Positions 1 through 64,000 of a stretch of DNA of 64,000 bases are shown here, one piece after another (the stretch's first letter is position 1; each line of letters starts with the position of its first letter). The position numbers and the translations under genes are program-made. This DNA comes from Candidatus Heimdallarchaeota archaeon (GTDB taxonomy: Archaea > Asgardarchaeota > Heimdallarchaeia > Heimdallarchaeales > Heimdallarchaeaceae). The stretch is from contig JAUVXV010000015.1 of the NCBI GenBank assembly GCA_030603365.1, forward strand, positions 1-64,000, read 5' to 3'. The notes below the pieces were generated by a model. That model searched no databases. It was not told the DNA's origin and was given only the letters and a program-made list of their open reading frames with translations.

Positions 1-180
1 GGTTGTCCCTCAGTAAACCTACCTTGAACCAGGGGGCCTAGCTAGCTCGGTGCTGATGCTCCACCAACTATCGCAGACCCAAATCTGCATAACTTCCCCT
101 CAACGCACGTGAGGGGACCCACTTAAACGACGGTTAGGCGCATTCTGGTAAGTTTAACCAAGTTTCATAACGTGCGTGTC
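1..180 (-). ncRNA. Structured non-coding RNA candidate, OLE-RNA-like core; 3' part lies outside the window
   Basis: GC-rich, ORF-free stretch in an AT-rich genome. The minus strand reads AACCGTCGTTTAAGTGG (135-119), hairpin TCCCCTCA-CGTGCGT-TGAGGGGA (117-95), AGTTATGCAG, hairpin GCAGA-TTTGGG-TCTGC (88-73), GATAG, a small hairpin, then CTAGCTAGG (45-37). Positions 170-177 are an 8-bp complement of 103-110 (hairpin loop plus one stem base). The motif order matches my recollection of Bacillota OLE RNA; this is unverified. Confidence 0.6.
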
Positions 181-230
181 AATATTTAAGAAGATTGAAG
201 ATCATGAATAAGATTATCAGATATCTGAGA

Positions 231-1565
231 CTAAAATAGACACTTTGTAAGATTCACACTATAAGGGCATTCAGAGCAAAATGGTTCATTTCCCCAGCAA
301 TCAGAAGTATCTTCAGTTGCATAGAAGCAGTTATTACTCGAGAAACTACAATTTCCACAATAAGGAAAATTTTCATTCATCTTGCTTTTCTTTTCTCTAA
401 AGCTAGAATATTTTTGACTTTGCCAGATATCTAGAAAGGACGTCTCAGAGATATTTCCATACGAATAGAATGAAGAAAATCTTGAATGAGAATTTAAATA
501 AGAATCATGATTCCAGAGGTATTTGAAACATGGAACAACCTCCCCATCAGATCTTATAACCGATCCATTTTGATCATTGTAGGGACAACTTCTTTCTTCA
601 TAAACTGGCAAAATACTCGGTAAGATTAAATCTACTCCTTCTTTCTTTGCAATGATTTTGCATTTATCAAATATTTTCTGAAGGTCATTCAGTTTATTTC
701 TTTTATTGAATTCTTTTTGGTATAAGGAGATATTGAGAAGAACATTCTTAGCTTTTGCTCTTTTCACATATTCTTGATATTTCTCTGATACTGGCCTTTC
801 CTTAGGTTTCAATTTATCTTTAAATTGATAATAAGCCTTATAAGAATCTTGCAACTTTTCAGCAAATTTTTCTCTAGATACTCCTAAAACAATAGATTCC
901 CAATCGGAACCAACTTCATCTAAAATAGTTATAGCTTCAGTTGTTATCATGGAAAAAACAGTTTCGTTTTCGAAAGATTCGTTGAATGGATAAAGATGAC
1001 TCAAAGCTATGAAATCAACTTTCTTTGCAACGAATTTTTGTATTATTTCTCCTAGTTGCAGATAGTTTGAATCCATTATTACAGTCTCTATACCAATTCT
1101 AATATTACTTCGATACTTATGACTTAAACAATAATCAAGATTATTCTGAACTTGCTCTTCCTCAAGTGAATGCCCTACTTGATTCGGAATATTTTCATTC
1201 ACTGTTTCGCATGAAAAGATAATTTCATCAGCTAGTTTATTCTCTAAAATGTGATTAATTTTCTCAGAATCCAATAGAGAACCATTTGTAGTGAAAGTAA
1301 TTGAAGCAGAGGAAGGCAAATGAATCTTAGCAATCTCAAGAAACATTAAGAAATTTGGATGCATTAAAGGTTCTCCCAAACCATACAGAACCAATTTCTT
1401 TAGATGTGGAAACACTTCTTCAGCCAATTTCTGATACTCTTCTAGAGGAAAAAATAGTGCTTTTTCCTTTTGTTTCATAGTACTCAGACACATTGAGCAT
1501 GAGTAATTACATGCATTAGTTGGTTCAATCTGAAGTACATCTGGAATATCAGACAATATAATCAA
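231..1565 (-). CDS. Radical SAM/SPASM protein, tungsten-cofactor oxidoreductase maturase type
   Basis: CxxxCxxC motif (CNYSCSMC), GLGEPL, TNG, SPASM segment (CP...DGEVVPC...YGNI) and an extended Cys-rich tail (CGNC...C...DCWGNEPFCSECP); divergent from AOR. Confidence 0.85.
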   Translation of the reverse strand: MIILSDIPDVLQIEPTNACNYSCSMCLSTMKQKEKALFFPLEEYQKLAEEVFPHLKKLVLYGLGEPLMHPNFLMFLEIAKIHLPSSASITFTTNGSLLDSEKINHILENKLADEIIFSCETVNENIPNQVGHSLEEEQVQNNLDYCLSHKYRSNIRIGIETVIMDSNYLQLGEIIQKFVAKKVDFIALSHLYPFNESFENETVFSMITTEAITILDEVGSDWESIVLGVSREKFAEKLQDSYKAYYQFKDKLKPKERPVSEKYQEYVKRAKAKNVLLNISLYQKEFNKRNKLNDLQKIFDKCKIIAKKEGVDLILPSILPVYEERSCPYNDQNGSVIRSDGEVVPCFKYLWNHDSYLNSHSRFSSFYSYGNISETSFLDIWQSQKYSSFREKKSKMNENFPYCGNCSFSSNNCFYATEDTSDCWGNEPFCSECPYSVNLTKCLF

Positions 1566-1669
1566 GATATGTTTAAGTCATTCATTTAAATAATTTCGCT
1601 CTTTTTTGAAGAAGATTTTTATTTGTATAAGTGGATATTTACTTGATTCACATAAATCCAGGTGAAAAA

Positions 1670-3505
1670 ATGGAAAATGGATATATGAACAAATGGTTGA
1701 AGATTAATCTCTCAACAAAGGAAATCTCTGATTTCAACTTTCCTGAAGAAATTCTTAGAAAATTCATTGGAGGAAAAGGAATAGCAACCCACTTTTTGTG
1801 GAATTATGCTTTAAAACTTGAAAAAAAGGGAATTAATATTAAAGATATGGATGCTTTGTCCCCCGAAAACGTTCTTGTTTTTGCAACCGGACCAATAACT
1901 GGTACAAGATCACCAAATAGTGGGAGACATCATGTAATGGCACTAAAATCTCCTCTCACGGGATCGATTGGATCCGGAAACTCTGGAGGTAAATGGGGTG
2001 CTAAACTCAAATTTGCAGGTTATGATGGAATAGTAGTTGCAGGAAAAGCAAACCTCCCAACATACCTTACAATTGTTAATGGAAATGCAGAACTTCATGA
2101 TGCTCAAGAAATCTGGGGTATGAACTCTTTAGATACATCTAACTGGCTCAAAGAAAAACATGAACTGAAAAGAGCTGGTATTTCATGTATTGGTCCGGCT
2201 GGAGAAAACCTTGTTCCTATGGCGGTAATTATGAACGAAGTACATAGAGCTGTAGGTAGAACTGGACTTGGAGCTGTAATGGGTTCTAAGTATTTTAAAG
2301 CTATACTAGTAGAAGGAGATGCTAAACCAAAGATTGCTAAACAAGCAGATTTTGATGATAAAGTTAAAGAACATGTTGAAAAACTCAAAGAAAATGGTGT
2401 CACTGGAGAAGGTTTACCAACATATGGTACAGCAGTTCTTGTTAACATAATAAATCAGAATGGACTATTACCAACTAAAAACTGGCAAACAGGTGTTAAT
2501 GAAAATGCAGAGCTTATTTCAGGTGAAACTCTCACAGATAAGTACTTAATCAATAAACATCCTTGTTGGGGTTGTGTAGTTGCTTGCGGACGAAAGTCTA
2601 AAGTTGAGGAAGGACCTTACAAACTAGCATATACTGAGGGTCCCGAGTATGAATCAATTTGGGCTCTTGGTGGTTCAACAAACATTAATGACATGGGAGC
2701 TGTTGTACGAGCGAATCATTATTGTGATCTCTATGGTATAGATCCAATTAGTGTTGGTTCCAGTATAGCTGCTGCTATGGAGCTAAATGAAAAAGGTTTC
2801 ATTCCTAAGGAAGACCTTCAGGGTATGGAAGTTGACTTTGGAAATGCAGATGCTGTAGTAGAACTAACATGGATGGCAGCTTTCAGACAAGGATTAGGAT
2901 ATTGGATTGGCGAAGGTTCAAAGAAGATGTGCCAACACTATGGTGCTCCTGATCTTTCAATGGAAGTGAAGGGTTTGGAAATGCCTGCATATGACCCTCG
3001 AGGTGCTAAAGGTATAGGTTTAAACTATGCCACTGCAAATAGAGGAGGATGTCATGTAACAGGTTACACAATTGCAGCTGAAATACTTGGAGATGTTGAT
3101 AGATTTACTACTGAAGGTAAAGCTGAACTAACTAAGATATTCCAAGATTTTACAAGCATAGTGAATTCTTCAGTAAATTGTCTTTTCCTAACATTTGCTT
3201 TAGGATTAGATGAGTATGCTGAGATGATAGGTCCAGTTACAGGATGGGATGTAGATACTGACGAGTTACTAAAAACAGGAGAGCGAATAACTAACCTTGA
3301 AAGAATGATAATTAACAAACTAGGATTCTCTGGCAAAGATGATACCCTACCTAAGAGGTTATTGGAAGAAAAAATGCCTGAAGGTCCATCTGAAGGTCAA
3401 ACTGTTGATCTTGAAACCATGAAACAAGAATATTATGAACTTCGAGGTTGGCATGATGGAGTTCCATCTCTTGAGAAACTTGAAGAACTAGGATTAACTC
3501 GATAA
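1670..3505 (+). CDS. aor: Tungsten-containing aldehyde:ferredoxin oxidoreductase
   Basis: AOR motifs IGGKG, KSPLTG, IGPAGEN, GRTGLGAVMGSK, CWGCVVAC, GPEYE, AYDPRG, RGGCH. ATG 1670 is preferred over GTG 1631 because GGTGA lies at 1661-1665. Confidence 0.95.
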   Translation: MENGYMNKWLKINLSTKEISDFNFPEEILRKFIGGKGIATHFLWNYALKLEKKGINIKDMDALSPENVLVFATGPITGTRSPNSGRHHVMALKSPLTGSIGSGNSGGKWGAKLKFAGYDGIVVAGKANLPTYLTIVNGNAELHDAQEIWGMNSLDTSNWLKEKHELKRAGISCIGPAGENLVPMAVIMNEVHRAVGRTGLGAVMGSKYFKAILVEGDAKPKIAKQADFDDKVKEHVEKLKENGVTGEGLPTYGTAVLVNIINQNGLLPTKNWQTGVNENAELISGETLTDKYLINKHPCWGCVVACGRKSKVEEGPYKLAYTEGPEYESIWALGGSTNINDMGAVVRANHYCDLYGIDPISVGSSIAAAMELNEKGFIPKEDLQGMEVDFGNADAVVELTWMAAFRQGLGYWIGEGSKKMCQHYGAPDLSMEVKGLEMPAYDPRGAKGIGLNYATANRGGCHVTGYTIAAEILGDVDRFTTEGKAELTKIFQDFTSIVNSSVNCLFLTFALGLDEYAEMIGPVTGWDVDTDELLKTGERITNLERMIINKLGFSGKDDTLPKRLLEEKMPEGPSEGQTVDLETMKQEYYELRGWHDGVPSLEKLEELGLTR

Positions 3506-3528
3506 TTTCCTTTTTTCTTTTCTTTTTC
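3506..3528 (+). terminator. Oligo-T archaeal terminator-like tract after aor
   Basis: tttccttttttcttttcttttt directly after the stop codon. Confidence 0.45.
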
Positions 3529-3557
3529 GTTAGATTAATATTCTAATATGGGGAACT

Positions 3558-3806
3558 ATGGTAATGAGAGTATATATCAAGGTTTTTGCATCTTTAAGAA
3601 ACAAATATCCTGAAGTCAATGATTTGAATCCTATGGAAATGCATCTAGACAAGGGTATTTCATTAGCTGAATTAATATCTCTCTTAGATTTTAAGCAAGA
3701 AGAAGTTCAAATAGCTCTTGTAAATGGTTTGAAGAAATCACTAGATTTCAAGCTTGTAGAGGAAGAGGCAATTATTTCACTTTTTCCGCCTATAGGTGGT
3801 GGATAA
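3558..3806 (+). CDS. MoaD/ThiS-family ubiquitin-like sulfur carrier
   Basis: 82 aa, N-terminal VKVFASLR, C-terminal FPPIGGG diglycine; adjacent to aor. Confidence 0.9.
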   Translation: MVMRVYIKVFASLRNKYPEVNDLNPMEMHLDKGISLAELISLLDFKQEEVQIALVNGLKKSLDFKLVEEEAIISLFPPIGGG

Positions 3807-4895
3807 CTTATTGCTCGAAATTCTCTTTCTAAGACCTACCAAACAGAAAACAAAGAGTATCGAAAAAATCGTAAATCCATATCCTTCTTCTGTTGTTGCT
3901 AGACCATCAATCCTTAACACAAGTAATCCCACGTTATTTACTGTTTGATAAATAAGGTTATCTCTTATTTCTAGCTCTCCAGCTGATCCACCTGTAGTCA
4001 TATGAACTAATTCAACAGGAGTGGTTAAATTACTGACATCAAAAACATGTAAACCTGAGTAACCATTTCCAAGATAAAGAATATTATCTTTTACCTCTAA
4101 TGCAAAAGCTTCTCCTACTAAATCATGAGAGAGGATAAAACCTGGTTCTTCCATTATACTGAAATCAACAATTTTAATCCCATAGTAAGATGAAGCAAGA
4201 TAAACATAATCACCAAAGACATGGATATCGTAGCAAACACTACCCAGGTCAAAAGAACCTACTTCTGTAGGGTGTTCAGGATTGCTAAAATTTATAATTC
4301 TTATCCAGCTAGTTTCTGTTGCCCAATTCCAAGCTAATGTGTAAAGTAGAGAATTAGCAACAAAGAAATCATGATGGTTCCCACCAGTAAAGAAATAACT
4401 TAAATTCTGAGGTAATATTGGATTTGAAACATCCACAATGTCAAATCCTTGATCACTTCCAACAAAAAGATAATTATCTTGAACAGTTAAAGCTCCTACA
4501 GTTCCAGGTCTATATTCACTAATTTTGAAAGAATCTGCTGGATTACTGACATTAAATATTTGAACTCCATCTGTCCAAGCTGCTATATAAGCAATATTAT
4601 TAGAAACTTCAAAATAATGGGGTAGGTTTACAGAAAAATTGCCTACCTCGATGGGATTTGATGGAGTTGTGATATCTATAATATGAATTCTGTTAGCACT
4701 ATATTCACCTACATAAGCATAATTGTCATCTAAATCAACATCGAAGAGAATTCCTGAAATTTCTACTCTACTTATCTCCACAACAGTAATATCCCCATCA
4801 CTAGCATTTACAAGAGAAGGATAAATACAAATTAGAGAGATGATTATACAAATACTAAATCCTAGCTGAAATAACTTTTTTCGTTTAAGAATCAT
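3777..4895 (-). CDS. Secreted LVIVD-repeat (beta-propeller) protein with C-terminal membrane anchor
   Basis: Signal peptide, repeated YAYV...I[FV]DV[ST]NP units, C-terminal TM helix plus basic tail. Confidence 0.85.
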   Translation of the reverse strand: MILKRKKLFQLGFSICIIISLICIYPSLVNASDGDITVVEISRVEISGILFDVDLDDNYAYVGEYSANRIHIIDITTPSNPIEVGNFSVNLPHYFEVSNNIAYIAAWTDGVQIFNVSNPADSFKISEYRPGTVGALTVQDNYLFVGSDQGFDIVDVSNPILPQNLSYFFTGGNHHDFFVANSLLYTLAWNWATETSWIRIINFSNPEHPTEVGSFDLGSVCYDIHVFGDYVYLASSYYGIKIVDFSIMEEPGFILSHDLVGEAFALEVKDNILYLGNGYSGLHVFDVSNLTTPVELVHMTTGGSAGELEIRDNLIYQTVNNVGLLVLRIDGLATTEEGYGFTIFSILFVFCLVGLRKRISSNKLSTTYRRKK

Positions 4896-4950
4896 AAGAA
4901 AAATTATCCTTATACACTTATTAATCTACTTGGGGTCGGCTAAAATTCAC

Positions 4951-7371
4951 TTATATGAAGATGTTGTCCACATACTGAGTGATGATTAATCTTTCCTGAA
5001 AGCCTAAACTCTTCTCATCTTTATCAACAGAAACTAAATCTTCCCAAACTTGATTAGTACCATAAATAAGTTGAGAAAATTCATCGAGTTTCTTGATTCC
5101 TTGATATGATTTTCCAATGAATACATAACAGAAAATAAATCCTTCAATTTTCTTGATAAGATAGGTGTATTCATCATATAAGGTTCGTTCAATATAACCA
5201 ATTCGAGTACTCTGATGTATTCGCTCCAGTATGTTTGATGATACTTTCTGGATTAAATCTGGATCTAAATCAGGTTCAAACTGCTCGAGATAGAGTACAA
5301 CGCCTGTTTCAGAAAAAATGAATATAAGAGAGGATTCTTCATCCTCAAACTCAGCTTCAGAAAATACTAAACCTTTTCCCCTAACCATTTCTTCCATCAC
5401 TGATTCAATGTGAGTAAGTTCCATTCTTTCTGCAACACTGGGCAATTGCATAGTAAATTTCTCCCACAGATCTAGTTGCTCAAGAAGTTGATCATGATTA
5501 TCTGATATCTTTCTAGCTAATGTGTGGTAGCCTTTTCCTTCTGCCATTATTTGAGCACTGTTAAACAATCTTCTAGCTTTTGCTACATCAAGTTCAATCA
5601 GAGCAATTTGTGATTCTAACCATATCGATTGAATAAGTAGAGGATATGCTAACTCAGCTGTTCCTTCTTGGTGGAGTTTTTTAACATGATACTTGAGTTC
5701 CTCAAGAAAATCCATCTCTTCAGTTATTCTAAGTTCTGTAAGTAAGTTTTCACATAAATTCAGTATTGCTGATAAAACAATCTTATGTTCTATTTCCTTT
5801 TCACTAATGATTGATTCCAACAGCTCTTTTGCTTTCTTTCTGTTGTCTGAATCTTCTTCTTTATTCAAAACAAGTGCAGTTGATAAACGAAGAGTAATTT
5901 CGATATCCTTAGAATCTTGATCTTTACCCAAAGTATTCAGTGTTTCTAGATATTCCTTTGCTTTTTCTATTTCTCCCATATCTAGATAACAACTAATAAG
6001 TTTGAACGCAGTATAAACATGTAAAGCCTTGTATTCATTTCTTATGGCAATTTCTTCACTGCTATGATAATACTTCAGAGCAAGTTTATTGTCTCCCTTT
6101 AACTGATAGATTTCACCTACTTGATTTTGGGTATCACAAACACTCGCAAGTCTTTGAATACCCTCGTAATATTCTAAACAAAGTAAATAATTTGTTAGAC
6201 CATTATCTAAATCTCCTTTGAGGTGCAGAATGTTAGCTAGTCTTCCTCTAGACCAAGCAAGATTCTCAGGAATATTCTTGGTACTATAGAACTCAACTGC
6301 GGACTCAGCAAATTTTAGTGCTCGATTATATTCCCCTTTTGCAACATAAATTCCTGTCAAGGAAAATTGAATTAAATAATAGGGTCTTTCAAAATCTAAT
6401 TCTTTAGCAATAGCTAATGCTTCATATAAGTAAGTTGAAGCTCGCTCATACTCCATCCTTCGAGAATAAACTTGACCTAAGTTGAAAAGATAGGTGGTTA
6501 AACCAAACTTATCTCCAATTTCTTTACTAATGTTCATAGCCATCTCAAAGTGTTCAATTCCTAAATTTTTCTCATCTTTATTGAAATTCATGATAGCCAG
6601 AGAGTTATGAATTTTGGACAAAACATTTTTTGCATTGAGTTCTTCGGCCATTTTCTTAGCTTCTTCGAAATGAGTCATCTTCTGCTCAGGTTCTGTGTTT
6701 GGTAAGTAAAGACCAATCTGAAAAGTTGTTAATGTTGCTTCAAATTGGTTTGAAGTTTTCTGCCAGATTGTATGAGCCTCCTCAGCACACTTTAGTGCTT
6801 CTTCTACGTGCCCAACCTCACAATGAATAGTTGCTAACTGTTCTAACGATCTTCCTTTACCATACTCATAGTTAAAATCTTCACTAAGTTTAAGACCCAA
6901 GGCAGCTGTTTCATATGTCTCATCTATGAATCCAAAAAGTAATTTCTGTAATTGAGTTTTAATAATCAGAAGATTTACTCTCTTAATCGTAACTTCAGTT
7001 GAATCCTTATCAACAATATCTTCAAAAAATTCTTCAGCTTCTTTAATAATTCGTAAGCCCTCATTAGCATTGCCCATATAGAGAAGATTCTCAGAAGAAA
7101 TACACAAGTAATCTAATTTCTGTAAGGGAGAACCAGTGATGGTTATCTCACTACTGATTTCATCTAGAAGACTAATTGCTTGGAAATATTGATCTGTTTT
7201 AACGAGCGCTTTACACTTTAATAGATTATAAATTACTTTGACCTCTTTAGAAATCATTCTTGAGGATAAAACAGAATTTATTGATTCTAAAGCTAGTCTC
7301 CCCTGTCCTTTAAGTATAAGTTCTTCCAGTTGAGAAGGTGTTTCAGTTCTAGAACTAGACACTTTAATCAC
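4951..7371 (-). CDS. TPR-repeat protein with C-terminal longin-like alpha/beta domain
   Basis: Many TPR units (e.g. NLGQVY...ASTYLYEALAI). The last ~130 aa begin IFIFSETGVVLY and end FIFCYVF..SY...KKL. Confidence 0.8.
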   Translation of the reverse strand: MIKVSSSRTETPSQLEELILKGQGRLALESINSVLSSRMISKEVKVIYNLLKCKALVKTDQYFQAISLLDEISSEITITGSPLQKLDYLCISSENLLYMGNANEGLRIIKEAEEFFEDIVDKDSTEVTIKRVNLLIIKTQLQKLLFGFIDETYETAALGLKLSEDFNYEYGKGRSLEQLATIHCEVGHVEEALKCAEEAHTIWQKTSNQFEATLTTFQIGLYLPNTEPEQKMTHFEEAKKMAEELNAKNVLSKIHNSLAIMNFNKDEKNLGIEHFEMAMNISKEIGDKFGLTTYLFNLGQVYSRRMEYERASTYLYEALAIAKELDFERPYYLIQFSLTGIYVAKGEYNRALKFAESAVEFYSTKNIPENLAWSRGRLANILHLKGDLDNGLTNYLLCLEYYEGIQRLASVCDTQNQVGEIYQLKGDNKLALKYYHSSEEIAIRNEYKALHVYTAFKLISCYLDMGEIEKAKEYLETLNTLGKDQDSKDIEITLRLSTALVLNKEEDSDNRKKAKELLESIISEKEIEHKIVLSAILNLCENLLTELRITEEMDFLEELKYHVKKLHQEGTAELAYPLLIQSIWLESQIALIELDVAKARRLFNSAQIMAEGKGYHTLARKISDNHDQLLEQLDLWEKFTMQLPSVAERMELTHIESVMEEMVRGKGLVFSEAEFEDEESSLIFIFSETGVVLYLEQFEPDLDPDLIQKVSSNILERIHQSTRIGYIERTLYDEYTYLIKKIEGFIFCYVFIGKSYQGIKKLDEFSQLIYGTNQVWEDLVSVDKDEKSLGFQERLIITQYVDNIFI

Positions 7372-7515
7372 TCACAGAATCAATACAAACAATTAGTCTT
7401 CTGATTTATAATCATTTCCCAATTTGTTCATAAATCTGGGTTAAAAGAGAGAATAACCTAATATTTCAGTAAATTCTCATGATAAATTTTTATAGGATTA
7501 TGTTAATACAAATTT

Positions 7516-8424
7516 ATGTCTGAAGAGATTATTAAAGGTCCTGTTCTTATAACTGGAGCCAATACAGGTATTGGAAGGAAGACACTGGAATTATTAACAA
7601 GCAAAGGAATTGAAGTCTATGCTTGTGCTAGAAAAGAAAAGGATCTAAAGGAACTAGATGGTCTAACCAATACAACTGCAATTAAGCTTGATGTTACAAA
7701 GAAAGAGGAAATTAAACAGGCAGTTCAACAAGTAAAAGAACTTGGTAAAGGTCTTTATGGTCTTGTTAACAACGCAGGAATTGCAAACGTAGGACAAATT
7801 TTCACTCATTCTGAAGAGGCTATGTACGAGATGTTTGACATCAATGTTTTTGGAATACATAGAGTAACTACTGCTATGCTGCCTTTTCTGTTTGAATCTA
7901 AGGGACGCATAGTTAACATCAGTTCAATTAGTGGAATTTTAACAGCTTCATTCTTCGGTTTATATAGTATGGGAAAACACGCAGTAGAAGCTTATTCTGA
8001 CGCATTATATGTTAATCTCAAAGACGCAGGTATTGAAGTTAGTATCATTGAACCAGGTAATTTCAAATCAGAGATTGGAATGAGCATGTATACTAAAAGG
8101 TTAGATGAGAAGAAAGATTTGAGGATACTTATGACTGATGAACAAAGAGAAATGCAACTCAAAGAAATGAAAGAAAATTTCGCAAGTCCAGAACCATATC
8201 CTGAACCAGATGATGTCGCTGAAGCTATCTTCGATGCTCTCAACTCAGAAATGCCCAAATCACGTTATCTAGTAACCAGCAATCAAGAAGAAACAAACTG
8301 GGTGATTAAGAGAATGCTTTTTGAAATGTGTCAAATGAATTCAAATCACAAATATAGTTACAGCAGAGAAGAAATTATAGAAATACTTGATCAAGTCATG
8401 CATGAGAAGGAATTCGAATTCTGA
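7516..8424 (+). CDS. SDR family NAD(P)-dependent oxidoreductase (retinol/17-beta-HSD-like subgroup)
   Basis: TGANTGIG, LVNNAG, YSMGK catalytic motif, IEPG. Confidence 0.92.
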   Translation: MSEEIIKGPVLITGANTGIGRKTLELLTSKGIEVYACARKEKDLKELDGLTNTTAIKLDVTKKEEIKQAVQQVKELGKGLYGLVNNAGIANVGQIFTHSEEAMYEMFDINVFGIHRVTTAMLPFLFESKGRIVNISSISGILTASFFGLYSMGKHAVEAYSDALYVNLKDAGIEVSIIEPGNFKSEIGMSMYTKRLDEKKDLRILMTDEQREMQLKEMKENFASPEPYPEPDDVAEAIFDALNSEMPKSRYLVTSNQEETNWVIKRMLFEMCQMNSNHKYSYSREEIIEILDQVMHEKEFEF

Positions 8425-8503
8425 GAACAATAGATTTTGAGGTTATTTCATGTTTTTTCAATAAGATTTTTATTAATTCTATTGAAATGACCTTTAGATT
8501 TGT

Positions 8504-9679
8504 ATGTTAAAAGATAAGGTTTGTAAGTACATTGATGATAATAAAAACTTGTTATTTGAAGTTAGTAGAGAGATTTTCGAAAATCCAGAATTAAATTTTG
8601 AGGAATACAAAGCTTCCAAATTACTTGCATCAAAACTTGAAGAAGCGAAATTTGATGTTCAATTAGGGGTTGCTGATTTGGAGACAGCAATCTACGCTAC
8701 ACATCCAGTTAAATCTGAAGGTCCGACTGTCGCAATTCTAGGAGAGTATGACGCTTTACCAGAAATTGGTCATGGTTGCGGTCATAATCTAATTGCTGCT
8801 GCAGCACTTGGAGCAAGTTTAGCATTAGGTAATTTCATGGAAGAAATTCCAGGTAAGCTTATTTTTATGGGAACTCCTGCAGAAGAAGGTGGAGGGGGTA
8901 AGATTTTCATGATCAATGCTGGTCTCTTCAAAGATGTTGATGCGGCAATTATGTTTCATCCTTCAGCAACACGCAATATAGCTGGTAGGGGGGGTTTAGC
9001 TGTAACAAATGTAAAAATGGAATTTTTTGGTAAAACAGCTCATTCTTCATCTGAACCTGAGAAAGGCATCAATGCTCTAGATGGTGTTGTTCAAGCTTAT
9101 AATGCAATAAGTGCACTTCGACAACACATAAGTAGTGATGCTAGAATTCATGGAGTTATCACACATGGTGGAGTAAAACCAAATATAGTACCAGATTATG
9201 CTGCTGCAATATACTATGTCCGAGCATTAGATGATGACTATTGCCAAGAATTGGTTCAGAAAGTAGAAAATTGTGCAAAGGGAGCAGCTTTAAGCACTGG
9301 AGCGGAATTAAAATTTGAAATTGTTGGTCATTCCTATAAATCTAGAAATGTAAATAAAACGCTTGGGAAAGCATTTCTAAAGAATGTGTCTGCATTAGAT
9401 ATTCCGGTTCATCCTTTACCAGTTGGAAAAGGTTTGGGGTCAAGTGATATAGGAAATGTCAGTCATGAAGTTCCTACGATTCACCCCTATATAGGTATAA
9501 GTGAAACTGAAATCAATGTTCACTCGACTGATTTTGCGAAAGCAGCAATATCAGAATTTGGGCAAAACAGAATGCTTGTTGCTGCAAAAGCTTTAGCAAT
9601 GACAGCCCTGGATGTGTTCACTAAACCAGAATTGATAAAAGAAATGAAAGAGGAGTTTGAGAAAACCAAATCAAAATAA
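8504..9679 (+). CDS. M20 family amidohydrolase (PM20D2/AbgB-like)
   Basis: NPELNFEE, EYDALP, HGCGHN, GTPAEEGGGGK, GSSDIGNVS. Confidence 0.92.
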   Translation: MLKDKVCKYIDDNKNLLFEVSREIFENPELNFEEYKASKLLASKLEEAKFDVQLGVADLETAIYATHPVKSEGPTVAILGEYDALPEIGHGCGHNLIAAAALGASLALGNFMEEIPGKLIFMGTPAEEGGGGKIFMINAGLFKDVDAAIMFHPSATRNIAGRGGLAVTNVKMEFFGKTAHSSSEPEKGINALDGVVQAYNAISALRQHISSDARIHGVITHGGVKPNIVPDYAAAIYYVRALDDDYCQELVQKVENCAKGAALSTGAELKFEIVGHSYKSRNVNKTLGKAFLKNVSALDIPVHPLPVGKGLGSSDIGNVSHEVPTIHPYIGISETEINVHSTDFAKAAISEFGQNRMLVAAKALAMTALDVFTKPELIKEMKEEFEKTKSK

Positions 9680-9745
9680 ATAACTATTCTTGTCAATATT
9701 GATTTACATATAGTTAAATATTATTTACAGGTATGGGCTATTATC

Positions 9746-11053
9746 ATGAAAGTTTCAAAAGAGGATGTAAGATACTTAATCTTTGAAGGTGGAGGAGGAA
9801 AGGGTGTCGCTTATTTAGGAGCTGTTAAAGCTTTAGAAGAACTTGGTATTCTTTCTTATTTTGAAAAAGAAGTAAATGGGAAGACAGTTAATCGTTTGGA
9901 TTCTAAGAAAATTCATGGTGTTGCTGGTACTTCTGTAGGTTCATTTACAGCCCTTCTTATTGCATGTGGTTACACTCCGAAAGAAGCTGAGCATATTATC
10001 ACCGATAATATGGGTACTAAATTATTGGATTCAGTTGAATTTGATAAAATTCCAACTGTGTATACCTCTGAAAATCCTGCTTATGTTATTGATAATCCAT
10101 TTATTGAGACAGATCAATTGCTACTTGATAAATATTTGAGTAAATTTATAGAGAGTGAAAAGAAGACTTTTGGTGATTTCTTAAAAATTCCAGGAAAAGC
10201 TTTTTCTCAACTTAATTTTAAATTTCTTTCAACAGTGTTCAAATGGTATGTCTACTATGAAGCTAAGAAGGTAAACTTAGAAGAAGAAGAACATTCATAT
10301 CCACATGAGTTCATTGCTTCTGTGCCTGAAATTGTGAGCAAAGAAACAACAAAACGAGCATTTGATACGGTTGTGGGCAATCCTTCTGATAGTTTTAGTA
10401 GTCTAAAACACGAATATGGATATTTTCTTGCAACTGCTTTTCGAGAAGCTGTAGATAAGTGCATAGAACAAAAATCAGGAATAACAAATTGTACATTTAA
10501 ACAGTTCGCTGATTACTTTGAAATAGATTTAGTTGTTACTGGCTTTGATGTCGCGACTAATGAAGTCTTTTATTTCAGAAATAACGAAAAATGGGGAGAT
10601 CTTTGTGTAGCTGATGCAATTAGAATGTCAATTAGTATTCCTTTGGTTTTCAAACCTGTTTTAATGAGTATTGAAGAAGGAAAAATCAAATCAGCTCATA
10701 AAGAGAACTCACTGATTCACTACATTGTTGATGGTGGTTTAGGTAATTCTTTTCCTCTTCATGTATTTGATAAACCAAATTCTCAAAAATTGAATCCTAA
10801 AGTATTAGGCTTTAATCTAGACTTTATTCGACCATTTAGTGAAGGAAATACAACCTTTTTTGGTTTCTTAGAAAATATGTTCTTAGCTCTGCTGAAAATG
10901 ACTACAGAAACCCAATTTAGAACAAATGAAGAAAGAGATCAAGCTATCACACTCAATTCCAGAAATATCAGTGTTCTTGATTTTGACTATAAGGTCTTAC
11001 CTACTAATTTGATTGAAGAGTCTAGGAAAACAACATTAGAATACTTCCAGTAA
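9746..11053 (+). CDS. Patatin-like phospholipase
   Basis: GGGGKG oxyanion loop, GTSVG nucleophile motif, SISIP, DGG. Confidence 0.9.
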   Translation: MKVSKEDVRYLIFEGGGGKGVAYLGAVKALEELGILSYFEKEVNGKTVNRLDSKKIHGVAGTSVGSFTALLIACGYTPKEAEHIITDNMGTKLLDSVEFDKIPTVYTSENPAYVIDNPFIETDQLLLDKYLSKFIESEKKTFGDFLKIPGKAFSQLNFKFLSTVFKWYVYYEAKKVNLEEEEHSYPHEFIASVPEIVSKETTKRAFDTVVGNPSDSFSSLKHEYGYFLATAFREAVDKCIEQKSGITNCTFKQFADYFEIDLVVTGFDVATNEVFYFRNNEKWGDLCVADAIRMSISIPLVFKPVLMSIEEGKIKSAHKENSLIHYIVDGGLGNSFPLHVFDKPNSQKLNPKVLGFNLDFIRPFSEGNTTFFGFLENMFLALLKMTTETQFRTNEERDQAITLNSRNISVLDFDYKVLPTNLIEESRKTTLEYFQ

Positions 11054-11128
11054 TTAAACAAAAAGTATTATATTGCCATAAAACTAGCTGAAATTAGGTT
11101 TTTAAAGAAGTGGTAAATTATACTTTTT

Positions 11129-13132
11129 ATGTCAAATTTTAAAAAATACTTAGTTGGAGATTTTTCACTTATTGTACTTTTTTCAATTATATTCTTGTTT
11201 TTCTTTCAGACACTTTCCGATTTAGTAGAAAGAATTTATGCTTATGCTTTACTTAATCTAGAACCAGATGAAAATATTCTTGGATTATTATTCCTACTCT
11301 CACCTTTGGTATTGTTGTTCTTTTGGAAAAAAATACCAGATTTAGCTCTACTAATATCAGGTGAACTCATTATAATATCTCGATTGGTTGAACCTTTTGT
11401 AACAGGATTGTGGGTATATATCTTTGCAGGGCTCTCGGTAGCAAGTTTCTTAGTATTCTTTCCTGGATTTATCAGTCGGATTAAGAACAGAGAGGAAAAA
11501 GTTGGTTTTGATTTCGGTATCGGTCTAGCTTCAGCAGTAGGCTTATCTATTCTCTTTAGAACAGCAAATGCTACTATAGATATTTCACAATATGGTTGGT
11601 ATCAGGTAATAGGTTGGTTTCTAGGTATAATTGCATCACTAATACTTGTAGGATTGTATTTTAAATTCAAAACTAAATCAACTGAAAAAACTGAAGAAGA
11701 AAGAGAAAAGGTAAAATCCAGTTTCTGGAAGGTTCTCGGATTATCTATGGGGATTTTCAGCATTTTCATTGCTATATGGTTTACTTTCATGAGTCCAACA
11801 GTCATTTCCAGATGGACAGAAGGGAATTACATAGGGATAGTAATTGGTATTATGATTATGCTAGGAGCTTTTATCGGATTGAAACTCTGGAAACCAGATT
11901 TAGTTAACTACCTTAAACCTTGGATGTTATGGATGTGGAATGGTGTGTTTGCTTTATCCATGACTCTGACTGTGCTTGTTCATCAGATATTCTTCCCAAG
12001 TGGGTCAGCTGATTATCCTCTGTTAGCTCCTGCAACTGCTTGGTATCACCAAATACCTCTAGTAATAATGATTATAGCATCCCCGATATTATACCTTGAT
12101 TTCACTCTACTCACTAAAGAATTAATTAAGTTGAAACCTAAACCAGCAAAGCTGGGAGGAAGTTTTGTCATTGGTGGATTATTTATCATAATAATGATTT
12201 TTGTTCAAGTACTTCCTAATGTTTGGGGTCATCTTACTCCGATCAGTTTGGGATTCAGAGATCAATATTGGTTAGCATTCTTTATACCAGGACTTTTTGT
12301 AACATTAAGTACGCTTCTTGTAAAGAAAACTACTCTTACCTTTGAAAAAGTTGCGAAGAAATTCAATACTAAGCTTTTGATCTCATCCATCTTCAGTTTA
12401 ATCTTTATAGGAACTATTATCGGTGGTGTACTTACTGAACCTAGTCCCAATTATTCCGCAGATGGAAAAACTACACTGGTTATAATGACATTCAATGTCC
12501 AACAAGGAGTTAATGAAACTGGAGATAGGAACTACGATGGGCAGTTGGAACTAATCAGACAAGTTGATCCAGACATCATTGGTTTACAAGAATGTGATCC
12601 AACTCGCATATCCGGTGGTAATCTAGATATTGTACGCTATTTTGCTTCTAAATTAAACATGTACGCATATTATGGACCTAAAACAGTGACAAATACTTAT
12701 GGCTGTGCAATTCTATCTAAATTCCCAATAACAAACCCATTCTCATTCTTTGCATCAAGTGATCAAGAACAGATTGGTTCAGCTCAAGCCCAGATAACCG
12801 TTGGAACAACTATTTTCAATGTTGCTGTTCATCATCCTGATGGAGACTCAGAACAAATTAGAATTAACCAAAATCTAGAGATGCTTGAATTAGTAAATGG
12901 ATTGTCTAATGTAATCTTTATGGGAGATTTCAACTATTATCCTTATAGTCAGATGTACAATGACACACTTGCAGCAATTTTAACTGATTCTTACAATTTT
13001 GTACATGGGACTCCAGCAACAGACAATATCGATCACATCTTTTTGAGTGCTGGAACAACTGTTTTGAGTGCTCAATACATAGAAGAAGGTCAATCAGATC
13101 ATCCCGCATATTGGATAGAGATTAACCTTTAA
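11129..13132 (+). CDS. Polytopic membrane protein with C-terminal EEP phosphoesterase domain (CWH43/PGAP2IP-like), paralog 1
   Basis: About 13 TM helices followed by MTFNV, DIIGLQECD, YGCAILSKFPI, MGDFN, IDHIF, SDH. Confidence 0.85.
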   Translation: MSNFKKYLVGDFSLIVLFSIIFLFFFQTLSDLVERIYAYALLNLEPDENILGLLFLLSPLVLLFFWKKIPDLALLISGELIIISRLVEPFVTGLWVYIFAGLSVASFLVFFPGFISRIKNREEKVGFDFGIGLASAVGLSILFRTANATIDISQYGWYQVIGWFLGIIASLILVGLYFKFKTKSTEKTEEEREKVKSSFWKVLGLSMGIFSIFIAIWFTFMSPTVISRWTEGNYIGIVIGIMIMLGAFIGLKLWKPDLVNYLKPWMLWMWNGVFALSMTLTVLVHQIFFPSGSADYPLLAPATAWYHQIPLVIMIIASPILYLDFTLLTKELIKLKPKPAKLGGSFVIGGLFIIIMIFVQVLPNVWGHLTPISLGFRDQYWLAFFIPGLFVTLSTLLVKKTTLTFEKVAKKFNTKLLISSIFSLIFIGTIIGGVLTEPSPNYSADGKTTLVIMTFNVQQGVNETGDRNYDGQLELIRQVDPDIIGLQECDPTRISGGNLDIVRYFASKLNMYAYYGPKTVTNTYGCAILSKFPITNPFSFFASSDQEQIGSAQAQITVGTTIFNVAVHHPDGDSEQIRINQNLEMLELVNGLSNVIFMGDFNYYPYSQMYNDTLAAILTDSYNFVHGTPATDNIDHIFLSAGTTVLSAQYIEEGQSDHPAYWIEINL

Positions 13133-13159
13133 TCTCTTCTTTTTCTTCTTAAAATCATA

Positions 13160-13702
13160 TCATTTCTTTTTGAACAAAATTACTCTTTCTTTTTGTTCCA
13201 GAAATTCAAATTTACCATCTTTAGTGATTTGAGGGAGGTATTTTTCTATAGGTTTGCCTGATTTTTGTATAGCTATAAGACCATCTGGTTTCAATATTCG
13301 ATGCATCTCAGTAAATACTTCATCAAGAATAGAGGTTAAATTATGAAAAACACCAAAGAAAAATGCTACGTCTATACTATCATTTTCTAAGGAAGTTTTT
13401 GTTACATCTTCTAGCATAACTTGAGCATTTGTTGTACTAGATTTACGTAGCTTTTTCTCAACTTTCTTAATGAAAATAGGATTAATATCATTTGCATAGA
13501 CATATCCATCTTCACCGACTATTTCAGCAGCTGGTAATGTAAAAAAACCTGGACCACATCCTACTTCGAGAACATTATCTCCTTTCTTTATACCTGCAGA
13601 GAGTAACATTTTATCAGCATTAACAAACAATCTAATAAGATAATCGTGTATCAATGATATAAATGCGGCTTCTACTCGATCATGGGTTGACATTTTATTC
13701 AA
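13160..13702 (-). CDS. Class I SAM-dependent methyltransferase
   Basis: VLEVGCGPG motif I, EMHRILKPDG. Confidence 0.9.
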   Translation of the reverse strand: MNKMSTHDRVEAAFISLIHDYLIRLFVNADKMLLSAGIKKGDNVLEVGCGPGFFTLPAAEIVGEDGYVYANDINPIFIKKVEKKLRKSSTTNAQVMLEDVTKTSLENDSIDVAFFFGVFHNLTSILDEVFTEMHRILKPDGLIAIQKSGKPIEKYLPQITKDGKFEFLEQKERVILFKKK

Positions 13703-13806
13703 ATAAACACAATGTAATATAGGTATTTTAATTTATTTCAATAACCATCAGCATAAGCTTGGTACATATTTCTAAAGTAAACTTAGAAGACAACTAATGT
13801 TTAGCG

Positions 13807-13875
13807 TTTGCGTAAATTGCAAGGGTTTATATACCCACGATGAGAATGACAATTAACGTTTGCACAATTTGCAAA
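13807..13875 (+). promoter_or_regulatory. Promoter with two TTGC-N7-GCAA palindromic operators flanking a TATA box
   Basis: TTGC-gtaaatt-GCAA (13808-13822), TTTATATA (13826-13833), TTGC-acaattt-GCAA (13860-13874), upstream of ATG 13890. Confidence 0.65.
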
Positions 13876-13889
13876 GGCATGTGATATTT

Positions 13890-14942
13890 ATGCCACAAAA
13901 CAATAAGGAAATCATAATAAATTTAAAAAATTTGACGAAAAGATTTGGTTCATTCACAGCAGTTTCTAATTTTAACCTAGAAATTAGGAAGGGTGAAATT
14001 ATAGGGTTACTTGGACCAAATGGAGCAGGTAAAACGACCACTATGAAGATGATAGCTAGGTTGTTAAATCCTGATGAAGGAGAAATTTGGATCAAAGATA
14101 ATGGCAATTTAGAATTATTAACTGGAAAAAATATGGTTACATTATTAGATCATATAGGTTTCTTGATTGAAAATCCAACTTTCTATGAACATATGACACC
14201 TCGAAAGATATTGTCATATTTTGCAATTTTGAAAGGGTATCCTAAGAAAAAGATACCAAAGAGAATCGAAGAAGTTCTAGCACTAGTAGGTTTGACTGAT
14301 TGGATTGACAAAAAGGTAGGTACGTTTTCAAAAGGTATGAAGCAGAAATTAGGTGTAGTTTCAGCACTTATTCATGACCCTGATATTCTGATTCTAGATG
14401 AACCTCAAACAGGTTTAGATCCAAAAGCTAGAAGGGAAACCCGAGAGATGTTTTTAAAACTAAAGAATCAGGGTAAAACTATTTTCCTTAGCAGTCATCT
14501 TCTTTATGAAGTTAGTGAGATTTCAGATAGAATCGCAATAATTAACCAAGGTAAGTTAATTGCTTTTGATACCATGAAGAACTTAGAAATGGCTTCTAAA
14601 GATATAAAACTTCAGATTCAATTAATGGAATTACCAGTTGATATCGAAAAGAAGAGAGTTGAACTAGAAGAAATAATTTTACCGTACACTGGACTGAAAC
14701 TTAAATCAAAAATAGTTTCTTTTAATCCAGAGCTGAAAATTTTTGAAGCTAGGTTCAATGGAGAATTGACAAACCAAAGAAAAATTCTAGAGGAATTGAC
14801 TAAAAAAGAGATTGACATAGTTAATTTTTCAGTTCCTAGAGCTAATGCTTTAGAGGATTTGTATATACAACTTATTGCTGGTGTAGCAACTGAGGAGGTT
14901 GCAGAACCGCAAGCAATTATCAAGGGAGATAGAGGTGATTAG
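13890..14942 (+). CDS. ABC-2 type exporter ATP-binding protein
   Basis: GPNGAGKTT, FSKGMKQK, ILDEP, SSH. Start moved to ATG 13890 because the ORF-track start lies inside the operator. Confidence 0.93.
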   Translation: MPQNNKEIIINLKNLTKRFGSFTAVSNFNLEIRKGEIIGLLGPNGAGKTTTMKMIARLLNPDEGEIWIKDNGNLELLTGKNMVTLLDHIGFLIENPTFYEHMTPRKILSYFAILKGYPKKKIPKRIEEVLALVGLTDWIDKKVGTFSKGMKQKLGVVSALIHDPDILILDEPQTGLDPKARRETREMFLKLKNQGKTIFLSSHLLYEVSEISDRIAIINQGKLIAFDTMKNLEMASKDIKLQIQLMELPVDIEKKRVELEEIILPYTGLKLKSKIVSFNPELKIFEARFNGELTNQRKILEELTKKEIDIVNFSVPRANALEDLYIQLIAGVATEEVAEPQAIIKGDRGD

Positions 14943-15854
14943 ATGAATATAGTAAAGGAAGAAACAATTGAATCACGTATGGATAAAGTTCCAGTTGGTT
15001 TAAAGAAGAGTTTAACACAAGTAGGAGCAACAGTAACCTTCGAATTTAAACGTAATCTGAAGAACATGTTCATTTCGTTTGGAATAGCAGTAGGGATCTA
15101 TATTCTCTCCTTAGTAATAAATTTGATTCAAGAAGGAAGAGGAGCTGAAAGTCCCGCATCTGCTGGAGAATACTTAACATCATATTTAGGCATGATAGGA
15201 TTCTTCATACTAATCATAGCAGTAATGTTCGCAGGAAATATTATCGCTTTAGATTATGACAAACATACTGGAAATTTAATATTTCCAAAAATTACTAAAG
15301 GAAGACTCTTCTTGGGAAGAGTAATTGCACGATATCTGTTATCTGCTTTAGCAGTTCTAGTATACTATGTATTAATTGGAGCTACAGCGCTAATCAAGTA
15401 TGGTGATCTACCAATAGAAATTTTGGCGTCGTTAGGGTGGGCAATGCTATATACATTTGCAGTTTTTGCTCTTGTTGCGTTTTTCAGTAGTTTTCTTAAG
15501 AAAACATCCACAACAATTGTAGTAAGTTTAGTAATGATGTTGATGGTATTCAACTTAGGTACTACTATTCTAATGATGACTGGAGTTACATGGGAACCTT
15601 TGTTCATTCTAACATACTATGCAAATATTATTACATATAGCGTTGGTTATTCAGTTGCAGGGGTGTTTGTAATCGGGTTACCCACTGAGAGATTTCTTGA
15701 AGGATCAATAGGACCTGGAGTGGGAGGAGATGGACCTACATTTATGCGATGGATAACACCTGATGTAACAGGAGCAATCATTGGAATGATAATTTATTCA
15801 GTAATATTAATTGGTGCAGCTTATCTCTTTTTCCGCAGAAGACAGCAAAAATAG
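14943..15854 (+). CDS. ABC-2 type exporter permease
   Basis: Six TM segments; abuts the ATPase stop codon; GGTGA RBS. Confidence 0.88.
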   Translation: MNIVKEETIESRMDKVPVGLKKSLTQVGATVTFEFKRNLKNMFISFGIAVGIYILSLVINLIQEGRGAESPASAGEYLTSYLGMIGFFILIIAVMFAGNIIALDYDKHTGNLIFPKITKGRLFLGRVIARYLLSALAVLVYYVLIGATALIKYGDLPIEILASLGWAMLYTFAVFALVAFFSSFLKKTSTTIVVSLVMMLMVFNLGTTILMMTGVTWEPLFILTYYANIITYSVGYSVAGVFVIGLPTERFLEGSIGPGVGGDGPTFMRWITPDVTGAIIGMIIYSVILIGAAYLFFRRRQQK

Positions 15855-15946
15855 AGTGAAGGATTTTGATGAGAACACACATAGTTTCACTATTTCTTTT
15901 GAACTCACCGGTTCAAGTAAAAGAATCTGTGTTCTCTTCCTTCATT
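15855..15946. other. Intergenic multi-stem RNA structure
   Basis: 15855-15863 pairs with 15938-15946; 15871-15879 with 15928-15936; internal hairpins ATAG/CTAT and TTGAAC/GTTCAA, plus TTCTTTT/AAAAGAA. Confidence 0.5.
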
Positions 15947-16001
15947 TTAATACCTTTTCAAATTAGAAAAGAATATAAAGAATCTACAGAGTTGATAATG
16001 C

Positions 16002-16904
16002 ATGGACGAGGTAAAATCTCCAAAAGTATCTGAAACACAAACTGATTTCAGAGTTAGTTGGCAGTTGTTTAAGTCTAATTATAAAGCTTTTATTGCTACT
16101 GAGATTTTTGCAGTTCTAGCTTTTATCATAATCAATGCAATTATTATTGGAATTATAGTTTTGATTTTCTATTTAGCTCCAAACCTAGAAGTTGCCGATC
16201 TTAATCCAAGAACTGCATCCGATGTAAAAATAACTTTCAGGATGTATGGATTAATCGCAATCTTAGCATATCTAACTATGGCTGGTTTTTTGTATTCTCA
16301 ATATGGTCTTGCGTATGATATTTTTTCCTCAGGTGACATGTTTACTGAATTCAAAAAAGCATTCAGTTATTTTAAAAGCCATTGGTGGAAATACATCTTA
16401 CTAATATTTGTCACAGGTTTTGGGTTCTTGATTCCTGTAAGACGAATTGGAGAAAATCCTCCTAGACCGATTAGTGATCAAGCTGAAATCCTATCAATTA
16501 TTTTCATGGTTTTTAGGGTTGTTATTCTATTTGTATTCCTGGTTTTATTTAGTGCTACTTTACCAAGTGTAACTGCTCAAGGTAATCTCAAAAACAGTTT
16601 TGTAGAATCAATACGTATAGTAAAGAAAGATTACAAGAGACTCCTGAAAAGCTGGGGAATATATTTCATAATTTTTACATTACCAATATTCGCAGTTTCT
16701 TTAACGCTAACACTACTCATGCCAATCATCACAGGAACTGTCTGGGTAACAATTCTAATTATATTATTAATCTTGCTTTATGCAATTAAGTTGTTTATCG
16801 GTTTTCCAATGATGTCTTTGATTGCCACTAGAATATATAATACTGTCAATTTTGAGAGATTCAAACCACTTGTAGAAGAAAAAAATACATCTAAAAGAGA
16901 GTGA
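16002..16904 (+). CDS. Integral membrane protein of unknown function
   Basis: About 6 TM helices in a duplicated arrangement; same strand as the ABC genes and the regulator. Confidence 0.8.
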   Translation: MDEVKSPKVSETQTDFRVSWQLFKSNYKAFIATEIFAVLAFIIINAIIIGIIVLIFYLAPNLEVADLNPRTASDVKITFRMYGLIAILAYLTMAGFLYSQYGLAYDIFSSGDMFTEFKKAFSYFKSHWWKYILLIFVTGFGFLIPVRRIGENPPRPISDQAEILSIIFMVFRVVILFVFLVLFSATLPSVTAQGNLKNSFVESIRIVKKDYKRLLKSWGIYFIIFTLPIFAVSLTLTLLMPIITGTVWVTILIILLILLYAIKLFIGFPMMSLIATRIYNTVNFERFKPLVEEKNTSKRE

Positions 16905-16908
16905 ATAT

Positions 16909-17232
16909 ATGAGTTCTGAGAAGGATATGGAAATTGATAAAGGAACATCAATAAAAGATGAATTTCTAGTTACAGATCCTTCAGCTGTTCCAGTTATGTT
17001 TCATAATAAAAAAAACTTAATCCTGAAACTATTAATTCAGAACGAAATGACTATTATTGATTTGAAACATAAAACAGGAATGAATCCTGGAACAATTAAA
17101 AGACATCTAAATGATTTATTAGAGTTCAATCTAATTTATATCTCTAGAGAACAAATAAGTGACTATGGTATTGTAATGAAATATTACATAGCTACAGCTA
17201 AGAGATATAAATTTGAAATGTCTTGGCCTTAA
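16909..17232 (+). CDS. Winged-helix (ArsR-like) transcriptional regulator
   Basis: ILKLL...MTIIDL...PGTIKRHLNDL...KYY. Confidence 0.85.
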   Translation: MSSEKDMEIDKGTSIKDEFLVTDPSAVPVMFHNKKNLILKLLIQNEMTIIDLKHKTGMNPGTIKRHLNDLLEFNLIYISREQISDYGIVMKYYIATAKRYKFEMSWP

Positions 17233-17409
17233 ACTGTTGACAATAAGTAAGAGATTACTCTATTCATGTAAATATCACAACTTGTGACCATAAATTGTGA
17301 TTTATGCTTTTAATAATTGAATTATCCTTTGATTCATGAGTACTCCAAGATATCTTCCTACAAAACGAGATTTCAGAAACATTAAAAAATAATATTATAG
17401 ATAATATCA

Positions 17410-17676
17410 TTGGTGATAAAAGTGAACAAAAAGAAGGTTGGAACTGTATTCAAATTCTTCGTACAACCTAGTGTCGCAGCAATTGAAGTAGAAAGAAAGC
17501 TAAGCATTGGTGATGAGTTACTTTTTCTAGGTGCAACAACCGATTTCAGAATGAAAGTAGTTTCAATGCAGATAGAGGGTAAAGAAGTAGAAGTTGTTAA
17601 GAAAGGTCAACAAGTTGGTATTAAGGTTCCCAAAAGAGTTAGACCAAATGATGATGTATTCAAAATAGAAGAATAG
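17410..17676 (+). CDS. Stand-alone translation-elongation-factor-like beta-barrel protein
   Basis: VGTV.KFF...VAAI...GATTDF...SMQI...GQQVGIKV...VRPND. Confidence 0.75.
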   Translation: MVIKVNKKKVGTVFKFFVQPSVAAIEVERKLSIGDELLFLGATTDFRMKVVSMQIEGKEVEVVKKGQQVGIKVPKRVRPNDDVFKIEE

Positions 17677-17702
17677 AAAAAAAAAGAAGTGGAGTAAGAG
17701 CA

Positions 17703-19055
17703 TTACTTCTTTGATTGTTTTCTAGATATGATATAGATTATTGATATAATCGAGAAAATGGACATAATAAGAAGTAAATAGTTAATTGTAAATTCAGAAA
17801 TTACAGACATGTAATTCAAGGGATATAAATCATCTCCACCTATACCATCGACCTCATAAATACCAGATATCCACTCATCCCAATAATTTCCTTCTGAAGT
17901 TCCTTCATGATACCATTTATTATCAACACCAATATCGGATGCTTGTGAGGTACCTCCATCATTATTACCCACAAAAGCATTATGATGAATCACATTGAAA
18001 CTACAAAATTCATAGATTTGAACACCATACCCGCTGTTTTCAAAGAGAAGATTGTTGTGGATTTCACTAAAAATTACACGATGTAAGAATATTCCAATTG
18101 CACTACCCTCGCATATATTATTGGAAATAGTTCCATTTTCACAGTAGTACAACAATATAGCTGTGTCTGAATTATCTATTTCATTATGTGTTACAAGAAG
18201 ATAGTTAGAATTTAAGAGATATAACCCTTCTCCACCATTATTATTAAGTGAATTTCTTGTTATTGTTAAATCATCAGATCTATCGGTTATTATTCCTACC
18301 CAGTTATTATCGACATTATTCTGAGTGACAGTTGTATAATTGCATAGATCATCGATAAAGATTCCATTGTCTGTACTTAATGTGATGGTATTATAGCTTA
18401 TCCATGCTGATTCAGATTTATGAAGGACTAAACCATTATTATAACTAGTGTAGATGGTATTCCCATCTATTGTACAATCGCTTGAAAAGAGTAAAACTAT
18501 TCCATCCCAAGCCCATTGACAGGTGTTGTCAAGTATCTCACAATGGGGAGAATATTCTAGTTTGATTGCATTATCTGAGAAATCAAGGCATGTATTATCA
18601 GAAATAAGAATATTTGGAGTATTTTGTAGATAAATCCCTATTGATGCTTCTCCCATTATATTGTTAGCAATTAATGCAGTACCTGATGGCACAGAATCAA
18701 TAAAAATACAAATATCTACCAATATAATATAATTATATTCTATAACAAAATACTTTGTAGTTCCAGTAACATAAATTCCATTTTCAGAGTTTGCACTTAT
18801 ATTATAATCGTTTATCACGTAGGGGTTATTGGACTCCCCTGTTCCATCCCCCAAGCTAAAAGCTGCTAATGCTGTATCATTAAGAATTTCAATAGCCCCT
18901 CTTTGTGGTGAATAACTTAGTCTGTTTTCATTATCTATCTGATCTAACGAGTATGCAATAGTTGTCTTGGATGAATGCATAAGAAGAGGTATAGATAAGA
19001 GTCCAAGAATAAGTAGAAGAATAATGCTTTTTTTATTTAATGGTTTTAGGTTCAT
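17703..19055 (-). CDS. Secreted NosD-like right-handed beta-helix protein with C-terminal anchor
   Basis: Signal peptide, GTG...NPYVI, repeated GI.L..S....I..N units, GNYW...D.YPL, then ISEF+TM+basic tail. Confidence 0.88.
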   Translation of the reverse strand: MNLKPLNKKSIILLLILGLLSIPLLMHSSKTTIAYSLDQIDNENRLSYSPQRGAIEILNDTALAAFSLGDGTGESNNPYVINDYNISANSENGIYVTGTTKYFVIEYNYIILVDICIFIDSVPSGTALIANNIMGEASIGIYLQNTPNILISDNTCLDFSDNAIKLEYSPHCEILDNTCQWAWDGIVLLFSSDCTIDGNTIYTSYNNGLVLHKSESAWISYNTITLSTDNGIFIDDLCNYTTVTQNNVDNNWVGIITDRSDDLTITRNSLNNNGGEGLYLLNSNYLLVTHNEIDNSDTAILLYYCENGTISNNICEGSAIGIFLHRVIFSEIHNNLLFENSGYGVQIYEFCSFNVIHHNAFVGNNDGGTSQASDIGVDNKWYHEGTSEGNYWDEWISGIYEVDGIGGDDLYPLNYMSVISEFTINYLLLIMSIFSIISIIYIISRKQSKK

Positions 19056-19265
19056 AATTATTTCCTCAATTCAGTTAAATTTCTAATTTCTTTGTATATT
19101 CAGAAATAAAATGGTTCTACTAATAAATATGTCTGCTAGCATTACTATAAATCTAATGTATTCACTTCAAGGAAAATAGATATAATTGTTGCAAAATTGT
19201 TGCAATTTCATATTTACGTACTTCTTATATTTTTTCTATCCGATATCATATTGTTGGAGAACATT

Positions 19266-19550
19266 ATGGGGAAAAGGTATTGTTTCTATTGTAGAGAGTG
19301 TGAAATAAAACTTACTCTATTTGAAGAGGTTGGACAAAATTCTAAGCATCAAGTACACAACTATTATTGTTCGCAATGTGAGAAAATAGTCTATCATGAC
19401 ATCTGCTTAAATTGTCAGAGTAATCTTGAAAGAGTAATTGAAATTCCTATAAATATCCTAGAGAATACCAACGAAAAAGCAGAGAATGTTGAATGTCCAA
19501 GATGTAATAGTTTACTGACTGTAATTGTCTTTTTAGGAGAATGGGATTAG
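19266..19550 (+). CDS. Small zinc-binding protein with four CxxC pairs
   Basis: CREC, CSQC, CLNC, CPRC; ATG 19266 preceded by GGAG; ends in WD. Confidence 0.7.
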   Translation: MGKRYCFYCRECEIKLTLFEEVGQNSKHQVHNYYCSQCEKIVYHDICLNCQSNLERVIEIPINILENTNEKAENVECPRCNSLLTVIVFLGEWD

Positions 19551-19614
19551 AGAGATTAATTATCTTTTGAAGAAATCATTCTGGTGCGCTTGAAGTTTTT
19601 TAGATTGGTGTGCA

Positions 19615-20193
19615 TCAGAGCATTCGATCCATTTTATCCATTTCTAATTGATTGACTAACCAAGCAAATGCTTCAACTACTCCAAAACCAGTTAAAGCAC
19701 TACAATCAAAAACAGCAAACGTACGATCACGCATATCTAGATGTAGATTGAGAAGTTGAATCATCATTGGAGCTTGAATAGCTGCAGGAAGGTCTTGTTT
19801 ATTTGCTAAAATCAAAGCAGGAACATTTTCTAGAATTGGATTATTGAATAAATGAACTCTAAGTATATCTCGGGCTTCTGCTAAACGTTCTATGTCAGCT
19901 GCATCAAGAACGAATATAACTGCTGAACAACCAGGATAATGTATATCCCATAGAAATCTAAATTGCTCTTGTCCAGCAACATCTATAGTGGTAATATCCC
20001 ATCCCTCGAAATTAATAGTATCAATATTTTGACCAATTGTTGGTGTCAAGTCTGCTTGAAATTGACCTGTGTTAATAAATTTGGTTAAGGTTGTTTTTCC
20101 TGCTGCATCAAGTCCCAAGATTAAAATCTTAGCTCTTTTCTCGGTTTTTAGTTTCTTCATCAACCATCGAGAAAAATTTGACATAAAACTCAT
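19615..20193 (-). CDS. Arf-family small GTPase (eukaryotic signature protein)
   Basis: G1 GLDAAGKTT, G2 PTIG, G3 DVAGQ, G4 NKQD, G5 CSAL; amphipathic N-terminal helix. Confidence 0.93.
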   Translation of the reverse strand: MSFMSNFSRWLMKKLKTEKRAKILILGLDAAGKTTLTKFINTGQFQADLTPTIGQNIDTINFEGWDITTIDVAGQEQFRFLWDIHYPGCSAVIFVLDAADIERLAEARDILRVHLFNNPILENVPALILANKQDLPAAIQAPMMIQLLNLHLDMRDRTFAVFDCSALTGFGVVEAFAWLVNQLEMDKMDRML

Positions 20194-20453
20194 TTTGATA
20201 CTCCGTTGTGATGTACTTTCTCTGAAACTTGTTTCGAATTCAGCTGAATTAATGATATAAATAATATTGTATTGTTTTTAAGATTACTGATGGTCTGCTT
20301 CAGTTTGTTATGTACTTGAAATATGTTTAAAGATTCTCCTCAACATATTTGTAGCGAAATACTTTAGTAAATCATCTGAAACACCAGCATGAAGATTACA
20401 TCAAAATCTAATTTATGGAATTTACATAATAACGGCATGGGAAAGAGAATAAA

Positions 20454-20987
20454 ATGAAAAAGATAGTTGTAATTGGAAATTCAGCTTCAGGAAAGTCCAC
20501 CTTATCTATGAAAATCAAGGAATTGACAAATATACCTGTTTTTCATCTTGACAAGATTCTATGGAAAAAAGGTTGGGAAAGAACTCCAGAAGATGAATTC
20601 AGAGCTAAACAGACTGAGATTCTGAATCAAGATAAATGGATTATTGATGGAGTTGCATACAAGTCTACTATAGAAGAAAGATTCTCCTCCTCTGACACAA
20701 TAATCTACCTCGATACACCTTTAGAAATCTGTAAGGAAAGAGCTAAGACTAGAATGGAGGAGGATTTAATCAGACCTAATCCATATGTAAATGAAGGATG
20801 TCCATATCCTTTGGAATTAATAAAAGAACAAAACAAAGTTATAGAAAGATTTCATAACGAGTATCGAAAGTATTCTCTTAATCTTTTGGAAAAGTTCAAA
20901 GATTCAAAAGAAGTGTATCATCTAATTGATGAAGAGGATGTAAAAAAGTTTCTAGAAAAAATAAATCTTAAAAATAATTTTATCTAA
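20454..20987 (+). CDS. P-loop kinase, adenylate-kinase-like (FlaR/topology modulation family)
   Basis: GNSASGKSTL, HLD...W..GW, WIIDG, DTIIYLD. Confidence 0.8.
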   Translation: MKKIVVIGNSASGKSTLSMKIKELTNIPVFHLDKILWKKGWERTPEDEFRAKQTEILNQDKWIIDGVAYKSTIEERFSSSDTIIYLDTPLEICKERAKTRMEEDLIRPNPYVNEGCPYPLELIKEQNKVIERFHNEYRKYSLNLLEKFKDSKEVYHLIDEEDVKKFLEKINLKNNFI

Positions 20988-21065
20988 ATGTAAAAAAATA
21001 AAAAAACTCTATGAAGGAATAGAAGAAAATTAGCAGATCTTTTGTCGTTCATTCAGTCTTTTCCT

Positions 21066-21440
21066 TTATTCTTTTATACCCCCTATTAGAAAGAGAATTC
21101 CGCCTATAAGAACTAGTATTCCTCCAGAACCACCTGCAACTAATCCTAATACAATGAGAATAATTCCCAACAAAACGCGATTCTTAATTGGTGTACCTAT
21201 TTTGAGTTGTAATTGCAACCAACTCCAAACTAGTAGTAGAACAAGGAAACCTAACACAATCATAATTAATCCATTAAGCCACCTAATTCCGGAAAATGAC
21301 AAAAATGACAGCTCACCAATTATTCCACTTACATCAGAAGCAATCGTTAAAATTCCTTGAATTATTAGAAGAAATCCACCTATTAAAGAATCAATATACC
21401 CCGCACTTATCCAATTTACCTTGTAGATAATAACAGACAT
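21066..21440 (-). CDS. Small Gly-rich membrane protein
   Basis: About 4 hydrophobic segments; a decayed paralog is present at 25501-25674. Confidence 0.75.
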   Translation of the reverse strand: MSVIIYKVNWISAGYIDSLIGGFLLIIQGILTIASDVSGIIGELSFLSFSGIRWLNGLIMIVLGFLVLLLVWSWLQLQLKIGTPIKNRVLLGIILIVLGLVAGGSGGILVLIGGILFLIGGIKE

Positions 21441-21553
21441 AGTTACGACTTAATGATTTCTATTATAAAAATATTGTATTTCAATTCTTTCATGAAATCA
21501 GAGACAGTATTATAATATTGAAAATAGAAGTCAAATTCTGATTCTGCAGCAAA

Positions 21554-22243
21554 TCAGTTCTTAAGACTTTTAATTAGTTTAGTGTAGTTTTCGGAGGTAG
21601 ATACTAAATCAATAAGACTTAGTGTTTGGAGAACCGCAGTTATCTCAGCCAAAGAAAGTTTCTCCACTATTTGAACAAATTCTTCTGATTTTTCATTGAA
21701 CAGTTTAGAAGTAATTCTTTTTGAACTATCCATCATCGAATTTGTAAATTGCTCTAGGTTAGCGAGTTCAGGATCAGGAACATCATAAAGGAGACCAAGC
21801 AATTGGATTATACTCTCCAGACAATTTGGTTTTGTGCAAAAGATTTTTTCATAAAATGATTCTACGAAGATGAATTTAGCTGTTCTAGCAAAGAGTTTCT
21901 CTGTCATAGGTTTGTCCATTGCTACTCGTTTTCCAACTAGAACAACAAACTCAGCATCTATAAGCTGTTGAATGTACCTATACAACGATTTGTCAGAGCG
22001 TCTTTTCTTCTCAACATACTCCTCGATTTTCTTATCATCTAGAATACCTTGTTTCTTAGCTTCCTTTTCGATGAATTTAACATAATCTTCTCCTATCTCT
22101 TTAACAGTTTTGTATCCATCTCTTAGTGACATAAAAATCGGATAGTAAATAGGATTACCCATAACCTGCAACTTGTCTTCATCTTTAATCAGCATAACTG
22201 GTATTTGTTTAAAATTTTCATCTATCACATCTTGTGTTTTCAT
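21554..22243 (-). CDS. Winged-helix transcriptional regulator with helical C-terminal domain
   Basis: IFMSLRDG.KTVKEI...SDKSLYRYIQQL...G.RV......EKLFARTAK; divergent from a GNAT gene. Confidence 0.8.
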   Translation of the reverse strand: MKTQDVIDENFKQIPVMLIKDEDKLQVMGNPIYYPIFMSLRDGYKTVKEIGEDYVKFIEKEAKKQGILDDKKIEEYVEKKRRSDKSLYRYIQQLIDAEFVVLVGKRVAMDKPMTEKLFARTAKFIFVESFYEKIFCTKPNCLESIIQLLGLLYDVPDPELANLEQFTNSMMDSSKRITSKLFNEKSEEFVQIVEKLSLAEITAVLQTLSLIDLVSTSENYTKLIKSLKN

Positions 22244-22304
22244 GGGAAACCCTAACTTTGCTTCTATCTACTGATTTTAAAGCTTTCGCACACACTAATA
22301 AGGT

Positions 22305-22362
22305 TTCTCATTCAACGAGAAGACTTATAAGTATCTCTAAGAAACAGTCTCAATGCTTGAGA
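22305..22362. promoter_or_regulatory. Divergent promoter with two TCTCA-N5-YGAGA operators flanking a TATA box
   Basis: TTCTCA-ttcaa-CGAGAA (22305-22321), palindromic ACTTATAAGT (22323-22332), TCTCA-atgct-TGAGA (22348-22362). Confidence 0.6.
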
Positions 22363-22386
22363 AAGCAAGAATGAAAAATATTCAAG

Positions 22387-23286
22387 GTGTTAATAATGGA
22401 ATTTAAAACATATGAAGAATCAAGATTGAAAGATCTTGGAGAATTAGTTAAAGATGTAGTTAGTAAATGGGATGTGGATCCATGGTATCCTACAATGGAA
22501 CAGTTAAAAGAAGCATACGATTCAAATGAAAACTTTACTCCAGAGACTCGTCATTTCTTGTATGATGGTGATAAGCTTGTCGCGTTTCTAAGCAGTGCAT
22601 TGGAAACTGAGGTTGATGGAGTACAATGGGGATCCATTCATATGCCTTTCATAAGAAAAGGTTATGAAAAAGTCGGAGAGAAGTTGTACAAAAAGACAAT
22701 GGGATTACTCAAAGAGAAAGGTGCAAAAGCAATCTATACCAGCTCAAGACCAGAACATGGTTATATTCCTGATTTATTGGAGAAATGGGGTTTTGAGAAG
22801 AAAGATGCAGGTGGGAAAAGGGTCATTCTCTCAGCCAGTAAGTTTTCTGATCCCGAATATAAAGAACCTGATTATTTTAAGGAATTAGATCTTAATGATG
22901 ATGAAGGTTTGAAGAAATTCAAAAAAGTCTATCTCAAAGCTCGAAAGGAAGTCAAAGAAGAAGATTTTGATAGTACTATGAAACAATTCCGAGAGCGAGA
23001 TTTGACTATTTCTTGCATTGTAGCAAAGAAAGATGAAGTCTTATCTTATGGTCTTCTTTACAAAGCTGATCAAGAAAACAGATCATTTCTATCTTCGATA
23101 CCTATCTTCAATGAAGAGCATAAGTATATCCTCAAAGAAGTATTTGACTACATGGTCAATAAAGCAACAGAAAAAGGCTATGAGGAAATTTATCATGCGT
23201 TGGTTGATGAAGAAAGAGAAGAGCTCTACAAAGATATGGGGATAGAATTTAGTCCTTCATTTAGATACGAACTTAAGTTAGACTAA
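22387..23286 (+). CDS. Tandem GNAT-fold protein
   Basis: Two GNAT-like halves, ending LLEKWGF and LYKDMG. Confidence 0.7.
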   Translation: MLIMEFKTYEESRLKDLGELVKDVVSKWDVDPWYPTMEQLKEAYDSNENFTPETRHFLYDGDKLVAFLSSALETEVDGVQWGSIHMPFIRKGYEKVGEKLYKKTMGLLKEKGAKAIYTSSRPEHGYIPDLLEKWGFEKKDAGGKRVILSASKFSDPEYKEPDYFKELDLNDDEGLKKFKKVYLKARKEVKEEDFDSTMKQFRERDLTISCIVAKKDEVLSYGLLYKADQENRSFLSSIPIFNEEHKYILKEVFDYMVNKATEKGYEEIYHALVDEEREELYKDMGIEFSPSFRYELKLD

Positions 23287-23300
23287 GTCAAGGATAAATT

Positions 23301-23330
23301 TCCTCTTTTCTTTCTTTTTCTTTTTTTTCT
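23301..23330 (+). terminator. Oligo-T terminator-like tract
   Basis: Long T-rich run between convergent genes. Confidence 0.45.
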
Positions 23331-23445
23331 AGTTTTTCAAAATATTTCTGGAAAAATAATTTACTTTCACATACAATTAGCTGAGTTTGCAGAAATTTTT
23401 TAATAAAATAAAGTAGAAAAAGAGAAAAAGTTGGAAAGAAAACCA

Positions 23446-25491
23446 TTACAGTTGAATTTCAATCCAGTATGCAGGATGATCAGAGTGACCTTTTTCAATA
23501 TATACAGCATCACTAACTTCTATTCCAGAACTTAGAAATATATGATCAATATTACCAGAACTATTGTAACCAAGCAAGTCTTCGAAAGAGCCGTAATTGA
23601 CGACCCAACTGTCATTTAGAACGGCAGTTGTCATACTATATTGCAGAGTGGTTTTATTGAAATTAAAATCACCCATGAATATGACATTCTCTAGACCGTT
23701 TACACGACTTAGCATTTGTTCAACTTGGGAGATTTTTGCATCATATGTTCTTGCAGCTGGATGGTTTGAGAAAACATTGAAAGTTAGGGTTGAATTAAAT
23801 ACAATCTGTGCCTGGGTTGTTCCTATTTGTTGATGAGTACTATACATAAAGAAAGCAGCAACATCCGCAATGGGATACTTCGACAGTATAGCTGTACCAT
23901 AGGTGTTTGCAACTGTTTTGGGTCCTCGGTAAGAATACATATTCAGTTTATCTGCAAAATATCTAACAACATCTGAGTTACCACCACCGATTCTGACGGG
24001 ATCACATTCCTGTAAAGCAAGAATATCTGGGTCAACACTTCTTATCAATTCTAGTTGTCCATCATAGTTTTTTTCGCCTGATTGGTTTACACCTTGTCTA
24101 ATATTGTAGGTCATGATTATTAGTGAAGTTCTCCCTTCTTCTGGTGTTCCAGGATAAGGATTTGTAACAAAAGCTCCTACAACTGTTCCTAGGAATATCA
24201 ACCCTAATATCGTAAGAATGATGGATTTCGATTTAAGTTCTTTAGTTGTCTTTTCAAATTTCATAGTCTTCTTCTTGACTAAGATAATTGGTATTGTCAC
24301 GAATATACCAGGAATGAGAAAAGCTAGCCAGTATAAATCTCTGAATCCTGCGCTAATTGAACCCATATATCCCCAAACGTTGGGAAGTACTTGCATAAAT
24401 ATCATTATTAATATGTATAGTCCTGCACCTAAAGTAAAACTTCCACCTATTTTTGCTGGTTTTGGTTTTATTTTCAGTAATTCTCTTGATAATAGAATAA
24501 AATCAAGGTAAATTATTGGAGATAGAAGGATCATCAAGACTAAAGGGATATGATAAACCCAAGTCGTAGGTATTGCAATAATTGGGTAGGCGGCGGGATT
24601 ATCAGGGAAGAATAATCCATAGATTGGTATTATTTGATGTATGAGCACAGTCAAAGCTAGAGAGAGTGCAAAAAGTCCATTCCAAGCCCAGAGCATCCAC
24701 GATTTTAGTACATTCATTAAATCGGGTTTTAGAATCATTACACCGATGAACAAAGTTAACATAGCTAAAACGCCAATAACAATTCCAATATAGTTCCCTT
24801 CCGTCATTCTCGAAATAACTGTTGGACTAATAAATGTAAACCAAATGATTATGAAAACACTAGATAATCCAAGAGTTAGAAGAAGAATCTTCCCGAAATT
24901 TGCAGGACTTTTCTCTTCAACTTTATCTGTTTGATCAGGTTCATCACTTCGTAATAGTATTCCTACTAACATCAAAGTAGCAAGTATTCCTAGTACCCAA
25001 CCGATAATCTGATACCAACCATACACTGAGATATCTAATGTTGAGTTAACAGTTCTGAAGAGTATAGATAATGTTACAGCTATTGCTAGGGATATTCCTA
25101 GAGTTGTCCCAGTTTGTTGCTCTTTGTTTTTGATTCTTGTGAAATATGCAGGAAAGAAGATTAGGAAACTACTAACTGATATTCCAGCTAATATAAGAAA
25201 ACTTTCTCCTTTGAGTAATGGTTCTATTAATCGTGTAACAATGATTAGCTCTCCTAGAATAAACAAAGTCTTATCAGATATTGTCTTTCTAAAGAAGAGA
25301 AGTACTATAGATGAAAACAGAAATAATAATGCAAGAAGGTGCAGTGTAGGTTTCAATCCGAGTAAGGCATAATCATAAATTCTTTCAGCAAAATCTGATA
25401 GCATTTGGAAGAAGAACAGAAAAATTACACTGAAAATGATAAGTTCTGAATAATTGTTCTTAATAAGGTTCTTAAAATCTATCATAAACAA
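23446..25491 (-). CDS. Polytopic membrane protein with C-terminal EEP domain (CWH43/PGAP2IP-like), paralog 2
   Basis: Colinear with 11129..13132 over its full length; MTYNI, LQECD, GDFN, IDHIF, SDH. Confidence 0.85.
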   Translation of the reverse strand: MFMIDFKNLIKNNYSELIIFSVIFLFFFQMLSDFAERIYDYALLGLKPTLHLLALLFLFSSIVLLFFRKTISDKTLFILGELIIVTRLIEPLLKGESFLILAGISVSSFLIFFPAYFTRIKNKEQQTGTTLGISLAIAVTLSILFRTVNSTLDISVYGWYQIIGWVLGILATLMLVGILLRSDEPDQTDKVEEKSPANFGKILLLTLGLSSVFIIIWFTFISPTVISRMTEGNYIGIVIGVLAMLTLFIGVMILKPDLMNVLKSWMLWAWNGLFALSLALTVLIHQIIPIYGLFFPDNPAAYPIIAIPTTWVYHIPLVLMILLSPIIYLDFILLSRELLKIKPKPAKIGGSFTLGAGLYILIMIFMQVLPNVWGYMGSISAGFRDLYWLAFLIPGIFVTIPIILVKKKTMKFEKTTKELKSKSIILTILGLIFLGTVVGAFVTNPYPGTPEEGRTSLIIMTYNIRQGVNQSGEKNYDGQLELIRSVDPDILALQECDPVRIGGGNSDVVRYFADKLNMYSYRGPKTVANTYGTAILSKYPIADVAAFFMYSTHQQIGTTQAQIVFNSTLTFNVFSNHPAARTYDAKISQVEQMLSRVNGLENVIFMGDFNFNKTTLQYSMTTAVLNDSWVVNYGSFEDLLGYNSSGNIDHIFLSSGIEVSDAVYIEKGHSDHPAYWIEIQL

Positions 25492-25500
25492 TTTATTTTC

Positions 25501-25674
25501 TTAGCTCATATAAAAGATTAACAGTGTAATTTGAGTTTTTTTTATACATCCAATCAGAAAGAGAATTCCGACTACAAGAACAAGGATTCCACTTGAACTT
25601 CCAGCAATTAACCCTAACTCTATGAGTATTATTCCTGAAAGAAATAAAAACGAGAGTGCTCCAACAACTAGCTT
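25501..25674 (-). pseudogene. Internally deleted remnant paralogous to the membrane protein at 21066..21440
   Basis: Translates VVGALSFLFLSG|IILIELGLIAGSSSGILVLVVGILFLIGCIK versus IIGELSFLSFSG...(41 aa)...IILIVLGLVAGGSGGILVLIGGILFLIGGIK; no start codon. Confidence 0.75.
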
Positions 25675-25695
25675 TTACGAACCCTTAATGCAAAT

Positions 25696-26814
25696 CTACT
25701 CAATTATCCTATGCATCATATTCTCTAATGTACCCTTTCCTTTAATCTTTTTACCTTTCCAAGTTCCTTCAGATTCTAGAACATAGTTTGTTATGTACTG
25801 ATTCTCTTTTCCAAGAACACCTAGCCAAGATATTTTTGCTGTAGAGTTAACATTCAATTCTAAGAGATGGTTCCCAGTTGCATCTTTTCCTCCAGTTACT
25901 CTCCATGATATCGGAACTTTAGAGGGTAAATTTTCATCCTCTGCAAAACCAGTTTCTTCTATCTTGAAGTCATAAGGCTGAAAATGAAACCATTTATCAT
26001 CTAAAACCAAAGCTCCTTCTCCAGCTTCAAAGATTCCTTCTTCCGCTATATCTAGAGAATGATAAAACAGATGAATTGCCCCTTCAGGGAATTGCAAATT
26101 TAGCCATCGCCAATCATAAATGTGTAAGCTAGAAAAAATACCTATACCATGCTCAATTATACCACGACCATCATTGATTTCTATCGTCTGACCTTCTACA
26201 ACTATTTCTCCAGTAACTTTGAAAGCAAAGCTATCATAGAATTTCTGAGCCATAGAAGGGCTAATAGCCATTCTTCCATTATAGTAGACTAAGATTCCTT
26301 TATCGTTAATTGGAGTGTAGTTCAATTTCGCAGTGATGTCCAATTTTTTATCGTTAAACTCAAAGGAATAACCTTCTTCCCAAGTACCATCTATAAGAAA
26401 GTCTAGCTCAGGCTCTGAAACCTCTTGATGATATCGTTCTTTAGTCTTATTGATTAAGACCCCTTTTGGATAGAATTCATCCCATTTTCTAGTTTGGAGT
26501 TTTTCAGAAACAATAAAAGAATCCAAGACGGATAAACGAAGATCAGGAGCATCAACCCAGAAAAATCTGAAAACAGTATCTATTTTCTCAGGATCGTTTT
26601 TTCCTTCAGAGTTGAACATGACATAAATCATACCTTCCTCCATAGGACCTTTATTACCCTCAGATTGCGGATAGAGAGGATTTTCAAGTTTTACATTACT
26701 ATTAACAAACTTTTCTCCACTTTTTCTATTCGCTCGTTTAAGTTTCCAAAGAAATCCAAGATTCTTAAGAAAGAAAATGAGTTTTGGTTTAGGTTGTATA
26801 TCTGATCTACTCAT
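25696..26814 (-). CDS. Hypothetical beta-rich protein (CrtC/tocopherol-cyclase-like fold suspected)
   Basis: VTGEI...GRGIIEHG.G...W.WL motif. Start set at ATG 26814 (MSRSD); ORF track gives 26859. Confidence 0.6.
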   Translation of the reverse strand: MSRSDIQPKPKLIFFLKNLGFLWKLKRANRKSGEKFVNSNVKLENPLYPQSEGNKGPMEEGMIYVMFNSEGKNDPEKIDTVFRFFWVDAPDLRLSVLDSFIVSEKLQTRKWDEFYPKGVLINKTKERYHQEVSEPELDFLIDGTWEEGYSFEFNDKKLDITAKLNYTPINDKGILVYYNGRMAISPSMAQKFYDSFAFKVTGEIVVEGQTIEINDGRGIIEHGIGIFSSLHIYDWRWLNLQFPEGAIHLFYHSLDIAEEGIFEAGEGALVLDDKWFHFQPYDFKIEETGFAEDENLPSKVPISWRVTGGKDATGNHLLELNVNSTAKISWLGVLGKENQYITNYVLESEGTWKGKKIKGKGTLENMMHRIIE

Positions 26815-26940
26815 ACTATCAGTTAAAATTGAAATTACAAAAATATATACTTTTTCCACTAAATAATTGACTATTTCTTTCTTTCTTCAGTTTCTTTTTC
26901 TATTACTTCAAGTAGAAATAATTTTGATAAATTTGCTTTT

Positions 26941-28032
26941 TTAATAAGACATTTTTTTCCTTTTTCTAAATATATCATATACTAAAACACTCAAAGACAT
27001 ACTTAGAACACTGATTAATAGAGTTATTCCAGAAGTTTCAGTAGTAGTATTTTCGCTGGTTTCAAATTGAATATCTATCTGCTCTGTTTTTACCAAAACA
27101 CCTTCATCAATACCTTCTACTCCAAAGAAACTATCTTTTAGTTCATAAGATTCCGTTTCTGCAAGTTTGTTTATTAGATTGAATTTTTCACTAACGGAGA
27201 ATTCATCACCAGAGTTGAAGTAAAACTCAAGATTAACAGGATCGCAGATGTTACTATATTTTGTAGCATATGTTCCTTCTTGATGTACTGCGTAGAGTAT
27301 GTTTGCACATTTAGAAACATTAAGATTTTCTTCAGCAGTTATTTCTCCAAGCATTTGGGTAGCTGTATCATATCTTAAGCATGGGTAATATCCATGTTCA
27401 ACATCATCTAGATTGAAGTTAGTTGAAACAAGAAAAGTAGAATTAATTCTGGTAAAAACCCATTGACCTGTTGCATTTACACTTACTACTACTGCATCAC
27501 CAGTACTATCCGCATAATGAAATTGACCACCCAAAGTACCTTCCCATTTGATATTCTGAAACCAAGAAATTACTTCCTCAACATTTTTACAATCCCACAA
27601 CACTTGAGCTAATGCATGTGGAGTATAAGGATACTGAGCACCTGGATCTAGATTCAATTGAACATCTGGGAGACCATTAGCATCGTAACACAGACCGAAT
27701 TCATTCATACCACCCTGTTCCCATCCATCAACTTCTGTGTAATTATTATTATCAAATCCAAAGAATACTGCTCCATAGATCTCTTTATCACCAAAATATT
27801 GTGTTGAAACATTTTGTGCAGGAATATACCAACGATAAGCATTATTCAGCTTATAATCCTCATTGTTTCCAAAATAAACTGTATCACCAATAGCTACAGT
27901 GAAAATTGTGCAAGAAGAAGCAATATGATTGTCAACTGGTATATCTGCTATGTTTTCAGAGAGAACTGGAGGAACGAATATAAGGCTAGATATCAAAATA
28001 AAGATGTAACAGAGGTTTTTACGATAAGACAT
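26941..28032 (-). CDS. Secreted Ntn-hydrolase (C45/choloylglycine hydrolase-like) with C-terminal anchor
   Basis: Signal peptide, nucleophile motif CTIF...GNNED, GGMNEFGL, STNF, T-rich linker+TM+RKRKK. Confidence 0.85.
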   Translation of the reverse strand: MSYRKNLCYIFILISSLIFVPPVLSENIADIPVDNHIASSCTIFTVAIGDTVYFGNNEDYKLNNAYRWYIPAQNVSTQYFGDKEIYGAVFFGFDNNNYTEVDGWEQGGMNEFGLCYDANGLPDVQLNLDPGAQYPYTPHALAQVLWDCKNVEEVISWFQNIKWEGTLGGQFHYADSTGDAVVVSVNATGQWVFTRINSTFLVSTNFNLDDVEHGYYPCLRYDTATQMLGEITAEENLNVSKCANILYAVHQEGTYATKYSNICDPVNLEFYFNSGDEFSVSEKFNLINKLAETESYELKDSFFGVEGIDEGVLVKTEQIDIQFETSENTTTETSGITLLISVLSMSLSVLVYDIFRKRKKMSY

Positions 28033-28231
28033 TTCAGAGGTGAAATGAACATGGGTATTTATAACGGTTTACAAACAGTCTACACCATTTATGGGGATTT
28101 AAACCAACGTACTGAGTTGGTTTTACTATCACGTAGACATATTAGAAGTTTCTATTTTGAAAATCATTTTTATTTGCATAGGAGAGAATTAGTTAACAAT
28201 CTAGAATAAAAAAAGATAAAAGAAAATATTA

Positions 28232-30271
28232 TTAGTTAGTTTTTGGAATTTTTTTTCTTTTAAGAACGAAAACAAGAGTCATACATAGGATTGAGGGTAG
28301 AAACAGTAGATTGAGCATAGGACTTAATTCTGGAACAATTGGATGCACTGTTACAGTTACAGTATCTTGAGCACTATTTCCTGCAAGATCCATTACTATT
28401 ATCACATAAGTATATGTTCCTTCTGCTAAACCATCAACATCTATTATCATTGTTGTCCATAACCATTCTTCAGAATCTACTATCAAGGTTGAATCTTCAT
28501 AAATTGTGTAAGTAGATGGATTCATATCTGTAGCAACCCAGCTTATGACATTACCAGTATCACCTATAGTATATCCAAAATCTGCAACATCAGAAATATC
28601 CGGATTAAGAAAATCAATAGTTGTTTCTAGAAGAATCCCTTCCATAAGACCAGGCATTTGGAAATAATATAAAAGATTTGAGCTTTTCTCGACATAGAGA
28701 AGCATCGTACCCGAAATATCTTCTAATGTCCAAACTTCTGTATATTCCCATGCTGTACTTCCATTCACTGTTAGAATATGTATCCAAGGTACCCATGATG
28801 TTTTATCTCCTATAACTGAACTGGGTAGTAAGCTACTAAATGCGAAGAAATGACCATGTTCAAAAGCACCAAAATCATCCATTGATACGTAACCATTTAG
28901 TACATTAACGGTCAACCAAAATTCATCAAGCATTATTGTACCACCAGCATCATATTGGTGGATAATGAAATGAGTCAGCATTTCAAAGGTTGAGAGCCAG
29001 GTAGTGAATGTAAAGTTGTAGTCATAGGTTTGTACATATTGTAAATCCAAGAATCTATATCTTAAAATGTCACCTTCCTTGAGATATACATTGGGAATAA
29101 CATTAATAGAATTGATATCAACAGTATCAGAAGCCATAGACATATCAGAATAATATGCTAAAAGATAGATTGTGTTTGTTCCATTTTCAAATACAGGAAC
29201 AATAAATTCGTTAGGTCCACCATATATGGTAACTGTAGTTATATATTCAGCATTAACATATACATCAATTGTTTCCAATTCATGTGGTTCACTAGCATCG
29301 AATCCTATAAGAACTGATCCGCCTTCAACTGTTTGACTGTCAGAAGGATAAAGGATATTAAGTGTGTGAACAATTGGCTCTAGATAGAGCATCAAATATT
29401 CTCCTTCACCATCATAATCAATGATAACATAAGATTCATTGTATTCATAGCCACTGGCTTCAGCTTCAATCCTGTAACCACTAACACCAAGACCAGTAAA
29501 ATTATAGAAACCAGAAATATCTGTATAACCCATATCTACGAAGTTATCATATTCATCGTATAACCGAACCTCAGCACCTTCAATAGGATTGTGTTTATCA
29601 TTGTTGTATACATATGTATCGATAAATCCATCACCAGGTACAAAACTTGGTGGGAGAAAGATTGTTATAGATTCTCCTTCGCCATCATAGTCAATGGTAA
29701 CATAGGCTTCGTTCCACTCATAGTCAGCAGCATTAGCTTCAATGATGTAAGTAGCAGCACCAAGACCAGTGAAATTGTAGAAACCATCAACATTTGTAAG
29801 CCCACCTGTTATCCAATACCAGTCGTCATTAAATAGATCAACATATGCATCTTCAATAGGGGCAAGAGTATCCATACCATAGACATAAACATCGATGAAA
29901 CCAGTACCAGGTATGAAAATTGGATCAAGATAGAATAGCCAATACTCTCCTTCGCCATCATAATCAATAGTAATATAAGTATTATCCCATACATAGCCAT
30001 CAGCAGAAGCGGAAACAATGTAAGTAGCAGCACCAATACCGGTGAGATTATAGAAACCATCAACATTTGTATATCCTCCTGTTATTCTATAATAATTTAA
30101 ACTGAATAAGTCAACTTCTGCACCTTCAATACATAGATGAGTATCAACAAGTTCAATTAATCCTCTTTCATCGACTTCTAAATTCAAAGATTGAGGAATA
30201 ATAGCCATTCTTCTCTTTAGACACAAATTGCAGCTGTATGTAATAACTGATTGCTTATTTAGTGTCATCAA
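28232..30271 (-). CDS. Chimeric anchored surface protein (carboxypeptidase-regulatory-like repeats + Ig-like domains) lacking a signal peptide
   Basis: N-terminal CxxC...HxC segment fused to 91-aa repeats; C-terminal half paralogous to 38204..42721; VPEL+TM+basic tail. Confidence 0.75.
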   Translation of the reverse strand: MMTLNKQSVITYSCNLCLKRRMAIIPQSLNLEVDERGLIELVDTHLCIEGAEVDLFSLNYYRITGGYTNVDGFYNLTGIGAATYIVSASADGYVWDNTYITIDYDGEGEYWLFYLDPIFIPGTGFIDVYVYGMDTLAPIEDAYVDLFNDDWYWITGGLTNVDGFYNFTGLGAATYIIEANAADYEWNEAYVTIDYDGEGESITIFLPPSFVPGDGFIDTYVYNNDKHNPIEGAEVRLYDEYDNFVDMGYTDISGFYNFTGLGVSGYRIEAEASGYEYNESYVIIDYDGEGEYLMLYLEPIVHTLNILYPSDSQTVEGGSVLIGFDASEPHELETIDVYVNAEYITTVTIYGGPNEFIVPVFENGTNTIYLLAYYSDMSMASDTVDINSINVIPNVYLKEGDILRYRFLDLQYVQTYDYNFTFTTWLSTFEMLTHFIIHQYDAGGTIMLDEFWLTVNVLNGYVSMDDFGAFEHGHFFAFSSLLPSSVIGDKTSWVPWIHILTVNGSTAWEYTEVWTLEDISGTMLLYVEKSSNLLYYFQMPGLMEGILLETTIDFLNPDISDVADFGYTIGDTGNVISWVATDMNPSTYTIYEDSTLIVDSEEWLWTTMIIDVDGLAEGTYTYVIIVMDLAGNSAQDTVTVTVHPIVPELSPMLNLLFLPSILCMTLVFVLKRKKIPKTN
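29401..30130 (-). repeat. Intragenic tandem repeat, 273-bp period (about 2.7 copies)
   Basis: ctccttcRccatcataRtcaat at 29401, 29674 and 29947 (encodes IDYDGEGE). Confidence 0.85.
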
Positions 30272-30482
30272 GATCTACATTCCTATATCTATTTATCTAA
30301 TCTGAAAAAGGATACAAATAAATCTTTTTTCTTAGTACTAATGCAGTTCATATCTAGAGTATAACAGAGGCTAGAAAATACATTTAAAAAAATCTAGAGA
30401 GAGCGTAAAAAATTGCTACAAAGGTAACTAAAAAATCTGCCTGCTAATCATGCAAAATTGTGAATTAAGAAAAAGGAGAATG

Positions 30483-31343
30483 TTATCTGAATGAAGGTAT
30501 AACATCCTTAGCAAACTTAGTCATAAGATCTATACTATCTTCCCTATTACCAAAAGATGGCATATAGTATTTGGCACCTGATTCAACCGCTAATTCTACC
30601 ATTTTCATGAATTTATCGATTTCTGTTGCTTGAGGTCCCATCATTGTTCCAGACATGAAAGCTATCTTGTCTTCTCTGTTTGAATTTCTTGCAGACTTCA
30701 AGACTCTTTTTCTTCCTTCTATAACTGCTTCAGGTCCACCCCAAGGAGGGATGAAAACAATATCACCATATTTACCAGCAAGTGAAAGCATTCGCTTTCC
30801 TGATCCACCAAATAGAAGTTTGGGATAGGGTTTTTGTACCGGTTTGGGTTCCAAAACTGCATCTATTGCTTTGTAGTATTCTCCTTCGAAGTTAACTTTG
30901 TCTTCAGTCCAGAGTTTTATCATTAATTCCAAACCTTCTTTGGTTTTGTCTACTCTAACCTTAGGTGTATTCCATTCACTGTATCCATCAAACTCCTCTT
31001 GAGCCCAACCAGCACCAACTCCAAAAATAACTCTACCATGTGAGAGATTATCAAGAGCTGCAACAATTTTTGCCATAATACCGGGAGGTCGAAAGGGTAT
31101 GGGGGTAACAAGTGTACCCAATTTGATTTGTTCAGTTTTTGCTAATAGATGAGTCAAAGTAATCCACGTTTCCAATGTAACGAAACGGTCGGGACGTGAC
31201 ATTCTTCCCCCCATAGTCCCCCACATGTAATGATCAGGCATTAAAGCCCCATCATAACCTAGTTGATCAGCTTGAATTATCAACTGTTCTGCAATTTGAT
31301 AATCATTAAACCAATTGCCTATTCCACCAAGTAAGAATTGCAT
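30483..31343 (-). CDS. LLM-class flavin/F420-dependent oxidoreductase
   Basis: PDH, LGTLVT, GRVIFGVGAGW...EF, PKPVQKP.P. Confidence 0.9.
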   Translation of the reverse strand: MQFLLGGIGNWFNDYQIAEQLIIQADQLGYDGALMPDHYMWGTMGGRMSRPDRFVTLETWITLTHLLAKTEQIKLGTLVTPIPFRPPGIMAKIVAALDNLSHGRVIFGVGAGWAQEEFDGYSEWNTPKVRVDKTKEGLELMIKLWTEDKVNFEGEYYKAIDAVLEPKPVQKPYPKLLFGGSGKRMLSLAGKYGDIVFIPPWGGPEAVIEGRKRVLKSARNSNREDKIAFMSGTMMGPQATEIDKFMKMVELAVESGAKYYMPSFGNREDSIDLMTKFAKDVIPSFR

Positions 31344-31480
31344 ATTTATCTAAATAATTTTTTAGTATTGCTTATTTATAAAGAATATCCAATATCGAAA
31401 AGTCAACACATTAAAGAAATTCTTTCTGCTATTTTGGGGGGATAAGCTTTTTCAGTAGGAGTTTAAATTAATCTTTAACA

Positions 31481-32416
31481 ATGAAAAAGAAAGTACTTAT
31501 TCTGACACTTCTGATTAGTATTAGTTTTACTTTTCAAGGAAATATAATTGTATCTAGTCTCACTACTCAAATGATAGAAGACATCTCATTGAACAGTTCC
31601 TCAGGATTAGTTGCTTATTGGAGTTTTAACAGTTCGTCAGGTACAGAAGCTGTCGAACCAATAAACGAATTCAATGGATTGGTTTCAGGAGCAAATTGGA
31701 TACCAGGAGTATATGGGAATGCACTAGATTTCGATGGTGAGGATGATTTTGTTAATATCACTCAAAGTGCTATATCCACTTTGGGGACTCTTGATCAGGG
31801 AACTATTGCATTTTGGTTCAATTATCAATATAACCTTGATTCACAAGAGATTCAACCATTATTCTACTTTGGAATTGAAGATGAAAAAGAAACAGACAAT
31901 ATGTTGATAATTGAGGTAGGTCATGCTAATTCAGTAAATGAACGATTGTATGTAACATGGGTAGTTAGTGGAGGAATTCCTATATGTTATGATACAGGAA
32001 TGAATCTACAAGAGAATGCTTGGTATCATTTTGCGGTAGTTGTAGGTCCTTCAGGAAACACCGGATATCTTAATGGAACTGAGATAGTATCTCGACACTA
32101 CAATTTTGGGGATGCAGATCAAACACACTTTCTATCATCCATTTCTGTTCAAGATCAACTTACTTTTGGATATGGAAAAACAGCAGATGGTAAGAGTCCT
32201 AATTTTCTACATTTTCAAGGAAAAATAGATGAGGTTTGTATATATGATAGACCACTTTCAGGAGAAGAAATTACTGAGCTTATGGAATATGGTTTAACTT
32301 ACAGCATTCCTGAAAATGAAACAACCATTTTTTTACCATTTATGTTCGTTTTGATTCCATTGGTTTATTTGGCTGAAAGAAAGAGAAAAGATAGAACTTA
32401 CAAAGAAAAAAACTGA
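31481..32416 (+). CDS. Secreted LamG/concanavalin-like domain protein with C-terminal anchor
   Basis: GLVAYWSFN, ALDFDG.DD, WYHFAV, FQGKIDEV.IYDRPLS; C-terminal TM+basic tail. Confidence 0.88.
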   Translation: MKKKVLILTLLISISFTFQGNIIVSSLTTQMIEDISLNSSSGLVAYWSFNSSSGTEAVEPINEFNGLVSGANWIPGVYGNALDFDGEDDFVNITQSAISTLGTLDQGTIAFWFNYQYNLDSQEIQPLFYFGIEDEKETDNMLIIEVGHANSVNERLYVTWVVSGGIPICYDTGMNLQENAWYHFAVVVGPSGNTGYLNGTEIVSRHYNFGDADQTHFLSSISVQDQLTFGYGKTADGKSPNFLHFQGKIDEVCIYDRPLSGEEITELMEYGLTYSIPENETTIFLPFMFVLIPLVYLAERKRKDRTYKEKN

Positions 32417-32463
32417 AAATAAATCTTCTAAGCTAGAATTCTATGATTTTGATCAGACTATTT

Positions 32464-33837
32464 TTAGTAAGGAGATACGAAAATCCCACTCCCTTTTTCA
32501 GTTAAGAACTGTCCCTCATCATAAACTATTCTTCCTCCAATAATTGTTTTTTCTATTCTACCTTGTAGTTTCCATCCATCAAAAATAGTAATTTTCTGTT
32601 TTGTGAACATATTCTCGTTTTTGAGAGCATATTCGTTTTTCATGTCAACTATTATCAAATCTGCATCAGAACCTAAGGAAATTGTTCCTTTTCTAGGATA
32701 AATTCCAAATCTTTTTGCAGGATTCGACGAAGTCACTTCTACATATTTGGCCAAAGATAGTTTCTTCCTATTTACTGCATTGAGTAATAAAGGAAGCATT
32801 GTTTCTAAACCAGGAGTTCCAGATCCTACACTAAAAATCCCTTTCTCTTCATCCTTCACTTCTTTCTCTTCATGACTGTAAGGTGAATGATCTGATGCTA
32901 CAATATCTATTGTTCCATCATTTAATGCAATCCATGCTGCTTCCCTATGGTCCTTAGATCTTATTGGAGGATCAATTTTTGCCCATGAACCTATTTCTGT
33001 TGCTTCTTTGGATGTTAAAAACAAGTGATGAGGAGTAATCTCACACGTTACATCCCAATCTTTTTGTTTTACTGTTTTGATGAAAGCAAATGCATTCTTC
33101 GAGCTCATATGTACAAGATTTAATTTCACGTTAGCATGGTTTGCTAGAACCATAGCTCTCATACAAGCCTCATCTTCTGCAATTGCAGGACGAGAATCAG
33201 TATGAGCTTGGAAGTCAAGCTTCCCATTAGATATTTGTCTATTGATTTCTTCTTGAATAATAGAATCGTTCTCTGCATGGATACTACTTACTAAACCTAC
33301 TTCAGCAATTTTTGAGAATATTTTCAGAAGATAAGAATCATTTTTAGCAGAAAGGTCTTTGAGTTCGTACATCTCTTCTGGTGCATCCAACATGAAAGTT
33401 TTGAAAGCTATTGCTCCTTTAGAAACTAACTCATCTATTGAATTTATGTTACTATATCCAGCAGATCCAATTAGTCCAAAATCTACCAGACTTTTTGCTT
33501 TCATTTCTTTCAGTTGTATATCAAATGATTCTATTGCTGACTTACCTCTGATTCCCATTGGCATTTCTAAGATAGTCGTAATCCCTCCAGAGGAAGCTGC
33601 TTGAGTTCCAGTATAGAAATCTTCTCTATGTGAAAATTCTAAATCTAAAATGTGTGAATGGACATCTATTCCCCCTGGTAGAATCAAACGATTTTCCGCG
33701 TCAATGGTCTTATCAGCTGTAGGAAGAGTATTTGTCTTACCAATTGCTACTATTTTCCCATGATCTAAACTTAGGCCAGTTTCAATCAGTTCTTTTTCTA
33801 CAAACACTTTTCCATTTGTAATATTCAAATCAACCAT
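32464..33837 (-). CDS. Cyclic amidohydrolase, allantoinase/dihydroorotase family
   Basis: PGGIDVHSH, AFK, HAEN, PHHL, PPIR, SDHSP, G.PGLET. Confidence 0.88.
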   Translation of the reverse strand: MVDLNITNGKVFVEKELIETGLSLDHGKIVAIGKTNTLPTADKTIDAENRLILPGGIDVHSHILDLEFSHREDFYTGTQAASSGGITTILEMPMGIRGKSAIESFDIQLKEMKAKSLVDFGLIGSAGYSNINSIDELVSKGAIAFKTFMLDAPEEMYELKDLSAKNDSYLLKIFSKIAEVGLVSSIHAENDSIIQEEINRQISNGKLDFQAHTDSRPAIAEDEACMRAMVLANHANVKLNLVHMSSKNAFAFIKTVKQKDWDVTCEITPHHLFLTSKEATEIGSWAKIDPPIRSKDHREAAWIALNDGTIDIVASDHSPYSHEEKEVKDEEKGIFSVGSGTPGLETMLPLLLNAVNRKKLSLAKYVEVTSSNPAKRFGIYPRKGTISLGSDADLIIVDMKNEYALKNENMFTKQKITIFDGWKLQGRIEKTIIGGRIVYDEGQFLTEKGSGIFVSPY

Positions 33838-33924
33838 TTTACTTCTATCCAGTTGCTATTTACAGTACTTTTATTTTTAAGTAGTATAATATATCTTTAA
33901 ATCTTCGTGAGGATTGAATAAATT

Positions 33925-35310
33925 ATGCAAAACAAAGATGAAGCAATCATTTTTTCAGGTGCAACTCCAAATAAAGTAAAGGAAGATTTACAACCGCTTG
34001 TGAATTTTCAGGAAGAAGGAATTTCACTTGATAAACTCAAACACATATTGAAAGAAAGATTGCTTCCTCATTTAATGAAGTACAATCATCCTGGATTTCT
34101 ATCTATGTTCAATGATGTTCCAGAAGAAGGTGCTAAGCTGGGTGCAGAAGTAGCTCTAGAATTCAATCAGGGTGTAACAGATTGGTATGTTTCACCAGGT
34201 GGAGCTATGTTGGAAGAATTATGTATCCAAGCTCTTTGTTCATTATTTGGTTTAGGTTCAGAATCAGATGGTACCTTCATGTATTCAGGTACTTATGCAA
34301 ATCAAGAAGCGTTGTATCTTGCACTTCATTGGAAAGCTGAACAAGAAGGATTTGACTTTTCACAAGAGGGTTTGAAAGGATTTAAACATCCTGAAAGACT
34401 AGTAGTGTTGACCTCAGCTGATGCACATTTTTCACTCAAACATGCGGTTAGAATGTTGGGATTGGGAGATAAGAATCTTCTAACATTGAATGTAGATGAA
34501 AATAGAAGAATAGATATTCTTCAAATGCAAAAAGAAGTTGATAAATTACAGGAAAATCATGATATTTTTTGTGTAGTAGCAACTACAGGAACTACATCAA
34601 CAGGTTCAATTGATAATGTGCAGCAGATTTCAAGCTTATGTCAAAAGATAAGTGCTTGGTTACATGTAGATGGAGCTTATGGTTTGGCATATTCTTTGGT
34701 TCCTGAATATAGAGAAAGGTTCGCAGGGATAGAATCAGCAGATTCAGTGTCATGGGATCCTCACAAACAATTTGGAACTCCTATACCAAATTCCATTCTT
34801 TTTGTACGACATAAAGAGGATTTTAATAGAATGGCTTTACGAAGTGATTACATTTATCGTGAAGGAGAAGATGTCCCAAGCCCAGGATTGAAATCACCTC
34901 CATCAACAAGACCATTTTCAGCACTTCCATTGGTTACTTCTATTAGATATCAAGGAATAACAAAAATCCAAGAAAGACTTAGATCACCTATTCAAGCTAT
35001 AGAATCCATATATAATAAACTAAAAACTGATTCAGAAATTGAATTGTGTAATGAACCTGAAACAGGGATAATTTGTTTTCGAATTATTAATACTCAAGTT
35101 CCATCCATTCAGATGAATCAATTTCACAAACTAATTTATGATGAAGTTATATCTACTGGAAAGCATTCTATTTCTTTTACCAAATTAGGAGATACAGCTG
35201 TTCTCAGATTGGTTGCAATTACACCAACTACAGCAGAAATTTTAATGAAAACTATTACCTATGTCAAGGAGAAAGCTATATCTATAATCAATAGAGGAGA
35301 ATTACAATAA
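33925..35310 (+). CDS. Group II PLP-dependent decarboxylase (DABA decarboxylase-like)
   Basis: GTYAN, AHFS, GTTSTGSID, WLHVDGAYG, DPHK. Confidence 0.88.
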   Translation: MQNKDEAIIFSGATPNKVKEDLQPLVNFQEEGISLDKLKHILKERLLPHLMKYNHPGFLSMFNDVPEEGAKLGAEVALEFNQGVTDWYVSPGGAMLEELCIQALCSLFGLGSESDGTFMYSGTYANQEALYLALHWKAEQEGFDFSQEGLKGFKHPERLVVLTSADAHFSLKHAVRMLGLGDKNLLTLNVDENRRIDILQMQKEVDKLQENHDIFCVVATTGTTSTGSIDNVQQISSLCQKISAWLHVDGAYGLAYSLVPEYRERFAGIESADSVSWDPHKQFGTPIPNSILFVRHKEDFNRMALRSDYIYREGEDVPSPGLKSPPSTRPFSALPLVTSIRYQGITKIQERLRSPIQAIESIYNKLKTDSEIELCNEPETGIICFRIINTQVPSIQMNQFHKLIYDEVISTGKHSISFTKLGDTAVLRLVAITPTTAEILMKTITYVKEKAISIINRGELQ

Positions 35311-35981
35311 TGAAGATACTAATCATCAATCCAAACAGTGACTTGGAAATGACTCAAGCAATTCAAGAAACAGCTGATGCCTTTGTAGATAGTAAAGTAC
35401 AAGTTATTTGCAAGCATACACCTGATGCACCAAAGTTCATTGAAACATATGAAGATCAGGTTAAAGCAGCACCTGGAATGATAAAATTAACCAGAGAAAA
35501 TGAGCAAGAGTTTGATGGATTTATAATTGCATGTCATTGTGATCCCAATCTAGATACATTGAAAGAGATAACGAAAAAACCTGTTGTGGGGATAGGAGAA
35601 GCATCCATGAAATTAGCTTCAATGTTAGGACATAGTTTTTCTGTTATTTCTATGACTGAGCAATCTATACCCAATAAAGAGGCTTTAATCAGGAAATATC
35701 ATCTTCAAGATGCTTTGGCTTCTGTGAGATCTCCAGATGAGAAACATAAAAACCTGCGTGATGAAGAGAAGTATTTTGAAACAGCTAAGCTTGCTATTGA
35801 GCAAGATAAAGCTGAAGTGATCGTTTTAGGTTGTGCAGGAATGACAGGATTAGATAAAAATCTGGAAAAGAAGCTTGGAGTTCCAGTTCTAGATGGAGTT
35901 ATATGTGCGCTAATTATCCTAACGGGTTTAGTTACATATGGAATCTCAACAAGTAAAATAAGAAGATATAACTCTTCATAG
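35310..35981 (+). CDS. Asp/Glu/hydantoin (allantoin) racemase
   Basis: MKILIINPNS, IIAC..DP, PVVGIGEA, VLGCAGM, VPVLDG; TAATG overlap with the upstream gene. Confidence 0.9.
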   Translation: MKILIINPNSDLEMTQAIQETADAFVDSKVQVICKHTPDAPKFIETYEDQVKAAPGMIKLTRENEQEFDGFIIACHCDPNLDTLKEITKKPVVGIGEASMKLASMLGHSFSVISMTEQSIPNKEALIRKYHLQDALASVRSPDEKHKNLRDEEKYFETAKLAIEQDKAEVIVLGCAGMTGLDKNLEKKLGVPVLDGVICALIILTGLVTYGISTSKIRRYNSS

Positions 35982-35987
35982 CATCTT

Positions 35988-37364
35988 TTAAGCTATTTCA
36001 GATTCTACCTTTTCAATTGATTCAATGCAAATATCAACACCAGTTTCAGCTAGTTTTTTAGTTATAATCAGAGGTGGAAGGAATCGCAAAACATTGTTGT
36101 AATGTCCCCCTATCTCTATTATCACGCCTTTTTGAAACATTTCATCTCTTATCCTAGTACAAAGTTCAGAAGATGGTTTCTTAGTTTCTTTATCTTCAAC
36201 AATTTCTATTCCAATCATCAAACCTTTTCCTCTGACCTCACCAACTATTCCAGAATTCTTCTCACTTTTTTCTAGTTTGTTTAGTAGGTAATTTCCAAGT
36301 TCTTCAGCATACTTAGCAAGATTGTTTTCCAACATGAAATCAATCGAAGCAGATCCTGCAGCCATAGCAGTGACATTACCTCTAAAAGTACCAATATGAG
36401 CAGCCTTCGACCAAACATCTAAGTCTTGTCTATAAGCTATTGCTGAAAGAGGGAATCCTCCACCCAGAGCTTTGGATATTGTCATTATATCGGGAGAAGC
36501 TCCTGAATGTTCAGAAGAAAAGAATTTTCCAGTTCTGCAGAAACCAGCTTGAATTTCATCAAAAACTATCGGAATTTCATACTTGTTACTGATATCAGCA
36601 ATTCTCTTAACAAAAATATTGTGAGGAACAATTGAACCTCCTTCACCTTGAATAGGTTCTATAATTGTCATAGCTGGATCTACTATACCAGAATGAGGAT
36701 CTTCTAGAACATGTTCATAATAACTAGCACTTGCCTCGGCACATTCTACAGCTGTTTTGGTTTTGAATGGACATCGATATGAATAAGCGTAAGGAACAAA
36801 ATGGACTTCTGGAATTAAAGGCAAGTAATTTTTCTTCCAAAATTTACCTGAAGTTAAAGCAAGAGCACCTGAAGTCATCCCATGGTATGCTCCTTCAAAA
36901 GCGATGATTCCATGTCTTTTAGTTATTATTTTAGAAAGCTTAATTGCACTTTCTATTGCATCAGAACCCGTTGGTCCTCCAAAAACAATTTTGGAATTAC
37001 TACGTAGATTACCTGGTAGAATATTCAAAATTTTTTCGACAAGTTCCATCCGAATTTCTGAAGGAAAATCAAGTGTATGAGTTATGTTCTGCTGAACCTC
37101 TCGAACCTTTTCATCAATATAAGGATTGCAATGCCCTAAAGCTAGAACTCCAGCTCCTCCAAAAAAATCAATGAAAACATTGTTATCAGCATCTTGTATT
37201 GTTGCTCCAAATCCTCTTTTGAAGGCTATAGGAGAACCTTTTGGATAAGAAACAGGTCTACCCTCAAGCTTAACTTGTAAATCCAGAAAATCTTTTGATT
37301 TTGGTCCAGGAACTGTTCCCCTTATTAATGGAGCTTCCTCATAGCTTAATTCATCAAATCTCAT
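35988..37364 (-). CDS. Class III aminotransferase, diaminobutyrate--2-oxoglutarate transaminase (Dat/EctB)-like
   Basis: DFFGGAGVLALGH, GPTGSDAIE, EPIQGEGG, DEIQAG, SKALGGG, HIGTFRGN. Confidence 0.88.
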   Translation of the reverse strand: MRFDELSYEEAPLIRGTVPGPKSKDFLDLQVKLEGRPVSYPKGSPIAFKRGFGATIQDADNNVFIDFFGGAGVLALGHCNPYIDEKVREVQQNITHTLDFPSEIRMELVEKILNILPGNLRSNSKIVFGGPTGSDAIESAIKLSKIITKRHGIIAFEGAYHGMTSGALALTSGKFWKKNYLPLIPEVHFVPYAYSYRCPFKTKTAVECAEASASYYEHVLEDPHSGIVDPAMTIIEPIQGEGGSIVPHNIFVKRIADISNKYEIPIVFDEIQAGFCRTGKFFSSEHSGASPDIMTISKALGGGFPLSAIAYRQDLDVWSKAAHIGTFRGNVTAMAAGSASIDFMLENNLAKYAEELGNYLLNKLEKSEKNSGIVGEVRGKGLMIGIEIVEDKETKKPSSELCTRIRDEMFQKGVIIEIGGHYNNVLRFLPPLIITKKLAETGVDICIESIEKVESEIA

Positions 37365-37470
37365 TCTGAATAGACATTTCCTTAGGATATTAAAATATTA
37401 GGTAATAAATTTCTACTGTTTAGTTGAATAAATAGATAGAAGCAGATAAAAAAATGATTGACTGTTAAGC

Positions 37471-38151
37471 TTAACTATTACATAATTCTTGCAAAGAATC
37501 AGGGAAATCATCTATTCCATTAAACTCTTTTACAACTACTGATTTTACCCTATTTCTAAGTTCAGAACCTAGATGAGTGAAAATCATCTCCTTCACTCCT
37601 CCAATACTTTCACAATTATCTTCAATAAGAATATCTGGATTAATTCTCTCAATAATATTCTTGTATTCTTCCCCACCTTTGCGATAGAGCACTGGTCCGT
37701 CAGGAAAATTGAACTTTTTCAAAATAGTCTCATCTTTTTGAATATTTGAGTATTTTCTGTGAAAACTTAAATAAATTATTTTCGCACCTTGTTTTGACCA
37801 TCTAAGAACTTTCTCAATAGAATTACCTATAGGAATATAAGATGAAAAATCATTAACAGTTTCTTCTCTATTTCTAACTTGATTAACTCTCTCCTCTCTT
37901 GTCCTTATTACAATAGTCACTAAAAACCCAAAAACATTCAGGATTTGCTTTTGAATTTTGTCTATTATTTCTGTTTTATCTGTCAAGGCTGTTTGAAAGA
38001 TTACATTACCACTTTGAATGTAAGTCTGCACTTGCTCAAATTCCAATGATTCATAGAGCTTCCTAAGTTCTTCCATTTTGATTTTCTTCTGTCCACTAAC
38101 ATTAACTCCACGAAGCATTGTAATAAAAACAGTCTTAAGAAAAATACACAA
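37471..38151 (-). CDS. Chimeric ORF: N-terminal half of DUF1697 fused to the C-terminal part of a HAD-like protein
   Basis: LRGVNVSG...TYIQSGNV (DUF1697) up to RTREE, then unrelated ...PDILIEDNCESIGG sequence. Confidence 0.65.
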   Translation of the reverse strand: MCIFLKTVFITMLRGVNVSGQKKIKMEELRKLYESLEFEQVQTYIQSGNVIFQTALTDKTEIIDKIQKQILNVFGFLVTIVIRTREERVNQVRNREETVNDFSSYIPIGNSIEKVLRWSKQGAKIIYLSFHRKYSNIQKDETILKKFNFPDGPVLYRKGGEEYKNIIERINPDILIEDNCESIGGVKEMIFTHLGSELRNRVKSVVVKEFNGIDDFPDSLQELCNS

Positions 38152-38203
38152 AGATGAGAGTTAAACATTACTATCTATCGAAAAAAAAGAAAAAAGAAAG
38201 AAA

Positions 38204-41200
38204 TTATTTAGTTACTTGAAATTTTCTTCTTTTAAGAACGAAAACAAGAGTCATACATATGATTGATGGTAGAAACAGTAGATTGAGCAATGGACTTAAT
38301 TCTGGAACAATTGGGTTAACTGTCACAATCACAGTATCTGAAGCAGTATTCCCTTCTTCATCCATTACTACAATCGTATAATTATAGACCCCTACTTCCA
38401 AAGCATCTATATTGATACTGATTGGAATTCCTGAATACCAAGAGTCGGTTGAGATCAACTCACCTTCTAAATAGATTTCATAATGTGCAGGATCTTCATC
38501 GTAAGCAGACCAAGTAAGATAATGTCCAGTAGTTCCAAATTCATATTCATAATCTGGTTCCAATAGTAAATCTGGAGCATGTACTAACTCGAAGATATTA
38601 GTTTCAACGAATCCAAATCCAGGTCCATAGCTTGTAGTAGGGATAAACTCATAGATGAAAAATCCTGATTCTTTGTGGATATAAAGTATAGTTCCATCTA
38701 TCAAGATTATCTTCCAAACATCATTACCTCTCCAAAGTAAACTATCATTGATAAAAACTATATCACTCCAACTCGATGAAATAAATGGGTCACCAATAGT
38801 AGTTTCAGGAGTAATTCTATTGAACAGTGCAAAATGACTGGAAATAAATCCAGGAATATCTGAATCTGTTACATAACCATTTAGGATGTTTACTCTAGTA
38901 TAATATTGCATTTGGTTAAGTGTTGTACCATTATCGTCATAAGTCCTCATAGTGCTTGTAATATTCAGCTCAAATTCAGAGTGCCAAACAAAAGTAAAAT
39001 TCTGTTCTATAAACATACCAACATCTGGAAATTCTACAGTCATCATGAAGTAATCTCCGTCATCCAAGTCATACAAAGGTGTAATATCAGCAGATTCAAT
39101 TGATAGCTCTACAAATGCATTGGTTGTATCATCCCATAGAAATTCAAGTCTTATTATGTTTGTTCCATTTTCAAAAACTGGGACACAGATATAATCATTA
39201 TAAAGAGAGGTTACATTCGTAATCCAGACATCATTAACAAACATATCAACTAACACTACATCCGTCACATCTGTTGTGTTAAATTCTATATAGACCACTC
39301 CTCCTTCAACCGTTTGTCCCTCCGTCGGGGTTATAATCTCAACTTCCCGTATAGGTAATGGATCTAAATAAAAGTGCATGTAAATACTCTCATGTACATC
39401 TACAAATATAACTTGAGACTCTGAAAAATGCTCATCAGCGATTACTTCAATTCTGTAAGTACCTACTGGTACAGCAACTACTTTGTAGAACCCATCTACA
39501 TCTGTCAATCTAGTTAAAAGAAGATTATCAGCTTCATCGTAAATATTCACTTGAGCATTGGCTAAAGGATCTAAACTGATACTGTCATAAGCATTAACTT
39601 CGATGAAACTAGTATAAGGAGAGGGAGAGAATAGAATAGCAAAATCGCTTGCACCATTTAAGCTCGGTGTATAGAGAGAATAGTAACTTAAGTCCCGACC
39701 ATAATTTAGTCCCACTGTTGAACCAGGATCATATTCAATATAATGATACTGAAAGACTATATCTCCATTAGCATGTAGAACAACTTCAAATGTTCCTATT
39801 GGGTAGTACCCTGGAGAAGTGGTGATGTAATACCAATAAGTAACTGCGAAATAACTAGGAGTTGAACGATAATATACATTATTAGATGCATAAAGATCAT
39901 CCCAGAATGGTGCGATAATATAATTATAATGATCGGTAGGTATACCCCAACGATTCCAAGTAAGTGAATCTAGTTCAAGGAATGACAACACACCATTTGA
40001 ATCTATATAGATAGTTGAAAAGAAATGATCATAGAAGAAGAATTCAAATTGCAGATTAATTGATTTGTATATGTCGTCTCCCGCTAATCCAAGTGATTGA
40101 CCACTATGGTATGTATCATACCAGAGAAATGGAGTCGAGTACATAAAATATTGCACAGGAGGATAAGTACTAAAATCGATAGAATAATAATTGTCAATGG
40201 AATATGATTCACCCGTAACTATCGTAGTATTAACTTCTACTACATAAACACCATGAACTGAAGTTTGACATTCTGCTTTCCAAATGAAGTATTCTCCACC
40301 ATCTAAGTTGAGATTCCTTGAAGTAACAAAGACTCCATCTATATATACTTCAGTAACAGATGATTCTGCAAAATGGCCAGTATTATGTATCAAAATAGGG
40401 ATTACAAAATTCGTGTTATTTCTCTCAAAAAAATCGACAGCTTGTTTGAGATTATGAACTTCATATGAGGGGGATAATACGCTAATGTAAGTTCCTTCCC
40501 AATAAAAATTATAACTATCATCTAAATTAGCTATACGAACACCTGTTTCTTTTACAAAGTAGTATTTTGCATACATCGGCCATTCTTCATCAGGATCATC
40601 TAATATCCACACATCAACAATCTCTCCATAATAGTTATACGTTGTTTCTCCAATGACTTCACCATCATTAGCTCCCATATAGAAAACATCGACTACTGCT
40701 CCCAAATAGAGATCATCTGGATTTAGCCAATAGGGAAATAAATCCCATGATGATGAAAACTCACGAGTGTATGGATTTAGGATATAAGTACCATAAACAT
40801 ATTCAGTGAGCGTATCAGCTAAGAAATATATATAATTAAGAACATATTCTCGTGGACTCAAAATGTCCACAACTTCCCATTTTATACTAAACGGGTAAAA
40901 GTCATTAGGATATCCGTAAGCTAAAATATCACCAATTTGAAGATTAATGACTTTTGCTATAGCTTCCACTGCTTTTTGAGCACTATTGTCAGCTTTTATT
41001 ATTTCACCGGGAACTGGTTCAATATACCCAGTAATATTATATGTTCCTATGGTACCTGGAGTGAAACCTATGCCAATAAAATGTTTTTCACGAGGAGCTA
41101 AACTTGGTATAATAGAAGTACCAAAATTTACATCATCAATTATAAGGCTAACATTGATATCCGTTTCTTCAAACAAACCCACATTAGATATCTGGATTTC

Positions 41201-42721
41201 AATCATAGTCTGCAAATCATATGGAATTATATTTGGACAAAGAAGTTTAGCTTGTAGATTATGGTCTTGTAATCCGAAAATTGCTGCAAATGCATCTATT
41301 CTTCCCCATCCAAAGTAAATATCATAACCAGGATCCCCCAAATCTACAGATGTTGTTTCCATTATATTATAAATCTGATCTGGAGTGTAAGTGGGAAATT
41401 CACTTAAGAGTAAAGCTGCTAATCCAGCAACATGAGAACAAGCTGCAGATGTTCCACTATCGTACATATAATCCCCCCAATAGCTCCCCCATATATGAGT
41501 AGAATAAATATCATCACCAGGTGCGGATATATCTAGCCAATCGCCATAATTTGAGTAGTAGGGTCTATTATCTGATGAACCAGTTGCTCCTACTGCAAAA
41601 ACTCCTGATAATGCAGCAGGATAGTAAGGGTCGTTTGTTCCATAGTTCCCTGATGCCGATATTACCATTATTCCAGCAGTAATCGCGTTTTGTACACTAT
41701 CATTGACTAATTGAGAATATCCATATCCCCCCAAACTGATACTAATGATGTGAGCTCCTTGTGCAACTGCATGATCAATACCAGATGCAAGGTTTTCAGC
41801 AGTTCCATAACCATTATTATCTAACGTTTTTTCAGCAATTATGGAAACATCAGCGATACCAGCGATTCCTATACCATTATTTATAGTTGCAGCTATTATC
41901 CCTGCACAATGTGTTCCATGATAATTATCATCAAAAGGATCATTATCATTATTTATAAAATCATAACCAAGAGGAAGATATTGACCTGCTAAATCAGGAT
42001 GTGTATAGTCGATACCTGTGTCTAAAATAGCAACAATTACACTAGAAGAACCCATTTGAATATCCCATACATCTTCCATTCCTATGATTTGTGGTCCCCA
42101 TTGATGAATCCAGCTTGGATCATCAGGTATCAGTGCCTTTTCATAATAATAATTTGGTTCAATGTATTTTACACCTGGAATATTTAGAGCTTCAGTAAAG
42201 AAATTTTGTTGATAATTATAAATAAGATTCTTGGGGACTTGTATAAGAAGAAAACTACTGTATTGGTTAATTTGAGTAATTTCTACATCATATCTAACTA
42301 AATGTTCTACAGTTGATAAAAGATTGAATTGGTCATCATATTTCAGAACAAATTCAATTTTGTTATCTTCTCTAACTTTGAATAAAGAATCAGGATGATA
42401 TCGCTGAAGAAATGGAGTGTCCAAAATACTCTTTAAAACTGTAACTTCTGAATCTAAGTCACTTGGAGTAATGAAAGAATCTATATCTCTACTTGAAAGT
42501 TCAGAAATGTCTTTTAAGTACGCGTTATTCTCACTATCTTGATCTTCTTCTATTTTCTCTTCTGGTTCAGAATTGTTAATAGTTGTATATTCAGTTAGTT
42601 TGTTTATGTCATTTTCTGCATTGATTGAACCATTTATAAGAGTTGTATTTCCTATTGTTCCGATTAATAAAACACACAATAATAAAATGAATTCTGTTTT
42701 TAGTTTGTTTTTTTCTGACAT
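38204..42721 (-). CDS. Large secreted S8 (subtilisin-like) protease with CARDB/Ig-like domains and C-terminal anchor
   Basis: Catalytic triad ILDTG, HGTHCAG, SGTSAA; signal peptide; IAPFWDDL domain; VPEL+TM+KRRK. Confidence 0.93.
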   Translation of the reverse strand: MSEKNKLKTEFILLLCVLLIGTIGNTTLINGSINAENDINKLTEYTTINNSEPEEKIEEDQDSENNAYLKDISELSSRDIDSFITPSDLDSEVTVLKSILDTPFLQRYHPDSLFKVREDNKIEFVLKYDDQFNLLSTVEHLVRYDVEITQINQYSSFLLIQVPKNLIYNYQQNFFTEALNIPGVKYIEPNYYYEKALIPDDPSWIHQWGPQIIGMEDVWDIQMGSSSVIVAILDTGIDYTHPDLAGQYLPLGYDFINNDNDPFDDNYHGTHCAGIIAATINNGIGIAGIADVSIIAEKTLDNNGYGTAENLASGIDHAVAQGAHIISISLGGYGYSQLVNDSVQNAITAGIMVISASGNYGTNDPYYPAALSGVFAVGATGSSDNRPYYSNYGDWLDISAPGDDIYSTHIWGSYWGDYMYDSGTSAACSHVAGLAALLLSEFPTYTPDQIYNIMETTSVDLGDPGYDIYFGWGRIDAFAAIFGLQDHNLQAKLLCPNIIPYDLQTMIEIQISNVGLFEETDINVSLIIDDVNFGTSIIPSLAPREKHFIGIGFTPGTIGTYNITGYIEPVPGEIIKADNSAQKAVEAIAKVINLQIGDILAYGYPNDFYPFSIKWEVVDILSPREYVLNYIYFLADTLTEYVYGTYILNPYTREFSSSWDLFPYWLNPDDLYLGAVVDVFYMGANDGEVIGETTYNYYGEIVDVWILDDPDEEWPMYAKYYFVKETGVRIANLDDSYNFYWEGTYISVLSPSYEVHNLKQAVDFFERNNTNFVIPILIHNTGHFAESSVTEVYIDGVFVTSRNLNLDGGEYFIWKAECQTSVHGVYVVEVNTTIVTGESYSIDNYYSIDFSTYPPVQYFMYSTPFLWYDTYHSGQSLGLAGDDIYKSINLQFEFFFYDHFFSTIYIDSNGVLSFLELDSLTWNRWGIPTDHYNYIIAPFWDDLYASNNVYYRSTPSYFAVTYWYYITTSPGYYPIGTFEVVLHANGDIVFQYHYIEYDPGSTVGLNYGRDLSYYSLYTPSLNGASDFAILFSPSPYTSFIEVNAYDSISLDPLANAQVNIYDEADNLLLTRLTDVDGFYKVVAVPVGTYRIEVIADEHFSESQVIFVDVHESIYMHFYLDPLPIREVEIITPTEGQTVEGGVVYIEFNTTDVTDVVLVDMFVNDVWITNVTSLYNDYICVPVFENGTNIIRLEFLWDDTTNAFVELSIESADITPLYDLDDGDYFMMTVEFPDVGMFIEQNFTFVWHSEFELNITSTMRTYDDNGTTLNQMQYYTRVNILNGYVTDSDIPGFISSHFALFNRITPETTIGDPFISSSWSDIVFINDSLLWRGNDVWKIILIDGTILYIHKESGFFIYEFIPTTSYGPGFGFVETNIFELVHAPDLLLEPDYEYEFGTTGHYLTWSAYDEDPAHYEIYLEGELISTDSWYSGIPISINIDALEVGVYNYTIVVMDEEGNTASDTVIVTVNPIVPELSPLLNLLFLPSIICMTLVFVLKRRKFQVTK

Positions 42722-43012
42722 TTTAATCTAGTCCTATCTCTATTAGACTCAACAGTAATTAGGACCAGAACCCTCACATAGTACATCAGTAATTTAGATA
42801 TCAAAAACAAGCTTACTTATTCTCATATATTAACGTATGCTAGAAAATTTAGTTTAGCAACTGGCAGAAAATAGTATATTCAGTTATTTTACTACTAACA
42901 ATATGAATGAATCATAAAGTAGCCAGTTTTTTATAATCGTTCTTGATTTGGTTTGCATAAAGCTTTTAACCTACTTTAGACTAAACTGTCTCTGTCAAAA
43001 GAAGATGATTAA

Positions 43013-45040
43013 ATGAAAAACAAGCACGTAAAAATAACTATTTTCATGATTCTTTTAGGTTCAGCCTTTTGTTTTGTACCAAACAACCGAACAGATGTTC
43101 AAGCTGCTACTGGTATCTTTGTTGAAAATTTTTCAACCACAACATATCATGATATTGCTAATACAAATGCAACTGGATGGGGTACTGGAATTGTGAAAAC
43201 TCCAGATAAACCAAATCCTGAACTTAAAGGTATTTTCAACAATTCCAAAGATCCAGTTGATGTCTTTGTAGATGGTAATTACGCATATGTAGCCGAATAT
43301 CATGGTGATTTGACAATTCTTGACATCAGTGACCCTTCAGCTCCTACCAATGTAAGTCAGTATATCATAGGAAGTGCGGCAGGAACACCAACTGGTGTAT
43401 ATGTGAAGAATTCAGTATGTTATGTTGCTACAAGAAATTGGGGATTACAAATAGTGGATGTTTCTAATCCAGCTAGCCCAACAAACCTTAGTGCCTATCC
43501 TACTATAGATCATCCTGTTGATGTTTATGTCGATGGGGATTACTACTACGTTGCTGACCAATATGGTGGAGTACAGATTGTTGATGTAACAGATCCAGCA
43601 AATCCATTTAATAGCTCTGTTATAAACTATGGTGGTTTTGTAAATGGAGTCTATATAAGCAGTTCAACACTCTACATCGCAGACTATTTTGGTAAATTTC
43701 TGGTTTATGATGTCACAAATCCAGCTGCTCCAGTTTATAGAGGAAATGTTTCTTTAACAACTAATGCTTATGATTTATCTGTTGATGGCAATACAGCTTA
43801 TGTTGCAAATGGTTGGGCAGGATTAGTTACAATTGATGTTACAAATCCGACAACTCCAACAATTTTGGATACATATAATTCAGGAGACTACGTTAAAGAT
43901 GCTAAATTCGAAGAGCATAAAGTTTACATAACTGATTCAGCTTCTGGAGTTATAGTTATAGATGCCACAAATCCTTCAGATCTAGCTTTGATTGGTTCTT
44001 ATGATACATGGAATTGGCCAGATGGCCTATTTGTAAAAGACCGAATGGTATATGTTGCTGACTATTTTGGTGGCTTACTCGTACTTGACCACACTGGTCA
44101 TGAAAGTCCTATGTTTGCTCAATCTACTACAATTGTTCCTATTACTGATGATGCACAAGTCATCAAAGCTTCATTGTTATTAAACGACTATTCAACACTA
44201 TGGAGTGGAATGGCAATTGGTTTGTATCTTTCAGCAGATGGAGGAGCAAATTGGCAAGCTGTAACACATGGTGCACTAACAACCTTAACTAATCCTGGAA
44301 AAGATTTAAGGTTTCGATTACTGTTGATTAATCTCAATGCTGTTAATGCAACGTGGGTATCTGAATTAACTGTTGAGTATACAACTAAACTAGAAAGTGT
44401 TGTACAAGATTCACCTGGTGATGGTTCGTACATAACTGATACCACGCCTACATTAATTTGGGATCCGATTGCGGGAGCTGCTAGTTATCTACTTCAAGTT
44501 GATGATGCACCAGATTTCATATCTCAAGTAGTTAATGCATCCGTTTCTGGAACAGCTACAAATTATACGACAACAACACTTTCAGACGGTTTATATCATT
44601 GGAGAATCCTAGCTATTGATTCTGAGGGGGAGCCTGGAAAGTGGTCAAATGTCAGTACATTCACACTTGATACAACCGATCCTGTAGTTGTAGGAGAACC
44701 AAATTTTGAGATGAATGAAGGAGAAACTGGTCATAATGTTAATTGGACAATAACTGAAATCAATTTATATTCCTTTACAGTTTACCTCGATGAAACAGCT
44801 GTTCCCATGGGATTGTTAACTTGGGATGGTACTACATTGTGGATTTCAACTGATGGATTAGGAGTCGGTGTACATAATTACACTCTGGAAGCGATAGACG
44901 ACGCAGGTAATACTGGAACTGATACAGTATATGTAACAGTAAACATTGTTGTAGGAGAATTTAATCCTACAATCGTCATTCTTCCACTACTAATGGCAGT
45001 TGGAATTTGTTCAATTTTTATCTTAAAGAGAAGAAAATAA
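43013..45040 (+). CDS. Secreted LVIVD-repeat protein with Fn3/Ig-like domains and C-terminal anchor
   Basis: About 7 YVA....GL.I[VL]DV[ST][ND]P repeats, TDTTPTLIW, VGEF+TM+KRRK. Confidence 0.88.
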   Translation: MKNKHVKITIFMILLGSAFCFVPNNRTDVQAATGIFVENFSTTTYHDIANTNATGWGTGIVKTPDKPNPELKGIFNNSKDPVDVFVDGNYAYVAEYHGDLTILDISDPSAPTNVSQYIIGSAAGTPTGVYVKNSVCYVATRNWGLQIVDVSNPASPTNLSAYPTIDHPVDVYVDGDYYYVADQYGGVQIVDVTDPANPFNSSVINYGGFVNGVYISSSTLYIADYFGKFLVYDVTNPAAPVYRGNVSLTTNAYDLSVDGNTAYVANGWAGLVTIDVTNPTTPTILDTYNSGDYVKDAKFEEHKVYITDSASGVIVIDATNPSDLALIGSYDTWNWPDGLFVKDRMVYVADYFGGLLVLDHTGHESPMFAQSTTIVPITDDAQVIKASLLLNDYSTLWSGMAIGLYLSADGGANWQAVTHGALTTLTNPGKDLRFRLLLINLNAVNATWVSELTVEYTTKLESVVQDSPGDGSYITDTTPTLIWDPIAGAASYLLQVDDAPDFISQVVNASVSGTATNYTTTTLSDGLYHWRILAIDSEGEPGKWSNVSTFTLDTTDPVVVGEPNFEMNEGETGHNVNWTITEINLYSFTVYLDETAVPMGLLTWDGTTLWISTDGLGVGVHNYTLEAIDDAGNTGTDTVYVTVNIVVGEFNPTIVILPLLMAVGICSIFILKRRK

Positions 45041-45075
45041 CTTCTCCTCTTTTCTTATTTTTTTATTTTATTTTT
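45041..45075 (+). terminator. Oligo-T terminator-like tract
   Basis: T-rich run right after the stop codon. Confidence 0.4.
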
Positions 45076-45125
45076 ACACAATAATTAAATGCTGTTAGTG
45101 GGATTCAATGCTAGTTGTGTGATAA

Positions 45126-46772
45126 ATGAACTTGGAAACTGATATTCTTGTTATTGGTGGAGGAAGTGCAGGAACCATGGCAGCTATTGTCGCCAAAGAA
45201 CAAAATCCAGATGCTGATGTAACCATTCTTGAAAAAGGAGAAATCAACCGTAGTGGTTCAATAGCACGTGGTATGGATGCACTCAATATAGTTGTTCAAC
45301 CAGGTATAACTACTCCTGAATTATATATGAATTCAGCACGTATAGCAACAGAAGGAATTGTAGATTACAAACCTAGCTACGTAATGGCTGAGAGGAGTTA
45401 TTCTATTCTTAAACGTCTTGAAGGTTGGGGTATCCGTTTTCCCCGAGATGAAGAGAATAAATATATCTCATTACAAGTTCATGCAAAAGGTAGTTTTCTC
45501 TTAGAGATGGATTCTCCAGAACTGAAACTTGTCTTAGCTGAAAAGGTCAAAGAAGCTGGAGTGAGAGTAGTAAATAGAACAATTGTTACCAAACTGCTAG
45601 TAAATAATGGAGAAGTAAACGGAGCTATGGGTTTTAACATTAGGACAGGAGAATTTGTTGTCTGTAAAGCAAAAGCAACTATTCTTTCTAATGGAGGTTG
45701 TGCAAGATTTTCTCTTCCTAATTCAGGGTATCTTTATGGAACATTTGATTATCCAGGAAACGCAGGTGATGGATATTCTCTTGCTTATCGAGCAGGTGCT
45801 CAGCTTACTGGATTTGAGTATACCAATTGTTCTCCTCTCATAAAAGATATTAACTGCCCATTACTCTACATCACTTTGACTCGTGGAGCAGAGATTGTCA
45901 ATGCCCTTGGTGAAACGATTGATCTTGAATATGTTTCTACTCAGAGAATGTTGAAGGAGCTTCGAGAAGGTAGGGGACCAGTTTTCATAAAAATGAATCA
46001 TCTTTCTGAGGAACGAATACAAGAAATCGAAAGGATACTATTTTCAGTAGAACGACCTATTCAGAAGAGATTCTGGGAAAACAGAGGAGTCGATTTTAGA
46101 GAAGGACTCATCGAATTAGGTGAAACAGAGTATCAACTTTGTGGTGGTCATGGTTTAACAGGTATTGTTGTTAATGAGAAAGCTGAAACTACTCTCAAAG
46201 GTCTTTATGCAGCAGGGGATGTTGCTTGTGTGCCATTACAACATCTAACTGGAGCATTTGTTTTTGGTGAAGTAGCTGCTGAAGAAGCTGTCAAATTTGT
46301 CAGTAACAAGGAACACAGTAAAATTGATCAAAATCTGATAAATGATGAGGAACAAAGACTTCTCAAAGTTTTGGAAAATAACAAAACTGGGACAATATCA
46401 GTTCAAGATTTCGAATATAAAGTTAGACGAACAATTGGAGATTATGTTGTTCCTCCAAAAAATGAAACAAAATTGAATAGATTCTTATGGTGGCTTCCAA
46501 GGTTTAGAAAAGAAATGACGAACATACGAATTACTGACCATCATGAGTTAAGTCGTTTTGAGGAGATACAATTTATTCTAGATTGTGCAGAGCTCTCAGT
46601 ACATGCCTCTCTTGCCCGAAAAGAGAGTCGCTGGGGTTGGTTCCATCATAGAACTGATTATCCTGAAAAAGATGATGAAAATTGGTTAAAGCATGTTGTT
46701 CTTGCTAAAGGATTAAAATCCGGAGAAGTTCAAACGGTTCTAGTTCCAATTGATGATGGAGGAGATCCATAA
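45126..46772 (+). CDS. AprA/SdhA-family flavoprotein (adenylylsulfate-reductase-alpha-like)
   Basis: GGGSAG FAD loop, RSGSIARGMDALN, GLYAAGD, RKESRWG...DYP..DD.NW. Confidence 0.85.
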   Translation: MNLETDILVIGGGSAGTMAAIVAKEQNPDADVTILEKGEINRSGSIARGMDALNIVVQPGITTPELYMNSARIATEGIVDYKPSYVMAERSYSILKRLEGWGIRFPRDEENKYISLQVHAKGSFLLEMDSPELKLVLAEKVKEAGVRVVNRTIVTKLLVNNGEVNGAMGFNIRTGEFVVCKAKATILSNGGCARFSLPNSGYLYGTFDYPGNAGDGYSLAYRAGAQLTGFEYTNCSPLIKDINCPLLYITLTRGAEIVNALGETIDLEYVSTQRMLKELREGRGPVFIKMNHLSEERIQEIERILFSVERPIQKRFWENRGVDFREGLIELGETEYQLCGGHGLTGIVVNEKAETTLKGLYAAGDVACVPLQHLTGAFVFGEVAAEEAVKFVSNKEHSKIDQNLINDEEQRLLKVLENNKTGTISVQDFEYKVRRTIGDYVVPPKNETKLNRFLWWLPRFRKEMTNIRITDHHELSRFEEIQFILDCAELSVHASLARKESRWGWFHHRTDYPEKDDENWLKHVVLAKGLKSGEVQTVLVPIDDGGDP

Positions 46773-46966
46773 TGCCATTAATTGTTAACAAAGATCTTTG
46801 CACAAGCTGTGGTGTATGTGTAGAACGATGTACAATGGACATCATTAGATTGGACGACGAAGGATTCCCATACATTAAGTACGATGAATGTTGGTATTGT
46901 GGAGTGTGCGAAGAAGACTGTCCAGTAAATGCTGTAGTGATAGATTTACCATTCCTAGTGAAATAA
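46772..46966 (+). CDS. 2x[4Fe-4S] ferredoxin (short AprB-like)
   Basis: CTSCGVCVERC and CWYCGVCEEDCP; TAATG coupling to the flavoprotein gene. Confidence 0.92.
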   Translation: MPLIVNKDLCTSCGVCVERCTMDIIRLDDEGFPYIKYDECWYCGVCEEDCPVNAVVIDLPFLVK

Positions 46967-47072
46967 GCATAAACAAGATAGTTACTTCTTTACGAAACCT
47001 AAAGATTAGAGAGAAAAAACACATATTAGAAAATCTAAAAATTAACCAATAGCACTACATGAGCGATTAAGA

Positions 47073-47597
47073 ATGATCAGATTAGAAACAGGCAGATTAA
47101 TAGTTCGTAATTTTACTCTTGATGATTGGGAAGATCTAGCTGAATTAGCAATGAAATATGAACAATCAGAGTTAGCAAAATATGATGAGGGACCTTGGCC
47201 AAGCAATCTAGAAGAATATAAATCGATAGTTCAGAATTTTTCTGAAGGGGACGATTTTGTGGCTGTAATCTTAAAAGAACCAAAGAAACTGATAGGACTA
47301 ATATTTAAAGCTAAGAAAGAAGATGGGAGGTTTGAATTTGGCTTTAATTTTCATTCTGATTTTCATGGGATGGGGTACGCTATAGAAAGCTGTCAAGCTG
47401 TTTTAGATTACATTTTTGAGGTATTAGATGCAGAAATTGTGACTGCAGGTACAGCTAAAATTAACAAACCATCAAATAATCTACTAAGACGACTGGGTTT
47501 TTGTTTAATAGGTGAAAAGAAGATATCTTTTAGAAAAGATAAAGAAGGTAAACCTATTGAATTTGTGGGATTAGATTATTCCCTTTCTAGAAAATAA
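47073..47597 (+). CDS. RimJ/RimL-type GNAT acetyltransferase
   Basis: LETGRLIVR, GF.F...FHGMGYA, N.PS..LL.RLGF. Confidence 0.88.
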   Translation: MIRLETGRLIVRNFTLDDWEDLAELAMKYEQSELAKYDEGPWPSNLEEYKSIVQNFSEGDDFVAVILKEPKKLIGLIFKAKKEDGRFEFGFNFHSDFHGMGYAIESCQAVLDYIFEVLDAEIVTAGTAKINKPSNNLLRRLGFCLIGEKKISFRKDKEGKPIEFVGLDYSLSRK

Positions 47598-47660
47598 TTT
47601 GATCAATTCTTAAAGAACCATTCTAAATTATTTTACTATATTAAATCAAATAACTTCAAT

Positions 47661-48641
47661 TTATTTTTCTTCTTTCCAAGCATGAGTTATTCTTTTCCAA
47701 CCTTGCTCAAAACTAAATTTCTCATATAACTTGAGTGCAGCTACATTAGCGATATCTACCACAAGACTCATAGTTTTGAAACCAGAATTTTTGAGAGTGA
47801 CTATTGCATGGTTTAATAGTTTAGAGCCTAGCTGATGTCCTCTATGATCAGGAATAACACCCATAATCCATAGATGGCCGTTACCTTCACCATGGGTGGG
47901 TTTAACGAGTGTAAAACCTATGAATTTGGTTCCTTCAACAAGTACTATAGATGCTTCATTTATCATTTCGTCTTCCTTATCAAAATGTTCATCAAAATAT
48001 TCTTTTCTTTCTTCATCTGTTTCAGAAAGAAAATTCCTATCTCCACTTTCACTAAAAGAATCATAGAAGCAAGAATATAGGTCATTATCATCAGCATTTT
48101 TCAAGAGAATAGTTTCTATTCCTTTAGGAAATTCTATTTCAGAAAGCTCTTGTTCTTCTAGATTGAGTGACATGAAAACAATTTCATCTTCCTCTAGAAG
48201 ATTACAACTTGGATATATAGAAGGATCTACTGGATATTTTTCTAAAGAATCTATTTTCTCGTAACACAATTCTATTCTAGTGTGTTGTGTCTTCAAAGCA
48301 TGATTTATGCATTCTGTGAATAGAAGTTGAGCTACTTCTATTTTCTTGGGTTCATTAGGATGAATAAGAGGATGACCTCCTAATGCCCAAGGATTAATCT
48401 CTAACCTTTTGGAATCATGTACAAAGAGAAGAACCCATCCCACTAAATTATTTTCTTTGTAAGCTTCTACTACAATAGGAACTTCATCATAATCTAGATT
48501 TTGTATCCAACTTCCTATACCTTCAATGGATGCATTGATTTCGGGTCTAGTAATTTTCCAAATTACATGTGTTAACATTGCCAAGTCTAGAACATTTAGA
48601 TGTTCATCTAACTTTTGTGTTTTAATTTGTATATTATTCAT
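47661..48641 (-). CDS. Tandem GNAT acetyltransferase
   Basis: GVIPDHRGHQLG, N.AA..LYEKF.F. Confidence 0.85.
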   Translation of the reverse strand: MNNIQIKTQKLDEHLNVLDLAMLTHVIWKITRPEINASIEGIGSWIQNLDYDEVPIVVEAYKENNLVGWVLLFVHDSKRLEINPWALGGHPLIHPNEPKKIEVAQLLFTECINHALKTQHTRIELCYEKIDSLEKYPVDPSIYPSCNLLEEDEIVFMSLNLEEQELSEIEFPKGIETILLKNADDNDLYSCFYDSFSESGDRNFLSETDEERKEYFDEHFDKEDEMINEASIVLVEGTKFIGFTLVKPTHGEGNGHLWIMGVIPDHRGHQLGSKLLNHAIVTLKNSGFKTMSLVVDIANVAALKLYEKFSFEQGWKRITHAWKEEK

Positions 48642-48894
48642 TTGTCTAATGCCTCCTTCTGAGTATTCAATTATTTAAGTGTAATCAGCAAAAATCAATG
48701 AACTCTATAGTAACAGACTAATTAACCAGAATATCAAGGTCATCACAAGAGATGGAGTTACAAATGAGCAACTAAAATTTTGAAAGAGAGCAATTACAGA
48801 ATTCCTTCAACTGCTCACGAAGTAAGACAAACAAAAAAGAAAAAGATAGAAAGAAGGGAGAGGAGTAAACCTAGAAAATAGAGAAATAAATAAT

Positions 48895-50058
48895 CTATTT
48901 CCTTTTTTTACTGTAGACAACTAATGGTATTGCTAGGAATGTAATAATCATGATGAAAGATATGTAACCACTAGTATATTCGGAAATCTCTGGAATTACT
49001 TCTAAAGGATAAAGGTCTTGAGAACCTGCTGTACCATCAATTGTATAGTAACTACTTACTGCAGGACTCCAATTACTCCAATAATTTCCCTCGAGTAACA
49101 ATTCATCATACCACTGATCTCCAGCGTCATCTAGAGCTTGAATGGTGGAGCCAGCAAGATTGTTATCAAAGAATGCATTATGATATATCTTATTAATTCC
49201 TACTGAAAGAGACATACTTAATCCATATGATGTACTTGTTTCAACGTGATTATTAGTTATCACACTACCTGATGATCCCACAATCCTCATACCAAAGAAA
49301 TTACCTATTAGATAATTATTAGTAATAATTAAATCTAAACTGTCTTCAATTAGAATACCAGTATCAGCATTATTTGAACAAGTATTATGAGTGATGCTTG
49401 TACCATTTGAGTTCTCCACACTTATTCCTACCCCAACAGTTTCATTACAGATATTTTTGTGTATTAAAACTCCATGAGAATCTAGAATGTGAATACCAAG
49501 TTCTGCAACAATTTTATTATTTTTAACGTAAGTAAAGTCAGATTCTCTTATATCGATTCCACCTGTAAAGGAGACTATATAGTTATCATTAATTGTTGAG
49601 CTTATTCCTCCATTTAGTTTAAGACCATCGTTTCCTGTTGAGACTATCACATTATTGAGAATGACTACTGTTTCTTCAGCCATGTTTTGATATTTGCCCA
49701 AGAAAATAGCATAATTTGTGTCTGTCTTAAGAAAACAATTTTGGATAATGAAGTGTTTAGTAGTATAACCACCGAAATTAAGACAATAATCACCAGAAGT
49801 TGTGATATTGTAATTTTCAATACGATAAGGGTTAACAGCTGATCCTTCTCCAGGGAATCCATAAGATTCAAAATCAGAATCAACATCAATAGTCATTGGT
49901 GACTGTACAATCAAATCGTCTAATGATGGTAGATCTGAGAGGGGATTGGTTGATGTAGTAGCTGATGTTTTGTTTACTCCTGCATTTAATACTACAGTAT
50001 ATAGAATTAAAAGAGATAGAATTAACATAATTGATACTTTGAGATTGTTTCTTTTCAC
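48895..50058 (-). CDS. Secreted NosD-like beta-helix protein with C-terminal anchor (paralog of 17703..19055)
   Basis: G.GS..NPYRIENY, beta-helix repeats, EGNYW...DLYPL, ISEY+TM+KKRK. Confidence 0.88.
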   Translation of the reverse strand: MKRNNLKVSIMLILSLLILYTVVLNAGVNKTSATTSTNPLSDLPSLDDLIVQSPMTIDVDSDFESYGFPGEGSAVNPYRIENYNITTSGDYCLNFGGYTTKHFIIQNCFLKTDTNYAIFLGKYQNMAEETVVILNNVIVSTGNDGLKLNGGISSTINDNYIVSFTGGIDIRESDFTYVKNNKIVAELGIHILDSHGVLIHKNICNETVGVGISVENSNGTSITHNTCSNNADTGILIEDSLDLIITNNYLIGNFFGMRIVGSSGSVITNNHVETSTSYGLSMSLSVGINKIYHNAFFDNNLAGSTIQALDDAGDQWYDELLLEGNYWSNWSPAVSSYYTIDGTAGSQDLYPLEVIPEISEYTSGYISFIMIITFLAIPLVVYSKKRK

Positions 50059-50309
50059 GATAGTTCATTCCTGCGATTATTTATTATACTTGATAGTATT
50101 TGTATGCTACTAATGTATTTTTAAGTGTTATTGAAGCAAATCTTCTGATTATTCCTTTTTTTATTTTTTCAGCATTTTGCAAAGCTATCTCACTTCCAAG
50201 AAAGAGGGGATTATGACAATGCTTTTATTTCCTACATAAATTCAGATTTGAATTAGACCAGACATTCCAAATATTTAAATACACTATGGAAAATATAGTT
50301 CAGATATAA

Positions 50310-50768
50310 ATGAATCTAAATAAGACTCTAAAATTTATATTAGTAGTAGTAACTGTGGCACTATTTACATTGAATTTCAATGTGAGTGCTTTAGGTCCAA
50401 AAGTAGACATACAATATGTCTGTTATTGTGATTATGATGGAGATGGTGCATTAGATGATGTCTATGCTGAAGTTCTTCTTACACTTTTACCAGGAATAAA
50501 TCACCTAGTCTTTGAAGCCTCAGTTAAATTCATTGGAGAAATACTCTATACAATCTATAGAGATAATCACGTAATAACTGAAACAGAAATTCTATACAAA
50601 TTCTACTTCACCAACATTGCATTTCAAAGCGGAATATACATCTTTAAAGTATGGTTTGAGATAGAGAATAATGATCAAATTAGATATGTAAGTGATACTC
50701 AACCATTCGACCCACCAGAAGGAGATCCAGATTACCCTCCAGGAGGAGGCGTTACCCCGGGGCCTTAG
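50310..50768 (+). CDS. Small secreted protein with DxDxDG Ca-binding-type loop and Pro/Gly-rich C-terminus
   Basis: Signal peptide, DYDGDGALDD, C-terminus PFDPPEGDPDYPPGGGVTPGP. Confidence 0.75.
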   Translation: MNLNKTLKFILVVVTVALFTLNFNVSALGPKVDIQYVCYCDYDGDGALDDVYAEVLLTLLPGINHLVFEASVKFIGEILYTIYRDNHVITETEILYKFYFTNIAFQSGIYIFKVWFEIENNDQIRYVSDTQPFDPPEGDPDYPPGGGVTPGP

Positions 50769-50804
50769 TTTGACAAGACTTCACTAATCGAAAAAAACAG
50801 TTAT

Positions 50805-52040
50805 ATGGGATTAATAATGAAGGGATTCGCTCGAGATTTGATGGAAATACTGCGTTTATTAGAAAATTATCCACTTAAATCGTTCAGCGAACTAGCTCAA
50901 AAAATTAATCTGTCGCCCCAAACCTTCATTAGACGAGTAGATGAGTTAAGAGCTCAAGATGTTATCCGAGAAGTTCATTCCTCTCTTAATCCCGAAAGTT
51001 TACTGTTAGAAAGACATATTGTAATATTCTTAACAGAATCGATAGAAGAAATCAAAATTTTAGAGCTTGCGTGTGATATTCATCCTTACACCTCTTCAAG
51101 AAATAGAATCTTTGGGTCTGAGTACGGAGTATATACGGTATTCGACATACCTAAAGGTTCTTTCCGTAACCTGAAGCTCTTTCTTGAAAATCTGTTAGTA
51201 AGGAAATATTGTGTTAAATATTATACCTATAAATCTCAGGGAAGAAGAATATTTTATCCTCAACCTTTTTACAACAATATTACTGATCTTGAGGAATTCG
51301 ATCTTGATGCTTATCTTGTACAATCTACCACTCCTTTGTACACCGGTAAGGGAGGGAGGGAGTCCTCTTTATCCTCTTTAGAATTGCATCCCATAGAACT
51401 TCTGATTCTAAGGGACATTACTCTTGACTTTAGAACACCAATGAGCCAATTAATAAAAAAGTATCGAAAATACCTGAAATCAAAAAAAGGAGAATTGAGA
51501 GAGTACATCTTCCCTGAAACTTTTCGACCATATCTTGAAGAATTCTTTCGCGAAGAAAGAACTGAAAATGCAATCTACATGGATTTCAAAAAAAGATATC
51601 ATGCACTTATAGAAAAACATGTAGAAAACTATTGGCTGGGAATAAACAGAAAACATTTCGAGATGTTTATCAGATTCGGGTATATTATACGCAACATCTC
51701 TAAAGAAGAAAAATCAAGACTCTTCAGTCTTTTAAAGAATGAAAGACCACCATTTAGCATATATATCGAAGATTTAGGTCAGAACTTGTTTCTTACAGTA
51801 TCTCTACCTCCTTACTATCAAACTAAACTCTCTTACTTAATGAAAGAAAGGTATGAAAAATTTTCAGCTTACTTGTTGGATAGCTTTGGATATAATGCAT
51901 TGAAATATAGATTTTATACAGGGAATTATGATATTGAAAATAAAGAATGGAGGCAAGATGAGGAGTGGATGGTAACTAGGGTCACTAAAGGCATAGAAGA
52001 AAAACTAACGAAAAAAGAATACAGAAAAGTAGAAACTTAG
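50805..52040 (+). CDS. Duplicated Lrp/AsnC-like winged-helix regulator
   Basis: N-terminal HTH (FSELAQKINLSPQTF..RV..L) and a second degenerate module from LHPIELLIL. Confidence 0.75.
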   Translation: MGLIMKGFARDLMEILRLLENYPLKSFSELAQKINLSPQTFIRRVDELRAQDVIREVHSSLNPESLLLERHIVIFLTESIEEIKILELACDIHPYTSSRNRIFGSEYGVYTVFDIPKGSFRNLKLFLENLLVRKYCVKYYTYKSQGRRIFYPQPFYNNITDLEEFDLDAYLVQSTTPLYTGKGGRESSLSSLELHPIELLILRDITLDFRTPMSQLIKKYRKYLKSKKGELREYIFPETFRPYLEEFFREERTENAIYMDFKKRYHALIEKHVENYWLGINRKHFEMFIRFGYIIRNISKEEKSRLFSLLKNERPPFSIYIEDLGQNLFLTVSLPPYYQTKLSYLMKERYEKFSAYLLDSFGYNALKYRFYTGNYDIENKEWRQDEEWMVTRVTKGIEEKLTKKEYRKVET

Positions 52041-52050
52041 AGGAGTAAAA

Positions 52051-52443
52051 ATGGTAAGAGTGTATATTGTTGAGGACAATAGATTAGTGCAGGATTTGTA
52101 TGTAATGTATTTGTCTAAAATGGGACATGAAATAATAGGACAATCATATAATGGTATAGAGGCTTTAGTTGACTTATATTTAAATCACAGGAAGAATCCA
52201 CCAGATCTAATAATTCTAGATTATTTAATGCCAGGAAAGAATGGTTTGGAGCTGTTGCACGACTTACAAAAACTAAATTATATTAAGAATACTAAAGTTA
52301 TGCTAATTACTGGAGTTACTGAACAAAAAAGTTCAGCCTTGGAGATGGGAGTGTCCAAATTTCTTCAGAAACCATTTGATTACGAAATATTAAGTCAGTC
52401 AATCAAAGAATTAGCATTTGAGGAGACGACAATTAGGATGTGA
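52051..52443 (+). CDS. Single-domain response regulator (receiver domain)
   Basis: IVED, PDLIILDYLMP.KNG, IT, FLQKPF; GAGGAG RBS. Confidence 0.92.
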   Translation: MVRVYIVEDNRLVQDLYVMYLSKMGHEIIGQSYNGIEALVDLYLNHRKNPPDLIILDYLMPGKNGLELLHDLQKLNYIKNTKVMLITGVTEQKSSALEMGVSKFLQKPFDYEILSQSIKELAFEETTIRM

Positions 52444-52499
52444 ATTTTCCAGCAACTGTACAAGCTGCAAATTTAACATCATGTTTTTTCTTTTAGTTA

Positions 52500-53228
52500 T
52501 TAGAGTTTCTCTAAGAGAACTTCCAATGTGAATGGTTTTCCATGACCTGGGTAAATTGTTATTATTTGATATTGTTTCAGTTTTTCAATACTCTCATTAT
52601 ATTCCTCGTGATTGTCGATTAGAGAGAATTTAGCAGGTTCTTTAGTATTCTCAAGTAAATCTCCACAGAAAAGATTGCCATTATCAGTTAGAAAACCTAT
52701 AGAACCTTTTGAGTGACCTGGAAAATGAATTACTTTCGCATCAAAACCATATATGGATAAGTCATCCCCTTCCTCGACATAGATATCTGGTTTAAATCTA
52801 TCTTGCTTTTTTAAATTCATCCTCAGTAAAAATAATGCTGTTTTGAGCAGTATTTTAACGATAATATTCACATTAGATCTACTATAGAAAAAATCTCCAT
52901 ACTCAACCATTCCTGAATCTTCTTTATGCATTGCAACTTCTGCACCATATTTGTCTCTGAAATAAGCACAGTTTCCAGTATGGTCAAAGTCACCATGAGT
53001 TAACAAGATAAGATTAAGATTTGCAGATGTACAACCTGCATTAGTGAGTGCTTCTTCGATAACTAGACGCTCACTTGTATAGCCAGTGTCAATTAGAACA
53101 AAACCATCGTTAATTTCTATTAGAAAACAATTTGTTTTCTTTGAAGTAATAGTTAAAGGAGATGTGGATTTTGATATCACACTATTGTTGAGATGATTCA
53201 TTGGTTCTTCTTCTGAGTTTTCAAGCAT
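52500..53228 (-). CDS. Metallo-beta-lactamase fold hydrolase
   Basis: LIDTG, THGDFDHTG, PGHS, GD, PGHG. Confidence 0.9.
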   Translation of the reverse strand: MLENSEEEPMNHLNNSVISKSTSPLTITSKKTNCFLIEINDGFVLIDTGYTSERLVIEEALTNAGCTSANLNLILLTHGDFDHTGNCAYFRDKYGAEVAMHKEDSGMVEYGDFFYSRSNVNIIVKILLKTALFLLRMNLKKQDRFKPDIYVEEGDDLSIYGFDAKVIHFPGHSKGSIGFLTDNGNLFCGDLLENTKEPAKFSLIDNHEEYNESIEKLKQYQIITIYPGHGKPFTLEVLLEKL

Positions 53229-53498
53229 AATTGGGAATAAATTCGTACTTACTTATATGTTTGTAAAAATCAGATTTAAACTCAAAATTACAAATGATTC
53301 ATCATACTCTGTCGAGAATAAATATCAGAATTCTAGCTTGGACTTGCTTCCAGTTGAAATAGAGGTGATTTCCACTGCCAAGAAGCTACTGTGATTCTAT
53401 AAGGAAGAGAATATAATAAGGTGTCTTCCTGTTTTCTCAAACGAATTTCTTTGCATTGTTTTGAAAAATAAAATTCTAGAAGTAAGATTCCGTGAGAA

Positions 53499-53867
53499 GT
53501 AATCTCTCACGGATACATTGGATCTATCAAATACATGGATGATATTAGTTCAGCTGGATAGCATTATTCGGTTAGTAAGAAGGATTTAGTGAGTTGAAAT
53601 AAGCATTGGATAAACAAACATGAAAGTATAGCAGAAACAATACCTGATGATCTGCTAATTCTGGAAACAGATAATCTACCTGAAGATTCATTTAAACCTC
53701 CAGTAAAAGTTCTATCTGAAGTATATGAAAATGTATCTAGAATCAGAGAAGTAATTGTTGAAGATTTGAAAGAGCTTTGTAGAGGAAATGCACTCAAACT
53801 AGTACAAGAAGATTTTAAGCTAGGAAAAAATTACCATTATATTACAGTTTTCGTAGACGATATTTGA
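53499..53867 (+). pseudogene. tatD: Decayed TatD-family DNase, C-terminal remnant
   Basis: One frame reads VISHGYIGS...AG*HYSV...S*...IAETIPDDLLILETD...VYENVSRIR...EDLKELCRGNALKL with two internal stops (53559, 53595). Confidence 0.7.
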
Positions 53868-53903
53868 TGATCTTTTGGAAACAAACCAGCCAATGATAAA
53901 GGA

Positions 53904-56627
53904 TTAATTTAGAGTAAAACCATATCTTCTACTTCTACTTTTAAATGCATCCTCGCCCCCTTCTAAGGAAATTACAGATTTCAAAGTTTCAGGACAATCA
54001 AGATAACCAGTTTGATTAACTTTACCCTTTTTATCACCTAAAGCTTTGATTTCATGTATCAATTCTGAATCAGCTAACACTGGAATGTTGGGATTGTGTG
54101 TAACGAATATTTGTTGAGTATGATATTTCGATTTACTAATAGCATCAATTACTTGTGTAATAAAATAATGATGATCCATTTCTGATTCAGGAGTATCTAT
54201 TATCAAGATTCTAGGATTTGATTTTTGAAGTAGAATTATACTCAAAATAGTGCCACATTTTTCCCCTAGACTAAGTTCTTCTAGCTGTTCATGTTTTAAA
54301 TCTTTCAATAATTGTATTCTAGGCAGGTGGGGCACGGGTTGCATTATAGCATTCATAAAACCTTCATCAATTCTTTTGGTATGAAGAATAGAAACAACTC
54401 TTTTATCCACATTTTTCTCGAGCAACTGAGAGTATTTAGATGTAGAATTTAAATATTCAAACAATTCTAAAGGATGTACAAAAGTTTTTAACAGATTTCT
54501 AAATTTAATTTCTTTGTTTCTAATTTTATATTCATTCCCAGTGAATTTAATAACTAGATTATCAATTACTTCATCCAAATAACGTTTATTACTGAACTCG
54601 ATTCTAATATTGGGCAAATTTTTGCTTATGTACGAAGCAGTTTCATCTCTCTTTTTTTGAATTTTTGAATCAATTTTTATAATTTGTTTTATATTCCTAA
54701 GTATGCCATTTTCTATTTCAATAATTTCCTTGTTTAATTCTTCATACTCAGGAATAAAAGTTTTATTTATTGAAATCAATTCTTCCCTTTTACCATTTAG
54801 ATTATCAACAATTGCACCAACATCATGTGTGGTTTTGTCCAATTTAGATTTGTACTCACTCTCAACCTCATCGTACATCTTTTTCCATTTATCCAACAAA
54901 CCGCTTATTTCATCATGGATTTTAATAGTTAAACTTTCATTTAGTATGCTACGAACTCTCTCTTTCAGCTGATCTATAAATTCGCTATTTTTTACAGAAA
55001 TTTCATTTATTAAATCATTATTCAAAATTGAATCTTTCTCTAAAGTAGGAGTTTTTGGATAAGGTACATCACACATCACAGTAGCTATTTTCTCAAGAAA
55101 TTTTTGTGTGTTTTTTATAAACTTGAATTCTTCTTGCCATTCCTGATAATTTTGGACAAAATCAAATTTAACTAGAGCGGATAGTTCATCAATTCTATCT
55201 TCTAAATTTCCTTTTTGGTTTATTTTTTCTTCTAGGGTTTCAATTTTCTCTTGAATTTCAATAATTTCTTGTATTTTACTTTTAATATATCCACATTCTT
55301 TGTTTCTTAGTTTGAAGAGCTTTTTATCCTCAATATAATCATCAATGAGTTTAAGCTGATCACCGGTTTTCTTAGCTATTTCAACAAGCTCTCCTTGACC
55401 ATAAATTTCTGTTTCTATAAGTGTGCTTAATTTTTCAACTTCTTCACGAATAATACTATCATTGTGCAAGTAAAATAGAATTGTATTTCCTTGATTAGAA
55501 ATATCTTCTACATATGTTCTCTTCACAATGTACAATTTACCATCATTACCGTAAAAATATACATATACTGAGTTACCGTATGATAGAAGATTCATTATCT
55601 TGGATTCATATTCTTTATAACCTATTTCAGTAATCGGTAAATCATTGAATGCAAATTGAATCAGATTAACTAAAGTTGATTTTCCAGCACCTCTACCTCC
55701 AATCAAAACATTAAGATTAGGATGAAAAGCTATCAATTCATCCTCAAAATATCCACCTGAAACATGTACTCCCAAAATTCTTTGTTTAGTTATTGATGGT
55801 GGATCTTGCCTAATTACTCTTAATTTGGGTTCTCTCAGTACTTTCTTTAAGTTTTCAAATGTGGGATTTTGCATTTTTAGAAAAGAGTATCTTGAACCGA
55901 TTTTTCTTTCATCCTCAGATGTATCATCTAATGTATGACAATCTGAACCGAATAAACAAGGTCTATAGAGGAAGTTCAAACCTTCATCAGTTCCATCAAA
56001 GAACTTTGTATCATTTTCATCTCTGATTTCTACAAAGAATGGCAAGTTTTTTATCCTTTCTGCAATCACAACTCTATATGAATCTCGAAATTCGTTTCCA
56101 AAGCCTTTATGACTACTTGAATGAGCTAGAATAGCAATTCCATTTTTATCATTAATTATTTTGATAACTTCAAACAGACCTAAAGGATCAGGTTTAGCAA
56201 CTGCAGTTTTTGGATCACAGTTTTCCTCAATATTAAGAGTTCGAAGAATTGAATTAATCATTGACTCTTCTTCATGTATTGCTATTACATGAACATAAGG
56301 ATGTTGAGAAGAATCAACAAGAGATTTAGGTACGTTGATCTCCACACCTGCTAAGACTAATATTCCATACTTCATTGCTTTCTCTTTAAAAATTTCAAAA
56401 TCCTTAATACAATTATGATCAGTTAGAGCAATTATTTCTAAACCAACATCATTGGCTTTTTTCATAAGCTTTTCAGCGTATTCATCAACAGTCAGATCTG
56501 ATTTAACATCATATGAGTTTAGAGTGTGTATATGTAAATCAGCTTTATAGAATTTAGATGATTTTTCTTCTAAAATACCTAACAAAAGTTCGATATTTGC
56601 TTTAATTCTTTCATCCTCAGATTTCAT
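53904..56627 (-). CDS. PHP phosphoesterase fused to a coiled-coil ABC-type ATPase (Ppl/TrlF-like, putative antiviral)
   Basis: DLHIHT, LTDHN, GVEI, SDCH; Walker A GGRGAGKST, YGQGE, long coiled coil, LSLGEK, IIDTPE, VTHN. Confidence 0.85.
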   Translation of the reverse strand: MKSEDERIKANIELLLGILEEKSSKFYKADLHIHTLNSYDVKSDLTVDEYAEKLMKKANDVGLEIIALTDHNCIKDFEIFKEKAMKYGILVLAGVEINVPKSLVDSSQHPYVHVIAIHEEESMINSILRTLNIEENCDPKTAVAKPDPLGLFEVIKIINDKNGIAILAHSSSHKGFGNEFRDSYRVVIAERIKNLPFFVEIRDENDTKFFDGTDEGLNFLYRPCLFGSDCHTLDDTSEDERKIGSRYSFLKMQNPTFENLKKVLREPKLRVIRQDPPSITKQRILGVHVSGGYFEDELIAFHPNLNVLIGGRGAGKSTLVNLIQFAFNDLPITEIGYKEYESKIMNLLSYGNSVYVYFYGNDGKLYIVKRTYVEDISNQGNTILFYLHNDSIIREEVEKLSTLIETEIYGQGELVEIAKKTGDQLKLIDDYIEDKKLFKLRNKECGYIKSKIQEIIEIQEKIETLEEKINQKGNLEDRIDELSALVKFDFVQNYQEWQEEFKFIKNTQKFLEKIATVMCDVPYPKTPTLEKDSILNNDLINEISVKNSEFIDQLKERVRSILNESLTIKIHDEISGLLDKWKKMYDEVESEYKSKLDKTTHDVGAIVDNLNGKREELISINKTFIPEYEELNKEIIEIENGILRNIKQIIKIDSKIQKKRDETASYISKNLPNIRIEFSNKRYLDEVIDNLVIKFTGNEYKIRNKEIKFRNLLKTFVHPLELFEYLNSTSKYSQLLEKNVDKRVVSILHTKRIDEGFMNAIMQPVPHLPRIQLLKDLKHEQLEELSLGEKCGTILSIILLQKSNPRILIIDTPESEMDHHYFITQVIDAISKSKYHTQQIFVTHNPNIPVLADSELIHEIKALGDKKGKVNQTGYLDCPETLKSVISLEGGEDAFKSRSRRYGFTLN

Positions 56628-56825
56628 TTTTTATTCCCCTCACTTGTATTTTAGTCAAAAAATACTAATATGCAGTATTCATTTTATATATTTAAGTTTT
56701 TTTTACATTTTTAATTAGAAACGTATGTTTTTCGTTATACAGTAAGATATTGACTCTTCCAAGAAAGAGGACAATTTGAGATCATCAATTTTATTTTTTC
56801 GTTTCTAAAGTTCAACAAAATAATA

Positions 56826-57386
56826 TCATAAATGCATTATCTCAAAATCCCATTCTCCTTTCTTTTTATCGGATGGAATTCCTCTTCCTTCTCTATAATA
56901 GTTTTCATACCAACTTCCCTTATAGTTAATAAATCGGTAGAAATCAATATTCCTATCTATACTTAGAAAGTAGACTCTTTTAATGTCATCATCATATCTT
57001 TTTAGATCCTGAAATTTCTTAATATCTTTTTGAGCATCTTCATCTTTTAATTTTGGTAAAAATTTAAACTCAAAAACAAACCAAAATCGGCCTATATCTC
57101 TTGTCCAAATTTCTTCATATTCCCATTCAGAATCTGCTTGTGATTTCATTATCACCAAATCGTAGAAGTAATTATTATCTGGATCTTTATATTGTAGGAA
57201 CATTCTTATTCCCGGATATTTATCAATAAAAGGCCTCAGATAGTGATAAAATGAAGCAATTAAAGTATCTTCATAATACATTATCTTTCTATTCTCCAAA
57301 TCTTCCTTTACTTTTACAGCCCATACTCTTTCAATTTCCTCCTCTAGTTCACTTATGTTAGGATAATCCTTCCTTCTTTCATTCAT
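56826..57386 (-). CDS. Putative PD-(D/E)xK nuclease
   Basis: E.TL...FY..L helix, YDLVI, FEFK, DIKK; GAGGAGG RBS. Confidence 0.65.
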   Translation of the reverse strand: MNERRKDYPNISELEEEIERVWAVKVKEDLENRKIMYYEDTLIASFYHYLRPFIDKYPGIRMFLQYKDPDNNYFYDLVIMKSQADSEWEYEEIWTRDIGRFWFVFEFKFLPKLKDEDAQKDIKKFQDLKRYDDDIKRVYFLSIDRNIDFYRFINYKGSWYENYYREGRGIPSDKKKGEWDFEIMHL

Positions 57387-57626
57387 TAAACAACCTCCTC
57401 TGATTGCACGTAATTATTTGACTATACCTTTATTAATATTATGATTAACCTTGCATTAAGGTCTCCTTATTGTAATTTCCTTCTTATAAGAAGAGATGAT
57501 TACTTGCATTATTTTGCAATTACTTCTTTACATATATCTAAAATACGGAATTTTATGTTTTCTTTTATAGATTTTCAGAAAAGGGAAACAAAAAGTTTTA
57601 TTTCTTACCAATTATAATCTAGATAT

Positions 57627-58694
57627 ATGGGTGAGAATATGGATAAAAGATATCAAGTATTTGTTAGTTCAACTTTTGAGGATTTAAAGGAAGAAAGAAG
57701 CGAGATTATTCATGCACTTTTAGAATTAAATTGCATTCCAAGTGGAATGGAATTGTTTCCTGCAGCAAATGAAGATCAATGGACTCTAATAAAACAAGTA
57801 ATTGAAGATTGTGATTATTATATTGTGATAGTTGGAGGAAGATATGGTTCAATAGGAATTGATGGGACAAGTTATACAGAAATGGAATATGATTATGCAG
57901 TAGAATCAGGAAAACCTGTAATTGCTTTTTTACATGAAAATCCGGACAACCTTCCAGTTAGAAAAGTAGATAGAGAAACACAGAAATCAGAAAAATTAAA
58001 CCAGTTCAGATTGAAGCTTAAAGAAAAAGTGTGCAAAACATGGACTAATGCTGAGAATCTGGGAGCTGTAGTTAGCAGAAGTTTAATTAGTTTGATGAAA
58101 ACTCATCCAGCTGTTGGTTGGGTGAGGGGAGATTTAATTCCTGATGAGGACGCAACTAAAGAGATTTTAAATTTAAGAAGAGAAATAGATGAGTTAAATC
58201 AAAGATTATCAGAGTATGAAAAAGAGACAATAACTGATATAGACAACTTATCTAAAGGTGAGGATAAGTTTGATATTATCTATTCATTCAGTGTTACTAG
58301 AGGATTATTAGATGTTTATACTTATGAATATAACAGCGTAGCTGTTAAATGGAATGAGATTTTTGCTGAAATTGCACCTTTGATGATTGCTGAAGCATCT
58401 GAAGAAAAACTTAAGCGGAGAATAAATAAATTTCTGGAAAGAGAACTTAAGCTCAAAATACCTGACGAACTTCTTAGATTGAAAGAAAAGGGGACACTTA
58501 GATTGGGATCCTTCAGAATCATTGATAAAAGCTTTGATTCAATAAAAGTACAATTCCGAGCTTTAGGATTAATAGAAAAAAGCACAAAAAAGCGAAGTGT
58601 TACAGATTTAAATGCATATTGGATTCTCACCAGAACTGGGGACTTATTCATGACACAGCTAATGGCAATAAAAAAAGAAGAACAGCCTCTATGA
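57627..58694 (+). CDS. DUF4062 domain protein (TIR/NDT-like fold) with coiled coil
   Basis: YQVFVSSTF.DL.EER, MELFPA, DYYIVIVGGRYGS, SYTEMEYDYA. Confidence 0.88.
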   Translation: MGENMDKRYQVFVSSTFEDLKEERSEIIHALLELNCIPSGMELFPAANEDQWTLIKQVIEDCDYYIVIVGGRYGSIGIDGTSYTEMEYDYAVESGKPVIAFLHENPDNLPVRKVDRETQKSEKLNQFRLKLKEKVCKTWTNAENLGAVVSRSLISLMKTHPAVGWVRGDLIPDEDATKEILNLRREIDELNQRLSEYEKETITDIDNLSKGEDKFDIIYSFSVTRGLLDVYTYEYNSVAVKWNEIFAEIAPLMIAEASEEKLKRRINKFLERELKLKIPDELLRLKEKGTLRLGSFRIIDKSFDSIKVQFRALGLIEKSTKKRSVTDLNAYWILTRTGDLFMTQLMAIKKEEQPL

Positions 58695-58883
58695 TGTTCC
58701 TGAACCTAGCAGAATCAAATTAGAAGAGTTTACTAGTTTAATGGAAATCAGTTCAAGGAAGATCAAATCATTACTATTCAGTGAAAAACCAGAGAATTTG
58801 TTAGAGTGGTAGAAAATTTTTCATTAGATGAGGTCACCGCTGTTCTTCAAATGCTTAATGTAATCAAATTAGCATCAACTTCT
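58687..58883 (+). pseudogene. Frameshifted C-terminal remnant of a paralog of the regulator at 21554..22243
   Basis: LYDVPEPSRIKLEEFTSLMEISSRKIKSLLFSEKP /frameshift near 58792/ EFVRVVENFSLDEVTAVLQMLNVIKLASTS versus LYDVPDPELANLEQFTNSMMDSSKRITSKLFNEKSEEFVQIVEKLSLAEITAVLQTLSLIDLVSTS. Confidence 0.8.
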
Positions 58884-59127
58884 TGTTTAGGTAAATTTTC
58901 TTCACTTATGTTAGTTTCTTGTATCTTTTTCTCTTTTCTCTTCTTAGTTTCTTGTTTTTTCACACTCATCTTATCCTAATCCCATTGGAGTTTTACAAAT
59001 ATTAGATATTTAAGTAATATAAAATTTTATTAGCTTTCAAATTCAAAAATAATATCGTAGAACCTTTATTTAAGAAGATATAAATATAGGAGAATTATTT
59101 AATAATATCTGTGAGGTTGGTGAAGAA

Positions 59128-62100
59128 ATGGACCCAGTATCAACTTATCTAATTCTCACTCTGATGGTTCCAATAATATCGGAATTTTTTGGAGATAAAC
59201 TTTTGAATAGAATATTAGAAAAACTAAAGTCTTTATTTAAGAGATCATCTAAAAACGAGGTTGATTCAGAAAAAATTGAAGAAAAGATGAGTACTTATCT
59301 TAATGATATTTTAGATGAAAACGGAGAAAATTCTCAAGAGTTCAAGAAGATACCTTCTTTCTTGATACATATGGGAGAGACAATATCCAAAGTGATCAAA
59401 CTCTCTGCAGATGAACAAGTCAAACAAATTAGTATTCAAATTTCATCTGAATTTGAAAAACTTGAAGCAAAAACTGAACTACAGTTTAAAGAATTGAAGA
59501 ATCTATTTGAAGAATTCCAATTTAATATACTAAAGTATTCTAAGGATTTAAACGAAATTAACCAAGAGTTAAAAAATCAACTTACCATATTGAGAAAAAA
59601 AATCCAAGAATTTGACACATTAATTTCAAAAGAAAATTTAATTCCTCTAAATTACTATCTAAATAGACAAGAAAGTAGAAGAATGCTAGAAAGGCACCCA
59701 AAATTAATTGGCAGGTCATATGAAATTAATAGATTACTTAATTTTCTAAATAGCAATCAAAACGTAATTTTGATATCAGGTCCAGGAGGAGTTGGAAAAA
59801 CAAGGCTTATACTAGAATTTGCAAAGGAGGTTATGAAGTTAAATTCTTGGAGTGTAAATTTCATTAACCACAATAAGGAATTCAAAGTTCAACATGAGAC
59901 AATTAACAGAGTATTGATTTTGGATGATGCAACTAGGTATGCAGATAAAATGTCTCTTATTGACTATATCATAAACAATTCAAGAATTAATAATATGAAG
60001 TTTATTCTTTTGGATCGAAGTATATTTAGTCAATCCTTGCAATTGGTATTTAAAGAAAAGAATCACAATCTGGAAATTATTAATTTATCAGAAGGTGATG
60101 TAAAAGAATTCTTGGATTGCTATTACAAGGAATTAAATGAGGAAATAAAGAGAGAAATTAGACAAAAATCAAATAACAACTTTGATTTAACAATTCTATT
60201 CGCTGATTTCGCTATTAACAATCTAGATATCTCAGATCCATTAGAAATACTTGAAACCAAATTAGTGAAATATATAAAGGATATTGCTATTAGAAGGAAA
60301 GTAGATGAAATAGATGTTATGACAACATTAAGTTTTATATCACTAATCCGTCCAATTAAAATTGATGATCTTAAATTATTAGCACTCGAATCATCATCTA
60401 TTCTTAAAAATGAAGATATTATTAGTGTTTTATATGATGGTACATCAGATCTTTTAGTTTTGAAGGATGACTATGTAGATTTTATCTTTGATTTTTATTC
60501 AGATTATTTGAATGCAAAACTTATAATCGAGAAGGAAGACATATTTTTACAAAATTTCCATTCTTTGCTTAAAAAACACCCATTAAATCTGACTTTAAAC
60601 ATTTTAGGTTTATCAAGGTTTTTTGATGTAAGAATAGGTATAAAAGTTGTAGAAATTATAGAGAATATTTGGTCTGAATTGAACAAGATTCAAAAAGTTG
60701 AGGTTGACTATTTCTTGTGTTTAGGATTGTTAACATTTTATTCAGAATATTTCGCATTTATTAATATAAACTCATGCTCATTAGATGCATGGTTTATAAA
60801 TTACCAGAATCTATATGATAAGACGAGTGATAGTGAAAATTTAAAAAGACTCCAATTTGAATTCATTTCAATCTTACAAAACTATATCTCTATACATAAA
60901 TCTGAGTATAATTTAGAGAAAATTAAAAGAGCTGTTGATTTTGTTAAAAATCTCTCAGAGGAACAAAAAACACAAGATCTCAATATAATGTATGCAAGAA
61001 GTTTGGTAAACGCTAGTGCTGTAACTAGCTTTCACAGCTTAGTAGATGAAACAAACTACTATATAGAAAAAATCAGAAAATTATACGAAACTAGCAGAGA
61101 CAATCGTATTTTAGAAATCTTTTCTATTTCACTTAGTAATAGAATATTAGATTCTAGTCAAAGAGAAAATGAAACTGAGTTAATTGAATATATGACTGAG
61201 ATTCAGAATTTATTTGAAACTGAAAACAAAGAATATGTATCAATAGGATTAAGCAACTCACTAAATATTTCCTGTGATTTTTATGGCAAAAAAAACAAAT
61301 TTGAGAAACTAGAATTCTATATGAGAAAATTAACAGATTTATCTAATGAATTCGAAACAATGCAGATTAGAAGTTCTTTAAATTCTGTTCTATTAAATTC
61401 AACAGATGATTATGGAAGAAATGGTATGTGGTCAGAATTGGAAAAATCTCTAAATCAACTAGAATTGATATTTGATACCTATCAAGAAGAAGATACACTT
61501 GTTAATTGGATAAAAGGTATAGCTAATTCAATAAAATACTATGGCAAAAATAAAATGTACAATGAAATGACATTAGGATTGAATAAACTTACACAGATTT
61601 ATAAAAAACATAGTTTTATGAATACAGCAGAGTGGATTTCCCATGCTTTATTTAATGCATCTTATCACTATAGTAAAAATATGAGTACAGAACATCTTAA
61701 AGGTATAGTAAAGACCATTTCTTCACTTGCAAATAAATTTGATAATAATGATTTAAGAGAAAAGTATGCAGGAGTACTCTTTAACATAATTAAAACATAC
61801 GGTGAACTCAAGAATTTTAAAAATATGGAAGTCTATTTAGGTGAACTTCATTTTCTTCAAAGTAAATTTCCTTTACAGCCAATAAAGCTATTCTACGTGA
61901 AAGCTTTAGTGGATTGTTTTACCTATTATGCTATGGACTCAAATAATACAAAAGCAAAAGATTGTCTGAAAGAAATTGAAGAAATAAATAAAGTTTTGAA
62001 TAATCATGAAATAAGGGAAAAGTATGGTTTTGTACTTACAAATGCTATACATTTTTATGGAATGAACAAAGAACCGAAAAATATTGAATCAATTATTGAA

Positions 62101-62796
62101 AAACTGAAAATCCTATTTGAATCAAATCCCTCAGGTTTCTTTTTAGAATTTTATTCAAGAGGTCTGTTAAATGTTATCACTCAATTTGGTCAACTAAACG
62201 ATCTGAATAAACTTGATCTGTATTTTGAAGTTTTAAACAACTTATATGATAGTACTGGAAACGACTTTTGTTTAATGGACTTATTATCAGCATATATTAA
62301 TGTGATATTTTCTCTTTCTCAAGAAAGAAATATAGAAAAGATAAAATTGTACCTAAAGAAATTTAAAAAGAAATTCAAAATAGGATACAATGAAGTAATT
62401 GATATGGCTATTGCTAATATATACTTCAATATACTTCCGGTTTTTGATGTTGATCCGGAATTTTTCTTTGTTTTTACAATTAGATTATATAATTTGCGCT
62501 TTCATTTGTTTGAATTTAGTCCTTTATCTCCACAGAATGAGAAGAATGTTTTCATGTTTGAAAAACCAGATAAAGAGCATGCAATAAAGACAATTGAAAA
62601 CAAAATTGTAAACTATGTAAGAAATAAAGTAATCACTTTAATAGAAAGAAATACAGATGAAACAAGAGAAATTCTAAACATTCTCAAGAAAGAAGTAAAG
62701 AATTATCATGATTTCACTATTCTGTTGGATAAGATTATTGAAAAAATTGATGTTAGTCTTCAATCAAAGATCTTTAAGATAATTGATGAATTATAA
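59128..62796 (+). CDS. NLR/Avs-like STAND NTPase: N-terminal helical domain, P-loop NTPase, about 12 TPR-like 43-aa repeats
   Basis: LIGR..E, Walker A GPGGVGKTRL, Walker B LILDDA; repeats such as YAGVLFNI/YVKALVDC/YGFVLTNA at 43-aa spacing. Confidence 0.82.
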   Translation: MDPVSTYLILTLMVPIISEFFGDKLLNRILEKLKSLFKRSSKNEVDSEKIEEKMSTYLNDILDENGENSQEFKKIPSFLIHMGETISKVIKLSADEQVKQISIQISSEFEKLEAKTELQFKELKNLFEEFQFNILKYSKDLNEINQELKNQLTILRKKIQEFDTLISKENLIPLNYYLNRQESRRMLERHPKLIGRSYEINRLLNFLNSNQNVILISGPGGVGKTRLILEFAKEVMKLNSWSVNFINHNKEFKVQHETINRVLILDDATRYADKMSLIDYIINNSRINNMKFILLDRSIFSQSLQLVFKEKNHNLEIINLSEGDVKEFLDCYYKELNEEIKREIRQKSNNNFDLTILFADFAINNLDISDPLEILETKLVKYIKDIAIRRKVDEIDVMTTLSFISLIRPIKIDDLKLLALESSSILKNEDIISVLYDGTSDLLVLKDDYVDFIFDFYSDYLNAKLIIEKEDIFLQNFHSLLKKHPLNLTLNILGLSRFFDVRIGIKVVEIIENIWSELNKIQKVEVDYFLCLGLLTFYSEYFAFININSCSLDAWFINYQNLYDKTSDSENLKRLQFEFISILQNYISIHKSEYNLEKIKRAVDFVKNLSEEQKTQDLNIMYARSLVNASAVTSFHSLVDETNYYIEKIRKLYETSRDNRILEIFSISLSNRILDSSQRENETELIEYMTEIQNLFETENKEYVSIGLSNSLNISCDFYGKKNKFEKLEFYMRKLTDLSNEFETMQIRSSLNSVLLNSTDDYGRNGMWSELEKSLNQLELIFDTYQEEDTLVNWIKGIANSIKYYGKNKMYNEMTLGLNKLTQIYKKHSFMNTAEWISHALFNASYHYSKNMSTEHLKGIVKTISSLANKFDNNDLREKYAGVLFNIIKTYGELKNFKNMEVYLGELHFLQSKFPLQPIKLFYVKALVDCFTYYAMDSNNTKAKDCLKEIEEINKVLNNHEIREKYGFVLTNAIHFYGMNKEPKNIESIIEKLKILFESNPSGFFLEFYSRGLLNVITQFGQLNDLNKLDLYFEVLNNLYDSTGNDFCLMDLLSAYINVIFSLSQERNIEKIKLYLKKFKKKFKIGYNEVIDMAIANIYFNILPVFDVDPEFFFVFTIRLYNLRFHLFEFSPLSPQNEKNVFMFEKPDKEHAIKTIENKIVNYVRNKVITLIERNTDETREILNILKKEVKNYHDFTILLDKIIEKIDVSLQSKIFKIIDEL

Positions 62797-62956
62797 ATTT
62801 GAATTTATTTACGAAAAATCTAATGATGTGACAATCTACTAAATAAATATTATACATTTATTTGTTAAATGAAGCACATTCAAAAAACACTTCTTAATGT
62901 AATATTTTTATAGATATAGTTAATATAATAACTATTACCTGAAGTGAGGTTGTTTA

Positions 62957-64000
62957 ATGGTTGATATATTCCAAATTATGAATAGTAGACTAAACACTTG
63001 TTTGTTAAGTATTGAAGAAAATCTAAAGTCCTTCTGGAATGATAGAGTACTTCACCAACATTATACTGATCATGGAATGAACCATAGTTTTAGAATCAAA
63101 CAGATTCTTACAAAATTGTTAGAGGAATTTCCAGATGCACTAAATGAATATGAGAAATTTATACTATTAGGAGCAGCTTTATTACACGACATAGGAATGC
63201 AATTTCCAAGTTATTCCAAAATTGAGTTAAAAGCACAATATTCACTTGAAGAATTAGAAAGAATCAGAAAGAACCATCACTTAGCTAGTTTTCAGATTAT
63301 CAAAGATTCAATATCTCCTAAAACCAATTTCTCACTTGGTTTAGAAACCTGTAAGGATTTTATAAATGAGATTGCGATTGTGTCTCGTAATCATAGAGGG
63401 ATTAAACTAAATACTATAAGCAAAAGTTCAATTGCAGGAATGCTCATTAGAAGGAGATTGTTATCAGCATTGCTACGTTTAGCAGATGAATTAGATTCCG
63501 ATTTTAGGAGGGTTAATATGGATGTACTTAACATGTATAACTTGCCTCCCTTAAGCAAGTTTCACTGGTGGTCACACCATTATGTAGAGAGTATAATGAT
63601 TGATAAAGGACACATAATCGTGTACTTTAGATTTCCAGTAAGCTTCAAACAAGATCAAAAGTGGGTTTCTATTTTTCAACAAAAAACTATAGAAAGTTTG
63701 AGAAGTACGTTTCTTGAAACTTATGACATCCTAGATGAAAACAAAATTAGACTTTATCGAGAAATAAAAATTGGAAACACTAGGTTTACATCTGAAGGAG
63801 AAGTTTTTGATATTCCTAACGACTTAAGACAATTTATTACTGAAAAGATAATTAATTCTCAAGAGAAAATCGAAAATGCTTCCAATCGTATTTCTATGGA
63901 ATTTTATTTAGATGGAATTCCATACTCAAATGAAATAAATGCAATACAATTCTTAGAAAAGATAGCAGAAAAATTGGATGGTGAAGATTATGAATCAGCT
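62957..64000 (+). CDS. HD-CE-type HD phosphohydrolase domain protein, truncated by the window end (not in ORF track)
   Basis: GAGGT RBS then ATG 62957; reads HYTDHGMNHSFRI...AALLHDIGM...IRKNHH...RNH...LLRLADELD...FHW; frame open to 64000. Confidence 0.85.
   Translation, partial: MVDIFQIMNSRLNTCLLSIEENLKSFWNDRVLHQHYTDHGMNHSFRIKQILTKLLEEFPDALNEYEKFILLGAALLHDIGMQFPSYSKIELKAQYSLEELERIRKNHHLASFQIIKDSISPKTNFSLGLETCKDFINEIAIVSRNHRGIKLNTISKSSIAGMLIRRRLLSALLRLADELDSDFRRVNMDVLNMYNLPPLSKFHWWSHHYVESIMIDKGHIIVYFRFPVSFKQDQKWVSIFQQKTIESLRSTFLETYDILDENKIRLYREIKIGNTRFTSEGEVFDIPNDLRQFITEKIINSQEKIENASNRISMEFYLDGIPYSNEINAIQFLEKIAEKLDGEDYESA

Follow-up and report, generated by a model that had tools for sequence, protein, structure and literature searches.

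The eukaryotic CWH43 protein acts on lipids (PMC4962981), and variants of its gene have been linked to normal pressure hydrocephalus (10.64898/2026.05.01.722067). A cluster of Asgard and Chloroflexota proteins near Cwh43 has already been published (Fossa et al. 2023, PMC10704324); that paper says of its 'Asgard/Chloroflexus group' only that size and organisation differ, and offers nothing on its function, fold, phylogeny or domains. Among bacterial relatives, the closest ones that have been characterised remove phosphocholine or phosphoethanolamine from GlcNAc rather than from lipids (PMC10704324). The genes of GPI synthesis in general have been traced to Asgard archaea (PMC12872458); neither that paper nor 10.1101/2024.07.03.601958 mentions CWH43 in its text or available supplements.

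The window analysed here is a stretch of 64,000 nucleotides from a Candidatus Heimdallarchaeota archaeon (contig JAUVXV010000015.1). Two paralogous genes of the PGAP2IP superfamily were found in it (Table 1), both where an earlier note on this DNA had placed them. Their proteins are 57% identical over 682 columns, and a tblastn search of the whole genome revealed only this pair. The genes lie 10.3 kb apart on opposite strands and are not one unit; a promoter and terminator scan gave signals at chance level. In the record version of paralogue 2, the start is the ATG at 25485, two codons downstream of the TTG, which gives a protein of 679 aa. The pair is an old duplication inside Heimdallarchaeaceae and belongs to a side branch of the superfamily, referred to here as type A.

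Table 1. Features of the two paralogous genes and the adjacent phospholipase gene.
Feature	Coordinates	Strand	Description
Patatin-like phospholipase	9746..11053	+	same orientation as paralogue 1, 75 bp upstream
Paralogue 1 (P0001)	11129..13132	+	667 aa; predicted MFS-fold 12-TM domain, helix 13, EEP phosphodiesterase domain predicted to face outward
Paralogue 1 TM1-12 (residues 9-401)	11153..12331	+	predicted MFS fold; collinear with both 6TM domains of PGAP2IP
Paralogue 1 helix 13 (residues 412-436)	12362..12436	+	predicted to place the EEP domain on the outer side
Paralogue 1 EEP domain (residues 447-667)	12467..13129	+	N456, E488, H569, D600, N602, D635, D657, H658
Family motif common with Cwh43, paralogue 1 (residues 486-534)	12584..12730	+	
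Paralogue 2 (P0002/P0033)	23446..25491	-	681 aa from TTG; architecture as in paralogue 1
Paralogue 2 EEP domain	23449..24132	-	catalytic motifs intact; five sequons
Family motif, paralogue 2	23869..24015	-	
Paralogue 2 membrane region	24160..25461	-	13 predicted helices

Homology of these proteins to CWH43/PGAP2IP spans the full length, that is, the TM region and the EEP domain. The predicted structure superimposes on PGAP2IP with a TM-score of 0.83 over 622 residues (rmsd 3.7), and the profile alignment with Cwh43 is collinear (99.5%). The PF23226 model recognises the two proteins with 73 and 55 bits (cut-off 27) at profile positions 7-169 of 239, the generic PF03372 model scores higher, and fungal Cwh43 gives more than 400 bits with PF23226. 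The earlier note had made its proposal depend on homology of the TM region to PGAP2IP, and this homology, to the two 6TM domains, is supported by the fold and by transitive profiles. The direct TM profile match between type A and Cwh43 is weak (19.7%, E 1e-3), neither window protein matches PF23021 or PF23022, and single-sequence searches of Pfam, NCBIfam and PDB sequences did not detect the TM homology.

The AlphaFold model contains 13 membrane helices and an EEP sandwich, and hydropathy gives 12 and 13 segments in the two proteins, in line with the approximately 13 helices counted previously. Comparison of predicted structures points to a 12-TM MFS fold: TM1-12 of paralogue 1 aligns with NorA with a Z of 18.6 (rmsd 4.5, 325 residues aligned), and all 50 of the fold matches listed are MFS-type. 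This fold, it can be noted, points to transport as much as to lipid presentation. MFS Pfam models matched none of the 82 TM domains and, among 30 complete proteins, a single one weakly; neither the MFS motif A nor conserved charged residues within the helices were seen, and most of the conservation is at the outer face. Outer loops hold the conserved polar residues of the membrane domain (R144, D151, R228, and R377), and counterparts of R144, R377, and W229 exist in Cwh43. The basic residues of paralogue 1 number 2, 2, 4, 8, 3, 4, and 6 in the inner loops versus 0, 0, 1, 1, 0, and 1 in the outer loops, and three sequons are present from residue 441 onward. Judging by this charge bias and the sequons, the EEP domain is predicted to be outward-facing.

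The EEP fold and all six metal-binding residues were found in the window proteins. Human neutral sphingomyelinase (Z 20.8) is among the fold matches, as are TDP2, nocturnin, exonuclease III, and other EEPs. The residues of paralogue 1 listed in Table 1 are intact, including GDFN (599-602) and SDH (656-658). The earlier note had reported N, E, GDFN, and SDH in both proteins, which is correct; the family motif it quoted is matched exactly by both paralogues, and the Cwh43 motif that it gave has the same spacing in fungal sequences. The canonical EEP residues are invariant across the prokaryotic members. Fungal Cwh43, in turn, lacks four of the six metal ligands (N to T, D to Y, N to V, and H to T), and its type of active site (HSGQ, LSYLV, and TDT) is absent from the window proteins; H569, E488, and D657 are common to both. 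In GlcNAc-PDase, characterised in the same EEP cluster, the positions that correspond by motif are needed for hydrolysis (PMC10704324). Since the four ligands replaced in fungal Cwh43 are kept here, the window proteins are probably plain hydrolases that cut lipid head groups.

Type A, to which the window proteins belong, has members in both Asgard archaea and Chloroflexota. This analysis also delimited a rarer, uncharacterised family of Asgard proteins, type B (P0269-P0278 and L271); it occurs in 5 of 83 Heimdallarchaeia genomes and was not found in this genome or in 30 others of Heimdallarchaeaceae. Type B has the same architecture and canonical active site as type A (TM profiles 98.6%, E 6e-16) and matches all three PGAP2IP Pfam models. 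Its TM profile matches that of Cwh43 with an E of 1e-29, versus 1e-3 for type A, and type B and fungal Cwh43 are grouped in the tree with a support of 100/99. The AU test rejects a clade of Cwh43 with the window proteins (p-AU 1.5e-37), with all type A (p-AU 0.0025), and also with bacteria; in the EEP-only tree, the grouping of Cwh43 with type B is weakly supported (89/43). The eukaryotes in these trees are fungi only, on a long branch. Their sequences came from a scan of metagenomes with a short motif and were verified with Pfam, the fungal origin being deduced from architecture and introns; a length-filtered homologue search returned no fungal Cwh43. The final trees omit the sequence L243 (labelled Deferrimicrobium); on a different contig of the same MAG there is an EEP identical to one from Asgard archaea.

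The trees thus bear out one part of the eukaryotic link suggested in the earlier note and contradict another. Fungal Cwh43 attaches among Asgard lineages, and no bacterial clade encloses the window proteins; however, type B is the much closer relative of Cwh43, and the window genes, on this phylogeny, are not its antecedent. Eukaryotic CWH43 groups with type B, its active site presumably rewired for lipid exchange. No prokaryote with two eukaryote-specific motifs was found in GTDB, PF23021 was not found above the cut-off in the bacterial phyla searched (301 Verrucomicrobiota and 301 Chloroflexota genomes), no type B relative was found in viral contigs, and plasmid matches are to the EEP domain only. 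In some members, the TM and EEP parts are encoded as separate genes; such split versions speak against the lipid head-group reading.

No conserved gene neighbourhood was found across 118 loci, which also speaks against that reading, as it does against lipid transfer on anchored proteins. The GlcNAc-linked substrates of the closest characterised bacterial enzymes are a further point against the lipid head-group reading. The patatin-like phospholipase gene is a possible lipid-degradation partner of paralogue 1, and an alpha/beta hydrolase gene adjoins two type B genes; these neighbours weakly favour a role in lipid head-group metabolism. The patatin adjacency is kept in only one close relative, and another orthologue has no patatin beside it. 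The genes do lie among C-terminally anchored proteins, as previously remarked, but this means little, as such tails are common: a crude screen detected them in 235 of 2920 ORFs genome-wide and in 5 of 27 ORFs within 10 kb of the pair, at least five also occur in 25 of 190 equal-sized stretches, and by the same screen the genes directly flanking the two paralogues all lack a tail. The genome has an archaeosortase-like gene. Across Asgard genomes, such genes are present in 30 of 251 versus 114 of 251 for PF23226; the ratio is 1/54 versus 32/54 in family f13 and 0/10 versus 10/10 in f2. Entire families carry only one of the two, and the distribution of PF23226 does not follow that of archaeosortase. 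Gaa1, Gpi16, PIG-U, and PigN were not detected in the genome with eukaryote-built models, which may miss remote homologues, nor was Frag1 (PF10277) in this 89% complete assembly; neither search had a positive-control match. A PIG-M-like match is below the cut-off, and one partial C13 match lies on a tailed surface protein.

We propose, with a probability of about one half, that each gene encodes a surface phosphodiesterase resembling phospholipase C and acting on lipid head groups. The protein would be a membrane-embedded, outward-facing, divalent-metal-dependent enzyme of the phospholipase C/sphingomyelinase type, in which the MFS-fold domain may bind a membrane lipid and bring its phosphodiester head within reach of the EEP site, where it would be cut with water. 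At the cell surface, such an enzyme may serve to turn over or scavenge the head groups of phospholipids or glycolipids; a guess at the substrates would be phospholipids that contain inositol or an amino sugar.

The complete 12-TM MFS fold could also be explained by a fusion of hydrolase and transporter, in which the EEP domain cuts soluble or glycan-linked phosphodiesters (sugar-phosphocholine, glycerophosphodiesters) outside and the membrane domain imports the product. The split two-gene versions, the sugar-linked zwitterions that are the substrates of GlcNAc-PDase, and a distribution that is broad and patchy and includes transfer to sediment bacteria, which suits a catabolic gene, agree with this; however, the near absence of MFS Pfam matches, the unseen motif A and in-helix charges, the outer-face conservation, and the lack of a transport role in the Cwh43 literature examined make it rather unlikely. 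A nuclease or nucleotide phosphodiesterase tethered to the surface is very improbable: TDP2, nocturnin, and exonuclease III belong to the same superfamily and are among the fold matches, but exonuclease III scores are weak and far under the cut-off, the sequence cluster is the Cwh43/GlcNAc-PDase group, and this reading would not account for a domain of 13 TM helices that is conserved in a lipid enzyme as well.

Two further readings assume exchange instead of hydrolysis. Transphosphatidylation of free membrane lipids, a Cwh43-like chemistry without a protein anchor, would suit the motif and outer-face residues common with Cwh43, and also H569 and E488, which both have kept; it seems improbable given that the canonical hydrolytic set is intact here and the known exchanger lacks four of those residues. 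Slightly less credence still is due to the idea of the earlier note, lipid transfer or exchange on C-terminally anchored surface proteins as a direct forerunner of GPI remodelling. Full-length CWH43 homology, an outer-face active site, the archaeosortase-like gene with about 235 tailed proteins, and the Asgard origin of GPI synthesis genes in general (PMC12872458) are in its favour. Nevertheless, the active site is unlike that of Cwh43, transamidase subunits, PigN, and Frag1 were not detected in the searches above, archaeosortase-like genes are far rarer than PF23226, tails are not clearly enriched near the pair, and homologues are numerous in Anaerolineae.

A broader scenario can be sketched, which we regard as speculative and on the whole unlikely. 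The PGAP2IP/CWH43 architecture would have been born and diversified in Asgard archaea, where its substrate would be a GPI-like lipid with inositol or an amino sugar, either free or attached to anchored proteins; eukaryotes would have inherited type B and turned the hydrolase into an exchanger by four ligand swaps, and the window proteins would be paralogues with the ancestral chemistry and the same kind of substrate. The tree, for its part, adds another GPI-related gene of probable Asgard ancestry. Prokaryotic homologues that combine the fold of Cwh43/PGAP2IP with an unaltered canonical active site are tractable for structural work and assays on the unclear mechanism of that enzyme, and they reveal which residues were altered as the eukaryotic form evolved. 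Type B proteins are the better test objects, and the window genes offer a side-branch comparison.

With PGAP2IP of mammals (gene CWH43) and the C-terminal portion of fungal Cwh43 (PF23022, PF23021, and PF23226), the window proteins share the whole architecture, the predicted fold, the exoplasmic position predicted for the EEP domain, and the motif around the catalytic Glu. They differ in sequence (identity about 13% in the TM region and 21% in the EEP domain) and in the active site, the canonical N, GDFN, and SDH being replaced in Cwh43 by T, SYLV, and TDT; the C-terminal extension of Cwh43 is missing, no Frag1 domain or gene was detected with them, and they are not the sister group of Cwh43. 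The MFS transporters NorA, SotB, and YajR have a similar 12-TM fold (Z 17-19, rmsd 4.5-5, about 330 residues), whereas the identity is about 11%, and an extra helix, the fused enzyme, and the absence of a visible MFS sequence motif set the window proteins apart. The characterised GlcNAc-PDase enzymes of Clostridia are soluble and single-domain, unlike these membrane-embedded proteins. The 'Asgard/Chloroflexus group' of the GlcNAc-PDase cluster has the same Asgard and Chloroflexota make-up and an equal closeness to Cwh43/PGAP2IP, and type A is very likely the same set of proteins (PMC10704324).

Both ORFs reported in the earlier note were recovered, on opposite strands with 10.3 kb between them (see the table), and both carry the quoted family motif and catalytic residues. 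The level of identity between the two proteins in a pairwise alignment is 57%; they are the only copies of the family in the 3.65 Mb genome (89% complete), and their close homologues are labelled Heimdallarchaeaceae or Heimdallarchaeota. In the tree, the paralogues fall into two sister subclades, each with relatives from other genomes, which dates the duplication to before this species. AlphaFold models show 13 helices in the membrane, followed by an EEP sandwich (pLDDT 84 over the full length and 94 in the TM part). Basic residues alternate cleanly from loop to loop, which puts the N-terminus on the inner side of the membrane and the EEP domain on the outer; several N-glycosylation sequons are found in the EEP domains.

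Features of the window, of its genome (G000) and of the type B family
Feature	Location	Remarks
Paralogue 1	window 11129..13132 (+)	667 aa
Paralogue 2	window 23446..25491 (-)	681 aa from TTG
TPR protein	window 4951-7371	806 aa; short C-terminal domain longin/roadblock-like by eye
Arf-family small GTPase	window 19615-20193	PF00025, E 5e-44; also near the paralogue 1 orthologue in a relative (L298)
Two large surface proteins	window 28232-30271, 38204-42721	nearly identical C-terminal VPEL-TM-basic tail, PEF-CTERM-like
Four-gene block	window 32464-37364	sizes as in the amidohydrolase, PLP decarboxylase, racemase and aminotransferase cluster directly adjoining a paralogue in L299
Archaeosortase/exosortase-like gene	L306:526-1614 (G000:C14:219525-220613)	PF09721, E 1.4e-12; convergent with a glycosyltransferase-like gene
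Surface protein	L307:1367-3052 (G000:C1:377366-379051)	partial peptidase C13 match, apparent His-Gly/Cys dyad; C-terminal TM and basic tail
Type B loci and proteins	L001:298-2190, L004:1333-3216, L002:232-2166, L271, L274, P0272-P0278	three PGAP2IP Pfam domains; canonical active site

With single window sequences, only PF03372 and part of PF23226 match in Pfam. The full model, by comparison, superposes on PGAP2IP with a TM-score of 0.83 over 622 residues and on fungal Cwh43 with 0.82, of which the EEP domain alone explains only about 0.3; its best structural match is a Chloroflexota cluster (0.93). Cwh43 genes for comparison were taken from metagenomes, their identity being confirmed by Pfam. 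Profile alignment of fungal Cwh43 with the window family (type A) is collinear (99.5%), although the match becomes weak when restricted to the TM region (19.7%, E 1e-3, against 1.4% for a reversed control). When all the proteins collected were scored with a TM-only profile built from fungi, a further Asgard family, type B, came to light; it matches PF23022, PF23021 and PF23226, and its TM profile reaches 99.8% (E 1e-29) against Cwh43 and 98.6% (E 6e-16) against type A. By transitivity, this also confirms that the TM regions of the window proteins are homologous to those of CWH43/PGAP2IP. The first outcome that the earlier note named as refuting its idea, a TM region lacking such homology, is therefore not what was observed. 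Taken with the trees below, the window proteins are real, full-length, but side-branch relatives of CWH43/PGAP2IP.

Trees were built with IQ-TREE (LG+C20+F+G4 PMSF) from a sample that covers few bacterial phyla and represents eukaryotes by fungi only, on a long branch; the group labels were assigned with the first tree already in view. Type B joins Cwh43 at 100/99 in both the full-length (76 rows) and TM-only trees, which are unrooted. The EEP-only tree, for which soluble EEPs of bacteria served as root, puts Cwh43 within a clade with Asgard deeper branches (95/90), and type B accompanies it weakly (89/43). The window proteins lie deep in type A amid Asgard rows in the full-length tree, and most bacteria form one clade (100/96) within type A. 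In AU tests (41 rows), trees joining Cwh43 to the window clade (p 1.5e-37), to the whole of type A (p 0.0025) or to its bacterial members (p 4e-10) were rejected. The suggestion that the window genes are antecedents of CWH43 is thus not borne out. We infer that the superfamily diversified in Asgard archaea, that type A passed to bacteria and that eukaryotes took the type B branch, which leaves the window genes as paralogous members of a side branch. Type B was detected in 5 of 83 Heimdallarchaeia genomes, in none of the 31 of the window's family and in none of the 602 Verrucomicrobiota and Chloroflexota genomes searched; its named members are Hodarchaeota, Kariarchaeaceae, Promethearchaeota and one partial Hermodarchaeota. 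Among prokaryotic proteins, these are at present the strongest candidates for the nearest kin of eukaryotic CWH43. For GPI machinery as a whole, an Asgard origin has already been published (PMC12872458); no mention of CWH43 by name was found in that paper or in a structure-based ESP survey. The weight of the finding lies mainly in the type B-Cwh43 grouping and the active-site contrast.

PF23226 was detected in 114 of 251 Asgard genomes, often in 2 or 3 copies, either as fused proteins or divided between a TM gene and an EEP gene. Among the matches listed in a family-motif scan of GTDB (at least 120), Anaerolineae and other Chloroflexota make up most, with many Asgard archaea and scattered Verrucomicrobiota, Spirochaetota, SAR324 and Planctomycetota; Hydrogenedentota also carry the family. 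Very likely, this is the 'Asgard/Chloroflexus group' that Fossa et al. (PMC10704324) assigned, along with Cwh43, PGAP2IP and GlcNAc-PDase, to a single cluster of EEP proteins. The split versions from other Asgard lineages (L277, L278, L283, L284, L286, L251, L256, L261), each a TM gene of 400-430 aa with an anchored EEP gene of 280 aa directly behind it, group as a separate clade in both the full-length tree and the TM tree. The EEP protein of a Candidatus Deferrimicrobium-labelled MAG (L303, G404:C99) is identical to an Asgard one (L284, G273:C99), which points to a mis-binned or mislabelled assembly. Distant EEP proteins of 600-670 aa (P0280-P0282, P0284, P0285; one cluster named Dehalococcoidia) make up a separate clade of the EEP tree, and their N-terminal regions give hardly any score with each of the three TM profiles. 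A mostly Thermoplasmatota ESM Atlas cluster (761 aa, 77 members) has PF23226 and similar features and lies outside the tree samples.

No conserved neighbourhood of the family genes was found, apart from the patatin gene next to paralogue 1, which a single close relative shares; the gene-size match with L299 suggests loose local synteny within the family. The genes had been described as lying among many C-terminally anchored proteins, and hence as possibly transferring or remodelling anchor lipids. Tails, carried by 8% of ORFs genome-wide, are indeed denser here, but only mildly: of windows of equal size, 13% have as many. An archaeosortase-like gene is present on another contig; within this genus, 14 of 19 genomes have such a gene, as do few other Asgard genomes. 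They do not track the family (30 against 114 of 251 Asgard genomes, by a model that may miss remote sortases). In searches run without a positive control, Gaa1, Gpi16, PIG-U and PigN were not detected in this genome or in four type B genomes, nor Frag1 in this genome. Together with an active site unlike that of Cwh43, this makes remodelling of protein anchors by the window proteins improbable.

TM1-12 of the model resemble MFS transporters (NorA, Z 18.6, rmsd 4.5, 325 residues), all 50 rows among the matches listed being MFS-type, and those polar residues that are conserved in the TM domain are mostly in outer loops. Scavenging hydrolase-transporter fusions are a possible but less likely reading. 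Most likely, with a probability of about one half, the window proteins are surface phospholipase-C-like phosphodiesterases for lipid head groups. In the alignment, N456, E488, D600, N602, D657 and H658 (paralogue 1 numbering) are kept in all prokaryotic types, and this intact canonical site argues for ordinary metal-dependent hydrolysis, unlike the lipid exchanger. In GlcNAc-PDase, the matching residues, Glu excepted, are required for hydrolysis. In fungal Cwh43, a lipid exchanger whose activity is described in PMC4962981, these positions read T, E, Y, V, D and T; loss of the metal-site residues may underlie its lipid exchange.
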